A stretch of 64,000 bases of DNA from Mustelus asterias (taxonomy: Eukaryota). The notes under the pieces are model-generated. The model worked only from the letters and a program-made list of their open reading frames with translations. It did not search any database and was not told where the DNA came from. Position 1 is the stretch's first letter. The number at the start of each line of letters is the position of its first letter. Both the position numbers and the translations under genes were made by a program. This document shows positions 1 through 64,000 of the stretch, piece by piece. Where the stretch lies: positions 496,001 through 560,000 of the forward strand of contig NW_027590253.1 in NCBI RefSeq assembly GCF_964213995.1, read 5' to 3'.

Positions 1-1130
1 GGTGTGGCCTCACCAGCACCTTATACAGCTGCAACATAACCTCACTGTTTTTAAACTCCATCCCTCTCGCAATGAAGGACAAAATTCCATTTGCCTTCTT
101 AATTACCTGCTGCACCTGCAAACCAACTCCTTGAGATTCCTGCACTAGGACACCCAGGTCCCTCTGCACAGCAGCATGCTGCAATTTTTTACCATTTAAA
201 TAATAGTCAATTTTGCTGTTATTTCCATCAAAATGGATGACCTCACATTTACCAACATTGTACTCCATCTGCCAGACCCTCGCCCACTCACTGAGACTAT
301 CTATATCCCTTTGCAGACTTTCAACGTCCTCTGCACACTTTGCTCTGCCACCCATCTTAGTGTCATCTGCGAACTTTGACGCACTACACTTGGTCCCCAA
401 CTCCAAATCATCCATGTAAAACATAAACAATTGCGGTCCCAACACTGATCCCTGAGGCACACCACTAGTCACTGATCGCCAACCAGAAAAACACCCATTT
501 ACCCCCACTCTTTGCTTTCTGTTAGTTAACCAATCCTCTATCCATGCTAATATATTACCCGTAACACCGTGCACCTTTATCTTATGTAGCAGTTTTTGGT
601 GCGGCACCTTGTCAAATGCCTTCTGGAAATCCAGATACACCACATCCACAGGTTCCCCATTGTCAACTGCACATGTAATGTTCTCAAAGAATTCCACCAA
701 ATTAGTCAAACATGACCTGCCCTTCATGAACCCATGCTGCGTCTTACCAATGGGACAATTTATATCCAGATGTCTCGCTATTTCTTCCTTGATGATAGAT
801 TCAAGCATTTTCCCTCCTACAGAAGTTAAGCTAACCGGCCTATAGTTACCCGCCTTTTGTCTACCTCCTTTTTTAAACAGTGATGTCACATTTGCTGTTT
901 TCCAATCTGCGGGAACCACCCCAGAGTCCAGCGAATTTTGGTAAATTACCACTAGTGCATTTGTTATTTCCCCCGCCATTTCTTTTAGTACCCTGGGATG
1001 CATTCCATCAGGACCAGGAGACTTGTCTACCTTTAGCACCATTAACTTGCCCAACACTACCTCTTTCATGATAATGATAGTTTCTAGGTTCTCACCTGCC
1101 ATAGCCTTCCTGTCATCAATTTATGGAGGT
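1..1130 (-). mobile_element. CR1-like LINE reverse-transcriptase fragment
   Basis: Minus strand reads GVPQGSVLGP...DD...FADDT RT motifs (antisense of gtgtcatctgcgaactt, ccctgaggcacaccactagt) and RPVSLTSV; the plus-strand ORFs here are its antisense shadows. Confidence 0.85.
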
Positions 1131-2914
1131 TCTCTTGTTTACAATAATCTCCCTAATTGTAATTCACACCAGGTTCTAGTGACTTAACCATCTGGCAAGA
1201 AAAAACACTTTAAATGGTGAATTCAGAAAGTTTATTAACCATTAAAAATGTGACAAGTCAGAAAGATAAAAAGCAAAGTATCGATTAACACTTAATGGAG
1301 AAAGCTTCACTTTAACAATTGAACAAACTTCTCTCCTTCTCAGACCAGGGCATGAAGCGACGGCTCTGCAAACGGGGGTAACTTGTAAAACCAACAGCTC
1401 TCAACACCTCTCTGTAAACATCTCTCCCTCCATCTCTCTCTACCAAATTGGCTTCTCAAGACCCCTTCTTTATTCTTTAAAAATGTCAAACGCCCACCTT
1501 AGCAAATTCCCATAAATCTTCAATTATAAACTAAAATAAATATGAATTTTCAGGCGATTTAAAAACAAATGAACTGTCTGCTGAAAAGGTTAACTTTCCT
1601 ACAGAACCTAAAGGGGGGGGGAGTGAGCAGCAAAAACTTGGCACACAATTACATCACTTTACACAAGTTTAAAAAACTTCTCTAACAATAAAACAAACTT
1701 GATTTTAAACTTCATCTATTAAGTTTTTTTGTTATATTCCTCAACGTAATTATTTTAATTTGATCAGTTTTTGTTAGGGATGGGTAACTTCCGTTCTTTA
1801 TAAACTAGTTCACTCTTTTAAAAAAATTCTACATGGGCTCAGAGAATCAGAACCCAGACTTTATCATCCTTACCCTGTTTCTCTTTTTGCCACCACTCCC
1901 TCTGTTTTGCGTAAACATTTTATCCTAAAAGTTAAATACTGTGGATGCTGGAATTTGAAACAAAAATCGAAAATGCTGGAACATCTCAACAGGTCTGACA
2001 GCATCTGCGGAGAGAGAACAGAGCCAATGTTTCGAAGTTATGAAGTGTCGTCCAGACACAAAACGTTGGCTCTATTCTCAAATCATTTTATCAACAAGTT
2101 TCTTTTTCTTAGTTTCCAAATGGCAGGTAAGAACCTGTCCGGTCCCCACTCGAGCTCTGATTTTTCACTGGCCATGCTTGGGTAAGATTATAACCATTAG
2201 AATCTACTCTCAGAGGTCCGCTTTTCAGTCCAGTGCTACTTGGAGTATACCGTCACTTCACCGACTATTGGGTCACAAATCCCTCACAGTTCTTATCACA
2301 AATTTAGGATAAATTAATTTAAACATGCCTGAGAACACTTCTTAATTTCTTGACCAACTACCAACCATTGTTTGCCGATTGGTCAGACCCCCTGTTCACA
2401 GATTCGGGTCTCTCAGCTGCTGAACACCAGATGGTCCTTCAATAAATTTAACTCGAACTCATTCTGAGTAAATATTCTCACCAGGTCCTCTGTTGGGGCC
2501 CTGCTAAGCAGCTTTAATGGTCCGTGATTGCAGAAACTGAGCAATCACAGGAATGTGGTCAAAATAGTCCAGTCCTATAATCTGCAGTCCTTCAATTATA
2601 ACAGAATATGTGGCTGTATGTAGCTGCCCCGGCCGTGATCAACCCCAACACTGCCTTCCTGAACTGCTACAATGCCTGGGGTGTAGGTACACCCACAGTG
2701 CTGTTAGGGAGGGATTTCCAGCTACACATTCCAGACTTTCACTGGACTGTAGGTGGATATCAGATTGATACATTTCATTCAACCACACCCAAGGTGAGTT
2801 ATTCCAATTCCTTTATTGTCCAGGACAATATATTCACAATATCTTTAAAACAGAAATTAAACATTCCCATTTGATTTCAGGCAGTAACATATTCTGTTAG
2901 TTTGTTCTTTATTG

Positions 2915-3210
2915 TCAATGTCAGGCTGGGGTTGTTCGTCTTGGAGCAAAGGAGGTTGAGGGGAGATTTGATAGAGGTGGACAAGATTCTGACAGGTTTA
3001 GATAAGGTGGACAAAGAAAAGCTGTTCCCATTCGCTGACGGGACAAGGACGAGGGGGACACAGATTTATGGTTTTGGGTCAGAGATGCAGGGGGGTGATG
3101 TGAGGAAGAATATTTTGATGCAGCGAATGGTAATGACCTGGAACTCGCTGCCTACGAGGGTGGAGGAAGTGGAGACAATAAACAATTACAAAGGGAATTG
3201 GATGGGCATT
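2915..3210 (+). mobile_element. CR1-like LINE 3' fragment
   Basis: LGLFVLEQRRLRGDLIEV..KI..G / WNSLP motifs typical of the CR1 ORF2 C-terminus. Confidence 0.75.
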
Positions 3211-3474
3211 GGGGGGTTTCAAACAGAAATGCTGACTAAATATCTCTGAACTTCCTCACACCCGGTCACTCTGTGATCCGTGTGAAATTTAAAACCGGGT
3301 ATTCGCAACAAGACTCAAAGAGCATCAGCCCACTGGAGGCAGTTGTGAGACCGGCCAGTCCAGCAGAAAGAAACCCTCCGACCCTCCCCATTGACCAACT
3401 GTGAGAATGAACAAAATGCAGTCCTGGATGTAATTGAGAGCAGAAACAACAACAGCAGAATCCAACCCCTTGAA

Positions 3475-4233
3475 TCATTCGTGAACTTGTTGGTGTCTCA
3501 GCAGGGAGGATGAAACACTGAATCCCTTCCCACATTGAGAGCAAATGAATGGCCTCTCCCCTGTGTGAACTCGCTGGTGTATCTGCAGGCTGGATGAGTC
3601 AGTGAATCTCTTCCCACACTGAGGGCAGGTGAACGGCCTCTCCCCAGTGTGAACTCGCAGGTGTTTCTGCAAGTTGGATAAGTCATTGAATCCCTTCCCA
3701 CACTGAGAGCAGGCGAACGGTTTTTCCCCAGTGTGAACTCGCTGGTGTGTCCGTAGGATGGATAATCGAGTGAATCGCTCCCCACACTGAGAGCAGGTGA
3801 ACGGTTTCTCCCCAGTGTGAACTCGCTGGTGTGTCCGCAAGTTGGATGACTGAGTGAATCCCTCTCCACACTGAGAGCAGGTGAACGGTCTCTCCCCAGT
3901 ATGAACAAGCTGGTGTGTCCGCAGGTTGGATGACCGAGTGAATCCCTTCCCACACTGAGAGCAGGTGAATGGCCTCTCCCCAGTGTGAACCCGCTGGTGT
4001 GTCCGCAGGCTGGATAACTGACTGAATCTCTTCGCACACTGAGGGCAGGCGAACGGTCTCTCCCCAGTGTGAACTCGCTGGTGTCTCCGCAGGCTGGATG
4101 ACAAAGTGAATCCCTTCCCACACACCGAACAGGTGAACGGCCTCTCCCCATTGTGACTGCGTCGATGAATTTCCAGATCAGATGGAGCTTTGAATCCCTT
4201 CCCACAGTCCCCACATTTCCACGGTTTCTCCAT
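3475..4233 (-). CDS. Tandem C2H2 zinc-finger protein, 9 fingers (ZNF-A)
   Basis: ATG at 4233 (MEKPWKC...), nine CxxC-x12-HxxxH fingers with TGE(R/K)P linkers, stop at 3475; splice acceptor ttttacag near 4578; degenerate fingers upstream in the same exon. Confidence 0.88.
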
Positions 4234-4875
4234 GGTGCGGGTGTCCTTGTGAATCTCCAGGTTAAACAATCAGTTAAAACTCACACAGAACACAAGTACA
4301 GTCTCTCCCCGCTGTGAATGCTGCGATGTATTTTCAGGCTGTGTATCTGGTTAAAGCTTTTTCCTCAGTGCACTGGAACACTCTCAATTGAGTGTGTCTG
4401 TGTCTCGGTGCTTTTCCAGTGATGCTGATGTTTAAAATCTTCTGTAGCAGACAGAACAGAGAAACATTTCTCCTTCTAGATTCAAAGGCCGATGATATTC
4501 GGGTCCAGATGAATTGAGTGAGTCTGTCAGATATTTGGTTTGAGATTTCTGTCTGTAAATCTTCACCTTCTGATATCCTGTAAAAGGAGTTTATAAAAAC
4601 CATCACTGTCACTACAGGATAGAAATTCAGAACACAGTTCTAGTTTCTGTGGAACATTCTTTCCTCTCATTCCCCAAAAGCTGTAAATCTCCATCCCACA
4701 CACTCTCCCTCCATTCTCACTCTGCTGTATCTAATATTCACCCTCCCAATTTTCCTGAAGGTGTTGATTCAGGTTGATTGACAGATCCATGCTCACTGCT
4801 TCCTGTCCAGCACAGAAATCATAACTCAAAGCAGCTGCAATCAGTTATTCGCCACATTGAGTCCGCTCAACCATT

Positions 4876-5193
4876 CATAGAATCATAGAATCTACAGTGC
4901 AGGAGGAAGGCATTAGGCCCATCGAGCCTGCACCAACAACAATCCCAACCAGTTCCAATCCCCGTAACCCCCCATATTTACCCTTCGAATCCCCCAACAC
5001 TAAGGGTCAATTTATCATGGCCAATCAACCCAATCCACACATCTTTGGATTGTGGGAGGAAACCAGAGCACTGGAGGAAACCCACGCAGAGATCATGCAA
5101 ACTCCACACAGACAGTGACCCAAGCCAGGAATGGAAGCCAGGTCCGTGACGCTGTGAGACAGCCGTGATAACCACTGAGCCACCGTGCCGCCC
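4876..5193 (-). mobile_element. tRNA-derived HE1-like SINE
   Basis: Reverse complement of gggcggcacggtggctcagtggtt...cttgggtcactgtctgtgtggagtttgca, with (attctatg) tail. Confidence 0.8.
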
Positions 5194-5258
5194 AGATGTA
5201 CCTTAGCACCATTTTCTCCACAGTATCCCCTGGATCCCTTGATATCCCTTGATATCAT

Positions 5259-5598
5259 GGGCGGCACGGTAGCACAGTGGTTAGCACTGCTGCTTCACAG
5301 CTCCAGGGACTTGGGTTCGATTCCCGGCTTGGGTCACTGTCTGTGTGGAGTTTGCACATTCTCCTCGTGTCTGCGTGGGTTTCCTCTGGGTGCTCCGGTT
5401 TCCTCCCACAGTCCAAAGACGTGCAGGTTAGGTTGATTGGCTATGCTAAAAATTGCCCTTAGTGTCCTGAGATGCGTAGGTTAGAGGGATTAGTGGGTAA
5501 ATATGTAGAGATATGGGGGTAGGGCCTGGGTGGGATTGTGGTCGGTGCAGATTCGATGGGCCGAATAGCCTCTTTCTGTACTGTAGGGTTTCTATGAT
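5259..5598 (+). mobile_element. tRNA-derived HE1-like SINE
   Basis: gggcggcacggtagcacagtggttagcac (A box), ggttcgattcccggc (B box), CR1-like 3' tail ttctatgat. Confidence 0.85.
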
Positions 5599-6109
5599 CT
5601 TGAATATCTAGAAACCTATCAAACCCTTACTTGAAAATTCTTGATGACTGAGCTTTACAGTCCTCTGAGGTAAAGAATTCCAAAGCTTCACCAGATCCTT
5701 GAGTGAAAAAATCCCATCTCATCTTCGCTTTCTCTCCAAATAAATGTACTTTATTACAGGACCATAAATAAAATCTAATCTGTACAATAGAACAAAACTA
5801 GACATATCTCTGTCCTCTATTAGTTTGTTCCCTTAAATGTCAGCCATCTCCGGTGGAAACCAGCCTTTAATTGTGAACATCAGGAAAGAGACCATCCTTT
5901 TAGCCAGATAAATAAATGTGTCAAGCTGAGGGAGCAAAGGATGTCAATGTCTTTAAGAGAGAGAGACTTGGGGCAACCTTTCCAGAGTCTGCAGCCTCCC
6001 TGGATTCACTTCCTTTCCCTTCAGTTGCTGCAAGTCCCCAATTTCCCCCAGAATGAGAAAAGAAATGGAAAGGGGGAGAAAAGAAAGTGTTTTACTCACA
6101 GATGTTGGT

Positions 6110-9100
6110 TTCTTTTTATTTATCACAAATACGTTAATACAAAGCAATTACAAATACACAAAAAATACATTACCAATGGCTAACGCCATCCATTTATCAG
6201 TTACTATCTTCTATTTCGGAAGGGTTCACTAACGGTCATAGTTTTCCAGGGCATTGCCCTCTCAATACACCTCCAATTACAAATCATAATCTACAAAGTG
6301 ACAAACATTAGTACAACACAACAAGAATAAACATTGCAGCATATCCGCCGCCCTCCAGGGCACCGCCTCCCGGGTTTTTCCCCTGCCGGGGGATGCAACC
6401 CTCCAGAGGTACTCAGGTCCGGGGGTTCCACCTGACGGATGTTCGACTGGAGGCGGGGGGACAGGAAAACCACCCCGAACCTACTCAATCCGGACTGCCT
6501 TCCGGATTTTCGGCTGGGGCGGTGGGAAAAGCTCTCCGGGATACTCAATTCGGCCTGCCTTCCCAATTTTTCTCCCGGAGAACAAAACCCCCCCCGGTGT
6601 TACCCCTCTGGGTGCCCCGGACACTTTCCACAACTGGATGTCACACCCCCCGGGGGTCACTCTATCCAGGAGGGAGGGGGGTGGGGGATACCCCCCAGGC
6701 CACAAACAATGCAAAGATTTTCCGTTGGTTAGTACAAACACGATATTACAAAACAATTACAAATGAACAAAGAACAAATCTGAAAAATACATTACCGATG
6801 GCTAACACCATCCATTTATCAATTACTACCTTCCATTTCGGAAGGGTTCATCATCAATTACAGTTTTCCAGGGCATTGCCCTCAAAATACACCTCCATTT
6901 ACAAATCATAATCTACAAATCTACAAACATTAACACAACACTACAACTGTACACAACAAAAAATAAACACTGAAGCATAAGGGCACCGTCCCCTGGGTTT
7001 GTCCACCTGCCGGGGGATGCAACCCTCCAGTGGTACTCATATCCGGGGGTTACACCTTACGGATGTTCAGCCGGAGGGGGGAAATGGGGAAACCACCCCG
7101 AACCTACTCAATCCGGAATCCCTTCGGGAGTTTCAGCCGGGGCGGTGGGAGAGTCTCTCCAGGGTACTCAGTTCGGGCCTGCCTTCCCAATTTTTCTCCC
7201 GGAGAATAAAAATCCCTCTGGTGTTACTATGTCCGGGGCTTCACCACCCAGAACTTTTCCCAAGTGGATGTCACACCCCCCGGGGGTGACTTTATCCAGG
7301 GGGGGATGCCCCCCAGGCCACAAATAACGCAAGAAAATAGACGGGGGCCGGAACAAACCACCAACTACCATAACAGGAAAACCACATATTACAATAACAA
7401 ACAATCCATGAACAACCATACAATTGTGAAACATTTCGGAGGCACCGCCTTCCAGAGCTTCGCCCATCAACATTCCACCGTCCGAAGTCGACAACGCTCA
7501 ACTACAGTCCTCCAAAGTTCACCACTCCGGGCCAGAACTTCCAAAATCACACCCACTGGGGCTGCACCGTCTGGGGTCACACCCTCCGCGGCTGAACCTT
7601 CTGAAACCATAGTTCCCAAATGGCTCCTCCCTGGCTTGGGCCCTCCGAGACTGCATCCACCCGGGCCACGCCTTTCAAGGCACAGGAATCCCAGCGAGAG
7701 CAGCATTCAACAAGCCCCAGCCGAAACAAAAAGTTCTTGCACAAGTCACGAACCCAAGCACTTGAAACAGAAACTTCACGCCGACCAAGGCGTTCCTCCC
7801 AGCGGCCACATTTCCAAAAGCTCACCGCAAGGCGCGCATTAAGCCTGCCTTGAACTCCTTATCCTCTGCCCGCCCCCTGCCTGGAGCACACTATACTGGC
7901 CAACACGCAAAGCGAACGGCCAATATGGTGGATTTCTTTTTGTTTATTACAAATACGTTAATACAAAACAATTACAAATACACAAAGAACAAATGTGAAA
8001 AAAATACATTACCAATGGCTAACGCCATCCATTTATCAGTTACTACCTTCCATTTCGGAAGGGTTCATCGTCAATTACAGTTTTCCAGGGCATTGCCCTC
8101 AAAATACACCTCCATTTACAAATCACAATCTACAAATCGACAAACATTAACAACACTACAACTGTACACAACAAAAAAATAAACACTGAAGCATAAGGGC
8201 ACCGTCCCCTGGGTTTGTCCACCTGCCGGGGGATGCAACCCTCCAGTAGTACTCATATCCGGGGGTTACACCTTACGGATGTTCAGCCGGAGGGGGGCCA
8301 TGGGGAAACCACCCCGCCTACTCAATCCGGAATGCCTTCCGGAATTTCAGCCGGGGCGGTGGGAGAGTCTCTCCAGGGTACTCAGTTCGGGCCTGCCTTC
8401 CCAATTTTTCTCCCGGAGAATAAAAATCCCTCTGGTGTTACTATGTCCGGGGCTTCACCACCCAGAACTTTCCCCAAGTGGATGTCACACCCCCCGGGGG
8501 TGACTCCATCCAGGGGGGGATGCCCCCCAGGCCACAAATAACGCAAGAAAAATAGACGGGGGCCGGAACAAACCACCAACTGTCATAACAAGAAAACCAC
8601 ATATTACAATAACAAACAGTCCATGAACAACCATACAATTGTGAAACATTTCGGAGGCATCGCCTTCCAGAGCTTCGCCCATCAACATTCCACCGTCCGA
8701 AGTCGACAACGCTCAAATACAGTCCTCCAAAGTCCACCACTCCGGGCCAGAACTTCCAAAATCACACCCACTGGGGCTGCACCGTCTGGGGTCACACCTT
8801 CCGCAGCTGAACCTTCCGAAACCATAGTTCCCAAATGGCTCCTCCCTGGCTTGGGTCTTCCGAGATTGCATCCACCCGGGCCACGCCTTTCAAGGCACAG
8901 GAATCCCAGCGAGAGCAGCATTCAACAAGCCCCAGCCGAAACAAAAAGTTCTTGCACAAGTCACGAACCCAAGCACTTGAAACAGAAACTTCACGCCGAC
9001 CAAGGCGTTCCTCCCAGCGGCCACATTTCCAAAAGCTCACCGCAAGGCGCGCATTAAGCCCGCCTTGAACTCCTTATCCTCTGCCCGCCCCCTGCCTGGA

Positions 9101-9147
9101 GCACACTATACTGGCCAACACGCAAAGCGAACGGCCAATATGGTGGA
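6110..9147 (-). repeat. Tandem array of ~1.2-kb units (two full, one partial), probably 3' ends of a LINE-like element
   Basis: Units at ~6110-6720 (partial), ~6735-7930 and ~7933-9147; duplicated ORFs ending at 7842 and 9057 (offset 1215); T-rich left ends resemble a minus-strand 3' terminus. Confidence 0.75.
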
Positions 9148-9179
9148 CTGGCTGGACAATCCAATCTTTCCCACCCACA

Positions 9180-9660
9180 GATGTGGACGACAGGAGGAAG
9201 TTTGAGTCTGTCTGAAGCTCAATCTGAGTATCACAAAGCCCGATTGGCTGAAGGACCAGAGTCCTTCCGGTCCTCCAACTCTTCCCATTGGTCAACACCT
9301 CAGCACGAAGGTCAGAAGGCGGGCTGCCCCGCTCATGCGCAGTGTCCCCTCTCCACTGGACATGCGCAGTCCCGGGCCAGGGGGAGGGGGCGATCACCGA
9401 GAGGCTTCTCGCTGTGGCCGGAGCCGCCAGCCGGTTGCCTAGAAACCTTGGCTGGAGGAGGTGCAGGGGGAGGGGAACAATGGGTGGGGGCGGGGCTTCC
9501 GTGTCTGTGCGCCCGGGCCTGCGCACTGGAACTCCAGGACGTCATTGTGGAAGAGACTGATTCCTATTGGCTGATTCGCGGCAGGGCTCCATTGTGACGT
9601 CACAATGCGGAAGTTGGCCAATGAGCTTCAGAGTGAAACTTCCGCCTCTGGGCCACATCT
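9180..9660. promoter_or_regulatory. CpG-island bidirectional promoter between divergent ZNF genes
   Basis: CpG-rich; several CCAAT boxes (gattggctg 9242, tattggctg 9565, ggccaat 9616); NRF1-like catgcgca x2; GC box ggggcgggg; CRE tgacgtca inside a 16-bp palindrome at 9591-9606; ETS ggaagt/acttccg. Confidence 0.7.
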
Positions 9661-10136
9661 GGGAGGAAATCAATGTTTCCCCCTTTCCATTTCTTTTCTC
9701 ATTCTGGGGGAAATTGGGGACTTGCAGCAACTGGAGGGAAAGGAAGTGAATCCAGGGAGGTTGCAGACTCTGAAAAGGTTGGCCCGGGTTTCTCTCTCTC
9801 TTAAAGACATTGACATCCTTTGCAATGTTCCACAGGAACTAGAATTGTCTGATTTGAATTTCTATCTTGTTCTGACAGCGATGACTTTTGTCAATTCTTT
9901 TTACAGGATATTAGAAGGAGTTGATTTGCTGATAGAAATGTCAAGATCTAACATTCACTCAATTCATGGGAGCTGAATGTCATCGGTTTGAATCTGGAAG
10001 AAGAAACGTTTCTCAGCTTGAGTTGGGTGAACCATTGGTGTGAACAGAAAAGCATCGAGGCCCGTGCAACCCGAGTGACGGTGTTCCAATGCACGTATTG
10101 TGAAAACTGCAGGAGAGACAGAAAGACACTCAGATC

Positions 10137-11087
10137 ATGGAAAAACCATGGAAATGTGGGGACTGTGAAAAGTCATTCCGTTCCCCATCGGTGTTGGAAA
10201 TTCATCGACGCAGTCACACCGGGGAGAGGCCATTCACCTGCTCCAATTGTGGGAAAGGATTCACTCGGTTATCGATCTTGCTGACACACCAGCGAGTTCA
10301 CACCGGGGAGAAGCCATTCAGCTGCTCTGATTGTGGGAAGGGATTCACTCAATCATCGCACTTGCTGATACACCAGCGAGTTCACAATGGAGAGAGGCCA
10401 TTCACTTGCCCCGTGTGTGAGAAGGGATTCAGCGATTCATCCACACTGCAGACACACCAGAGAGTTCATACTGGGGAGAGGCCATATATCTGCTCCATGT
10501 GTGGTAAAGGATTTGCTCAGTCATCCAACCTGTATTCACACCAGCGAGTTCACACCGGAGAGAGGCCGTTTCCCTGCTCTGTGTGTGGGAAGGGATTCAG
10601 TAACTCCGCCAACCTGCTGAGACACCAGCAACTTCATACTGGGGAGGCTTCCTTCACCTGCTTTGAGTGTGGTAAAGGATTCAGTGATTCATCCAACCTG
10701 TTTTCGCACCAGCGAACTCACACTGGGGAGAGGCCATTCACCTGCTTTCTGTGTGGAAAGGGATTTAGCCAGGCATCCCGCCTGCAGACACACCAGCGAG
10801 TCCACACCGGGGAGAGGCCGTTCACCTGCTCAGTGTGCGGCAAGGGATTCAGTGATTCATCCAACCTGATTTCACACCAGGGAGTTCACACTGGAGAGAG
10901 GCCATTTAACTGCTTTGTGTGTCAGAAGGGATTCAGTCGATTATCTAACCTGCTGACACACCAGCGACTTCACACTGGGGGGAGACCGTTTGCCTGCAAT
11001 GAATGTGGAAAGGGATTCACACGATCATCCCACCTGCTGAGACACCAGCAAGTTCATAAGCGATTACAAACATTGGATTCTGCTTAA
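10137..11087 (+). CDS. Tandem C2H2 zinc-finger protein, 11 fingers (ZNF-B)
   Basis: 316-aa ORF starting MEKPWKC with eleven canonical fingers and TGERP-type linkers; acceptor ttttacag at 9906; aataaa near 11318. Confidence 0.9.
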
Positions 11088-11989
11088 TCACACCCAGGAC
11101 TGAACCACGTTCATTCTGACAGTTTGTGAAGTTGGAGGGTCGGAGGGTTTCTTTCTGCTGGACTGGCCGATCTCACAGCTTTGTTTCCAGTGGGCTGATG
11201 CTCTTTGAACCTGGGAGAGCACATTTCCACTGAAATGATCCACAAAAGCTGATGAACGTTATTTATTTTATTCTGGATAGTAAATAGTGTTTTTCCTACC
11301 ACTGCAGGTAGATCTAAAATAAATACATTTGTCTCTGTACCAGTGAGTCTACAGCACAGGGCCAGGCCAGTCGGCTCACATGGTCTATGTCAGTATTTAT
11401 GCTCCACATGAGCCTCCACCCACCCCTCTTCATCTCCCCCCATCAGCATATCCTTCTATTCCTTTCTCCCTCATGTATGTATCTAGCTTCCCCTTCAATG
11501 TATTCATGCTGTTCACCTCAACCACTCGCTGTGGTAGTGAGTTCTACAGTCTCACCACTCGCTGGTAAAGAGGTTTCACATTAAATCCCTATTAGATTAT
11601 TGAATCTCTGAAAATGCACACAGCATTTGTAACAAAAAGGATGAATTGTCAGCATGGTAGAGATAAATGTGTGTGTCCTGATAGACATTACAGAGACTTA
11701 GTTGAAATGTCACGGAGGCTGGGATCTAAATATTGAAGGGTATTTGACATAATGGAATGGCAGGAAGCTAGGAAAAGGTGACAGGATCTCTCCCATTAAC
11801 TAACAATGACATTAGTTCAGTACAGAGCTACCACCTTAGCCTGAAAGATCAGGATGAAGGATCGGTTTGGGTCGAGATAAGAAATGGTAAAGGTATGAGG
11901 TCTCTTGTGGGAGTATTTAATGGGCCCCTTACCTAAGTTACACTGAACTGATTTCTTTATTTTGAACATGACACTATAATAGTATGTTT

Positions 11990-12286
11990 ATTTATTAGTG
12001 TCACAAACTGGCTTACATTAACATTGCAATGAAGTTACTGTGAAAATCCCTGAGTTGCCACAACTCAGCGCCTATTTGGGGAGACTGAAGGAGAATTTAG
12101 CATGGCCAACGCACCTGACCAGCATGTCTTTCCGACTATGGGAGGAAACCGGAGCACCCGGAGGAAACCCACGCAGACACGGGGAGAACGTGCAGGCTCC
12201 ACACAGACAGTGACCCAAGCCGGGAATTCACCATGGGTCCCTGGTGCCATGAGGCAGCAGTGCTAACCACTGTGCCACCGTGCCGC
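11990..12286 (-). mobile_element. tRNA-derived SINE (HE1-related head)
   Basis: Same head as the 5259 SINE on the minus strand (cactgtgccaccgtgccgc; ggaggaaaccggagcacccggagg). Confidence 0.8.
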
Positions 12287-12914
12287 ACTCAGATACTCTA
12301 TTGCACTGCCCAGAAATAAAATAAACACCTGATCAAAAAGGACTAGGAAAAAGTACAAACTTATAAATCTCAACTCCTTTTCACAAATACAGATCAAATA
12401 CTTCATCATTTCCAGTTCCCAGTCACATCATTTTCTCATTATCATGTTCTGATTATTCAAATAGTATCTCTATTAAACTCATAGATAATACCATTATTTT
12501 ATTCCATGACGTCATATAAACTAACATTTGAAGCTTATACATTGTTTTAAAACTGTATTTACACATATTTTCAAATCTTCACCCAAAGCATTCCAAAGAT
12601 TCATCCACAAACTGAAATATACACAGACTTTAAAGTTGTACAAACATAACATTTTTTAAACTTGTTTTTTTCTATTTAATACATGATCATCATCCCTTAA
12701 AGTCAACAGTTTCTTTGCAAATTTTCAGGCAATGATTCATTTTTTGCTTCATCCAAAATCATTGCAGTTTTCAGTTCAACGGACTCCCTAAACTTTAAAA
12801 CCTGGACATTTTAGAAATAATTTGTTGCTAAGTTCTTGAAAATTCACTTTATTACTATTAATTTGGCTTTTTTCTGTAACATATAGATCGGATTAATAAA
12901 GTTAAAGTTTGATG

Positions 12915-13210
12915 TTTATTTATTAGTGACACAAGTAGACTTACATTAACACTGAAATGAAGTTAATGAAAATCCCCCAGTCACCACACTCCGGCACCTG
13001 TTTGGCTACACTGAGGGAGAATTTAGCATGGCCAATGCACCTAACCAGCACGTCTTTCGGACAGTGGGAGGAAACCGGAGCACCCGGAGGAAATCCACAC
13101 AGACGCAGGGAGAACGTGCAGACTCCACACAGTGACCCAAGCCAGGAATCAAACCCGGGTCCCTGGCACTGAGAGGCAGCACTGCTAACCACAGTGCCGC
13201 CATGTCGCCC
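12915..13210 (-). mobile_element. tRNA-derived SINE (HE1-related head)
   Basis: Near copy of 11990-12286. Confidence 0.8.
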
Positions 13211-13424
13211 AAATATTCATGCTTTATAACGTTTCCCCAAACCTCTGAAGAATCATCTCAAATGAACAATACAAAATATGCAAGGACTGCAGATCCAATA
13301 TAAATTTAGTTTTACTCAGAATTTCAATACTCTTTGATCATTTTGTTTTAATATATATTGTATATGTGGTTTCCAACAAAAGGTATGGTCTAGGAGAACA
13401 CCCAGAACTATATTTCCATATGGG

Positions 13425-13775
13425 GGAGGCGATGGTGTCATGGCAGTGTCACAGGACGAGTGACCCAGAGACTCAGGGTAATGCTCCGGGGACCCAGGTT
13501 CGAATCCTATTGTGGCAAATGGTGAAATATAAATTAGATGAAAATCTGGGATTAAATGTCTAATGATGATTAGAAATTATTGTCGATTGTCATAAAAGCC
13601 CATCTGGTTTACTGATGTCCTTTAGGGAAGCAAATCTGCCAACCTTATCTGGTCTGACCAACATGTAACTCCAGATCCACAGCAACATGGCTGCCTTTCA
13701 TTGCTCTCTCAGTTCAAGGACAATTAGGAATGGGCAATAAATGCTGCACCAGTGACACCCACATCCCATGAATAA
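13425..13775 (+). mobile_element. Second SINE family, DeuSINE/SacSINE1-like
   Basis: B-box ggttcgaatcc and core cccatctggtt..ctgatgtcctttagggaag..aatctgcc; repeated at ~17880, ~22262 and ~39410. Confidence 0.6.
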
Positions 13776-13859
13776 ATAAATGTTGACATTGTCTGTGGGG
13801 AGAGAATAGAGCCAACGTTTCGAGTCTAGATGACCCTTCATCAGAGGGGTCTGACCCCT

Positions 13860-15250
13860 CTTCTGTTTTTGTGAATGTTGCCATTGTTTATTATATTAAC
13901 CAAGGGATTTACTTCACCAAATAACATAAACTTCGTTCCACTCAGAGTCAGTCACAATTCATTTTTGACAAACAATATTTTTTATTTTCTCCAATTCAGC
14001 ACTAACAATTTCAATAAGCTCTTGAAGATCCCACCCAGAATAAAAAATATTGGCATCATCTGCAAACAAAACTAATTGTAATAACTTTGATACATTCCAA
14101 ATGTCATTAATATATAAAATAATCAATTTAAGGCCCAAAACAGATCCCTGTGAGACTCCACACAGAATATTCACAAAATCTGATTCACATCATCGACTGT
14201 TACAAATTGTTGAGATTTTCCAAATAACTTCTGAGCCACTTATTCACTACTCCCCTAATCCCTTGTATCCAGTGTTTTAAGTAATATTCCATGGCCAATT
14301 GTATCAAAATCTGTGTAAGATCAGTAGAAACCTCTATTGTAAATTGTCTTTCGTCATTTAGAATCATAGAAGTCATAGAAACCCTACAGTGCAGAAGGAG
14401 GCCATTCGGCCCATCGAGTCTGCACCGACCACATTCCCACCCAGGCCCTACCCCCACATATTTACCCGCTAATCCCTCTAACCTATGCATCTCAGGACTC
14501 TAAGGGGCAATTTTTAACCTGGCCAATCAACCTAACCCGCACATCTTTGGACTGTGGGAGGAAACAGGAGCACCCGGAGGAAACCCACGCAGACACGAGG
14601 AGAACATGCAAACTCCACACAGACAGTGACCCGAGCCGGGAATCGAACCCGGGACCCTGGAGCTGTGAAGCAGCAGTGCTAACCACTGTGCTACCGTGCC
14701 GCCCCAAATTCTCCACAAATTCCATCAGTGATAATGAGATAGACCGACTTGGTCTGACTATTACACAGTCAGTTACATTGAGCAATGGAATTATCAGACC
14801 ATTTAGCAAATGACTTCTCTTTTCTCTGAAAAATGAGAAAAGTGAGGACACTCTCCTGTAATTAGTATAATCACGTTTGTCTCCAGCTTTAAACCATGGA
14901 GTAACTTTGTCAATTTTCATTTTACAGGGAGATAGCCCAGTTTGAAAAGACCGGTTGCAAATATGTCAATGGTTTTACTCCACAATCAATAACCTGCTTA
15001 ACGATTGACATCTCAGTATTGTCTGAATTTGTAGTTTTTTTATTCTTATGATATTTAACAATATCAATGACCTCCTTTCCATCAACACCTCTAAAACGTG
15101 AGATGGGATGAAGAGGTGGATATTTTCTCTTGGAACTTTTAACATCATTGTCCATGAACTCCGTTAAAAAGAAATCCACATTTGGAAGCCCAGCCATTAT
15201 ATGAAATATCAGCACTATAACAGGGGAAGATAAGAAAGACAGACATATTG
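13860..15250 (-). mobile_element. Degenerate non-LTR retrotransposon RT fragment (L2/CR1 group), interrupted by a SINE
   Basis: Broken ORFs GVSQGSVLG..LYINDI..LFADDANIF, GIRGVVNKWLRSYL, KVTPWFKAGDK..TNYRRVS. Confidence 0.7.
14360..14705 (-). mobile_element. HE1-like SINE
   Basis: Close reverse-complement copy of 5259-5598. Confidence 0.85.
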
Positions 15251-17879
15251 ATCTTTTCATCAACATATCTGAGAGTTAAGAATGTGTGACATGATTTTGG
15301 GACACCGGAGTGAGTGTGCAGATGTGATTTGTTACATGTGAAAAATAGCAAGCCTAAATTCATGGTGAGATGGAGTGAGGAGCGGGTCCCAAACACACAC
15401 AGCTACTTGAGACACAGCAGGAGATGAAATGGTTAATGTGGCCAGGGGATTGAGACAACATTGTGACATCATCAAGGCACTGACACTCCAGAGAGAAACT
15501 GAGTTCAAAACAATCAGGGTCCAATTAAACACACTGCACATGGGCACACAGTGAGGAAAATTAAAATAAAATGGATAATATTATAGATTAGGACAATTAA
15601 CCGCTTGGGAGAAATAATAGAGTAAGAACTGTCCACAAGTTGGATAGGGGTAAAGAGAGAGCTGGAGAATCTTTTGCATCCATGCTTGATCTGTTGCTTG
15701 AAGCATCTGTCCTTTTGTACAAGTAACCTGGAACTCACGGTGCTCCTTCAGGAGTTGGAAAGACCGATTAGATGTTACCCCAGGCAGGGCCAGAACAGAA
15801 CTGGAAAATAACGGATTGAAATTGAGTGAGTGTCAGAGAGAGAGTTCTCCTCCCCCCTCAAGGTGTGGACTGTAAGAATCCTGGGGGACCCCCTACTTTG
15901 GGTTTTCTTGCTAATTAGTGAATATTATATTAGATTCTATGACTGGCTGTGCATTGATTTTGAATTTGATTGTGACACTTCTCCTGTTTTTATTCCTGTT
16001 GTGATTACACTCTGGGTAAGGATGGTTGACAGGTGACAGGATGGGAAATTGTGGTTTGGATCTTCATTGACCAAATGTTTTATTGATCCGAAAGGTGTAA
16101 AAGGGGCAAAACTTCAGCAGAAATCCAGCAGAGCTGAGAACAGACGACTTGCTGTGTGGGAACAGGGAGATAAACAGCTCCCAGAGGACAGAGAAAACAA
16201 GAGTGCCTTGAATCCTGGATGACACCAGGGTGTCACGGCCACCATGTTTTCACTGTTTGGCATGGGAATGCTGACTCCCTGTACCAGGGACGGAGCGTGG
16301 GAAGACAATTGTTTGAGAGTTTGACGTGGCTTGGGCAGGTACAGATGGTTCAATGACAGGTTTTGTAATTGGTCCGTTCAAATGTTAGCTGGGCAATGAT
16401 TGGGTTAAATCAGTCTCCATAGACTTTGTGATGTAAAAAAGTATGAGAAGGGATTCCCCGAGCACAGAGATTAGTCGAGGTTTTACATTTTGCATTGACT
16501 GGTGCCATGGCATCTGGGGCAGAGCAGGGAGCATTTCCGTGGAGATGCTGCTTCTACCCAGAGTGTAATGGTAATGCTGCTGCACCTTGATACGACTGCT
16601 CAGACATTAGCCTGTGTCAGCTCTTATTGATACTGAATAAAATCTAACCACTGTCACCAATAAGGGTTATCACTGGCAATCATTTCAGAGTTTGGGAAAA
16701 GGGGAGAAAGGATTAATTGACTCCCTGAAGCCCATTTTCTAACATCACTGAGTCAAAAATAAAATCCCATCTCCCCCTCTGACTCCTTTGCCAATTAGCT
16801 TAGAGAGGCTCACTTTCTGTTAAAGAGCCTGCCAACCCCTCTCACCCACTTTCCCTAAAGTGCATCAATCTCATCAGGAAAAGTCCAGTACAATCAAATA
16901 TTTTTACTGATAAAAGTTTATTAATGAAACAGAACATGGTTAAAACAAACAGAAAGTGACTTGAGGATCAAAGACAACCAGAGTAAAGGGATGTTCACAA
17001 TGTTCTGGACACAACTGGATTCTCTTCAGCTCCTCTGTCCCCTGTTCCTGTGACTCCCCGCTTTGGACACAGGGACACTGAACCCTGGGGGGTCACCATC
17101 AGCCCTGGTCACCTCCTCTGGTGCCTTGATTGGTTGGAGGCCCATTTCCCAGTCAGTTCTCCAGTACCTTCCTGTCTCTCTATTAGTGCGACCCCCAGGG
17201 CAGTTTCCCAACTGGGGCGCAGGCCCCGTTATTCTCAGCTAAATGCTGCCCTCAGCTCCATCGCCTGGCTGTCATTGACACGAGCAACAGAGACAGAAAG
17301 GTACCCCAGGCTCAAATGGGAAGTTGAAACTTGTGGGTCTAAATCAACACTTCAACATTTGTCAGTCAAATCCATGTTATTTACACTGGGAGTTTTTATG
17401 ATGAGATTAATTGAAGTGTTCGGCCAGTCAGCAAACTCGAGAAGCACTGATTCCAGATTGTTCAATACTTCTACCTTGAATCACAAAAGCTTCTCACTTT
17501 ATCCCCTTCCTGAACTGAATTCCATTATCCTGAGCAGCTGTGGGTGTCACCTCTCTGTGTAAACTCCTGCCCCTTTTTATAAGGCTCTCTCATTCCTTAT
17601 TGTGGGTCAATTCTTTAATGGTTGAGGATCGCTCTGTGATGTAGTGAGTGTTTATCCGGTCAATCAATGTTTCTGATGTCAGTCGGAACGTCCATCGTTA
17701 CTTTTCACCTGTTTCTCACTCTGTGTTTTATAAAAATAAAGTTTATAAACTTTTACAGAATGGTCAGCTTTAAGGTTTCTGTAGTTGGTGATGAGGTCAT
17801 CCAAAGGTCAAACCTTTCTCTTTTCTCCTTCCCGTTTAACGAAGGGTTGTGTGGAATATTCCATTCGGGGGGAGGTGGT

Positions 17880-18245
17880 GGGAATGTCGCTGGCCGAGTA
17901 ATGCAGAGACCCAGCAAAGGATCCGGGGACAGGCAGCTGGTGGGATTTGAATTCAGTGAATCAATCTGGAATTATATAAAGTTAGTCTCAGAAACGGTGA
18001 CCATGAAACTATCGACTGTTGTAAAAACCCATCCAGTTCACCCTATTAATGCTCCCTATTAGGGAGGGAAATCTGCCATCCTTACCCGGTCTGGCCTACA
18101 TGTGAATCGAGACCCACACAGCAATGTGGGTGACTCTTAACTGTCCCTCTGAAATGGCTGAGCAAGTCACTCCGTTCAGGGGCAATTTGGAGCTGAGCAA
18201 CGTGTGCTGGGGCTTTGCCAGCAGTGTCCACATCCCAGGAGAGAA
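17880..18245 (+). mobile_element. DeuSINE/SacSINE1-like SINE
   Basis: Shares core with the 13425 and 22262 copies. Confidence 0.6.
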
Positions 18246-18884
18246 TAAAGAATATTCCACGGAAAGTGATGGGTGATTTGAAATGAATTGAAAGTAGGTC
18301 AGGAGGTGCTCGTATCGTCCAGAGCTGCTTTTCAATGGATCCTCCTGTTTAAAATAAAAACACATCAGTGTGCCCCTTTCCCAGACGCACTGACCTTGGA
18401 ATATCACAATGCTGTTTTTAAACATTCCTTTGTTAAAGAATTAGTCATTTAGAATTGTGAAACAGACAGAAATTGAATGTTCCGTTTTTCCTGGGATCCT
18501 CCTGTGCCTGGCACCAGTGTCCTGAACAAGGTTATTAACATTCTCTGGGTTAAAAGTTCCTCCTGGTTCTTGCTGTCTGTTGTGTCCTTTGTCACAGTCG
18601 GTACCAGGACATTTCTATTGAAAGGTTGTTAAGAAATTCCAGTGAATTCCAGCCCCTTGTGTAACGTTCCATTTGGTGTGCGTCAGATTCAGAGATGTCC
18701 ACGTGTGTGTGAAAAGGGTTCTGGGTAAGGGTTTTAACCCTTCTTTCCCCGTTAGTAACAATGAGCCCTGTATTCAATTCTAAAGTATAAAGTCCTCATT
18801 AGATATCAATTCTACCTGTTATCTACATTTCACCAACCAGTCTATATTTTCATCACAGGACTGCAGTGGGAGCACCGTCAACAT

Positions 18885-19135
18885 CTTACTGACTTGATCG
18901 ATTTTATCGAGGAGGTGACGAAGGTGATCGATGAGGGTAGAGCAGTGGATGTTGTGTACATGGATTTTAGTAAGGCTTTCGACAAGGTCCCTCATGGTCG
19001 GCTCATCCAGAAGATTAAGATGCATGGGATTCACGGTCACTTGGCCACTTGGATTCAGAATTGACTTGCCCATAGAAGTCAGAGAGTAGTGGTGAGGGTG
19101 TTTTTCTGACTGGAAGTCAGTGACTAGTGGCGTTC
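18885..19135 (+). mobile_element. CR1 RT fragment
   Basis: EEVTKVIDEGRAVDVVYMDFSKAFDKVPHGRL. Confidence 0.8.
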
Positions 19136-19219
19136 TATTTGTGATCTCCATTTAGAAAAAGGAAATAGAGACACTGGAGAAGGGGCAAGAAAGATTCACA
19201 AGAATAATCCCAGAACTGT

Positions 19220-19677
19220 AATCACTTGTGAACTCACTGGTGTTTCACCAAGTTTGCTGACTCAGTGAATCCCTTCCCAGTCAGAGCAGGTGACCAGCCT
19301 CTGCCTGGTGTGAACTCACTGGTGGGACATTAGTTCCCAAGAGCTTTTGAAGCCACGCCCACATTTAAAGGGTCTCTCCTGGGTGTGATGATGTTGTGTC
19401 TGGGCAGGCTGGATAACCGAGTAAATCCTTTCGCACACACCGAGCAGGTGAATGGTTTCTCCCCGGTGTGAACTCACTGGTGTTTCAGCAGTGTTGATGA
19501 TATTCTAAACCTCCTTGAACAGTGAGAGCAGCTGAACGGCCTCTCCCCGGTGTGAATGTGCTCGGGGATCATCAGTTCCTGAGAGCTTCTGAAGCCGGCC
19601 TCTCAGGCAGAGCATTTAAAGGGGCTCTCCTTGGAGTGAGTGGCTTTGTGTCTCAGCAGGCTGGATGAAGCAGTGAA
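19220..19677 (-). pseudogene. Decayed zinc-finger repeats downstream of the ZNF-C stop
   Basis: Finger-coding motifs (cagtgagttcacaccggggaga...ttcacctgct) continue with further stops and indels. Confidence 0.75.
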
Positions 19678-20961
19678 TCACTTCCCACACACAGAGCAGG
19701 TGAACGGCCTTTCCCCGGTGTGAACTCGCTGGTGTGTCTGCAGGTTGTATAATGTTCTAAATCTCTTTGTGCAGTGAGAGCAGCTGAACGGTCTCTCCTC
19801 AGTGTGAATGCGCTGGTGGGACACCAGATCCTGAGAGCTTTTGAATCCACTCCCACAGTCAGAGCATTTAAACGGTTTCTCATTGGTGTGAGTGGCTTTG
19901 TGTTTCTGCAGGCTGGATGACTGAGTGAATCCCTTCCCACACACAGAGCAGGTGAATGGTCTCTCCCCAGTGTGAACTCGCTGATGTTCCCACAGGCTGG
20001 ATGACCTTTTAAATCTCTTTGAGCAGTGAGAGCAGCTGAACGGTCTCTCCTCAGTGTGAATGCGCTGGTGGGACACCAGATCCTGAGAGCTTTTGAATCC
20101 GCTCCCACAGTCAGAGCATTTAAATGGTCTCTCATTGGTGTGAGTGACTTTGTGTGTGTGCAGGTTTGATGAATGAGTGAATCCCTTCCCACACACTGAG
20201 CAGGTGAACGGTCTCTCCCCGGTGTGAACTCGCTGGTGTCTCCGCAGGTCAGATGAAGTTCTAAATTTCTTTGAGCAGTGAGAACAGCTGAACGGTCTCT
20301 CCTCAGTGTGAATGCGCTGGTGGATCATCGGTTCCCCAGAGCTTTTGAAACCACTCCCACAGTCAGAGCATTTCAATGGTCTCTCATTGGTGTGAGTGAG
20401 ATTGTGTTTCAGCAGGTGGGATAACTGAGTGAATCCCTTCCCACACACAGAGCAGGTGAATGGTCTCTCCCCAGTGTGAACTCCCTGGTGTGTTTGTAAA
20501 TGGGATGACTGAGTGAATCCCTTCCCGCACACAGAGCAGGTGAATGGTCTCTCCCCAGTGTGAACTCGCTGGTGTATCTTCAGGTTGGATGAAGTTCTAA
20601 ATTTCTTTGTGCAGTGAGAGCAGGTGAACGGTCTCTCCTCAATGTGAGTGCGCTGGTGGGACACCAGTTCCCCAGAGCTTTTGAAGCCACTCCCACAGTC
20701 AGAGCATTTAAATGGTCTCTCAATGGTGTGAGTGAGATTGTGTTTCTGCAGGCTGGATAAATGAGTGAATCCCTTCCCAGAGCAGGTGAATGGCCTCTCC
20801 CCAGTGTGAACTCGTTGGTGTCTCTGCAGATTAGGTAAGTCAGTGAATCCCTCCCCAAACACAGAGCAGGTGAATGGCCTCTCCCCAGTGTGACTGCGTT
20901 GATGAATTTCCAGAAGAGATGGGAACATGAATCTCTTCCCACATTTCCATGGTTTCTCCAT
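19678..20961 (-). CDS. Tandem C2H2 zinc-finger protein (ZNF-C), truncated by a premature stop; possibly a pseudogene
   Basis: ATG at 20961 (MEKPWKC); the first three fingers lack a Cys, about 12 intact fingers follow, and the ORF ends mid-finger at CSVCGK* (GGA>TGA). Confidence 0.75.
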
Positions 20962-22261
20962 GGTGCGGGTGTCCTTGTGACTCTCCAGGTTAAACAATCA
21001 GTTAAATCTGACACAGAACACGGGTACAGTCTCTCCCTGCTGTGAATGCTGCGATGTATTTTCAGGCTGTGTAACTGGTTAAAGCTCTTTCCACACTCAG
21101 TGCACTGGAACACTCTCACTCGGGTGTGTGTATTTCACTGCATTTCTAGTGAAAGTGATGTTTACAATCTTTTGAAGCCAAGAGGCCAAACAAACATTTC
21201 TCCTGCTAGCGTCAAAGGCCGATGATATTCAGGTCTCAAGAAGTCGAGTCACTCTGTCAGATCTCGATGTGATGTTGGAGATTTCTGTCTGATTTCTCCT
21301 TGTCTAATATCCTGTAAATCAATTTAGAAAAAAAATCACAATTCAGAATACGATCAATATTCAAATCTACATTGCTAGTTTATGGAGCGTTCATTAAAGA
21401 CACAGTCATGGAGCATTAAACTTGCCCAGCAGGGCCTCCCGTATCAGCACACAGGCAGCTGCTTTGTGAGACTGCCAGCAGTACAGACAAGTCAGAGATA
21501 AGGGTGTCCTCAGAAGTGGGATTCATTGTGAAAGCTCAGGGCGGTTGATAAGATGCAGCAATTCTATGATTCTAATGAACGTTCTTTCCTCTCCCATTCC
21601 CCAAAAGACGTGAGCCTCCATCCCGCACACTCTCCCTCCATTCTCACTCTGCTGTATCTAATATTCACCCTCCCAATTCTCCTGAAGGTGCTGATTGAGG
21701 CTGATTGACAGATCCATGCTCACTGCTTCCTGTCCAGCACAGAAATCAGAACAAATAGGAGCTGCAGTCAGCATTCGGCCCATCGAGTCTGCTCAACCAT
21801 TCATTCAGATTATTGGTTGATCTACCTCTGCATTATTTTCCCCACACTGTCCCCCATATCCATCGATATCTTCAATATCTAGAAACCTATCAATCCCTCT
21901 CTTGAAAATTCTTGATGACTGAGGCTCTATAGTCCTCTGCGGTAGAGAATCCAAAACATCACCACATCCTTGAGTGAAGAAATCCTTCCTCATCTGAGCT
22001 TTCTCTCCATTTTCCAGCCTGTTCCCAATAATTATTGACTCCCTCGTCATTCAAAAACTGTCTAACTCATCCTTGAATATATTCAATCCCTCCACTGGTC
22101 CCTATGCAAGAGAAATCTAGATACTAACAATTCTCTGAGGGAGGAGATTGTTGGAAATATACAATATAGCTGCAGTCCAAAATTACACAGCCAGATATAA
22201 TAAGTGTATTTTATTACAGAGCTATAAATAATATATCTAATCTGTACCATATAAGAACAGG

Positions 22262-22650
22262 GGAGCTGATAACCTCGTGGTATTATCGCTGGACTATTAA
22301 TCCAGAAACTTAGTTAATGTTCTGAGGACCCAGGTTCGAATCCTGCCACGGCAGATGGTGGAATTTGAATTTAAAAACAAAATCTAGAATTAAGAATCTA
22401 CTGATGACCATGAAACCATTGTCGATTGACCAGAAAAACCCATCTGGTTCATTAATGTGCTTTAGGGAAGGAAATCTGCCGTCCTGACCTTGTCTGGCCT
22501 ACATGTGACTCCAGAGGCCACAGCAATGTAGTTGACTCTTAACCAGCTTCTGAAATGGCCCAGCGAGCCATTCAGTTCAAGGGCAATTAGGGATGGGCAA
22601 TAAATGCTGGCCCAGCCGGCAATGCCCGTGTCGCAAGGATGAATTAAAAA
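22262..22650 (+). mobile_element. DeuSINE/SacSINE1-like SINE
   Basis: ggttcgaatcc B-box plus shared core; A-rich tail. Confidence 0.65.
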
Positions 22651-23460
22651 AAAACATCAGACACGTCTCTGTCTGATATTAGTTTCCTGTCCCCTTTAAT
22701 ATATTTCAGAAATTAGATGGGCACATGAAGGAAATAAAGTTGCAGGGGAAAGGGAATATAGAAAGGGAATGGGACTGACTGGATTCTTCTACAGAGAGTC
22801 AGCATGGATTCGAGTTACTGAATGGACTCCTTCTGCGCTGTAATGACTCAATGAGTGAAAATATATAACATAGCTTCAGTGCTACATTACAAAGCGAGAA
22901 ATAATAATAATAAATGTACTTTGTTACAGAACCATAAATATTACACCAAATCTACAATATAACAACACAAGGCATATCTCTGCCCTATATATTAATTTAT
23001 TGTCCTTTTAAATGTCAGCCATCACCTGGGGAAACCAGCCCTTTAATTGTGAACATTAGGAAAGGGACCTTTTAGCCAGACAAATCAATGTGTCAAGCTG
23101 AGGGAGCAAAGGATGTCAATGTCTTTAAGAGAAAGAGAAACCTGGGCCAACCTTTCCAGAGTCGGCACCCTCCCTGGATTCACTCCGTTTCCCTTCAGTT
23201 GCTGTAAGTCCCCATTTTCCCCAGAATGAGAAAAGAAATGGAAAGGGGGAGAAAAGAAAGTGTTTTACTCACAGATGTTGATGATTGGAGGAAGGTTTGA
23301 GTCTGTGTCTGAAGCTCAATGTTCATTCAGACCTCTTTTTTAGGTCAAACCAAGTAAGCAAACTCAAATTAAATCAGGACAAAGTAAAAGGGGCAGCTCC
23401 CCAAAAAGGAGGAGGGAACAGCCCGAACAGAAATCAAAATGCAAAGGAAACTTAAAAACA

Positions 23461-26400
23461 TCAAATTAAAATGTGGTTATTAGGGTCAATAATGCACCCC
23501 AACCCCTGCGGTGCCCAGCGGGCGCGGAAAGCGTCAACCTCGCCCGTGGACACCGCATGCTCCCTCTCCAGGGACACCTGGCCGTGAACGTAGCCGCGGT
23601 AGAGGGGAAGACAGTCAGGATGGACGGCCCCCTCGATCGCCCGCTGCCTGGACCGGTAAATGGCGCGTTTCGCCAGGCCCAGGAGCAGGTTCACGAGGAG
23701 GTCGCCATCCCGACCCTCCCCTCTCCGCACCGGGTGTCCGTAGATCAGGAGCGTGGGACTGAAGTGCAAACAAAACATCAATAAAAGGTTCTTCAGGAAA
23801 ACATAAAGGGAGTGCAGCCTAAGACACTCAACATAGACATGGTCCACGGACTCCACAAGGCCACAGAAAGGGCAGTCTTCGGAGCCCGTGAACCAGTGAA
23901 TCCTACGGTTGTGCGGAACTGCTGCATGCATCACCCTCCACCCCAGGTCCCCGACGTAATTGGGGGAGATCCCTCCGTAGAGGGACCTCCAGCGGGGACC
24001 TCCGCTGCCCGGCGGCAACAAGGCCCGCCAAGGTGTATCCGGGCGACAGGCGAGGAGGCGGTAGTGGAAGGTGTGCAGCAGCAGCCCGCACAGGAAACGC
24101 CTCCGCGCGGTAGAAAAAGGCACGGAGGGCATTTCCGCGAGGCGGCTCAGGCTGTGGGGCACCTCACCCAGGGGAGGGGGCTGAGGCTTTGGGCCAATGT
24201 GGAATTCCGCCCGAACAGGGGAACGCTCGGGCGGGATCCCACCGCACGCCTGCGCCGTCTCAAGTTTGCGTGCAGTTTCGGGGCCGAGCACGACCGTCCT
24301 AAGGTCTAGGATGGCTTTGGCCGCGCGCCGGACGGACGTCCCCGCGCGCTCAGCCAGCACGCGGGGACTCATCCAGCCCGCTCCTCCGCCATCGAGCACG
24401 TCCCCGATTCTGGTCACCCCGGCGTCCACAGCCCCCCTCTCCGCCAGCCACCTGAAGTTATATGGCTGGAGGAGCGGATTCCTGAGCAGCGGCTCTCGCA
24501 CGAGAGCCGCTACTCCTGACGGGGGAGAGCTGCGTCGCGAGACGACCTTGTTCCAGACAGTGAGGAGGTCCTGGTAAAAGACGGGCAACTCCTGCAGGGT
24601 GGTCGAAGCACGCCCCAGTTCGATATGCAGGAGCTGCACGTCATAATTGAGGCCGTGCCACTGGCGGAAGAAATACGTCGCCATGGCACACCACTGTGGA
24701 GGGGGCTCAACGTAAAGGTACCTCTGCAGGGCCTGGAGGCGGAAGGTCGCTATCTGAGTGCGGAGGCACACCAGACCTTGTCCGCCCTCCTCAAGCGGGA
24801 GATACAGGACCGCAGCAGGGACCCAGTGCAGTCGATTGCCCCAGAAGAACCGCACGAGGGTTCTCTGGATATCGGTGACAAAGCCAGGGGGAGGGGTCAA
24901 AGGGACCAGCCGGTACCACAGCATGGAGGCGACCAGCTGGTTTATGACGCGAGCTCGCGCCCCGTAGGACAGCACTCGGAGCAGTCCTGTCCAGCGACCC
25001 AGGCGGGCGGAGACTTTGGCCTCCAGCTCCCGCCAGTTCGCCGGCCAGGATTCCTCGGCTGGGCAGAGATGGGCCCCCAAGTAGAGGAGGTCGGTCCTGC
25101 TCCAGGTGAAAGGCCTGAGCTCCTCCGGGAGGGGGTCCGTCTCCCAAGGACCGACAAGGAGTCCGGAGCACTTGGCCCAGTTGATCCTGGCGGAGGACGC
25201 GGCGGAGTACACCGCCTGGCATTCTCGCATCCTCCGCAGGTCAGCCGGGTCCGTGAACATGAGGAGCACGTCGTCGGCGTAAGCTGACAGGACCACCCCT
25301 ACGTCCGGTCCGCGCAGGACCAAACCTGACAACCTCCTCCGCAAGAGGCGCAGGAATGGCTCCACGCATACGGAATACAGTTGGCCGGACAAGGGGCAGC
25401 CCTGCCGTACTCCTCTCCCGAAGCGAAGGGGCGCCGTCAGGGACCCGTTAACCTTAATCAGACACTCTGCGGCAGAGTACAGTAATCGGATCCGGGCGAC
25501 AAAACGCGTCCCGAACCCGAATGCCCGCAGAGTCCCGAGTAAATACTCGTGCTCCACCCTGTCGAACGCCTTCTCCTGATCTAATGACAAGAAGGCGCCC
25601 GACAGACCAGCCCTCTGGGTGTGATGGATTAGGTCCCGGACCAGGTGGAGATTGTCATGTATGCAACGGCCCGGGACCGTGTAGGACTGGTCAGGGTGGA
25701 TCAAGTGGTCCAGCACGGATCCAAGGCGTGAAGCCATAGCCCTGGCAAAGATTTTATAATCCGTGCTGAGGAGGGAGACCGGGCGCCAGTTCTTGAGCAG
25801 GTGGAGATCCCCCTTCTTGGGCAGCAGGGCAATGATGGCCCTGCGCCACGAAAGGGGCATCTCCCCGGTAGCGACGCTCTCCCCCAGGACCCCCGCGTAG
25901 TCGCTCCCCAGGACATCCCAGAACGCCCTGAAGAACTCTACTGTCAGCCCGTCCAGCCCAGGGGCCTTGCCCCGGCTGAGGCCATTTAGGGCGCCGGTCA
26001 GCTCGGCCATGGTGGTAGGGGCCTCGAGCCTGCCGACGCCCTCCGGGCCGACCTGCGGCCCACAGAAGTCTGCGGGCATCCTCGCTGGACGGATCCGGAG
26101 AGAAGAGGGAGGTGTAATACTCCCGGGCAATGGCCCGGATGCCCTCCGGATCCGAGACGGGGGAACCGTCGTCGGCCAGCAGCGTAAGGAGCTGCTGACG
26201 GTTAGCCCGCCCTCTTTCCAGCGAGTAGAAGAAGGGGGAGCCGCGGTCCAGGTCCACCTGGAACTGGAGCCGTGACCTCACGTACGCGCCGCGAGACCTG
26301 GCAAGCTGCAGGTCCCGCAGCGCGTCCTTCTTCTCCCTGTACTCCGAACGCAGGGCCGGGTCCGCGTCAGGCCGACTGAGACGTGCCTCCAGGTCGAGCA

Positions 26401-27346
26401 CCTCCTTCTCCAACTCCTCGAGCCTGGATTTCCGCCTCTTTGTCGACCCCCTCGCGTACCCCTGACAGAAGGTACGGACGTGAGTCTTGCCCACATCCCA
26501 CCAGAGCCTCAAGGAGGGGAAGCCTCCCCGCTTCCTTCTCCAGCCGGCCCAGAATCGACGGAACGAGTCCAGGAAGCGCTCGTCCTCCAGCAGCATGTTG
26601 TTAAAGTGCCAGTACGCGGACCCCCGCCGGATGCGAGACGGCGCAAAGTCCGCCCACACCAGGCTGTGGTCCGTGCTCGACACCGACCGCATGGAGACCG
26701 AGGACACGCCGGACACGTGCGCCTTCGAAATGTAAAGGCGGTCGAGCCTGGACGCTCCGACTCCAGGCCTCACGAAAGTGAAGGCGCTGGAGCCAGGATG
26801 GAGATGTCTCCAGACGTCCACCAAGTCGTGGGACCCGATCAGGTCCCGCAACTTCACCACCGCCGGAGTGCGCAGCCAGGGGCCGGTGCGGTCCCGTGCC
26901 TCGAGGAGGCAGTTGAAATCTCCCCCGAGGATAATGCATTCGCCCCCCGCGATGGTGTCGATGTGAGCGGACACTTTCTCGTAGAAAGTCGTTTGCTGCG
27001 GTCCAGCGGTCGGGGCGTAGACATTCAGCAAGTGAATGACCACGCCCCCCTCACGGACCGTCAAGTGCAGCAACCGGCCTGGCACCGGCTCCTTGACCCC
27101 CAAGATCTCCGGCTTATAACGCGGGGCCAACAAGATAGCCACCCCGCAAGAAGCGAGCGTGAGGTGGCTCATGTAGACCCCCCCTCGCCACTCCAGGAGC
27201 CATTGGGCTTCGTCTCCCGGAACGGTGTGGGTTTCCTGCAGGAAACACACCGCATACTTCCCGTCACGGAGGACCGAGAAGTTCTGGAACCTGCGGTGTG
27301 GCCCACTGCTGCCGTTGATGTTGAGGCTGGCTATGGTCACCTTCAT
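23461..27346 (-). pseudogene. Tx1 ORF2 (endonuclease - reverse transcriptase - Cys-rich domain), one frameshift near 26060
   Basis: MKVTIASLNING..LQETH..GGDFN..SRLDR..TDH (APE) in 25754-27346; GKAPGLDG, NWRPVSLL, GVRQGCPLS, YADD, CPFC..ESVDHVYVEC in 23461-26130. Confidence 0.9.
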
Positions 27347-27374
27347 GTCAGCAGCTTTGTGCCACCGTCACCAC

Positions 27375-29469
27375 TTAACTAGGTGTGTGGGGGGGCGCTG
27401 GCGCAATTCTCACCAGTCCACCCCCCACTTTTTCGAGCCTGTGGAGGAACCGCAGTACCCAGCGCCGCTCTATTTTCTCCAGGCCCGCGGAGGCATGCGA
27501 GCATGCCTTCACGGACCGGACGAGCCGCGCCAGGTCCGGCCAGTGGCCGAGGGCTAGCCGGATTATGTCGGAGCGACCGGAATGGTTACGGATAAAGACC
27601 CTGAGGTCCTTGGAGGGGATGAGGGACGACTCGGTGGGGGGCACGAGGGAGCCCCCCGCCTCGCTCTGGGCAGACTCTGAAAGTGTCCCCGTGCCCTCCA
27701 CCGAGCCGCTGACCTCCTCAGGGCGGTCGCCCCTCGACTCCGAGTCCCCCGCCGCAGGACGTACGGCGGGCGGCACGGAGCCACCAACTAGCCCTAGCCC
27801 CTCCCCGATCCCACCCCCAGGATCGGTGGAGGAGGGGTTCCCCCCGGGCTCACCTTTCCCGGATTGCGGGCCCCCGTGCGACGGCGGCCCAGCCCCCCCC
27901 CCGCCCCAGACGCTTGGACACCCCCCAGGTCCGGTGTATCCTTCGGACTGAGGTTGGGGATGTCCAGCGTCCAAGGTCGGGACGGAGAGGACGAGTGGAT
28001 CGTCTCTTCGCCGCCGCCGCACGAGGACATGAACATTGGAGTGTCGCCCCAGTCCCCCGACAGACTGAAGAAGAACTCCGGGTTGTAACCGGCCGGGTGG
28101 AACGGAACCGTGGGGGCCCCGCTGCCACCCGGCCCCGGAGACTCCTCGCCGGGGGACTGAGGCAGCACATGCTTGGATTTACAGGGTGCCTTGCCCCCTT
28201 TTTTCAGGGGACAAGGCACAAAGACAGGTAGGGGCACGGCAGGAGATGACTCACAAGGGGGGAGGGGCACGCAGACCTCGAACTCTACGGTGCCCGAGGG
28301 GCCCCGCCTCTTTTTGTTAACCTGCCCTCGGGCAGGCGAGGCCCCTCGCCCTCCGCCCCTCTTGGCCTTGCCGCGCCCCCCCTGCTCTCCCGTCACTTCC
28401 CCCCGAGGTGGCGGCGTCGCCAGTTTTGCCGGCTCGGGGTCGCTTACCCCCCCATGCTCGGGCCCATGATCCCGGACGCCGGACCCAGCACTAGGCCCCG
28501 GAGAGCCCACGGGCCCGGCAGGTGGTGGTGGTGGTGGGGGGGGGGGGGGGGCGCAGGTGGAGACTGAGGCGGTCCCCGAGCCGGCTGCCGGGGTGGTTGG
28601 GGTGTTTTCCCTGGGGGCCGGGGTTCCGGTTCTTTTTTGTAGGTCCCTTATGGGCCTTTTGGCCGCGCGGGGGCTCCGCTCCCCCCCCCGCCGGCAGCTG
28701 AGGTGGCAGCTGCTGCCGGCGTGGCCTCCCCTCGCGGGGGGGCAGATGGTACTCGCTTGGGTGGAGAGGGGGCTGCGGTGCCAGCTGCGGCCGCCTTGGG
28801 TTGGTGGTCGGCGGCCTTGGAGACGGGGCAGTTTTTTCTCACGTGCCCCGCCTCCTTACAGGCATGGCACCGCACACCGTCCGCGGACCAAAAGACCCGG
28901 TACGTGGTCCCCTCGTGGGGGACATTGAACCCTCCCTCCAGTTCCTCCTCCCGGGCCAGGCGGACAAATACCTGGCGCCGGAAGGAGTATATGTGGCGGA
29001 GGGAGGGGTCCCGAAGGCCGAGCGGGATCGGCTGCACCCCGGACCTGACCTCCCCCAGTAGATGGAGGTGGGGGAGGAGGAGCTCACTCGGTAGGAAGGG
29101 CGGGACGTTCGATATTACTATCTTGTGGGCGGTGGCCCCCAATGGGTCCACCGCCAGGAACGTCCCGCCCACCGTGAGCCCCTTTTCCAGGGCGAGGCGA
29201 ACCGCCCGCTCGGCCTTCAGGAAGAATACAGCCCGGCCGTACATCTTTGAGGCCGCGACAATGGCTGAGGGGCCGACAACCCCAGCCATTGCCTTAACGC
29301 AGGCCTCGATAGACATGTCGGGGTGGGCGTAGCACTTCACCCCGAGCTGCCGCGTGATTAGGGAGAATGGCGGCAGGGCCTTGGGAGCGGCGGGGGCTCT
29401 GGCAGCCGCCACGCCCGCATAGGTGGGCCGAGAAGGCCCTGCCACCGGCGACGCTGGTGATGTCGCCAT
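27375..29469 (-). pseudogene. Tx1 ORF1 (gag-like, zinc knuckle, long Pro/Gly-rich C-terminus), split by frameshifts
   Basis: ORF 28648-29469 contains AASKMYGRAVFF and CHACKEAGHVRKNC; likely continues in ORFs 27794-28510 and 27375-28022; breaks lie near G/C homopolymers and may be sequencing errors. Confidence 0.75.
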
Positions 29470-29865
29470 GGTATCAAGGGAGTGCTACACCCACCCCGAG
29501 ACTGCCCAGATGTACGGCAGGGCGTATATGTGGAGGGAAAAATAAGGGAGGGTGGGGTAGGTGGGTAGGGGTGTAGGTGCTCTCTCCCCGGAGTGAGAGA
29601 GGGAGAGAGGAGGTCGGAGCAGTGGGAGGGAGATGAGGCACAAGGCCGGTGCCCCAGTCAGGAGGGAAAAAGGGGAGGGGGTGCACCAATCTTGGGGGCA
29701 GCAGCAGTGGGTAGGGGAATTAGGAAAAAGGTCTTCACCCCCCCCACTGCAGATGGAGAAGAGACAGTCCAAACGCCTTCGCCCCCCCCCCCTTCTCCTC
29801 CAGTCACTCTCTGTCCTCTCTTCCTCCCTCCCCCCGGGGAGAGCGCACCCTCCAGAGGCCGGATG

Positions 29866-30205
29866 GCAGGCAAGCAGGCAGTCAGGCAGTCCAGACGGCA
29901 GGCAGGCCGGACGGCAAGCAGGCAGGCAGGTAGTCCAGACGGCAGGCAGCCCAGACGGCAGGCAGGCAGGTAGTCCAGACGGCAGGCAGGCAGGTAAGCA
30001 GGCCAGACGGCAGGCAGGCAGGTAAGCAGGCCAGACGGCAGGTAAGCAGGCCAGACGGCAGGCAGGCAGGTAAGCAGGCCAGACGGCAGGCAGGCAGGTA
30101 AGCAGGCCAGACGGCAGGCAGGCAGGTAAGCAGGCCAGACGGCAGGCAGGCAGGTAAGCAGGCCAGACGGCAGGCAGGTAAGCAGGCCAGACGGCAGGTA
30201 GGCAG
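29866..30205. repeat. Minisatellite in the Tx1 5' UTR, 20-28-bp units aggccagacggcagg(cagg)ntaagc
   Basis: Directly visible tandem units with a variable number of cagg. Confidence 0.9.
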
Positions 30206-30332
30206 GCTCCGACCCGGGGCCCCCCGCTACTCGGGCGAACGTGAACTCACCCCACCCCGGAAACAAAGTGCAGGCGCTGCCCCAGAGGAGGCACGTTTCA
30301 GGCCGTCTGAAGCTCAATTCTCATTCAGAGAG

Positions 30333-31445
30333 ACCTCTTTTTAGGTCAAACCAAGTAAACAAACTCAAATTAAATCAGGACAAAGTAAAAGGGGCAGCTC
30401 CCCAAAAAGGAGGGGGAACAGCCCGAACAGAAATCAAAATACAAAGGAAACTTAAAAACATCAAGTTAAAATGTGATTATTAGGGTCAATAATGCACCCC
30501 AACCCCTGCGGTGCCCAGCGGGCGCGGAAAGCGTCAACCTCGCCCGTGGACACCGCATGCTCCCTCTCCAGGGACACCTGGCCGCGAACGTAGCCGCGGT
30601 AGAGGGGAAGACAGTCAGGATGGACGGCCCCCTCGATCGCCCGCTGCCTGGACCGGTAAATGGCGCTTTTGGCCAGGCCCAGGAGCAGGTTCACGAGGAG
30701 GTCGCCATCCCGACCCTCCCCTCTCCGCACCGGGTGTCCGTAGATCAGGAGCGTGGGACTGAAGTGCAAACAAAACATCAATAAAAGGATCTTTAGAAAA
30801 ACATAAAGGGAGTGCAGCCTAAGACACTCAACATAGACATGGTCCACGGACTCCACAAGGCCACAGAAAGGGCAGTCTTCGGAGCCCGTGAACCAGTGAA
30901 TCCTACGGTTGTGCGGAACTGCTGCATGCATCACCCTCCACCCCAGGTCCCCGACGTAATTGGGGGAGATCCCTCCGTAGAGGGACCTCCAGCGGGGACC
31001 TCCGCCGCCCGGCGGCAACAAGGCCCGCCAAGGTGTATCCGGGCGACAGGCGAGGAGGCGGTAGTGGAGGGTGTGCAGCAGCAGCCCGCACAGGAAACGC
31101 CTCCGCGCGGTAGAAAAAGGCACGGAGGGCATTTCCGCGAGGCGGCTCAGGCTGTGGGGCACCTCACCCAGGGGAGGGGGCTGAGGCTTTGGGCCAATGT
31201 GGAATTCCGCCCGAACAGGGGAACGCTCAGGCGGGATCCCACCGCACGCCTGCGCCGTCTCAAGTTTGCGTGCAGTTTCGGGGCCGAGCACGACCGTCCT
31301 AAGGTCTAGGATGGCTTTGGCCGCGCGCCAGACGGACATCCCCGCGCGCTCAGCCAGCACGCGGGGACTCATCCAGCCCGCCCCTCTCTCATCGAGCACG
31401 TCCCCGATTCTGGTCACCCCGGCGTCCACAGCCCCCCTCTCCGCC
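30333..31445 (-). mobile_element. 5'-truncated second copy of the same Tx1 element
   Basis: Near-identical to 23331-24445; ORF 30461-31429 matches the ORF2 C-terminus. Confidence 0.92.
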
Positions 31446-31686
31446 GGTCTGCGCCTTCACAAGACTCTGGACACAATGGGTAAAGAGAGATAGAGAGTGA
31501 GAGATGGATTCATATATATACATGATGAGAGAGAGAGAGAGAGATTGCCCCAATACAAACACACTCCCCAACCTCTCTATCCCCCTCCCCAGCAACTATC
31601 TGAAGCTAAATTAATGTCACAACATTACTGCCATCTTTTACCCAAAACTTAGCTTCAGACCCTGTCCCTCTATATTTAACCAGCCC
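31444..31686. repeat. ~240-bp segment duplicated at 36412-36652
   Basis: ccttcacaagactctggacacaatggg...tttaaccagccc is near-identical at both positions. Confidence 0.9.
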
Positions 31687-31949
31687 GTCTCTGACATCTC
31701 CTCCAGTCACACAACCCTGTGAGATGTCTGCACCGCTCTAATTGTGGCATCATGAGCGTTCCACATGCAACATGACTTGCATCGATAAACTCTCATCTCC
31801 AACATTTCAATTGAAATTTCAAAGCTCAATGGCTTTGAAGCCGAATGGTCCAGATTGCCATGGCCTTCAGTGTGAACAAGTTGTTAGTGATGTCACTACA
31901 GAGGTTGTCTAGGAAACAGGGGGTGAATGTGAGAAGCTGAAGTTTCCAC

Positions 31950-32400
31950 TTGAAGACATTCCCAGTGTCTCTGAGCAGCTGAACTGGGGAAGCCTTTGGG
32001 CAGAGACTGTGCTGCTGCTATTGCCCTTCCTGGCCACCAGGTGTCGCTGTGACGCTCCCGGGGGCTGCTCCTCCCAGTGTCACCTCTTGCCCACTCCGGC
32101 CCATGCTCGTTGGCGGGACAGCAGGGGGGTCTGTCGAGGGGGCGGGGCGACCTGTGCGCATGTGCGGGACGGGAATGCTCCCAGAGGTCAGCGCGCGGGA
32201 CGCCGCCGCATTGATGCCGTCTCCCCTGGCAACGCAAGATGGTCGCCGCCGCCGTCTCCCTTGGCAACGGAATATGGCCGCTGGCCGTCTCCCTTGGCAA
32301 CGCAAAATGGCCGCCGGCGGTGGGTGTCATTGCGGCGCACGCGCAGTGAGGTCTGTCTGCAGCCATTGTCCAGGTTGCCCCCAGTGGATGGGGTTGGGAT
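31950..32400. promoter_or_regulatory. CpG-island promoter-like region
   Basis: CpG-rich; GC box, NRF1-like tgcgcatgtgcg, three tandem RFX-like plus YY1-like units. Confidence 0.55.
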
Positions 32401-32549
32401 TGTGCAGCAGATGGAGCAACAATCCCAGTTTCAATAGGGGGACAGAAGCTGCAATGCTGCCCCCTGTTGGTCACTTCTCCCAGTCTCAGCATTGCAGAGT
32501 GTTTAAACAAGAGTGCATTGTCACAGCAGCACCTTGACCTTCAGTTTCA

Positions 32550-32750
32550 GTTTATTTATTAGTGTCAGAAGTAGGCTTACATTAACACTGCAATGAAGTT
32601 ACTGTGAGAATCCCCTAGTCGCCACACTCCGGCGCCTGTTCAGGTTACACTGAGGGAGAATTTAGCACGGCCAATGCACCCTAACCAGCACATCTTTCAG
32701 ACTGTGGGAGGAAACCGGAGCACCCGGAGGAAACCCACGCAGACACGGGG
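32550..32750 (-). mobile_element. Partial tRNA-derived SINE
   Basis: Matches the 3' part of the 11990 and 12915 SINEs. Confidence 0.75.
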
Positions 32751-33658
32751 AGGGGACAGCCCGGGGGAAAGCTCCATTCCAACTGTCCCTGGAGTGTCAG
32801 ATTAACCTGGGTCACTCACGCCCCCCCCCCGGCTAAGACTCACCTCCCTCAGACAGTGAGACCCTCCTGTATCACTCACCTTACTGTAGTCACATACCCT
32901 CAGACTCAGCACTGGGCCCTGGGCGTGTTCTTTAAATGCTGCGACCTATCGTGGAGGAAAGAATTGGGAGGATTTTGATTTGATTTGATTTATTATTGTC
33001 GCATGTATTGGGATACAGTGAAAAGTATTGTTTCTTGTATGCTGTACAGACAAAACATACCGTTCATAGAGTACATTGGGGAGAAGTAAAAGAGAGGGTG
33101 CAGAATGTAGTGTTGCAGTCATAGGTAGGGTGTAGAGAGACATTCCCAAAGCAGCCACAGAAAAGTGACTGGTTATTTTAAACATTGAACCTGAACTATT
33201 TGAGCTGATGATTCACTCACATTGTACAGAAATGTTGATCCTGTTTTGATGAGAGTGATCAGATTAACATTGTAACATGAAGACAGCCTCCGTACTGAGA
33301 TTAACCACATTTACAACAATTCCGCAATATCAGATCCATTGCTGTGTGTATTGTGTGAATTCAGCTGTGAAATATCTGGACATTTGGAGCTTCCACTGTT
33401 TCTGTCATTTCATCATTTATTAAAGTACGTTGTTCTATCCCTTTTAAATCTAAGTTGTGTCAGTTTACATTTCCCTGCACTGAAACCTCTCCACCAGTTT
33501 TGTCCATGTACAAAATATGAATAACTCTTTGCAATGTGATGTTTCCAGCCACGCTGCTTACAATGCTGTCTAATGTTTTGTGTCATCGGCAAACCAGGAT
33601 GTGTAGCATTCAGTCACATTAAATGGTCAATAAATATGTCAATACTGTGTATATCTTT

Positions 33659-34145
33659 CTGTGTGTGTGTGTGTGTGTCTGTGTGTGTGTGTGTGTGTCT
33701 GTGTGTGTGTGTCTGTGTGTGTGTGTGTGTGTGAGCATGCATGTGTGTCAATGTATTTGAATCTCAAATATGTGCAGTTGGAGGCCATTTGACCCATCGA
33801 GCCTGCTCCCCCACTCAAACAGATCATGACAAACACACACACACACACACACACACTCATAGACACACACACACACAGACGCACTCACAGAGATACAGAC
33901 ACACACACACACTCATAGACACACACACATAGACAAAGAGAGAGACACACAGACACACACGCAGAGAGACACAAACACACACTCACAGACACACATGCAC
34001 AAAGACCCAGAGAGAGACACACACACAGACACACACTCACAGACACACGCAGAGAAACACAATCACACACACAGAAACACACATTGAAATAGACACTTGC
34101 ACACACTTAGAAACTGTCTCTCTCTCTCACACACACACACACAGA
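33659..34145. repeat. (TG)n and degenerate (CA)n microsatellites
   Basis: Visible dinucleotide tracts at 33659-33732 and ~33831-34145. Confidence 0.9.
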
Positions 34146-34392
34146 AATACAAAAACATAAGCGCACCGACACTCTCATTCCTATTTCTGTTTTACTCCTC
34201 AATCCCCCAACTAAAAAGTACTGGGATCTGAACTTGAAATGCTGGAACTGATCATGGAGGAACGAGTGGGGCCTAATAGACACTGAGAAGTTAACTTGTG
34301 TATGAATCATAGAATGGGGACAGCACAGGAGGCCATTCAGCCCGTCAAGCCTGGATCGACACACTGCAAGAGCAGTTTCACTATTCCCAATC

Positions 34393-35390
34393 AAAGAACA
34401 AAGAACAATACAGCACAGGAACAGGCCCTTCGGCCCTCCAAGCCCGTGCCGCTCCCCGGTCCAGGATTGAATCCTGAATCCAGGATCCCCGCCCAATTTT
34501 CCAGCCTATCTACATCCTAATATCCTATCCACCGAGCTGTCCCTCACAGCTACGATGCTTTGTTCATCACAACCTATTAACTCACCCCCACCCCCCCATT
34601 CCAGACCATGTGATCTCCAGGGAGAGGCGAAAACCCAGAGTGAAAAACCCCAGGGCCAATATGGGGAAAAAAAATCTGGGAAATTCCTCTCCGACCCCCT
34701 GAGGCGATCGAAACGAGTCCAGGAGATCACACTGGCCCTGATCAGAAACTGCTTCCCAACCCTAGTCATTTCCACTTCTGCTTTACGAACACCATCTGAA
34801 TTCCCTGCCCCCGAGACAGGTTCCCAACTATCCGCAGTCTCGCTCTGTACTGGCACCAGCAAGATGATCATAGAATGAAGCCTTGAAACGAGAAACAAAG
34901 AACAATTAGCCCGCGCCTCTCCCTGGTCCAAACTAGACCACTCTTTTGTATCCCTCCATTCCCACTCCGTTCATATAGCTGTCTAGATAAGTCTTAAACG
35001 TTCCCAGTGTGTCCGCCTCCACCACCTTGTCCGGCAACACATTCCAGGCCCCCACCACCCTCTGTGTAAAATATGTCCTTCTGATATCAGTGTTAAACCT
35101 TCCCCCCTTCACCTTGAACCTATGACCCCTCGTGAACGTCACCACCGACCCGGGGAAAAGCTTCCCACCGTTCACCCTATCTATGCCTTTCATAATTTTA
35201 TACACCTCTATTAAGTCTCCCCTCATCCTCCGTCTTTCCAAGGAGAACAACCCCAGTTTCCCCAATCTCTCCTCATAACCAAGCCCCTCCATACCAGGCA
35301 ACATCCTGGTAAACCTCCTCTGTACTCTCTCCAAAGCCTCCACGTCCTTCTGGGAGTGTGGCGACCAGAACTGGACGCAGTATTCCAAAT
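34393..35390 (-). mobile_element. Young 5'-truncated CR1 with an extended 3' UTR
   Basis: ORF 34933-35397 (LEYCVQFWSPH...YKRVV) and the following ~540 bp are near-identical to 60305-61295. Confidence 0.9.
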
Positions 35391-35492
35391 CCTCCACCCT
35401 CTCCCCGTAACGCTGTCAATATTTTCCCTTCAGCTTCCCATTCAATTTCCTCTTGATGGAATCTTCTCCCACCTCTGACTCAGACAGAACAT

Positions 35493-35682
35493 GATGTGGA
35501 GATGCCGGCGTTGGACTGGGGTAAACACAGTAAGAAGTTTAACAACACCAGCTTAAAGTCCAACAGCTTTATTTGGGAGCAAAAGCCACACAAGCTTTCG
35601 GAGCTTCAAGCCCCTTCTTCAGGTGAGTGGGAATTCTGTTCACAAACAGGGCATATAAAGACAGGGCAAACAGGGCATATAA
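35493..35682. mobile_element. Repeat fragment, probably a Penelope-like terminus, truncating ZNF-D
   Basis: gtggagatgccggcgttggactgggg...aagtccaacag..tttatttgg; a related reverse copy at ~38520-38635; family assignment from recognition only. Confidence 0.5.
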
Positions 35683-35684
35683 AG

Positions 35685-36112
35685 AGGTTTGAAGACTGAG
35701 TGAATCTCTTCCCACACACACAGCAAGTGAACGGCCTCTCTCCAGTGTGGACTCGCCGATGTTTCAGCAGATGGGATGAGGTAATGAATCCCTTCCCACA
35801 CTGGGAGCAGGTGAATGGCCTCTCCTCAGTGTGAGTTCTCTGGTGTATATGTAAGCTGTTTGACTGAGTGAATCCCTTCCCACACTGGGAGCAGGTGAAT
35901 GGTCTCTCCCTGCTGTGACTGCCCCGATGAATCTCCAGCTGGGGTGGGTAATCAAATCCCTTCCCACAGTCCCCACATTTCCACAGCTTCTCCCTGTTGT
36001 GACTGCAATTATGTTCCGAAAGCCTGGATGATTGGTTGAAGTCCTGTCCACACACAGAACACGTGTACAGGTTCTCTCCCCTAAAAATGGTGCTTTTTCC
36101 TTCCATGTTCAA
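35685..36112 (-). pseudogene. Truncated C2H2 zinc-finger gene (ZNF-D), four fingers plus a partial fifth
   Basis: [16 protein letters not shown].. WKCGDC.. FTCSQC x2, then [16 protein letters not shown] breaks into repeat sequence. Confidence 0.8.
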
Positions 36113-36759
36113 AACACAATGATATTCAGGTTACAATAAATTGGCTAACTCCAGCAGGTTTCGATATCATATTTGGTTTCAGTTTCCCAACTGCAAATCC
36201 TCCTCTTCTAAAACCCTGGGAAATTGAGTTCGAACAGAAAAAAGGAAGTGAGAGAGAACCCACAAAAACACAAAGGCAGATTGTGAAATTGAGCTGAATG
36301 AATCTGATCATTTGTGGGGCCGGCGCGAGGAAAAAGTGACCATGAAAACTACTGGATTGTCACAATAATCTGACAGGTTCGGTAATGTCCTTCAGGAAAC
36401 AGAACCTGCCACCGGCCTGCACCTTCACAAGACTCTGGACACAATGGGTAAAGAGAGATAGAGAGTGAGAGATGGATTCATATATATACATGATGAGAGA
36501 GAGAGAGAGATTGCCCCAATACAAACACACTCCCCAACCTCTCTATCCCCCTCCCCAGCAACTATCTGAAGCTAAATTAATGTCACAACATTACTGCCAT
36601 CTTTTACCCAAAACTTAGCTTCAGACCCTGTCCCTCTATATTTAACCAGCCCAATTAATTGATTAAGCTGAATCAAACAACGTTGTCTAATTAATAACAA
36701 TCATATTTCGCCAAAGCTCATCTTCTTCTCTGATGTATTTTAGGAGAGGAAATTTTACT

Positions 36760-39370
36760 TCTTACTTGTAAGACATATAAAATTGCCAGAAGAAGGAACA
36801 AGCCTGAGGGTTTGGAACGTTTTAAAATTCAACAAAAGAAGACACAATGTGCGAGCGGGGTAATAGAATATGAAAGGAAAATGGCAGGGAGCATAGAAAC
36901 TAATTGTAAAAACTTCTCTGAATATCTGAAGAGACAAAGATTAGTTAAGACAAATTAGGTAGCTTACAGTCAGAATACAGGGAAATTATAATGGGGAACA
37001 AAGAAATGTTGGATGAATAGAACACAAAGCTTGACTCCATCTTCACAAAAGGGGACACAAATATCCTCCCAGAAATGTGAGGGAACCAAGAGCTAGTTGG
37101 CATTGAAGAACACCAGTGTTAGTAGCAAAATCATGCTGGGGGAATTAATGGGGTGAAATGCTGATAAATCACTAAGCCCTGAGAATCTACATCCCAGAGT
37201 ATGAATGGAAATGGCCCTGAAAATATTGGGTGCATTGGTGTCATCCTCTAAAATTCTATACACTCTGGATCAGTTCCTAAAGATTGGAGGGTGACAAATG
37301 AAATCCCAACATGTACAAAGGAAGGGAGAGTAATAATGTTGAATTACAGCCTGACTTTAGCATCAGTGAAGATGTTGGAGGTTGTTATCAAAGACATGAT
37401 AGCAAAATATTTGGTGAAGCCAGCATGGGCTTAAGGAAGATATGTAATTCGTAACAAACATACTTGCGTTTTCTGAGGCTGTAAATAATAGAATAGGGAG
37501 GGGGGAGGGAACCAGGCTATGTGGTGCATTTGTACTTTCAGAAGACGTTTGAGACGGTTCCTCGTACAATATTAGTAGGTCAAATTAAAGCACGTGGGAT
37601 CGGGAATAATGTATTGACATTGGTGTAGAATTCGGTGACAGATAAGAAACAGAGAATGGAAATACATGGGTCTTTTTCCGAGTGGCAGTCAGCGAGTGAT
37701 GGGGTACTTCAGGATCCCGACTTATTTTATTTATTTATTAGTCACATGTCGGCTTACGTTAACACTGCAATGAAGTTACTGTGAAAAACCCCGAGTCACC
37801 ACACTCCAGCGCCTGTTCGGGTACACTGAGGGAGAGGTTAGCATGGCCAATGTCCCAAAGCTGCACGTCCTTCGGATTGTTGGAGGAAACCGGGGCACCC
37901 AGAAGAAATCCACGTTAGCCCGGGGAGAACGTGCAGACTCCGTACAGAAAATGACCCAAGCCGGGAACCGAACCCGGTCCCCGACCCCGTGCCACCGTGG
38001 GATCTGGATAATGAAATCAAATGTAACATGTCCTCAGCGGCTGGCGATATATAACTGTGAGCTATGAGGAGGGTGCAGTGACTTGTGAGCTGTGAGGAGG
38101 ATGCAGGGGGGCTTCAATGTGATCTGGACAAGTTGTGTGAATGGGTGAACATGTGGCAGCTGCAGTACAACGTGGTTCAATGTACAGTTATATACTTGTG
38201 TAATGCACAAAACAATATATATTTGGAAGTGTGATGTACAAATGGATCTGGGTATCCTTGTACACCAACCAATGAAATCGGAGAGGTATGTGCAGCAAGC
38301 AATTAGGAAGGCCTTCGTTGCAAGAAGATTTGAGTTCGGAATTAGGGAAGTCTTACTGCAGTAATGCTGGGTCTTCATAAGACCACATCTGGTGTAATGC
38401 GTGTAGATTTGATCTCCCTCCCTAAGAAAGGGACTCTGGCGAGTGCAGCTGATACCCGGATTGGTGGGACTGTCCTATAAGGCGAAATTGATTCGACCGG
38501 GCCTGTATTCACTAGACTGACCTGATGAAGGAGCAGCACTCGGAAAGCTCGTGAGTCCAAATAAACATGTTGGACTTTAACCTGGCGTTGCGAGACTTAC
38601 TGTACCCACCCTAGTGCAACGCTGGCATCTCCACCTCATGTATTCACTCGAGTTTAGACGGATGGGAAGAGATCTGATTGAAATACATAAAATTGTGATT
38701 GAAACATTCAAAACATAACAAATGAGGGCGGTACAGTGGCACAGTGACTAGCACGGCTGCCTCTCATTGCCAGGGACCTGAGTTCGATTCCCACCTTGGG
38801 TCACTGTCTGTGCAGAGACTGCACATTCTCCCCCTATCTGCGTGGGTTTCCTTCGGGTGCTCCATTTTCCTCCCGCAGTCAGAAAGACGTGCTGATTAGG
38901 TGCATTGGCCATGCTAAATTTTCCCTCAGCGTACCTGAACAGGCGCTGGAGTGTGGCCATGGGCCCTTTCACAGTAACTTCATTGCAGTATATGTCTATT
39001 TGTGCATTTATAATAAATGAAGTTATGAATAATTAAACGAATTCTAACAGGGCTGGGCAGGCGAGATGAAGGAAGGACGTTTTCGCTGGTTAGGGAGTCT
39101 CAAACCAGGGATGCAGTCTCAAGACATAGGGTAGCCAATTTAGGACAGAAATTAGGAAACATTTCTTCACTTCAGAGGCTAGCGAACATACGGAGTGCTC
39201 TAGCACTGACGGCTTTGGATGTCATGCCACTGAATAGATTCAAGAAATAAATCGATCTGTGATTAGATCTTAATGGTATCAGGGGGTGTGGGCAGAATCC
39301 AATAATGTGGCCTTGAGATAGGAAATAACCCATAATCATGAAGACTGTTGGATCAGGCTCGACTGGCCTC
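36760..39370 (+). mobile_element. Old degenerate CR1-like LINE with nested SINEs (~37730-37995 minus, ~38725-39015 plus)
   Basis: Remnant motifs (P.DWRVTN..P..KEG, aagaccacatctgg, gatctgattgaaatacataaaatt) with many stops. Confidence 0.65.
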
Positions 39371-39409
39371 CTCCGGCTCCTAATTTCTATGTACCTAATG
39401 TTCAGTCAA

Positions 39410-39715
39410 TGTTCTTGAGGACCTGAGTTCAAATCCCGCCACGGCAGATGGTGGAACTTGAAATCAATAAAAACTATCTGGAATTAAGAATCTATTGATG
39501 ACTATGAGGCCATTGTTGATAGTTGTAAAAACCCATCTTGTTTACTAATGTCCCTTTAGGGAAGGAAATCTGCCGTTCTTACCTTGTTTGACCGACATGT
39601 GACTCCAGAGTCACAGCAATGTGGTTGACTCTCAACTGCCCTCTAAGGGCAACTGGAGATGGGCAACAAATGCTGGCCAGCCAGTAATGTGCAAGTCCCA
39701 CGAATCAATAAAAAA
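39410..39715 (+). mobile_element. DeuSINE/SacSINE1-like SINE
   Basis: Close to the 22320-22650 copy. Confidence 0.6.
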
Positions 39716-41149
39716 AGCTATGTTTAGCCTGTCTGTCCTACATGTGACTCCAGTTCCACAGTGATGAAGCTGACCCTTACGTGCCTCTGAAATTGACAAA
39801 ACAGCCATTCAGGTGTTTCAAAGCTGCTGCAGAAAGTCAAATATAAATAAAACCGACCAGAGGGCAATTATTACAAAAAGGTAGTTCGCAACCGCCTTCT
39901 CAGGATGGGCAATAAATGCTGACTTTGTCAGTGATGCCCATATCCAGAGAATGAATAGAACAGTGCAAACTACTGCGACTTCCGGAAATCTAAAAGTAAT
40001 ACAACAAAAAAGGCAGGTCAGCGGGCATTAGCAGTGGGTGAAACAGATTCTCATTTCAGGCCGATGACAGAATGTAAAATCTCATTGATAAAATTCGAAA
40101 GAACAGGACTGTTCTGCCCAGTATCCTGGCCACTCATTCTTCAACTAAAATCACAAAATTACTGTTCATTTATCACATCTCGCTTTGTGGGAGCTTCCTG
40201 TGCACCAAATCCTTGTTGTATGTCCAACATTACAGCAGTGAATAACTTCAGCGACAATATATCAGTGAGTTTTAAATGGTTTGGGACGACCTAACGTCAG
40301 GTAAAGCGTTATGAAAATGCAAGGCCTTTCCAAATGTTAATATGATAAAATGCAAGAATTGATATGTTAAAAGCTCTGAGATTAATGCGATTATCGTCAC
40401 TCCTCTGCCTGATGTTTTAACGTGTCTAGTTTTAGTAGATTAAATCATCAATCAAATTGACATTCAGTGGAATACCAGTCTTTTCAGACATGTTTTATTT
40501 ATTCTGACATCAGAACTTTCAGAACAAATTCTTGATTAGAGGGTATTTTTTTATTTGAATTAAATAGCGTCTGGTCTAATGGGTATTCACGAAGTTTCTA
40601 TTGATTTTGAACCTGCTGTCAATATACTTAAAAGAAACCGCTATTTTGAATTGAAACTAATGAATAAATGACGGTTTATCTGGTTTTGCTGCCATGAACA
40701 TCTCATTGTAACCAGTGAGGTGTTTATTGGGAATAAACACAGAAATAGAAATCCCAGATTAGATTTATTGATTGACAAAAACGCAACAAATATTTCCCCA
40801 TCAACACAGCACAGAAATAGAGGCGAACATGCAAATCAATCATTGGATTCCAGTTGTGATTGTTTTTTGGGCATATGTTTTCATCAGTTATATGCACAAA
40901 CCAAGCTATGATTATCAACGTTCAAAATTAGGAAAGATTCCCTCTAATCACAAAATAAAAGGACGCGGCGATTTAATGTGCTTTATCTCTCTTTGTCTTT
41001 CTCCTCTCTGATTCTGTGTCTTGTTTTGTCTCTCCACGATGGGTCATTGTCTTTACTCAACAACATCAAGTCAAACGCCAGCAAATGTATTCTCTCAGGT
41101 CTATTTTCAGGCCTCTAACTAAATGGATTTAATTCAATCTATAGAGAGA

Positions 41150-41420
41150 GCTTTTCTCCAATATGTATCTTGATCATTCCCTGTACCTAACCCTTTCTGT
41201 CCCAGCGTCCAATTGTTTCAATGGACAGTGTAGAGAGGTTTTTACTGTTTCTAAACAGTCTTCATTTGCTGGAAATGCTTGATTGAGATAGTGTGGATGG
41301 AGTTTCACTTTTTATCTATCCCGTGCTACACCTGCTTGGGAATGTTTAATGTTGCACTGTGGAGGGAGCTTTACATTCGGTGCCTAAACACATGCTACAC
41401 CTGGAATGTTTGATGGGACA
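41150..41420 (+). repeat. Degenerate ~65-bp tandem repeat (gtttgatgggacagtgtagagggagctttact...)
   Basis: Recurring gacagtgtagagagg / cactgtggagggagcttta / tgctacacctg..aatgttt motifs. Confidence 0.55.
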
Positions 41421-41429
41421 CTAGGCCCT

Positions 41430-42830
41430 GTCTCGATATTGCACTCATCTGTGACCTGTCTCTGCTGATGTTAAATTAACTAATCCCTATTTCGGTTTAT
41501 ATGAAAGAAGATTTTGTCTCTGTTCACATTACACTGGACGTACTTTCTGTTTATAATAAACTAGATGCTCTCTCTGTTCATATTACACATCACCATGTCT
41601 CTGTTCATATTGAGATCGACAATGACTCTGCTTTTATTAATGTAGACCTGTCTCTGTACTAAACTGGATGCACTTGACCATGTCCATGTTCATTTTATAT
41701 TGGGCACGGACTCAGTTATTACTGCACTAGACAATGCGCAATAATGTGAAAAGTGGCTATGGGAACACGATTCTCTGCATCCTCCTACAGATACAACTCT
41801 GACGGATGGAGACAAGTCTTGGGAACTGGAAAAGAAGAAGTGATATTTGAAAGCTCATTCTACTGATGCATTGAAAATAGATATCAAACCCTGCGCAGCA
41901 TACACTGTCGATCCAATATTTTCCGTTTCAAGATCCTGCTGAATACAGATGTTTATAGCCCAGCATATTTATGCATTATATTATCTCTCTACCTCACAGA
42001 ACCGTTGAGTAATGTTCATGTAGCCATAGTTCAGACAGAGGAATACTATAGTGCAGTAATAACAGTGACCTGGTCTCGCGAATTATAGACAGAGTCAGGA
42101 TCAAATGTCATATAAACAGGGATTGGGTCTAGTGCATCATAAACTAAGTTCTGGTCAAGCGGAGTATTAACAGAGACAGGATCTATTTTAATATAAACAG
42201 AGGCCTGATGCAGTGAAATAGAAATGAGGTCGTGCCGAGTGCCTTGTAGGAAGTTAAAGGCGAAATACTGGCCTTACCAGAGACACCCACATCCCATGAA
42301 ATAAATATTTTAAAAATATGAATGACATCAACGAATACAAGAAAAACTGAGATGGTGTCGAGTGCAATTTAACCGAATGCAGTTACTTGCGCGATATAAA
42401 CTGAGACATATCGTGTCAATTACTGATACAGGCCTGAACCGATATTAACTGAGGTAGAGCTTAGCGCATTACCAGTAATTACTGATACAGAATCTGGACT
42501 GACATAAACTGAGACAGAGTCCAGTGTGTTAATGATCATTACTGATGCAGTACCTAGACTGATAAAAACTGAGACAGGATTTAGTGTGTTATTAATGACT
42601 AGAGATACGATATTTAGACTGATATAAACTCAGAAAGAGTCTAGCGCATTGGGAATAATTACTAATATGTGATCTAGACTGATAGACACTGAGATATGGA
42701 CAATGCAGCAAATTAGAATGATCACATGATGCAATAATAACAGAGGCAGGGCACGGTGTTGAGTAAACAAATACATGCACTTGTGCAGCATTAACTAAAA
42801 CAGGGTCGAGTTTATTAGATCTAATGAACC
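41430..42830. repeat. Two oppositely oriented degenerate minisatellite arrays flanking a unique core
   Basis: tgtctctgttcatattacactagac-like units at 41430-41735 versus gtctagtgcagtaataaacagagac-like units at 42040-42830; 60-bp periodicity at 42481-42720. Confidence 0.6.
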
Positions 42831-42959
42831 ATTAGAGTAATGACAGTGACCGAAACTTGTGTAACGCAAGACGGATGTTGCTCCAGTATGGGAGTCACAG
42901 ATAAAGGTTCTGTTGCAGTAGGAATTGAGACACAGTCTCTTCCCAGATTAAAGATTTAA

Positions 42960-43242
42960 AGCTTATTTATTAGTGTCATAAGTCGGCTTTCATTCACACT
43001 GCAATGAAGTTACTGTGAAGAACCCCGAGTGGTCACACTCCGGTGCCTGTTTGAGTACACCGAGGGAGAATTTAACATGGCCAACATGCACCAAACCAGC
43101 ACCTCTTTCGGACGGTGAGTGGAAACCGGAGCACCCGGAGAAAACTCACGCAGACATAAGGAAAACGTGCCGACTCCACACAGACAGTCACCCATGTTGG
43201 GAATTGAACCCGGGTCCCTGGCACTGTGCCACCGTGCCGCCC
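42960..43242 (-). mobile_element. tRNA-derived SINE
   Basis: Same family as the 11990 and 12915 copies. Confidence 0.75.
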
Positions 43243-46199
43243 TGATTAACTGAAACACATTTCAGCACAGTCATAATTCAGAAACCATCGTGTAAACAGG
43301 CTTTGGCTTCACTTATGAACAACTGATAATGAGCCGAGTAGAGGAATAACAGAGACAGGACATGCTGTAATGAGGCTGGGACATGGCCTGTTGAAATACA
43401 AACAGACGTGGGGGCTAGTTGAACGTTCCAGAGATATGACCTGTTCAAAATCATTTAATGAGGTTTTGCTGTCACTGGTAACGTAGGATTTGTTGCCACT
43501 TCTATTTTTTCCTTTGGGAATGTGCTGGTGAGCCCTCTTCTTAAATCGTTGCATTCCATATGAGTAAGTACACATACAGTGCTGATGGGAAGGGAGTTGC
43601 AAGATTTTCATCCATTGACACTGAACAAATAGTGATATAGATCCTAGTCAAGACGGTATGGAGGTTTCATGGGCATTTGCAGGTAATTGTATTCTCCTGC
43701 ATCTGCTGCCCTTGCCATTTTAGTATCAGAGTTAATGTGTTTGAAAGTTGCTACCAAAGGATTATGTTGCTGCTATACAAGTTGTATATGGTTCACACGG
43801 CTAGAGTTGTACATCTGTGATGCAGAAAGTGAATGTTTAAAGTGGTTGGTGGGGTGTTCTTCCAGCCGCCTGCTTTTTGCTGGGTGGTTTCGAGCTTTTT
43901 GGGTGTTGCTTCAGTACCACACGCCAGGCAAGTGGAGAATATTCAATCACAATCCTGACTTTTGCCTTTATATGATGGATAGGGTTTGGGAAGTCAGGAG
44001 GTGAGTTACTCCACGCACAATTCCCAGCCTCTGACCTGTTTTTGTCGCAATATTATTGACATGGCTGTCCCAGTTCAATTTTCCATCAATGGCAATTCCC
44101 AGAATGATGATAGTGGGGTTTCAGCTGTAGTCATTCAATTAATGGCAAGCGGAGATGATTGCAATCTCTCTTACTTGAAAGGGTCATTGCCTGTCACCTC
44201 GGTGGCGTGAATGTCACATGCCACTTCACAGCCAAAGCCTGAATGTTTTCTAAGTCTTTCTTCTTACGGACACGGACTGCCTCAGTATCTGAGAAGTTGT
44301 AAATGTGCTGAACATCGTGCAATCATCAGTGAACATCCCACTTCTGAGCTTGTATTGAAGCGTGAATATTAGGCCGAGGGCACTATCCTGAGGAGTTTCT
44401 TCAGCAAATACCCTGTGACTGAGATGATTGGCTTTCAACAGCCACAGCCATCTTACTCTGTGCTCGGTTTGACTGAAGCCAGTGGAATGTTTTTTTTCCC
44501 CGGATCCCCATTGACTGCAGCTTTGCTCGGGCTTCTTGATGCCACAATCGGTCAAGTGCTGTGTTGATGTCGAGGGCCGGCACTCTCACCTCACCTCATT
44601 AAAGCAGCTATTTCCACTAGATTTGGACTAAGCTTAAATGATTTCTGGAACTGAGTGCTCCGAGTGGGACCCAAACAGAGCATCATTGAGCAGATTACTA
44701 TTATTTGTAGTTGTAGCAGTATTGATATTATTATATTATTATTATTTTTTTAGATGATCCTTCATACTTACCATTACGTTGATCGAGTGAGGACGCATTG
44801 GGCGATAATTGGTCGGGTTGGATTTGTCCTGCCTTCAGAAACAGGTCACGTCTGCCAATTTTCACACTGTTGTGTATGTGACCGTGATGTAGCTATACTT
44901 GAATAGATTGGCTAAGGCTCAGCTAGCTCCAGAGCACAAACCGTTATTATTATTGCTGAAATATTGTCAGGATCCATAATCTTTGCAGTATCCAATGCTT
45001 TCAGCACAAGGTTAGGCCACAGATCAATCATGATCATATTGCATGGCAGAGCGGGCTCCAGGGGCTGAATGGTCTACTCCTGTTCCTATCCTCAATGTTA
45101 TAGAAACATAGAAAACTGCAGCACAAAACAGGCCCTTCAGCCCCACAAGTTGTACCGAACATATCCCTATATTTTAGGCCTACCTGTAACCCTCCATCCT
45201 ATTAAGTCCCATGTACACATCCAGGAGTCTCTTAAAAGACCCTATTGAGTTTGCCTCCACCACCACTGACGGCAGCCGATTCCAGTCGCCCACCACCCTC
45301 TGTGTGAAAAACTTACCTCTAACATTTCCCCTGTACCTACCCCCCAGCACCTTAAACCTGTGTCCTCTCGTAGCATGTTGAATGAATTGACCTCCTTGGA
45401 GACTGGCATCTGTGATGTTCGGGGCATCAGGGGAAGGCAGAGATGGAACATCTTCTGCCTGAACATAGGAGCAATTGTTTCAGTCTTGTTTCTTTTCCTT
45501 TTCGTTTGAGGCTCCTGCTGCAGTTACTTGTTTAAATGTCCATCACCATTCAGGACTGCATGTGGCAGAACTGCAAAGTTAGGGTCCAGTGTAGTATTTA
45601 TTGAGGCAGTGCCTTCTTCATGTAATGTAAACCATCAAGGTGCCAATTCCATCTGCTGGCAAAATTCTGCAATTACAGTTACTGTAAATATATCGCTGTC
45701 AGGTATGATTTATGACAGTAATATACAAAGAATTCACATTCATAAATATAAGACCACATCCCCTTCTGCAGAAAGTGCCCAAATTTAAGGTGCAACGAAT
45801 TATAGATTAGATGTACATTGCTGAATAATACAGGTTAAGTTGTGTCCCGCAGGAATCTGTCTTGAGGGGGGAGGGGGGCGGGGGTATGTAGTTGAAACGA
45901 ATGGCATAGAGAGAATAACAAAGTGAATGTAAATGTGATGATAAAGGCTGAGAATGGTGCTGAGAGCGTCCATTAAGAGATTGCGATGGATAAATGGCAA
46001 AACAGAGATTGCAGAGTATGTGAATGCAACTGTTGTCCCTATTGGGATGGGGAGGATGGGTTTGGGGGAGAGATGAAGCAGGGTTGAAAACGAGATTTCA
46101 GAAGTTGAAAACTAAAAATAAGAAAATAAAGTAATAAAAATGGACGAGTATGATGAAAAGAAGAAATTAGATAAAATAAATGGAAAGGGAGTGGAGGTG

Positions 46200-46960
46200 G
46201 AGGCGAAAGGTCATGCTCTGAATTTGTGGAACTCAATGTTCAGTCCCAGAAGTCTGTAAAGTGCCTCATCTGAAGATGCGATGCTGTTCGTCCAGTTTCC
46301 ATTGGGCTTCACTGGAATTTTGCAAACCAAAGAAATGACCTGTGGAGAGGCAACCAGGATGGTGTGTTCAAATGATAAGCGACAGAAAGGTCTGGGTCCT
46401 GCTTGCAGATTGACCATAGGTATTCTGCAAAGCGTTCAACCAGTCTGCATTTGACTCTCCAATGTAGATTAGATCGCATCGGGAGCAGCGAATGCCATGG
46501 ACCAGATTAAAGGAAGTGCATATGAAGCGTTGCTTCACCTGAAAAGAATGTTTGGGCCCTGGGATGCCGAGGAGGTAGCAGTGAAGGGGCAGGCGCAGCA
46601 TCTTCTACGATTGCCATTGGCGATAGGTGAGTTGTTAGGTGTGATGAAGAAGTGGACACGGGTGTCCCGGAGGCAACGGTGCCTGTGGAGTGCTGACAGG
46701 GAGAGTGACGGGAAGATAGCTTGAATGGTGGCGTCATGCTGGAGCTGGCAAACATGGCGGACGATAATTCTTTTAATGAGGAGGTTGATGAGCTGAAAAG
46801 CGAAGGCAAAGGGGACAATATCCTGGTCCTGGGAGGGAGGAGAGAGGCTGAGAGCAGTAGCCCTGGAGATGAGTCGGACATGGCTAAGAGCCCTGTCCAC
46901 CACAGAGGGTGGAAATCCACGATTGGAATGCTCTCTAATTGGTTCCACAACATATTGTTG
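46200..46960 (-). mobile_element. Penelope-like element fragment (GIY-YIG endonuclease region)
   Basis: GPKHSFQVKQRFICTSFNLVHGIRCSRCDLIYIGES and NRGFPPSVVDRAL motifs, frameshifted. Confidence 0.75.
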
Positions 46961-47629
46961 CAGCAAACAATCCCTAATGCATTCTGTGAACTCTCCCTCG
47001 GGGCTAGCCTTGCCAATTTGTTAAATCCAATGTATATGCATATCAAAATAATCCATAATTATTGCAATACCTTTCTCACAAGCCCCCAAAATTTCCTTAT
47101 TTCTCCTGTGCCCAACTACAGACCGACTGTTTGGGGACATATACATTATTCCACCATCTCATTTTCCTTTCTGTCTATCCGTCTGAAGTATTGAGCGCCC
47201 TTGGATCTTCAATTCCAAAATCTGGTTTTCATTGCAACCACACTTCAGAAATCACTACTAAGTCATGTCCATTTGTCTCTAATTGTGCTGTTAACTCATT
47301 AATTTTATTCAGAATGTTTCATGCATTCAAAGATACAAAGCCCTGAAGTTTGTTCTGTTTTCAAATTTCCCTATTCTTGCACGATTTTGGTGCAATATGA
47401 TGTTCACATGTTCTGTGCCTTCATGTTCGCTCACCTGCAGTCCAACCTTCTCCTTCATCGTCGATTTTTAAAAAATTTTCATGCAACAGGTCCTTGTCTC
47501 CCCCTGCCCCATTATTCAGTTAAATGCCATATCTGCAGCCCTCGCTATGTGATTTGCCAAGACGCTGGTTCAGGATGAGTTGGTACCAATGTAACAGTTT
47601 CCTCCTGCGGTACTGGGGTGTTAATGCTC

Positions 47630-48214
47630 TCGAGTCATGGAGCTTTACAGCGTTGAAAAAAGGCCCTTCGGCCCATCTTGTCCATGCCATCCAGGTTTTA
47701 CCACTAAGCTAGTCCCAATTGCCCGCATTTGGCCCATATCCCTCTATACGCATCTTACCCATGGAAGTGTCTAAATGCTTTTTAAAAGTAAAAATTGTCC
47801 CCGCCTCCACTACTACCTCTGGCTGATCTTTCCAGACACTCACCAGCCTCTGAGTGAGAAAAATGCACTCTGGACTATTTTGCAGTTTGAAAAACAACCC
47901 TTTCCAACCACCCCCTGTCTTCTCTCATCAAGCCAATTTTGCATCCAATTGGCTACTTCGCCGTGGATCCCGTGAGATTGAACCTTATGCAGCAATGCAC
48001 CATGTGGTACCATGTTAAAGTCCATGTAGACAACATCCACTGCACTGTCCTCATCTACCATCTTGGTTACTCCTTCAAAAAATTCAATCAATTTCGTGAG
48101 ATATGATTTTCCACTCACAAAGCCATGGTAACTGTCCCTTATTAGTCCGTGCTTTCTAAATGCCTGTAGATCCTGTCTCTCAGAATACCTTCTAACAGTT
48201 TACTCACTGCAGAC
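47630..48214 (-). mobile_element. CR1 fragments with an internal deletion
   Basis: LTKLIEFFEGVTKMVDE..AVDVVYMDF and 3'-end VVEAGTIFTFKKHLD. Confidence 0.8.
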
Positions 48215-48227
48215 CTCACCATTTTAA

Positions 48228-48387
48228 GGTTTTTGTACAGCTCTCTCTGTGTTCTGTATCACTATGTCTGTGATTTTCACCATGTTCATTTTTTGTACAG
48301 CTCTTTCTGTGTTCTGTATCACTGTGTCTGTAATACTCACCATGTCCAGGTTTTTGTACAGCTCTCTCCATGTTCTGTATCACTGTG
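48228..48387 (-). promoter_or_regulatory. Three tandem 23-bp-spacer recombination signal sequences
   Basis: RSS1 CACAGTG(48387-81)-23-ACAAAAACC(48357-49); RSS2 CACAGTG(48326-20)-23-ACAAAAAAT; RSS3 CATAGTG(48266-60)-23-ACAAAAACC. Confidence 0.92.
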
Positions 48388-48693
48388 CTGTGCTCTGACT
48401 CAGTGCACAGTAATACACAGCGGAATCGCTCAGTTCCAGTTTGGAGATCTTTAACCAGCTGATTTTCTCGGCAGAATCGATAGAAGCAGAAATTCTCCCC
48501 CCGGCAGCATTTTCTTTATTCTCCTCTCCTGAAGTGAGTGTCTGAAGCAGGTATTTCAGAGCCTGCCCTGGGGGCTGACTGTACCAGTGTACTGTGTACT
48601 GACAGAGACCTGAATATTCACAGCTTAAAGCAACCGTGTCACCAGCAGCAGAGGTTTGGAGAGGCGGATTTTTCGACACCAGGGAACTAGAAT
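48388..48693 (-). CDS. Leaderless supporting TCR-delta V segment of NAR-TCR
   Basis: Acceptor ctttttttatcctccag| at 48693 (phase 1); (D)SSSLVSKNPP..LSCEYSGLCQYTVHWY..DSAVYYCALS; canonical C-W-C plus an extra CDR1 Cys; followed by a perfect 23-RSS. Confidence 0.88.
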
Positions 48694-50888
48694 CTGGAGG
48701 ATAAAAAAAGAAACAGCGTTTTCTTCTGTGGTTCAGTCACTGTTTACCAGGGGAATGTGTCAATTGCGGGAGTAGCTCAGTTTTATTCGGTGTTATTATC
48801 ACTTTAAATCTGATGGAACTGTATTCACTGTTATTATTATTGTAAACCAGTGGAAAATGAGGTTTTCTTGACACAACAAGATCCAACGGTCTGGAATGCA
48901 ATGTCGGAATAGATGGTGGGAGCTGAATCAACAGTGACAAACACACGGGAATAGTCAAGCGCCGGAACAGGAATAAAACAGGGTTATGGGGAAAATTCAT
49001 GACTAAGGGGAAGAACTGCATTTCACTTATAAAGGGCTGCATCTACTCGAGGGGCCGAATGTCACCCTTTTGCACTCTATGATTCAATGATGTATGTTAC
49101 ATTTCACTTTCTATTTCCCTTCCTAAGAGACAAACACGAGGGAACATTTTATTATCAGTGAGGCAATCCGTTCCAAGTGACTAACCCAGCTGCGTTACGT
49201 CGTAGCGCACAGCAAGATCCAACAGGGAATGACTGTCATCCATCAGCTCCAATGGGAATGGAATGATGTTGAACATCGGTGCTCAAATGTCATTCATTTA
49301 TATCTGTTTAACACTTCCCGGGAATCTCTGTTTGTTCATCTATTTGATTTTCTTCTGCTATCGAACTATCAGGAACATTTTTTCTCCTTTTCTCTTTACT
49401 TAGAACTATTTACAGTCAGTTTTATTTGGTTTCAACATTTATTTTGCGCTGTTTGGGTTCGTTGCAATCGTGGAAAGTTCTCCCAAAGTCTCTCAGTTGT
49501 CAGTTGGGTTTATTCCGTTCAGTTTCTGCAGTGGTTTTACAGTTATTCACTGGGAACTGCCTCTTCTGGCTCTCTGACAAGTTCAATTCTTTTTTTGCTC
49601 TTTAACTGATTCTCTTCTGCGGTCTCTGGGCGGAATTTTCTCTAAATTTTACATTGTATAGAAACGGCAGAAGAACAGGCAATTCGGCCTAACTCACTGA
49701 TGTCTGCATAGAAACACCCGACCAGCCTCACCCTTCAGAAATCTAATTGGCCATTTCTATCCAGCTCACTCTGTCGGTCTATTCTGTTCTCCCTTCAGTA
49801 TTTTCGAGTCTTCCCATAAATGTACCACTCGCCTCTGCTCCAAACATTCAATGTGACAGCGAGATCCACATTCTGGCTCTCCCTTTTTGAATTGATTCGG
49901 ATTGATGTATTTATTTTCTTCTGTAAATGACAACTGTCAGGAAACAAAGGTAGTTTAACTAATCTCTTCAGTGTTTTTGGACATTAGAAATAAAGTATAG
50001 GTTTAAGTCAGTTTAGTTTAATATTTCAGTATAAAAAGGGTAAAACTCCAGTTATATTAATTTCAAACAAACGTGTTTTCGTGTGTGGGGGATTTAGTTT
50101 CATTTTAAATTATGCCTCTTTTGACGGTGGAAAATGAGGAAAGTGATTGGTTATATGGAGGATGTTTAGAGGAATGTCAGGTACAATTTCACTAATTTCA
50201 GTAACTGATTTCTCTATTGAAAAATACAATCTGGAACTAAACAGAGTCTCTAATGTCTGAAGTCCGTTGTCTCTTTTATTCTATTTGTCTCCCGGGACAG
50301 TTATTGGATGAACTGCTGCGGTTAAATGAACTGTCCGCGGTGGCATTGATCTCATTCAACCGGTAGCTTCTTCATATTACACGGCAGGGACTTCAGTCTA
50401 CTGCCCAGGAGAGAGCTCTGCGATCCCAGTGCCGGGCTGTTCGAGACAGGCAGATCTCCTTCGGTCACAATTAACACCGAAGGTGGATTCCAGAGTGCCG
50501 ATAATTTGTTATAAACTATCAGGATTGTGAAAGCCCTTGATATGGATGTTAACCCCGATGTGCCCGTTAAACTAATAATGACCCAAATACTGTCAACCCT
50601 CACATCACAGCCCATCCACCCCCCACCCCTCCACTTCCATCCCCACAACCACCACTATCCCTACAGCACTGACCGCCTTCTGCATCAGGTCTCACATTCG
50701 CTTTCCCCAGGGCTGACCTGGATCGACTCCTAAATCACGTCCTGCTCCCAAATCAAAATCTGTAACGGATCTGTAAACAGATCCTTATCCGTATCCATTG
50801 GACTGAAACGATACAGATCACGATAATAAAATGACGGTGAACGTTAAACGAGACATTTTGTAACACGGCGGGGTTTGGAGTCACTTAC

Positions 50889-50940
50889 CGGCTGTGACAG
50901 TCACCACCGTCCCTGAGCCATCGGCATCATACCATTTGTA
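50889..50940 (-). CDS. NAR-TCR J segment
   Basis: YKWYDADGSGTVVTVTA then G|GTAAGT donor (phase 1, in frame with the 48693 acceptor); RSS heptamer 50941-47, 22-bp spacer, nonamer ACAAGAACT 50970-78. Confidence 0.9.
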
Positions 50941-51317
50941 CACTGTGATACCGATCTCAGTCTCCCCGTACAAGAACTACCGACTACTCAACTTGACGGG
51001 AAATCATCACAGTCATTTGGAAGTTCCCAATTATTCGGGGGATTTAAATCAATAAATATTATTCAATGTTTTGAAGTCTCTGTCGGTTCAAACTGTTCTT
51101 TTTGAGGCCCCGCGTTCTCAGTAAATATCCCCAGGGAGGAGATAGTCGCTTCATATTAGCTGAGAAAAATATTAAAGAAAGATGTGAGTGATGGAAAGTG
51201 CAATGTAATTAATCCAGATTGCAGCGCTAATAACATCAATCCATAATTCTCTCTCTGGGCCCTGCGAATGTATATTGTAATTGTGCACAGGTATTTGCTC
51301 AGCTTCTTTTTACTGTG

Positions 51318-51334
51318 ACTCTCCTAACCATTTA
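51318..51334 (-). other. NAR-TCR D segment (17 bp) flanked by two 12-RSS
   Basis: TAAATGGTTAGGAGAGT; 5' RSS CACAGTG(51335-41)-12-ATCAAAACC; 3' RSS CACAGTA(51317-11)-12-GCAAATACC; only one stop-free forward frame (KWLGE). Confidence 0.85.
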
Positions 51335-51726
51335 CACAGTGTTATAATTTAGCATCAAAACCCCAGATACTGTGTGAGATGTAGGGACATTAATTAAACA
51401 GCGGGGACTGCGGTTCCCAGTTCCAGCTGAGAGACGATGATCCCATCTTTTGTTTGGGTTTGTAACTGGGATCAGTCATTTCCATTCTTCATTCATCAAC
51501 ACCTAACCCGGGAAAGATGTCAGCTTCCGCACACACTCCTTGTTTAAAACACTCAGAATGTTAACGGTAATAATCAAATCCTCATTATAAACGTGACTGT
51601 GGGATTGACGGTGTGCGATGGAACTGTGCGGGTTTCAGGGAAGATTAACTCCGCTTTTTCATTTGTTTATGTGAAAATCTTCAGTGAGAGTTTTAGTATG
51701 ATGGGAAGCCGAGGCCCATCACTGTG

Positions 51727-52015
51727 CCGTCTCCTTTGTAATGAGCTTTACAGAAATAGGTGGCGGTGTCTTCAACTCTCACATCCCGAATTTCCAACGA
51801 AAATTTCTTTTCTGCTTTATTCACCGACACAACAAATCTCCCTCCGCCGGAGATCCACTCCCGCTCCGTTCCGGTCTGTGTTTGTTTGAAGAATTCCGCC
51901 CTCTCCAAAGCACGAGCATAGAATCCACCATAGAAAACACAGGTGATGGTGAGGGACTGACATTCCTTCCTGGTCACCGCTGCCGGGCTCTGTGTCACTG
52001 ACTGACTGAAAGATC
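51727..52015 (-). CDS. IgNAR-like NAR-TCR V exon
   Basis: Acceptor ttccag| at 52015; SFSQSVTQSPAAVTRKECQSLTITC...GGRF...EDTATYFCKAHYKGD; extra FR1 Cys, shortened CDR2 region; RSS CACAGTG(51726-20)-22-ACTAAAACT(51697-89). Confidence 0.9.
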
Positions 52016-52164
52016 CTGGAAATTAAACACAAGAGAGTTTAAAGGATCATCAGAGCTGAACCACACAACGGGGCTAAAACCCCAGACAGTGTCTGTAATT
52101 GGGATGGACTGGGGCAGCTTTATATTCAATCCACACAATGTAGTTTAGTGTGATCAGTACCCAC

Positions 52165-52207
52165 TGGGTAAATAGACACACAGGCTGAAAACGAGAAGAA
52201 TTCCCAT
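52165..52207 (-). CDS. Leader (signal peptide) exon of NAR-TCR V
   Basis: ATG at 52207, MGILLVFSLCVYLP then A|GTGGGT phase-1 donor, in frame with the V exon across a 149-bp intron. Confidence 0.85.
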
Positions 52208-52599
52208 CGCTCTGCTGCCCGGAGCTGATGGTTGATATGACGGGGAGCTGGAGACTGCAGAGCTGGACTGCTCTGGGACACTGGATCTCAGAGCGGAACT
52301 GAAAGACATCAGGCCCGAACGTCGTCAATTTTGGCCACGCCCATTGTTTAAAATAAATCTCGAGAATCTAAAGGTGGCGGAAAGCTGTGAACATTCAGTC
52401 AAGGTTCCATAGTTATCGCTGCCTCGGAGCTCCCGACCCGAGAATCTCGTCCCGCGACTCCTCTGGCTGTTGCCACCCAGAGTTTGGGAATGTCCCTCTT
52501 TGTCAAAAACAAGTAAGATTCTTATTCTTTTATTTTTTTTCAGTGTCCAAGTGCAGAGATAACCCTAACCCTAAGCCTAACCCTAATGAGTGCTGGGTC

Positions 52600-53540
52600 C
52601 ACTGTTATTTGTCACTGATATTAATGATTTGGATGAGAATTTAGGAGGCGTGGTTAGTAAGTTTGCAGATGACACCAAGATTGGTGGCATAGTGGACAGT
52701 GAAGAAGGTTATCAAGGATTGGGCTAGTGGACTGATGAATGGAAGATGGAGTTTTATTTAGATGAATGCAAGGTGATCCAAATTGGTCGGTCGAACCAGA
52801 ACAGGACTTACTCATTTAATGGGAGGGTGTTATGGAAAGCTATAGAACAAAAGGATCTCAGGGTACAGGTTCATAGTTCCTTGAAAGTGGAGTCTCAGGT
52901 GGACAAAGTGGTGAAGAAGGCATTCAGCATGCTTGGTTTCATCAGTCAGAACATTGAATACGGGTGTTAGGACGTCTTGCTGAAGTTGCACAAGACATTG
53001 GTAAGGCCACATTTTGGATACTGTGTATAGTTCTTGTCAACCTATTACAGAAAGGATATTATTAAACTAGAAATAGTGCAGAAAAGATTTACTAGGATGC
53101 TACCAGGACTTGATGGTTTGAGTTATAAGGAGAGGCTGGATATACTGGGACTTTTTAGGGTTGATCTTATAGAGGTCTATAAAATAGCGAGGGCATCGAT
53201 CAGTTTGATGGTCAACATATTTTCCAAAAGGCGGGAGAGTCTACAACTAGAGGGCATAAGTTTAAGTTGAGAAGGGAGAGATACAAGAGGGTCCAGAAGG
53301 GCAATTTTTAACAAAGAGGGTGGCGAATGCCTGGAACAAACCGCTAGAGGCCGTAGTAGAGGCGGATACAATTTTGTCTTTTAAAAAGATTTTGGACAGT
53401 TCCATGGGTAAAATGAGTATGGAGGGATATGGGCCAAACGTGGGCAATTGGGACTAGCTTAGTGGTTAATAAAAGGGCGACATGGACAAGTTGGGCCAAA
53501 AGGCCTGTTTCTATGCTGTAAACGTCTATGACTCTATGAC
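52600..53540 (+). mobile_element. CR1 3' fragment
   Basis: SKFADDTKIGG...VQKRFTRMLPGL..; (ctatgact) tail. Confidence 0.85.
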
Positions 53541-53569
53541 TGCGGAACACACAGGGTGAAGTGAGTGTG

Positions 53570-54250
53570 ATAGACACTAGCTTCAAGAAGGTTTCACACC
53601 ACAAGTCCAGACAGATAGATGGGTGACTGCCAGGACAGGCAGGCATATAATGCAGGAGTCTCCTGTGGCGCTTCCCCTCTCAAACAAGTATACCGTTTTG
53701 GATACTGTTGGGGAGGTGGTGGGGCGGAGGGGGTGGGGGGAATAACCTCTCAGGGGAAAATACCAGCAGTAGCCAGGCCTGTGGCACCACAACTGGTTCT
53801 GCTGTAGAGCAGGGTCGAGCTAAGTTCAAGCGAGTTAAAGTTGTGGGAGACTCGATAGCCAGGGGCACAGTCAGGCGTTTCTGTGGCAGCGACAGACATT
53901 CTAGGATGCTGTGGTCCCTCGCAGGTTCCAGGGTCCTGGGTGTCTCTGAGCAGGTACAGGCATCCTGAAACGGAAGGGTGAACAGATAGATGTCATTGTC
54001 CATATTGGCACGAATGACAGAGGCAGGAAAGGGGAAGAGGTCCTGTGAAGAAAATTCAGGGAGTTAAGTTGAGAGCTATGAGCAGGACCTCTGGGGTAGT
54101 AATCTCAGGATTACCGCCCCCCCCCCCCCGCCCCCGCCATGCCACGTGCTAGTGAGGCTTGCAACAGGGAGATAATACAGTTGAATACGTGGCTGAAGAG
54201 CCGGTGTATGAGGGAGGGCTTTAGAGATATGAATCACCGGGATGTTTTCA
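53570..54250 (+). mobile_element. CR1 ORF1 (SGNH/esterase-like) fragment
   Basis: VKVVGDSIARGTVRRFCG; VIVHIGTND in another frame. Confidence 0.75.
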
Positions 54251-54379
54251 GGCAACTGAAGGATCTTATTGGAGGATTGTGCTATATTTTTCTTGTTCCT
54301 ATTATTTTATTTTAATACAATTTAATGCAAATGAACCTATTCACAGAATCGATACCAATCTCAGGAACAGCGATAGGCG

Positions 54380-54670
54380 AACTCGAAGACATACACACAC
54401 GAACACATTCACAAACTCAAACAGACACACGAAAACTCACAGGCACACACACAAACACATATACGGATATACACAATCTCAGACAAGCAGCTGCAGGCAA
54501 ACTGGCAGACACACACAAACACATTCACGGACGCACACAGACATGCAAACAAAAACACAGACTTACATAAACACAAGCACAGACACACACTCACAGACAT
54601 GCAGACAAACAGACAAACACATAGACATGCACACCATCAAACGCACTCTCATAAACACAGAGACAAACTG
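54380..54670. repeat. Degenerate (CA)n tract
   Basis: CA-rich low-complexity sequence. Confidence 0.8.
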
Positions 54671-55109
54671 AGACAATGAAGGGTTGAAGTCAATTTCACT
54701 CTAATCCATCTGCTGGGCACTAAGATAATAAGAGAAGCAAATCTAAAGCTCGTTGTGTTGGGTTTGTTGTGAAATGAGAAAAAGTATAAATATACCGCAT
54801 AGCTCAGAATGGGACTGGAATTGATGATTTCTCAGCTGTCTGTGATCTCTTTGAACAAATATAGAATTGGAGAGATTTTAACGCGTGAATTGTAATATCT
54901 AATGGCGTAAAGTATCTGGGTGCAGAGTGGATTTGATAAAGGCTGGAAGACAGACTGAGGTAATGAGATTGAAGCTGCTGTTCTGAGTGAATGGTTTTTT
55001 TGCAGGGAGCGATGGATGGGGGAGAGAGGGATGGATGGAGAGAGGGAGGGAGAGTGAGATGGATGGAGGAAGAGATGGATCGATAGGGGTGAATGTGAGA
55101 AGCTGAAGT

Positions 55110-56935
55110 TTATAGAACATTGAACATAGAATATTACAGTGCAGTACAGATCTTTCGGCCCTCGATGTTGCGCCGACCAGTGGAACCAATCTAAAGCCCC
55201 TCTAATCTACACTATTCCAATATCATCCATATGTTTATCCAATAACCATTTGAATGCTCTCAATGTTGACGAGTCCACTACTGCTGCAGGCAGGGCATTC
55301 CACGCCCTTACTACTCTCTGAGTAAAGAACCTACCTCTAACATCTGTCCTATATCTCTCACCCCTCAATTTAAAGCTATGTCCCCTCGTGTTAGCCATCA
55401 CCACCCGAGGAAAAAGGCTCTCACTATCCACCCTATCTAATCCTCTGATCATCTTGTATGCCTCTATTAAGTTACCTCTTAACCTTCTTCTCTCTAACGA
55501 AAACAACCTCAAGTCCCTCAGCCTTTCCTCATACGATCTTCCCACCATACCAGGCAACATCCTGGTAAATCTCCTCTGCACCCTTTCCAACGCTTCCACA
55601 TCTTTCCTATAATGTGGTGACCAGAACTGTACGCAATACTCCAAGTGCGGCCGCACCAGAGTTTTATACAGTTGCAGCACGACCTCATGGCTCTGAAAGT
55701 CAATCCCTCTACCAATAAAAGCTAACACACCGGATGCCTTCTTAACAACCCTATCAACCTGGGCGCCAACTTTCAGGTATCTATGCACCTGGACACCCAG
55801 ATCCCTCTGTTCATCCACACTACCAAGTATCTTACCATCAGCCCAGTACTCTGTATTCCTGTTACTACTTCCAAAGTGAATCACCTCACACTTTTCCGCA
55901 TTAAACTCCATTTGCCACCTCTCAGCCCAGCTCTGCAGCTTATCTATGTCCTTCTGTAACCTGCCACCTCCCTCCGCACTGTCTACACCTCCACCGACTT
56001 TAGTGTCATCCGCAAATTTACTAATCCATCCTTCCACGCCCTCATCCAGGTCATTAATAAAAATGACAAACAGCAGTGGCCCCAAAACAGATCCTTCCGG
56101 TACACCACTAGTAACTGAACTCCAGGATGAATATTTCCCATCAACCAGCAACCTCTGTTTTCTTACAGTTAGCCAATTCCTGATCCAAACCACTAATTCA
56201 CGCTAAATCCCATGTGTCCGTATTTTCTTCCAAAGCTTACCATGGGGAACCTTATCAAACGCTTTGCTGAAATCCATAAACACCACATCAACTGTTATAC
56301 CCTCATCCACCTCTTTGTCACCTTCTCAAAGAACTCAATAAGGTTTGTGAGACACGACCTACCCTTCACAATACTGTGCTGACTATCCCTAATCAAATTA
56401 TTCCTTTCTGGATGATTATCAATCCTATCTCTTAAAATATTTTCCAAAACTTTGCCCACAACAGAAGTAAGGCTCACTGGTCTATAATTACCAGGGTTGT
56501 CCCTACTTCCCTTCTTGAACAAGGGGACAATATTTGCTATCTTCCAGTCTTCTGGCACTGTTCCTGTAGACAATGACGACACAAAGATCAAAGCCAAAGG
56601 CTCTGCAATCTCCTCTCTAGCCTCCCAGAGAATCCTAGGATAAATCCCATCCGGCCCAGGGGAATTATCTATTTTTACCCTTTCCAGAATTGTTCACATC
56701 TCCTCCTTATGAACCCCAATCCCGTCCAGTCCAACAGCCTGCATCTCAGTACTCCCCTCGACAACATTGTCCCTCTCATGTGTGAATACCGACGAAAAAT
56801 ATTCATTTAGTGCCTCTCCTATCTCTTCAGACTCCACGCACAACTTCCCACTACTGTCCTTGACTGGCCCTAATCTTACCCTCGTCATTCTTTTACTCCT
56901 GACATACCTATAGAAAGCTTTAGGGTTTTCCTTTG
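55110..56935 (-). mobile_element. 5'-truncated CR1 LINE
   Basis: ORFs 56694-56888, 56295-56597 and 55207-56193 encode the RT and C-terminus (FADD), frameshifted. Confidence 0.92.
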
Positions 56936-57614
56936 GCCGGTCGGCTATATGACATTATATTATTGCATCCTTATGTTAAGAAAAAGTGGAGTGAACGGTA
57001 ATGCAAAAGAGAAGTCAACATTTCAGTGAGTTACTGAAGCCTCTGAGCGTGATCATTTTATCTTTGTAGTTCTTGGATCAAACCTACCGAATTAACATAA
57101 ATAAGAAAATTTATTGGCGGTGCTAAGAGACATGATTGATAAGAGTGGAACACTGGAAACCAAAACAGATGGCAGACCAGAAAGAAAATATCGGAAAATT
57201 TATTTCTGAGAGAAGTTTTATACTAGCAATAATCCATTCTCCAAGGTAAAGTACTCCCTCCAACCCTTCGTCCGGAGAGAATGGCTTTGTTCCCATTTCA
57301 CTGACAGCTGCTACCAGAAGATATGCCACTCGTCTGTCGCATCTACTAACACAAGTGATGCGCTCTCATGCATCAAGTGTGGCTGGCCAGCAGTATGGCC
57401 TGTTCTTACCGCCTGTTAGGGATGAAGTTCTGAGATTGGACTAGACACAGTACCGTCTGTCTGGGCCGCAGTTCGATGAGACATGGCGCCATCAGACCTT
57501 CGTGAACCGCCAACACACTTTCAGTTCATTTATTAGAAAATTGTACAATGCGAGTGCAATCCAGGGGATGAGGGCAAAACAAAACTTCTACAGTTCGATG
57601 ATCTTACCCTCGAG

Positions 57615-57870
57615 ATCAGAGTGGTTAACAGAGCTGGCTCAGCGGCAGTGAGCCGGGTTCAATTTCGGCCTCGGTGTCTCTCTATGTGGAGTTTTCGCAT
57701 TCTCCATTTCTTCATTGGTTTCGTCCGGGTGCTCTGGTTTCCTCCCACACTTCAAAGATCTGTAAGCTAGATGGGTTAGCATGGGGTGTGTGGGGAATGG
57801 GCTGTTCGTAGAGTCAGTGCAGTGTCGATAGGCCGAATAGCCTCCTTCTGCACTGTCAGGATTCCCTAAT
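57615..57870 (+). mobile_element. Degenerate HE1-like SINE
   Basis: ggttcaatt B-box-like, tccgggtgctctggtttcctcccaca core. Confidence 0.6.
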
Positions 57871-59044
57871 GAAGCAAGGTGAAGGGACTTAGAATGATGG
57901 AAGATCATTGGCCAGCAATTTGTTGAAGAAAAAGTGATGCATTCAGTTTTCCAGCGAGAGTCAAACAAGCGGTTAATCAACTTTCCCATAGCATTTGCTC
58001 TTTGGCTGTACTCGAAATACAATGCAACTATGGGAAGCTGCTGCAGCAGGATTTCCATCACCACTTCCTCGGGAAAATAAATGCTGACAGCCATCCTTAC
58101 AGTTAGGCATCTATAACAAATTTTGACTGAAGCATATCCGATAGAAAGGATTTACAGGTAAACATTGGTCTCGCGATATTAGGTGAGAGGAAATTAAAAA
58201 AATACTGAACTGACGAATGAGTTTGGAGAGGTGACGTGTAAAACGAGCAAGAGAAGTTCTAGGAACTGGTAATAGGATGTGAAATCCAACCACAAACAGA
58301 CCAAAGGAAATCAACAAAATTTCAACTGTTCAAATTGTGGAGATCGGTGGGGCAGGGAAAGGGGTGGGGCGGGGTGGGCCGGTGGAAGGAAACGATCCTA
58401 GAAGTTGCAAGAAAAGTATGAAGAGTCGAGGTTTGTGAAAAATTGAGAAATCTTATAAATTAGTCAGAACAGAAACATTCTTATTGAAGGCCTTTGGACA
58501 TTACCAACAATGGAAGGAAATTAGGGTGAGCGAAAAGTGCTATTCGGATCAAATGGACATAAATAAGAGCCAACGTCAACCACTTGGCTATTGTAGACAC
58601 CTCTATCATTCAATAAGTTCATGGGTGTTTCAATCTTGGTGTGAACTACACGTTGCCACGTGTTCCCCACAACACTTGAATTCCCTGTAGTTCGAACAAT
58701 TGTCTAACTCAGCATTTGATTCATCCAGTGACACAGCATTGGCTGCTCTTTGAGGAAGAACATTATAAGGACCATAGGACTTCTGACGGAAAAAAACGTA
58801 CCTCTCATCGCAGTATTGAATGGAAACATCATGGCCAGAATTCTCCCATCCCGCTCGCCAGGAGAATTGTAGCGGGTGGGGGGTGGGCCATGTAACGGTC
58901 CATTGACCTCTGGCTGGATTCTCTGGATTTTGAGACGAGCATGCCCAGAGAATCACTCCATTAATAGTTAGAAAGTGCCCCTAATTCCAGATTTCCTCAA
59001 CGAACATGTGCAGCGAAGAGTTGTTGCAGGAGAGTTGTTGCATT

Positions 59045-61295
59045 TTATTCATACGTTCGGAACAAAAGGGTTGTTAGGGAAAAAATCGGACCTCTCAGGG
59101 ACAAAAGTGGGGAATTATGCTTGGAGCCCAAAGAAGTAGGGGAGATCCTAAATGAATACTTTGCGTCGATATTCACAAAGGAGAGGGATGTGTTGACTGG
59201 GAGTGTCTCGGAGGGGAGTGTTGAACCGTTGGAGAAAATCTCCATTACAAAGGAGGAAGTGTTAGGTTTGTTAGAGAATATAAAGACTGACAAATCCCCA
59301 GGGCCTGGTGGAATCTATCCAAGGCTGCTCAGGGAGACGAGAGGTGAAATCGATGGGCCTCTGACGCAAATCTTTGTCTCGTCACTGGACGCAGGTGAGG
59401 TCCCAGAGGATTGGAGGATAGCTAATGTGGTCCCGTTATTTAAGAAGGGTAGGAAGGATAACCCGGGTAATTATAGGCCAGTGAGCTTGACGTCCGTGGT
59501 GGGGAAGTTGTCGGAGAAGATTCTTAGAGATAGGATGTATGCGCATTTAGAAAGGAATAAACTCATTAACGATAGTCAGCATGGTTTTGTGAGAGGGAGG
59601 TCATGCCTCACTAACCTGGTGGTGTTTTTTGAAGAAGTGACCAGAATGGTTGACGAAGGAAGGCCGTGGATGTTGTCTATATGGACTTTAGTAAAGCGTT
59701 TGACAAAGTCCCTCATGGTAGGCTAGTGAAAAAGGTTGGATCTCATGGGATAAAGGGGGAGGTGGCTAGATGGTTGGAGAACTGGCTTGGTCATAGAAGA
59801 CAGAGGGTGGTAGTGGAAGGGTCTTTTTTCCGGCTGGAGGCCTGTGACTAGTGGTGTTCCGTATTGGGACCTCTGCTGTTTGTGATTTATGTAAATGATC
59901 TGGAAGAAGGAGTAACTGGGGTGATCAGTAAGTTTGCGGACGACACAAAACTGGCAGGACTTGCAGATAGTGAGGAACATTGTCAGAGGCTACAGAAGGA
60001 TATAGATAGGCTGGAAATTTGGGCAAAGAAATGGCAGATGGAGTTCAATCCTGATAAATGCGAAGTGATGCATTTTGGTGGGAATAATGTAGGGAGGAGC
60101 TACACGATAAATGGAAGAACCATAAAGGGTGTAGAGACGCAGAGGGACCTGGGTGTGCAAGTCCACAGATCTTTGAAGGTGACGTCACAGGTGGAGAAGG
60201 TGGTGAAGAAGGCATATGGCATGCTTGCCTTTATAGGACGGGGCATAGAGTATAAAAGTTGGGGTCTGATGTTGCAGATGTATAGAACGTTGGTTCGGCC
60301 GCATTTGGAATACTGCGTCCAGTTCTGGTCGCCACACTACCAGAAGGACGTGGAGGCTTTGAAGAGAGTACAGAGGAGGTTTACCAGGATGTTGCCTGGT
60401 ATGGAGGGGCTTGGTTATGAGGAGAGATTGGGGAAACTGGGGTTGTTCTCCTTGGAAAGACGGAGGATGAGGGGAGACTTAATAGAGGTGTATAAAATTA
60501 TGAAAGGCATAGACAGGGTGAACGATGGGAAGCTTTTCCCCGGGTCGGTGGTGACGTTCACGACGGGTCATAGGTTCAAGGTGAAGGGGGGGAGGTTTAA
60601 CACAGATATCAGAAGGACATATTTTACACAGAGGGTCGTGGAGGCCTGGAATGTTTTGCCGGGCAAGGTGGTGGAGGCGGACACACTGGGAACGTTTAAG
60701 ACTTATCTAGACATCTATATGAACGGAGTGGGAATGGAGGGATACAAAAGAGTGGTCTAGTTTGGACCAGGGAGCGGCGCGGGCTAATTGTTCTTTGTTT
60801 CTCGTTTCAAGGCTTCATTCTATGATCATCTTGCTGGTGCCAGTACAGAGCGAGACTGCGGATAGTTGGGAACCTGTCTCGGGGGCAGGGAATTCAGATG
60901 GTGTTCGTAAAGCAGAAGTGGAAATGAATAGGGTTGGGAAGCATTTTCTGATCAGGGCCAGTGTGATCTCCTGGACTCGTTTCGATCGCCTCAGGGGGTC
61001 GGAGAGGAATTTCCCAGATTTTTTTCCCCCATATTGGCCCTGGGGTTTTCACTCTGGGTTTTCGCCTCTCCCTGGAGATCACATGGTCTGGAATTGGGGG
61101 GTGCGGGTGAGTTAATAGGTTGTGATGAACAAAGCATCGTAGCTGTGAGGGACAGCTCGGTGGATAGGATATTAGGATGTAGATAGGCTGGAAAATTGGG
61201 CGGGGATCCTGGATTCAGGATTCAATCCTGGACCGGGGAGCGGCGCGGGCTTGGAGGGCCGAAGGGCCTGTTCCTGTGCTGTATTGTTCTTTGTT
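59045..61295 (+). mobile_element. Young 5'-truncated CR1 LINE with an extended 3' UTR
   Basis: ORFs 59121-59726, 59666-59851 and 59864-60760 (RT, FADD); terminal gggccgaagggcctgtt..(ttgttct)n. Confidence 0.92.
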
Positions 61296-61649
61296 CTTGT
61301 TGTTCTTTGAGAGCTTCCTCTCAGAAGCGGACCCTTCTTACCTCCTCCTAATCTCACAATGTCCAATAAGAGCACCTCGCATTACTCCTAACTCTACTGA
61401 GTACAGGCACATACTACTCAACGTTCTTCGTAAGAGTACCCGTTTTGCCCAAATGAGGATCAAGAGAGTGAAAGTTAGCTGAACCCGTACCAAAGCATGT
61501 ATATTTATTCGCACATATTGAGAAAAAAAACTTTGCAGAATAATCTATGCGTGATCTCATGTATGTTCTCGTCCAGTTGCAGCAGAGAAAATAGAAAGGG
61601 AACAAGTTATATCATCGTCACGAGAGAAAATGCACTGAGCGATTGTGCT

Positions 61650-63080
61650 TGACGGCAGGCAAGCCCCCAGAGCCTGGCTGCCTTCGTGTCAATGACCTTA
61701 AATTGTATGGCGTTGGAGAGAGTGCATCCATTTGCTACAATATTCTCAAATTTACTGGATGTGGATGTGGTTCCAGTGAATATCAAAAATGTTAATGTAA
61801 CATCCTTATTCAAAAAGGGGGGAAGCAAAAGTAGGAATCTATTTGTTTAACATCCATCATTGGGAAATTGTTCGAATCAATTTTAAAGGAAGTAATAGCA
61901 GGATGTGGAGGAAGTGAAAATGCAATTCACCAGCCCCAGCACGGTGTTATGAAACGTAAACCGTATTTTGCTTGAGATCTTCGAAGATGCAAATAGTAAA
62001 ATGGGTAATGCAGATCCTGTCGATGTAGACCTGAAGTCCAAAATGTATTTGTAACGTGCCATGCAAAATGATAATACACATGTTTACTTAACGTGATATT
62101 CGGGATGATTTATAAGCTTGGATAGAGGATAGATTAACCAACATGAAGCAGAGATTCGGTCTAAATGGGTTATTTGTGTGTTGTCGAGATGTATCGAGTC
62201 GGATGCCACAGGGATCAGTCCTCCAGCTCCATTTCTTTACGAACCATGTTAATTAATTTGATGCACGCATTGTAGATATCACCGTCAATTTACGGATGAC
62301 ACAAAGATCGGTGGGAGTCTAAGGTGTAACAGTTAAATAAGAAACTAAAAATTGAATAGGTTTAGGGTAAATTAATGTGGCAAAATTTGGCAAATGGAGT
62401 TTAACATGGATGAATGTGAGGTTATCCATCTTGGTAGGAAAAATATACAAAGGCAAATTATTTTCTCATTGGAGAGATACTTCGGAGTGTTTTGGTGCAG
62501 AGGGTTCTGGGTGTTCGTGTATATGATTCACAGAAAACTAATATGCACGTACAGCAGCTATCAATGAGGGCAAATAGAGTCTTGGCATTTAGTTTAATGG
62601 AATAGAATATAAAAATAGCAATGTGGTGCTGCTACTATACAATGCATTAGTGAGACGGGACTTAGCATATTGTGCACAGTTTTGGTCCCGTTTATGACGA
62701 TGGATGCAATTGCATTGGATGCACTTCAGAGAAGGTTCACTCGTTTGATTCCAGAGATGAGGGGTTTGACCTACGAAGAGATTTGTCAGTTTAGGCCTAT
62801 GCACCTTCCAGTTTAGAAGAATGAAGGGCGATCTAATTGAGGTAATCAATATGATCAGAGAGATTGTCAAAGTAGACGTGCAAAGCATGTTTCCTCTTTT
62901 AGGGGGCAATGAGGAACAAGAGATCCTAGTTTTAGATGATGGTTTACTGCAGAGATGAGGAGCAATTGCTTCTCTCAAATGGTCGTGAGTCCATGCAATT
63001 CATTACCCATTCGGCTTCGAGCAAATTAAAGGAAGAGGGTTACAGATTTTTAATTAGAATGGGTTTGAAGTGCTATAGGA
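61650..63080 (+). mobile_element. Old degenerate CR1-like LINE
   Basis: Remnants NVTSLFKKG, PQGSVL, DDTKIGG, YCAQFWS, RRMKGDLIEV with many stops. Confidence 0.7.
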
Positions 63081-63089
63081 AAGGGGCAA

Positions 63090-63350
63090 GAAAGAGAGAG
63101 AGAGAGACAGAGAGAGACAGAGAGAGAGAGTATGTGTTGAGCAGGGAGTCTTTGTCTGTCGGTGTGTCTGCCTGTGTGTGAGGGCCGATGTGAGTGTATG
63201 CGTCTGTGTGATAGTCTTTGCGAAAATGCGTGTGCATTCGTAAGATATTCTGCGTTCCTTCTGTTTTTGTCTGGTTGTGTGCATGTGTGTGTATATGTGT
63301 GTGCAGGTCTGTGTACGACAGCATGAATACGACAGAGAGTGTGTCTGAAT
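63090..63350. repeat. (GA)n / degenerate (TG)n tract
   Basis: Visible low-complexity sequence. Confidence 0.75.
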
Positions 63351-64000
63351 ATGAGATGCACAAATGTGAACGCATGTTTATGCACATGATTCTCAGTATC
63401 TGTGTGAAATTTAGTTTGTAAAACAGAAGCATATTGTCATTTGGAACATAATCACTTGAACCATCCTATCCCTTCTGGATGTTAACAAAGTCAGGAATAA
63501 TTGAAGTACCATTTTGGCTCTGTATTTATTGTGTGTTAGGGAACCGTCCACCTGTTTCTGCGGAATAAACAGTGAAACATTCCCTGATAAATGCTTGTGA
63601 AATTTGTTGAGGTAATTGGGTGCAAGTTTTGATTGCAACTAATTTGCTTTCTCGGTTTCACAGTAACTTATAGAATTATAGACAAAGAGCTGCAAAATTG
63701 GGTAGTTTGTTTATCCCTCATTTCTGACCCAGCAAGGACACAATGTGAATCAAGGCTGTTAAGATATAAAACATAAAATATGTGTCTAAAAAATTGTGTT
63801 TTCAAACTTTAAAGAACCATTGTGTGAAATTGAGGCAACTAAATTGAAAATATTAAAATATCTTTAACAGCATCCATTATGGAAGATTAAACATTGACAA
63901 TGTCTGTCAGAAGAATTAGAGGGCAGAAAAATTGACCCATTTCCATTCCGATTGGGACCAAAATCTGATAGCTGGATCAAATGTACAGATTGCTGTCTAC

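Follow-up and report, generated by a model that had tools for sequence, protein, structure and literature searches.

The window analysed here is a stretch of 64,000 nt of the Mustelus asterias contig NW_027590253.1, and it holds a NAR-TCR cassette whose parts all lie on the minus strand (Table 1). The NAR-TCR reportedly goes back to Criscitiello et al. in 2006. Passages of PMC1845163, PMC12227049 and PMC3457774 describe it as a doubly rearranging TCR-delta chain of cartilaginous fish, and we matched the window segments to the NAR-TCR V and supporting V features given in passages of PMC1845163. The N-terminal V is of the NAR type, has a leader and an A-B loop Cys, lacks the Trp of WYRK, and is accompanied by its own D and J with RSSs (22-RSS V, 12/12 D, 22-RSS J). 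It is followed by a V with a Cys in CDR1, for which inspection revealed no leader, and the predicted model P0001 of a 99% paralog splices J to this V. These features and the Pfam V-set match bear out the first-pass annotation, which had called the segment a supporting V (SV). The best protein matches of the window genes are annotated Mustelus asterias models.

Table 1. Parts of the NAR-TCR cassette in the window, in window coordinates
Feature	Positions	Strand	Remarks
Leader exon of NAR-type N-terminal V	52165..52207	-	ATG at 52207, GT donor at 52164; matches start of predicted protein P0001
NAR-TCR V exon, open; A-B loop Cys (RKEC), without Trp of WYRK	51727..52015	-	Pfam V-set E 1e-8
NAR V RSS, single, 22-bp spacer	51689..51726	-	Downstream second copy absent
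NAR D, 17 nt (51318-51334), 12-RSS on both sides	51290..51362	-	3' heptamer CACAGTA (paralog C110: CACAGTG)
NAR J (50889-50940), 22-spacer RSS (50941-50978), GT donor	50889..50978	-	
Supporting V (SV) exon, splice acceptor at 48694, CDR1 Cys (GLCQY), open frame	48388..48693	-	Pfam V-set E 8e-14; 99% to P0001
RSS1, perfect 23-RSS	48349..48387	-	Holds in-frame TGA (48380-48382); unit used in 4/4 paralog SV joins
Linker 1, 22 bp	48327..48348	-	Part of repeat unit
RSS2	48288..48326	-	Perfect heptamer; nonamer with 2 mismatches (positions 8-9)
Linker 2, 21 bp	48267..48287	-	22 bp in paralogs
RSS3	48228..48266	-	CAT heptamer (CAC lost), perfect nonamer
Linker 3, truncated	48215..48227	-	Adjoins high-copy repeat
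99.2% match to complete cluster C110	45866..61626	-	Past 45866 the window leaves the cluster

The SV is followed by three 23-RSS units in tandem, as had been proposed from a first reading of the sequence. Tandem Repeats Finder, run on the window, reports a period of 60, 2.9 copies and 85% matches at 48215-48391. RSS1 is CACAGTG-23-ACAAAAACC, a perfect signal that occurs once in the window, and any match to it was found in 0 of 100 shuffles. The nonamer of RSS2 is ACAAAAAAT and the heptamer of RSS3 is CATAGTG, so the motifs previously assigned to the three copies agree with the sequence. RSS1 and RSS2 have the CAC heptamer, 23-bp spacer and near-consensus nonamer of a functional 23-RSS, and RSS3 fails at CAC. 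The CAC heptamer is required for RSS activity, and its loss predicts a large loss of activity (passages of PMC2193808). The open frame of the SV runs on into a TGA inside RSS1, which confirms that a join at RSS2 would retain both RSS1 and an in-frame stop. The third unit is truncated at ~48214 by a very high-copy repeat; depth in run X1 exceeds 100,000 at 48150-48212, compared to ~100-1,600 over the array and the V. The window contains another 60-bp tandem repeat at 42478-42694 (3.6 copies, 69% matches), which is unrelated to the RSS unit.

The contigs of all four sequencing runs that we compared behaved as DNA. Short-read contigs from two other runs cross from RSS3 to RSS2, and one of them reaches into RSS1. 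Because these contigs cross its units, the RSS repeat is not a long-read artefact. Its 60-bp middle unit and the nonamer ending in ...AAT are peculiar to the window copy; the five closest paralogs have an extra A (61 bp), which is also present in the best-matching contig of each of three runs. The A missing from unit 2 of the window is thus a private variant or a homopolymer miscall. This one base is what can be said for the reading that the array is an assembly artefact or a private mutation of the window allele. For the array as a whole that reading is refuted, and we give it next to no credence, since the units differ mutually (85%) and recur both in 49 paralogous copies and in short-read contigs.

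The window match to cluster C110 ends at 45866, and a search with a C1-type exon found no C exon on the window's contig, C221. The 19 matches of this search, all scored, lie elsewhere (C71 with three, C90, C96, C106, C110, C111, C115, C119, C123, C138, C154, C173, C181, C401, C436, C850 and C3311). These TCR-delta-like C exon copies are 90-100% identical, and some may be haplotype duplicates. C110, C123 and C436 continue past the SV into D (12-RSS 5', 23-RSS 3'), 3-5 J and a C1-type exon, and each of the three stretches that we read completely is a self-contained NARV-D-J-SV-(V)-D-J(3-5)-C cluster. The window cassette is probably a duplicate that has been truncated, although cassettes do also join one another. 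The paralog C1-type exon matches Pfam with E 7e-4 and 20.2 bits, under the Pfam cut-off of 21, and a PDB search with the C exon found no matches other than generic Ig C domains. The delta label of the D-J-C segments is inferred from the D segment and the context; the automatic NCBI name is alpha-like. Between SV and D, C110 has a V-like exon without a detected RSS, and also an IgH-like V that carries one 23-RSS (L054:794-1189 and L054:4805-5266). The heptamers of the window NAR J (50941-50947) and NAR D (51311-51317) are each one base off the consensus heptamers of C110, a hint of early decay of the window copy. Where the paralog has D-J-C, the window has 84-bp repeats (3481-4156, 10214-11056, 19362-20893 and 35701-35968) that, by their period and sequence, look like C2H2 zinc-finger arrays.

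The repeated RSS is a general property of this V class. Our set comprises at least 61 SV-like copies from 50 loci and is incomplete, since the genome search gave 73 candidates, of which 40 were scored. Two to nine units are present in 49 of the 61 copies, which places the array well beyond the window allele and answers the question, raised at first reading, of whether paralogous SVs share it. The number of units per copy is 0 in 6, 1 in 6, 2 in 12, 3 in 15, 4 in 5, 5 in 12, 6 in 3 and 9 in 2; the SV copies together hold 191 units, with a period of 61 bp in 125 of 136 cases. Each of the 31 intact, unrearranged SVs carries two units or more, never a single one, and has an in-frame stop past the V end. 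The six single-unit copies are all broken V genes. Four of them have a common insertion, and C153, the only insertion copy read across, has five further units past it. Genome-wide, a perfect RSS followed by a perfect heptamer 8-38 bp on was found 45 times, each time in an SV unit, with no match in a reversed control. Among 23 V ends with a perfect RSS, a downstream copy is present in 7/7 SVs and in 0/16 other Vs, and no second copy lies behind any of 13 distinct NAR V signals. These counts uphold the expectation that V segments normally carry a single RSS.

As in a minisatellite (VNTR), the units lie head to tail and their number varies among near-identical copies; paralogs of one family have 3, 4, 4, 4, 5, 5 and 6. 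The pattern of turnover is one in which single units and dimers have been duplicated. Units of the same array are no more alike than units of different arrays (0.833 for 122 pairs within arrays, 0.834 for 1708 pairs between), which is not the excess within arrays expected of a minisatellite. In 18 cases two SVs lie tail to tail, so that their arrays face each other across 245-3080 bp (on C88, C90, C108, C115, C119, C138, C153, C157, C160, C437, C444, C447, C786, C87, C2349 and C71), and 17 of these pairs consist of one intact and one broken V.

The assembly also records which unit has been used. Each of the six SV copies that lack units has a RAG join at its V end. Four independent SV joins, three V-D joins and one inversion, are present, and all four used RSS1. 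One V-D junction is held in common by C436:213.7k, C96:1455.1k and C119:553.7k, with J and C downstream. Because these copies have a common junction despite ~2% divergence elsewhere, the join is germline, which shows that RAG has been active in the germ line of M. asterias. At C850:36.3k and C401:0.9k, different SVs from other cassettes are joined, in the germ line or somatically, to D-J that is 100% identical to the cluster at C71:12.25 Mb over ~955 bp; V-to-D joining preceded D-to-J joining, and one of the two has a possible P nucleotide. The join in C401 used RSS1 although in its family RSS1 deviates from the consensus and RSS2 is mostly perfect. The fourth is a 5.8-kb inversion (C122:393165-398929) between the 3' 12-RSS of a NAR D and the RSS1 of an SV. 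Its coding joint and precise signal joint (C122:398922) are both present, with a four-unit array intact past the latter, so the two units of a cassette that rearrange can also recombine with each other.

RAG footprints are common in the locus. On C71, a broken ordinary V is joined to D (11023776) and the 5' 12-RSS of a D and the 23-RSS of a different V meet in a precise signal joint (14376803). Five NAR V copies (L071-L073, L078 and L081) have a 12-spacer RSS and lack a D match from V to J, which hints that V and D were already joined there.

We found no use of the distal units. No D segment lies at any of 29 distinct ends of 55 arrays, a genome-wide pattern search returned no linker-to-D joint, and the one SV signal joint in the genome is at RSS1. 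Distal-unit RAG joints number zero among only four joins in the assembly, and joins fixed in the germ line may have been selected. The first-pass annotation had offered the extra copies as decoys or as a second chance for re-rearrangement, and neither role is favoured by these joins.

We scored an RSS as usable when it had CAC and a nonamer with at most two mismatches and a central AA. RSS1 is usable in 31/31 intact SVs compared to 12/24 pseudogenes, and distal units are usable in 52/79 cases in intact SVs compared to 33/57 in pseudogenes; in family-level Fisher tests neither difference is significant (p 0.08 for RSS1, p 0.14 for distal units). RSS2 looks functional in 23 of the 31 intact SVs. 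Last units are usually degenerate, and distal copies often lose CAC or the nonamer. By parsimony the inner units have 2.1 changes per site in the heptamer, 2.5 in the spacer, 3.4 in the nonamer and 2.8 in the linker. Heptamer and nonamer showed no conservation in these units beyond that of spacer and linker (p 0.53 and 0.23), the test being a weak one that gave no signal for RSS1 either (ratios 0.86 and 0.89). Among unique units, the inner nonamer has a mismatch rate of 0.149, compared to 0.073 for the spacer and 0.087 for the linker.

Rates measured against the V itself point to conservation of the unit. On the V tree of the eight intact families, four-fold sites have 1.16 changes per site (19 sites), compared to 0.42 for the unit-1 spacer and linker (p 0.002) and 0.60 for the unit-2 heptamer, spacer and linker (p 0.02); with 14 families the p values are 0.0002 and 0.0006. 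Four-fold sites number only 19 and 10 in these tests. The rate for heptamer, spacer and linker is ~35-50% of that for four-fold sites, and the unit-2 nonamer is indistinguishable from neutral (p 0.70 and 0.27). The unit-1 spacer and linker also lie below the first and second codon positions of V (0.42 vs 0.62), and in 27 of 28 family pairs the unit-1 linker has a higher identity than the four-fold sites. Either weak constraint on the unit or conversion between loci could account for this conservation.

NAR V was discarded as a rate control, since its 23 pairs of 8 sequences included one mis-called spacer and too little divergence, and was kept for the single-copy count. We rejected a conserved splice donor in the linker (ATG|GTGAG), because neighbouring sites are kept as well as its GT and the translated orectolobiform linkers lack it. 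Helical phasing was rejected by arithmetic, 61 bp being ~5.8 turns and hence out of phase. A search of the unit by eye for transcription-factor motifs (CTCF, p53, E-box, YY1, SMAD) gave nothing convincing.

Evidence from other species consists of predicted proteins that read past the V end, rather than DNA. Twelve of 25 protein tails of at least 8 aa match the translation of a six-unit array better than all 300 shuffles do, and the 13 without an array match are mostly spliced models. Seven tails keep the register for 84-300 nt and thereby enter a second unit (four from Hemiscyllium ocellatum, and those of Rhincodon typus, Stegostoma tigrinum and one further protein), and those of Pristis pectinata (69 nt) and Pristiophorus japonicus (63 nt) just reach unit 2. 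These read-through gene models place the 61-bp register in the epaulette, whale and zebra sharks and, more weakly, in a sawshark and a sawfish. Models from Cetorhinus, Carcharodon, Heterodontus and Scyliorhinus mostly end at the in-frame TGA and are uninformative on the array. The check in other sharks that had been proposed therefore has a positive outcome in orectolobiform species, and, as judged from predicted proteins, the array appears to be kept in at least two shark orders. The codon at the unit-2 heptamer is Q instead of H in 6/6 orectolobiform proteins that reach unit 2, indicating that CAC has been lost in all six.

The array is real, family-wide and old. The reading we prefer, to which we give an even chance, is that the window array is a member of a 61-bp SV tandem repeat that contains a whole 23-RSS, that RAG likely cuts the first copy, and that the rest are likely passengers not kept as signals. 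Several observations sit uneasily with passengers. The unit-1 spacer and linker and the unit-2 heptamer, spacer and linker are more conserved than neutral drift predicts, the equal likeness of units within and between arrays is unlike plain within-array turnover, and a single unit is never seen in an intact, unrearranged SV. It is possible, although we would not bet on it, that the array is instead a selected cis-element which binds RAG or another factor, or keeps RSS1 accessible, and so helps a leaderless SV to compete for D with the cut still made at RSS1. These readings draw on RAG scanning, on accessibility linked to promoters and on the age of the elasmobranch splits. A helper of this kind fits the restriction of tandem signals to SVs, the presence of at least two units in every intact SV, the apparent persistence in two orders and the slow change of heptamer, spacer and linker. 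It also fits the layout of the clusters, since C110 and C123 have a single-RSS V between SV and D, and the SV is several kb from the nearest V promoter while ordinary Vs are nearer D. The nonamer is RAG1's main anchor, and a RAG-loading role predicts conserved nonamers, but within the distal units it is the nonamer that is conserved least, and it alone in unit 2 cannot be told apart from neutral. Moreover, no transcription-factor motif stood out by eye, copy number is free to vary from 2 to 9, and conversion between loci could yield equal conservation within one genome.

Quite improbable, in our judgement, is a role in which the distal RSSs are cut first, as a trap for RAG scanning from D or as a decoy, and the dead join keeps RSS1 for joining to J, either as a retry or as a D-less short CDR3 like that of platypus TCR-mu. 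The geometry allows this, because clusters have 3-5 J, most with a recognisable 12-RSS, RSS2 looks functional in most intact SVs, and a stop follows every intact V end. However, with two to three usable RSSs used equally, four joins without a distal one would be expected with a chance of ~1/24 or less (a rough figure, with parents assumed), linker-to-D joints are absent genome-wide, and the unit-2 CAC is lost in the orectolobiform proteins. A distal join is also never productive, so it adds no productive attempt and only spends D. Even more improbable is that the distal RSSs are mildly harmful decoys selected to weaken, with the unit kept for another reason or by conversion. The inner nonamer mismatch rate of twice that of spacer or linker and the usual degeneracy of last units point this way, but the excess falls to 1.29-fold (p 0.23) once independent changes are counted, and several intact families hold 3-5 near-perfect copies.

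Under the preferred reading of passenger copies behind a used RSS1, the array would have arisen once in an early elasmobranch, and its units would have been renewed through unequal exchange or slippage, with a probable share of conversion between loci, as suggested by the SV pairs that lie tail to tail with arrays facing. The last unit is often degenerate, and a collapse to one copy would then damage RSS1, which may be part of why such collapse is rare. The sequence before a first unit is the V end, in most cases ...CACAG or ...CATAG, and that before a distal unit is mostly ...TACAGA; in several families the last linker leads into TTCTTG. The difference between the V end and the sequence preceding distal units places the unit edge at the heptamer border, where RAG cuts. 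By a rough estimate, chance alone would put ~1 of 23 possible edges at that border. A four-base ACAG match, one base off register, offers ordinary slippage as an alternative to an origin by RAG. RAG is active in germ cells on shark Ig genes (PMC2193156). We consider somewhat unlikely, taken as a whole, the account in which the array was made by germline RAG and then retained from early elasmobranchs onward as a multi-RSS enhancer for the join of a promoterless SV to D, in a many-cluster NAR-TCR family with some germline-joined SVs that is convergent with mammalian TCR-mu.

One RSS per V segment is a near-rule, and a lineage-wide array specific to one V class is a natural test of how RAG chooses among adjacent identical signals. 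If the array is helpful, it explains the recombination of a leaderless V; if it is inert, adjacent perfect RSSs can be ignored, and a mechanism for this is then needed. We found no report of tandem RSSs behind a V in the literature searched, and the primary NAR-TCR papers or their supplements may mention them. The repeated clusters with their own C, the germline V-D joins and the RAG inversions bear on the evolution of shark TCR loci and on the parallel with TCR-mu.

Among known systems, the NAR-TCR is matched in its leader and NAR-type V, D and J followed by a leaderless SV with a CDR1 Cys, that is, in two V(D)J units before a TCR C exon; the repeated RSSs behind the SV go unmentioned in passages of PMC1845163, PMC12227049 and PMC3457774. 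RSS1 is the exact consensus of the canonical V 23-RSS in passages of PMC2193808, but here it heads a head-to-tail array with a fixed 22-bp linker instead of standing singly. The same source describes cryptic RSSs in mouse gamma-satellite, which likewise are RSS-like sites within a tandem repeat; those lie outside antigen-receptor loci, whereas the shark ones are full consensus and directly behind a V gene. The SV joins resemble the RAG-joined germline shark Ig genes of PMC2193156 in their trimmed ends, precise signal joints and possible P nucleotide. TCR alpha/delta is described as a translocon in four other elasmobranchs (passages of PMC12227049), whereas M. asterias has 19 C exons and its three fully read stretches are clusters. 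Mammalian TCR-mu is also a three-domain TCR in repeated clusters with their own C (passages of PMC7615758 and PMC3457774), of independent origin and with no RSS array in those passages. In TCR-mu the SV is germline-joined (marsupials) or D-less (platypus), and the shark paralogous clusters include germline V-D-joined SVs in three copies (C436, C96 and C119), although the shark joining is partial (V-D) and the J-SV intron context is kept. As far as the assembly allows, the multiple shark clusters with their own C thus appear to be organised like TCR-mu rather than as one translocon.

Follow-up and report, generated by a model that had tools for sequence, protein, structure and literature searches.

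The window, a stretch of 64,000 nt from the Mustelus asterias assembly GCF_964213995.1 (contig NW_027590253.1, positions 496,001 to 560,000 of the forward strand), carries on its minus strand a NAR-TCR cassette that, judged by its sequence, was recently duplicated from the front part of a TCR-delta unit like the one on contig C110 and has lost its own downstream half. With a probability of about 0.58, this intact cassette would still work through a distant D-delta and give rise to a predicted three-domain delta chain. The cassette by itself is a further member of NAR-TCR, a system known since 2006. Its assembly context counts for more, and the cassette points to a possibly clustered, germline-rearranged family of TCR-delta genes.

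The features of the cassette and of the block that contains it are as follows, with positions counted in the window:

52165..52207, minus strand: leader exon, 43 nt (14 codons plus 1 nt), with the phase-1 donor GTGGGT
51727..52015, minus strand: NAR-TCR V exon, IgNAR-like, 289 nt, with the acceptor TTTCCAG, the extra Cys in RKEC, and FFKQ replacing WYRK
51689..51726, minus strand: V RSS with a 22-nt spacer and two nonamer mismatches
51335..51362, plus strand: D 5' RSS with a 12-nt spacer
51318..51334, minus strand: D segment, 17 nt, with one forward frame fully open (KWLGE)
51290..51317, minus strand: D 3' RSS with a 12-nt spacer, the final heptamer base unlike that of the C110 copy
50941..50978, plus strand: J RSS with a 22-nt spacer, heptamer position 4 unlike that of the C110 copy, CAC kept
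50889..50940, minus strand: NAR-TCR J, 52 nt, with the DGSGT motif and the phase-1 donor GTAAGT
48694..50888, minus strand: intron from J to V-delta, 2195 nt
48388..48693, minus strand: supporting TCR-delta V exon, leaderless, 306 nt, with the CDR1 Cys (SGLCQY)
48349..48387, minus strand: supporting V-delta 23-RSS, a perfect match
48228..48326, minus strand: two extra tandem 23-RSS copies 3' of V-delta with a period of 60-61, the second with CAT instead of CAC
45866..64000 and on to the contig end, minus strand: block shared with 888-936 kb of C110 in assembly G000 (47 kb, 98.6-99.2% identity)
45855..45880, no strand assigned: breakpoint within poly-G at which a zinc-finger region adjoins the cassette block, the original D-J-C delta side being absent

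Translation of the leader and V exons was open throughout, without a stop, and the leader peptide was identical to the N-terminus of gene model P0002. Both introns are in phase 1 with GT-AG ends, and J spliced in silico to the exon at 48693 read VTVTA-D-SSSLVSK, with no stop until the V-delta 23-RSS. The signals follow the order V 22 / 12-D-12 / J 22 and then the V-delta 23-RSS, which is 12/23-compatible, and CAC is kept in all five signals that the cassette needs. The earlier note had described a leader, an IgNAR-like V, a D, a J and a leaderless TCR-delta V at this place, all open and with compatible phase-1 splicing, together with an extra Cys in RKECQS and in SGLCQY; all of these elements were recovered, the segments with matching RSSs. 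Beyond what the note lists, there are the two extra tandem 23-RSS copies, the two heptamer changes relative to C110 and the lack of a D-J-C delta downstream. The signals were scored against the general RSS consensus. Six RSS-like sites were found at 48200-52210, against a mean of 0.1 and a maximum of 2 in 200 dinucleotide shuffles, and three in the remaining 60 kb of the window. A simple scan of about 700 nt upstream of V-delta (48712-49400) revealed no exon resembling a leader that had GTRAG as its donor. The 393 nt 5' of the ATG contained neither an octamer nor a TATA box; one TGACG half-site was present there. No further Ig V-type ORF of at least 100 aa was found in the window besides the cassette, and an Rfam search of the window gave no matches. 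The rest of the window consists of C2H2 zinc-finger arrays and LINE-type repeats.

Both V exons matched Pfam V-set, and the top PDB matches of the first V were VNARs (E 4e-18). Passages of PMC1845163 list a leader, an a-b-loop Cys and a WYRK motif that lacks Trp as marks of the NAR-TCR V, and the absence of a leader and a Cys in CDR1 as marks of the supporting V-delta. The window cassette carries every V and V-delta mark listed there, which together with the VNAR matches bears out the proposed identity as a NAR-TCR cassette, a system already known. The RKEC, FFKQ and CDR1 Cys marks are common to most of the 33 shark models that were aligned, these being picked from 54 protein-search matches. 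The closest named proteins, P0002 (99% identical) among them, come from Mustelus asterias according to their source; models of this type are computed, probably from this genome or one very near to it, and so give no separate proof of splicing. The suggestion that annotation easily misses such cassettes is half borne out: databases contain gene models of them, but under the names 'uncharacterized' and 'T cell receptor alpha chain'. An IgNAR heavy-chain cluster was ruled out: in such clusters there are three D segments and J is followed by IgNAR constant exons, whereas the window cassette has one D, then J and a TCR V, and no IgNAR constant exons. The AlphaFold model of P0002 contained two Ig domains (mean pLDDT 76.1, pTM 0.55) whose relative orientation is not fixed, and its Foldseek matches were scFv and diabodies at a TM of about 0.33. 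From Ig topology, the loops bearing the two extra Cys are expected to face each other, and the inter-domain disulfide proposed for shark NAR-TCR may form between the extra Cys of the NAR V and the V-delta CDR1 Cys.

The window sits on contig C221 (588,559 bases), and the matching block on C110 forms the leading part of a delta unit that is complete. The two cassettes are 99.4% identical, with 24 differences in 4.2 kb. Compared with C110, the D 3' and J heptamers are changed and a V-delta His has become Leu (codon at 48537); the D 3' heptamer change occurs in C111 too. The C110 cassette is followed, 26-50 kb downstream, by a D-delta (12/23), five J-delta segments, C1, hinge and TM. The V-delta of the window copy keeps its perfect 23-RSS, and the sister copies carry D-delta, J-delta and C-delta. 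On C221, a whole-genome search with a constant domain taken from the gene models (40 candidates, all scored) gave no C-delta exon, no D-delta, J-delta or C-delta was found in the 48 kb scanned downstream of the cassette, and scans covering 113 kb, window included, yielded no additional J, D or C. The cut falls 2.5 kb behind V-delta, and on the zinc-finger side at 45866 three paralogues diverge after a shared GG. Scaffold C71 carries the identical junction (99.94% over 66.7 kb, followed by a 200-N gap), so the breakpoint is not peculiar to one contig. A misjoin peculiar to the contig at 45866 was ruled out by this junction, with the qualification that both contigs may share reads. The C110 match and the junction at 45866 together argue for a recent duplicate without its own downstream half. 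Consequently, the description of the locus as complete and apparently functional stands for the cassette but not for the gene, since a chain requires another rearrangement as well as a constant region and the downstream D-J-C delta of this copy has been lost.

The assembly was searched for NAR V and C-delta. The NAR V search of the genome gave at least 85 matches; at least 55 of these spanned 84 or more of 95 residues with an identity of no less than 64%, at least three of them with a stop. C1 exons of C-delta, a region that is normally single, numbered 19, all open, on 17 contigs; they represent 14 nucleotide sequences that differ at up to 32 of about 294 nt, and three of the exons sit on C71. 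The constant region is delta-type, with human TCR-delta as the best match (E 1e-11 vs 1e-4 for alpha). J-delta segments precede all 19 exons, a NAR V and a supporting V-delta lie on the same strand within 60 kb upstream of 15 of them, and hinge and TM exons were open in all eight units whose DNA reached that far. Many C-delta copies pair at 99-100% identity, which would fit about 7-10 loci with both haplotypes kept. A C1 protein search gave eight models under a single species label; this search is word-based and uninformative on copy number in other sharks.

No J array was found behind the C-delta units in any of the three scanned for 58-110 kb. A J-like array of 40 segments, mostly with a 12-RSS, was located at 18.371-18.417 Mb of C71; one stretch of it is single-copy, and the 70 kb upstream contained no C-delta. 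Judged on its size and lack of D, this array is probably J-alpha. A search with Pfam PF09291 found no C-alpha in G000, the profile having matched no control genome either, and a motif scan of C71 at 18.30-18.50 Mb did not find one. Gamma-type J segments were confined to one contig. The canonical translocon layout, with one D-J-C delta directly upstream of J-alpha, was not seen in the assembly.

Analysis of the joins revealed RAG-type rearrangement at several of these units. D-delta was inspected in 18 of the 19 units, contig C3311 ending before it; it was unrearranged in 11 of the 18, joined on its 5' side in seven and joined to J in none. C119, C96 and C436 have one V-delta-D junction in common, although the identity of their C loci is 95-98.5%; this sharing suggests that the join was inherited. 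Separate V-D joins were found on C850, C401 and C71 (11.02 Mb). On C850, the V-delta of a different cassette is joined to D-J-C, and the C locus is 100% identical to that of the unrearranged unit at 12.27 Mb of C71. On C138, D-delta is joined to a V and a D of IgM type, and two precise signal joints have the D-delta 12-RSS fused to foreign V signals. Among the best 30 NAR V loci, eight were V-D joined, two were D-J joined, 15 had separate V, D and J, and five were otherwise rearranged or not parsed; the D-J junction seen on C173 was found again in run X1, which comes from a different sample. Joins seen on a single contig may have arisen somatically, in lymphocytes of the tissue that was sequenced. 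RAG joining in the germline is established for shark Ig light chains in passages of PMC2193156.

These observations suggest a tentative reading, which we hold at a little under even odds: in this shark lineage, TCR-delta may have left the alpha/delta translocon and become some 7-10 inherited, RAG-reshuffled miniloci, convergent with mammalian TCR-mu. If true, each minilocus would consist of NAR V-D-J, a supporting V-delta, D-delta, J-delta and C-delta in an antibody-style multicluster, and germline reshuffling by RAG would be seen in the pre-joined V-D segments, the signal joints and the IgM-TCR-delta hybrid gene. Detached cassettes would then be by-products that may feed TCR-alpha.

A substantial possibility, which we would still place somewhat short of an even chance, is that the 19 C-delta units are peculiar to this animal or assembly and reflect an extreme copy-number variant, unpurged haplotypes or lymphocyte joins. 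To compare other animals, DNA-like contigs from four runs of three samples of one study, coded organism A, were set against the C110 C-delta. C-delta was covered there by long contigs without branches, which reached 520 nt and showed 0-6 differences, in records that were filtered and with some differences uncounted. C1 was represented by one sequence in two samples and by up to three in the other, and the three types match separate copies in G000; depth in these contigs is not copy number, and the runs may derive from a related species, organism A being about 2% from the window across the cassette introns. This result suggests one or two C-delta loci in the other three animals and favours a peculiarity of this animal or assembly, as do the several copies that pair in a haplotype-like manner and the perfect identity of C850 to an unrearranged unit, which is expected of a somatic join. 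However, the 14 distinct open C1 sequences, given how far apart they are, represent more than two alleles, and three of the exons lie on one scaffold. The single-copy J-alpha stretch and the confinement of gamma-type J to one contig also speak against this explanation, as do the junction common to three divergent contigs and the NAR D-J junction that recurs in an independent run. We regard the multiplied C-delta arrangement as likely inherited; because the other samples suggest one or two loci, the multiplication holds for this assembly and not yet for the species. Pooled animals as the source of the 19 copies are unlikely, since the J-alpha stretch is single-copy and gamma-type J segments occur on one contig.

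For the window cassette itself, the favoured reading, use through a distant D-delta, would require two joins. The first would be a V-D-J join within the cassette by RAG, for which nothing external is needed, and the second would bring the supporting V-delta 23-RSS to the D-delta 12-RSS of a distant unit. The NAR VDJ exon would be spliced onto V-delta. The resulting delta chain would pair with TCR-gamma and would carry, on top of its supporting V, an antigen-binding NAR domain that stays unpaired. The same working model, with the unpaired NAR domain, the supporting V and pairing with gamma, is given in passages of PMC3457774 and PMC6795676. D-delta is the likeliest partner because V and D segments from outside are seen joined to D-delta and because scattered cassettes are normal in the great white shark, for which Table S1 of PMC12227049 has seven NARTCR entries over 8.4-17.1 Mb in both orientations. 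Speaking against this reading are the failure to find a C-delta exon on C221 and, relative to C110, the two changed heptamers and the His-to-Leu change in V-delta, as well as the position of the nearest constant region. The closest C-delta on the matching scaffold C71 lies about 5 Mb upstream of the cassette on the same strand; from RAG geometry, a simple deletion toward it would leave the joined gene on the excised circle.

The cassette could instead be a young and unused orphan, its D-J-C lost in a duplication too recent for decay, which we consider unlikely. It has no partner on C221, and it differs so little from the C110 copy (merely 24 positions) that open frames are expected even without selection; three of the differences affect two heptamers and one conserved residue. 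Against this, the CAC of every needed signal has been kept, the V-delta RSS is perfect, and long-range joins to D-delta are visible elsewhere in the genome.

Quite improbable, in our assessment, is that the cassette feeds TCR-alpha, its 23-RSS joining a J-alpha 12-RSS by deletion and yielding a three-domain NAR-TCR-alpha chain. The window maps to 17.21 Mb of C71 with the cassette on the plus strand and is collinear to 17.65 Mb in two samples. The J-like array lies on the same strand about 1.16 Mb downstream if the scaffold order holds, and no C-delta match falls between the two. Passages of PMC5931798 describe V segments shared by alpha and delta in the nurse shark. However, C71 is interrupted by a scaffold gap where the cassette maps, and the expected C71 stretch was not matched by the start of C221, so that linkage to the array is assumed. 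The naming of the array as J-alpha goes by its size and the absence of D, with no C-alpha exon found in the searches described above, and passages of the literature describe NAR-TCR solely as a delta chain.

The significance lies more in the arrangement of the C-delta units across the assembly than in the cassette. Clustered multiplication of C-delta with pre-joined segments had no match in the literature searched, a weak result in that the main primary papers fell outside the search. In the passages concerned, TCR-mu is the sole TCR described with a germline-joined V (PMC7615758, 2023), and cluster organisation is described as a property of shark antibody genes, with TCR loci as translocons (PMC6795676, PMC12227049). 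If many C-delta miniloci with germline-joined segments are inherited, it would follow that TCR loci can adopt a cluster layout and that they are remodelled in the germline by RAG. The three-domain TCRs of sharks and marsupials would in that case have converged both in the layout of their genes and in the shape of the proteins, and allelic exclusion among many delta loci would become directly testable.

Compared with the NAR-TCR of cartilaginous fish, reportedly described by Criscitiello in 2006, the window cassette has the same leader, IgNAR-like V with its a-b-loop Cys and without the WYRK Trp, own D and J, and leaderless V-delta with a CDR1 Cys and an RSS. It differs in that the window copy is without D-J-C delta on its contig, and most sister cassettes here precede separate D-J-C delta units. 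For shark TCR alpha/delta, a translocon is the organisation given in passages of PMC12227049 and PMC6795676.

Mammalian TCR-mu (TRM) likewise shows repeated V-D-J with a supporting V and its own C, and partial clusters, according to passages of PMC7615758; the likeness to clusters with their own C applies to the sister units in G000 and not to the window copy. The same passages describe a TCR-mu supporting V with reduced junction diversity that is germline-joined in marsupials. TCR-mu had an independent origin and combines a VH-related first V with a mu constant region, whereas the first V here is VNAR-like and the C delta-type. Most units here also keep D-delta and several J segments, and all joins seen at D-delta were V-D or D-D.

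Shark Ig miniclusters resemble the present units as many self-contained V-(D)-J-C units, some of them pre-joined and with RAG-type ends (passages of PMC2193156 and PMC4279169), but they are known for Ig genes and not for TCR. Newt and bird TRD loci, as described in passages of PMC12698447 and PMC3457774, also have TCR-delta D-J-C apart from J-alpha and more than one C-delta. They comprise one or two loci and no NAR domain, whereas the present assembly has 19 C-delta exons of 14 sequences.

The first D of an IgM-type VH was found joined to a TCR D-delta, upstream of a J-delta and a C-delta, on contig C138 of the genome assembly (G000), and this arrangement is an Ig-TCR hybrid in genomic DNA, either germline or somatic. 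The stretch G000:C138:217700-218640 (L179) contained an IgM-type leader and an open VH with its own RSS.

RAG-type joins at D-delta were observed in sister units. At two sites, G000:C71:14376803 (L123) and G000:C110:113696 (L127), the 12-RSS of D-delta forms a precise signal joint, heptamer to heptamer; the joint on C110 leads into an inverted stretch of NAR D/J signals, which is fused to the coding end of a NAR V. An open V-delta-D-delta junction was common to three diverged units (G000:C119:553675, C96:1455112, and C436:213722), in which D-to-J is the sole rearrangement step left. Between the cassette and D-delta, C110 carried a VH-like V with a 23-RSS (G000:C110:954862-955161), which was also present in sister units on C111, C90, C115, and C71 (14.37 Mb); these segments are possibly TAILV, a name taken from PMC12227049.

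Behind the supporting V-delta of the window cassette, three 23-RSS copies were arranged in tandem in the same orientation (window 48228-48387, period 60-61), and sister cassettes likewise showed two or three strong copies. If a distal 23-RSS were used, the product would still contain the first heptamer with its in-frame stop. Inverted facing pairs of NAR-TCR cassettes were observed at G000:C71:16.070-16.081 Mb and on C153, C444, C2349, and C786, among others.

Comparison of the C-delta C1 exons (L031-L049) revealed more replacement than silent codon differences between copy groups, with, for instance, 17 replacement and 5 silent differences between C119 and C110 (raw counts, not normalised by sites). 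As a control for the absence of multiplication at other TCR loci, a census was made of J segments that we take, from their motifs, to be beta-type and gamma-type; these were confined to few contigs (G000:C69:30.54 and 30.61 Mb, C73:7.08 Mb, and C546:210-225 kb).

The window also contained the following repeats and zinc-finger arrays:
23400-31500, minus strand, non-LTR retrotransposon, GC-rich, whose overlapping ORFs contain endonuclease and reverse-transcriptase domains
3478-4269, C2H2 zinc-finger array
10104-11084, C2H2 zinc-finger array
19681-20997, C2H2 zinc-finger array
35609-36130, C2H2 zinc-finger array

A second copy of the retrotransposon 3' end adjoins the element. Zinc-finger arrays similar to those of the window also lie beside the delta units and beside the J-alpha array (a J-like array on C71), and marsupial TRM, as described in PMC7615758, is likewise flanked by zinc-finger genes.
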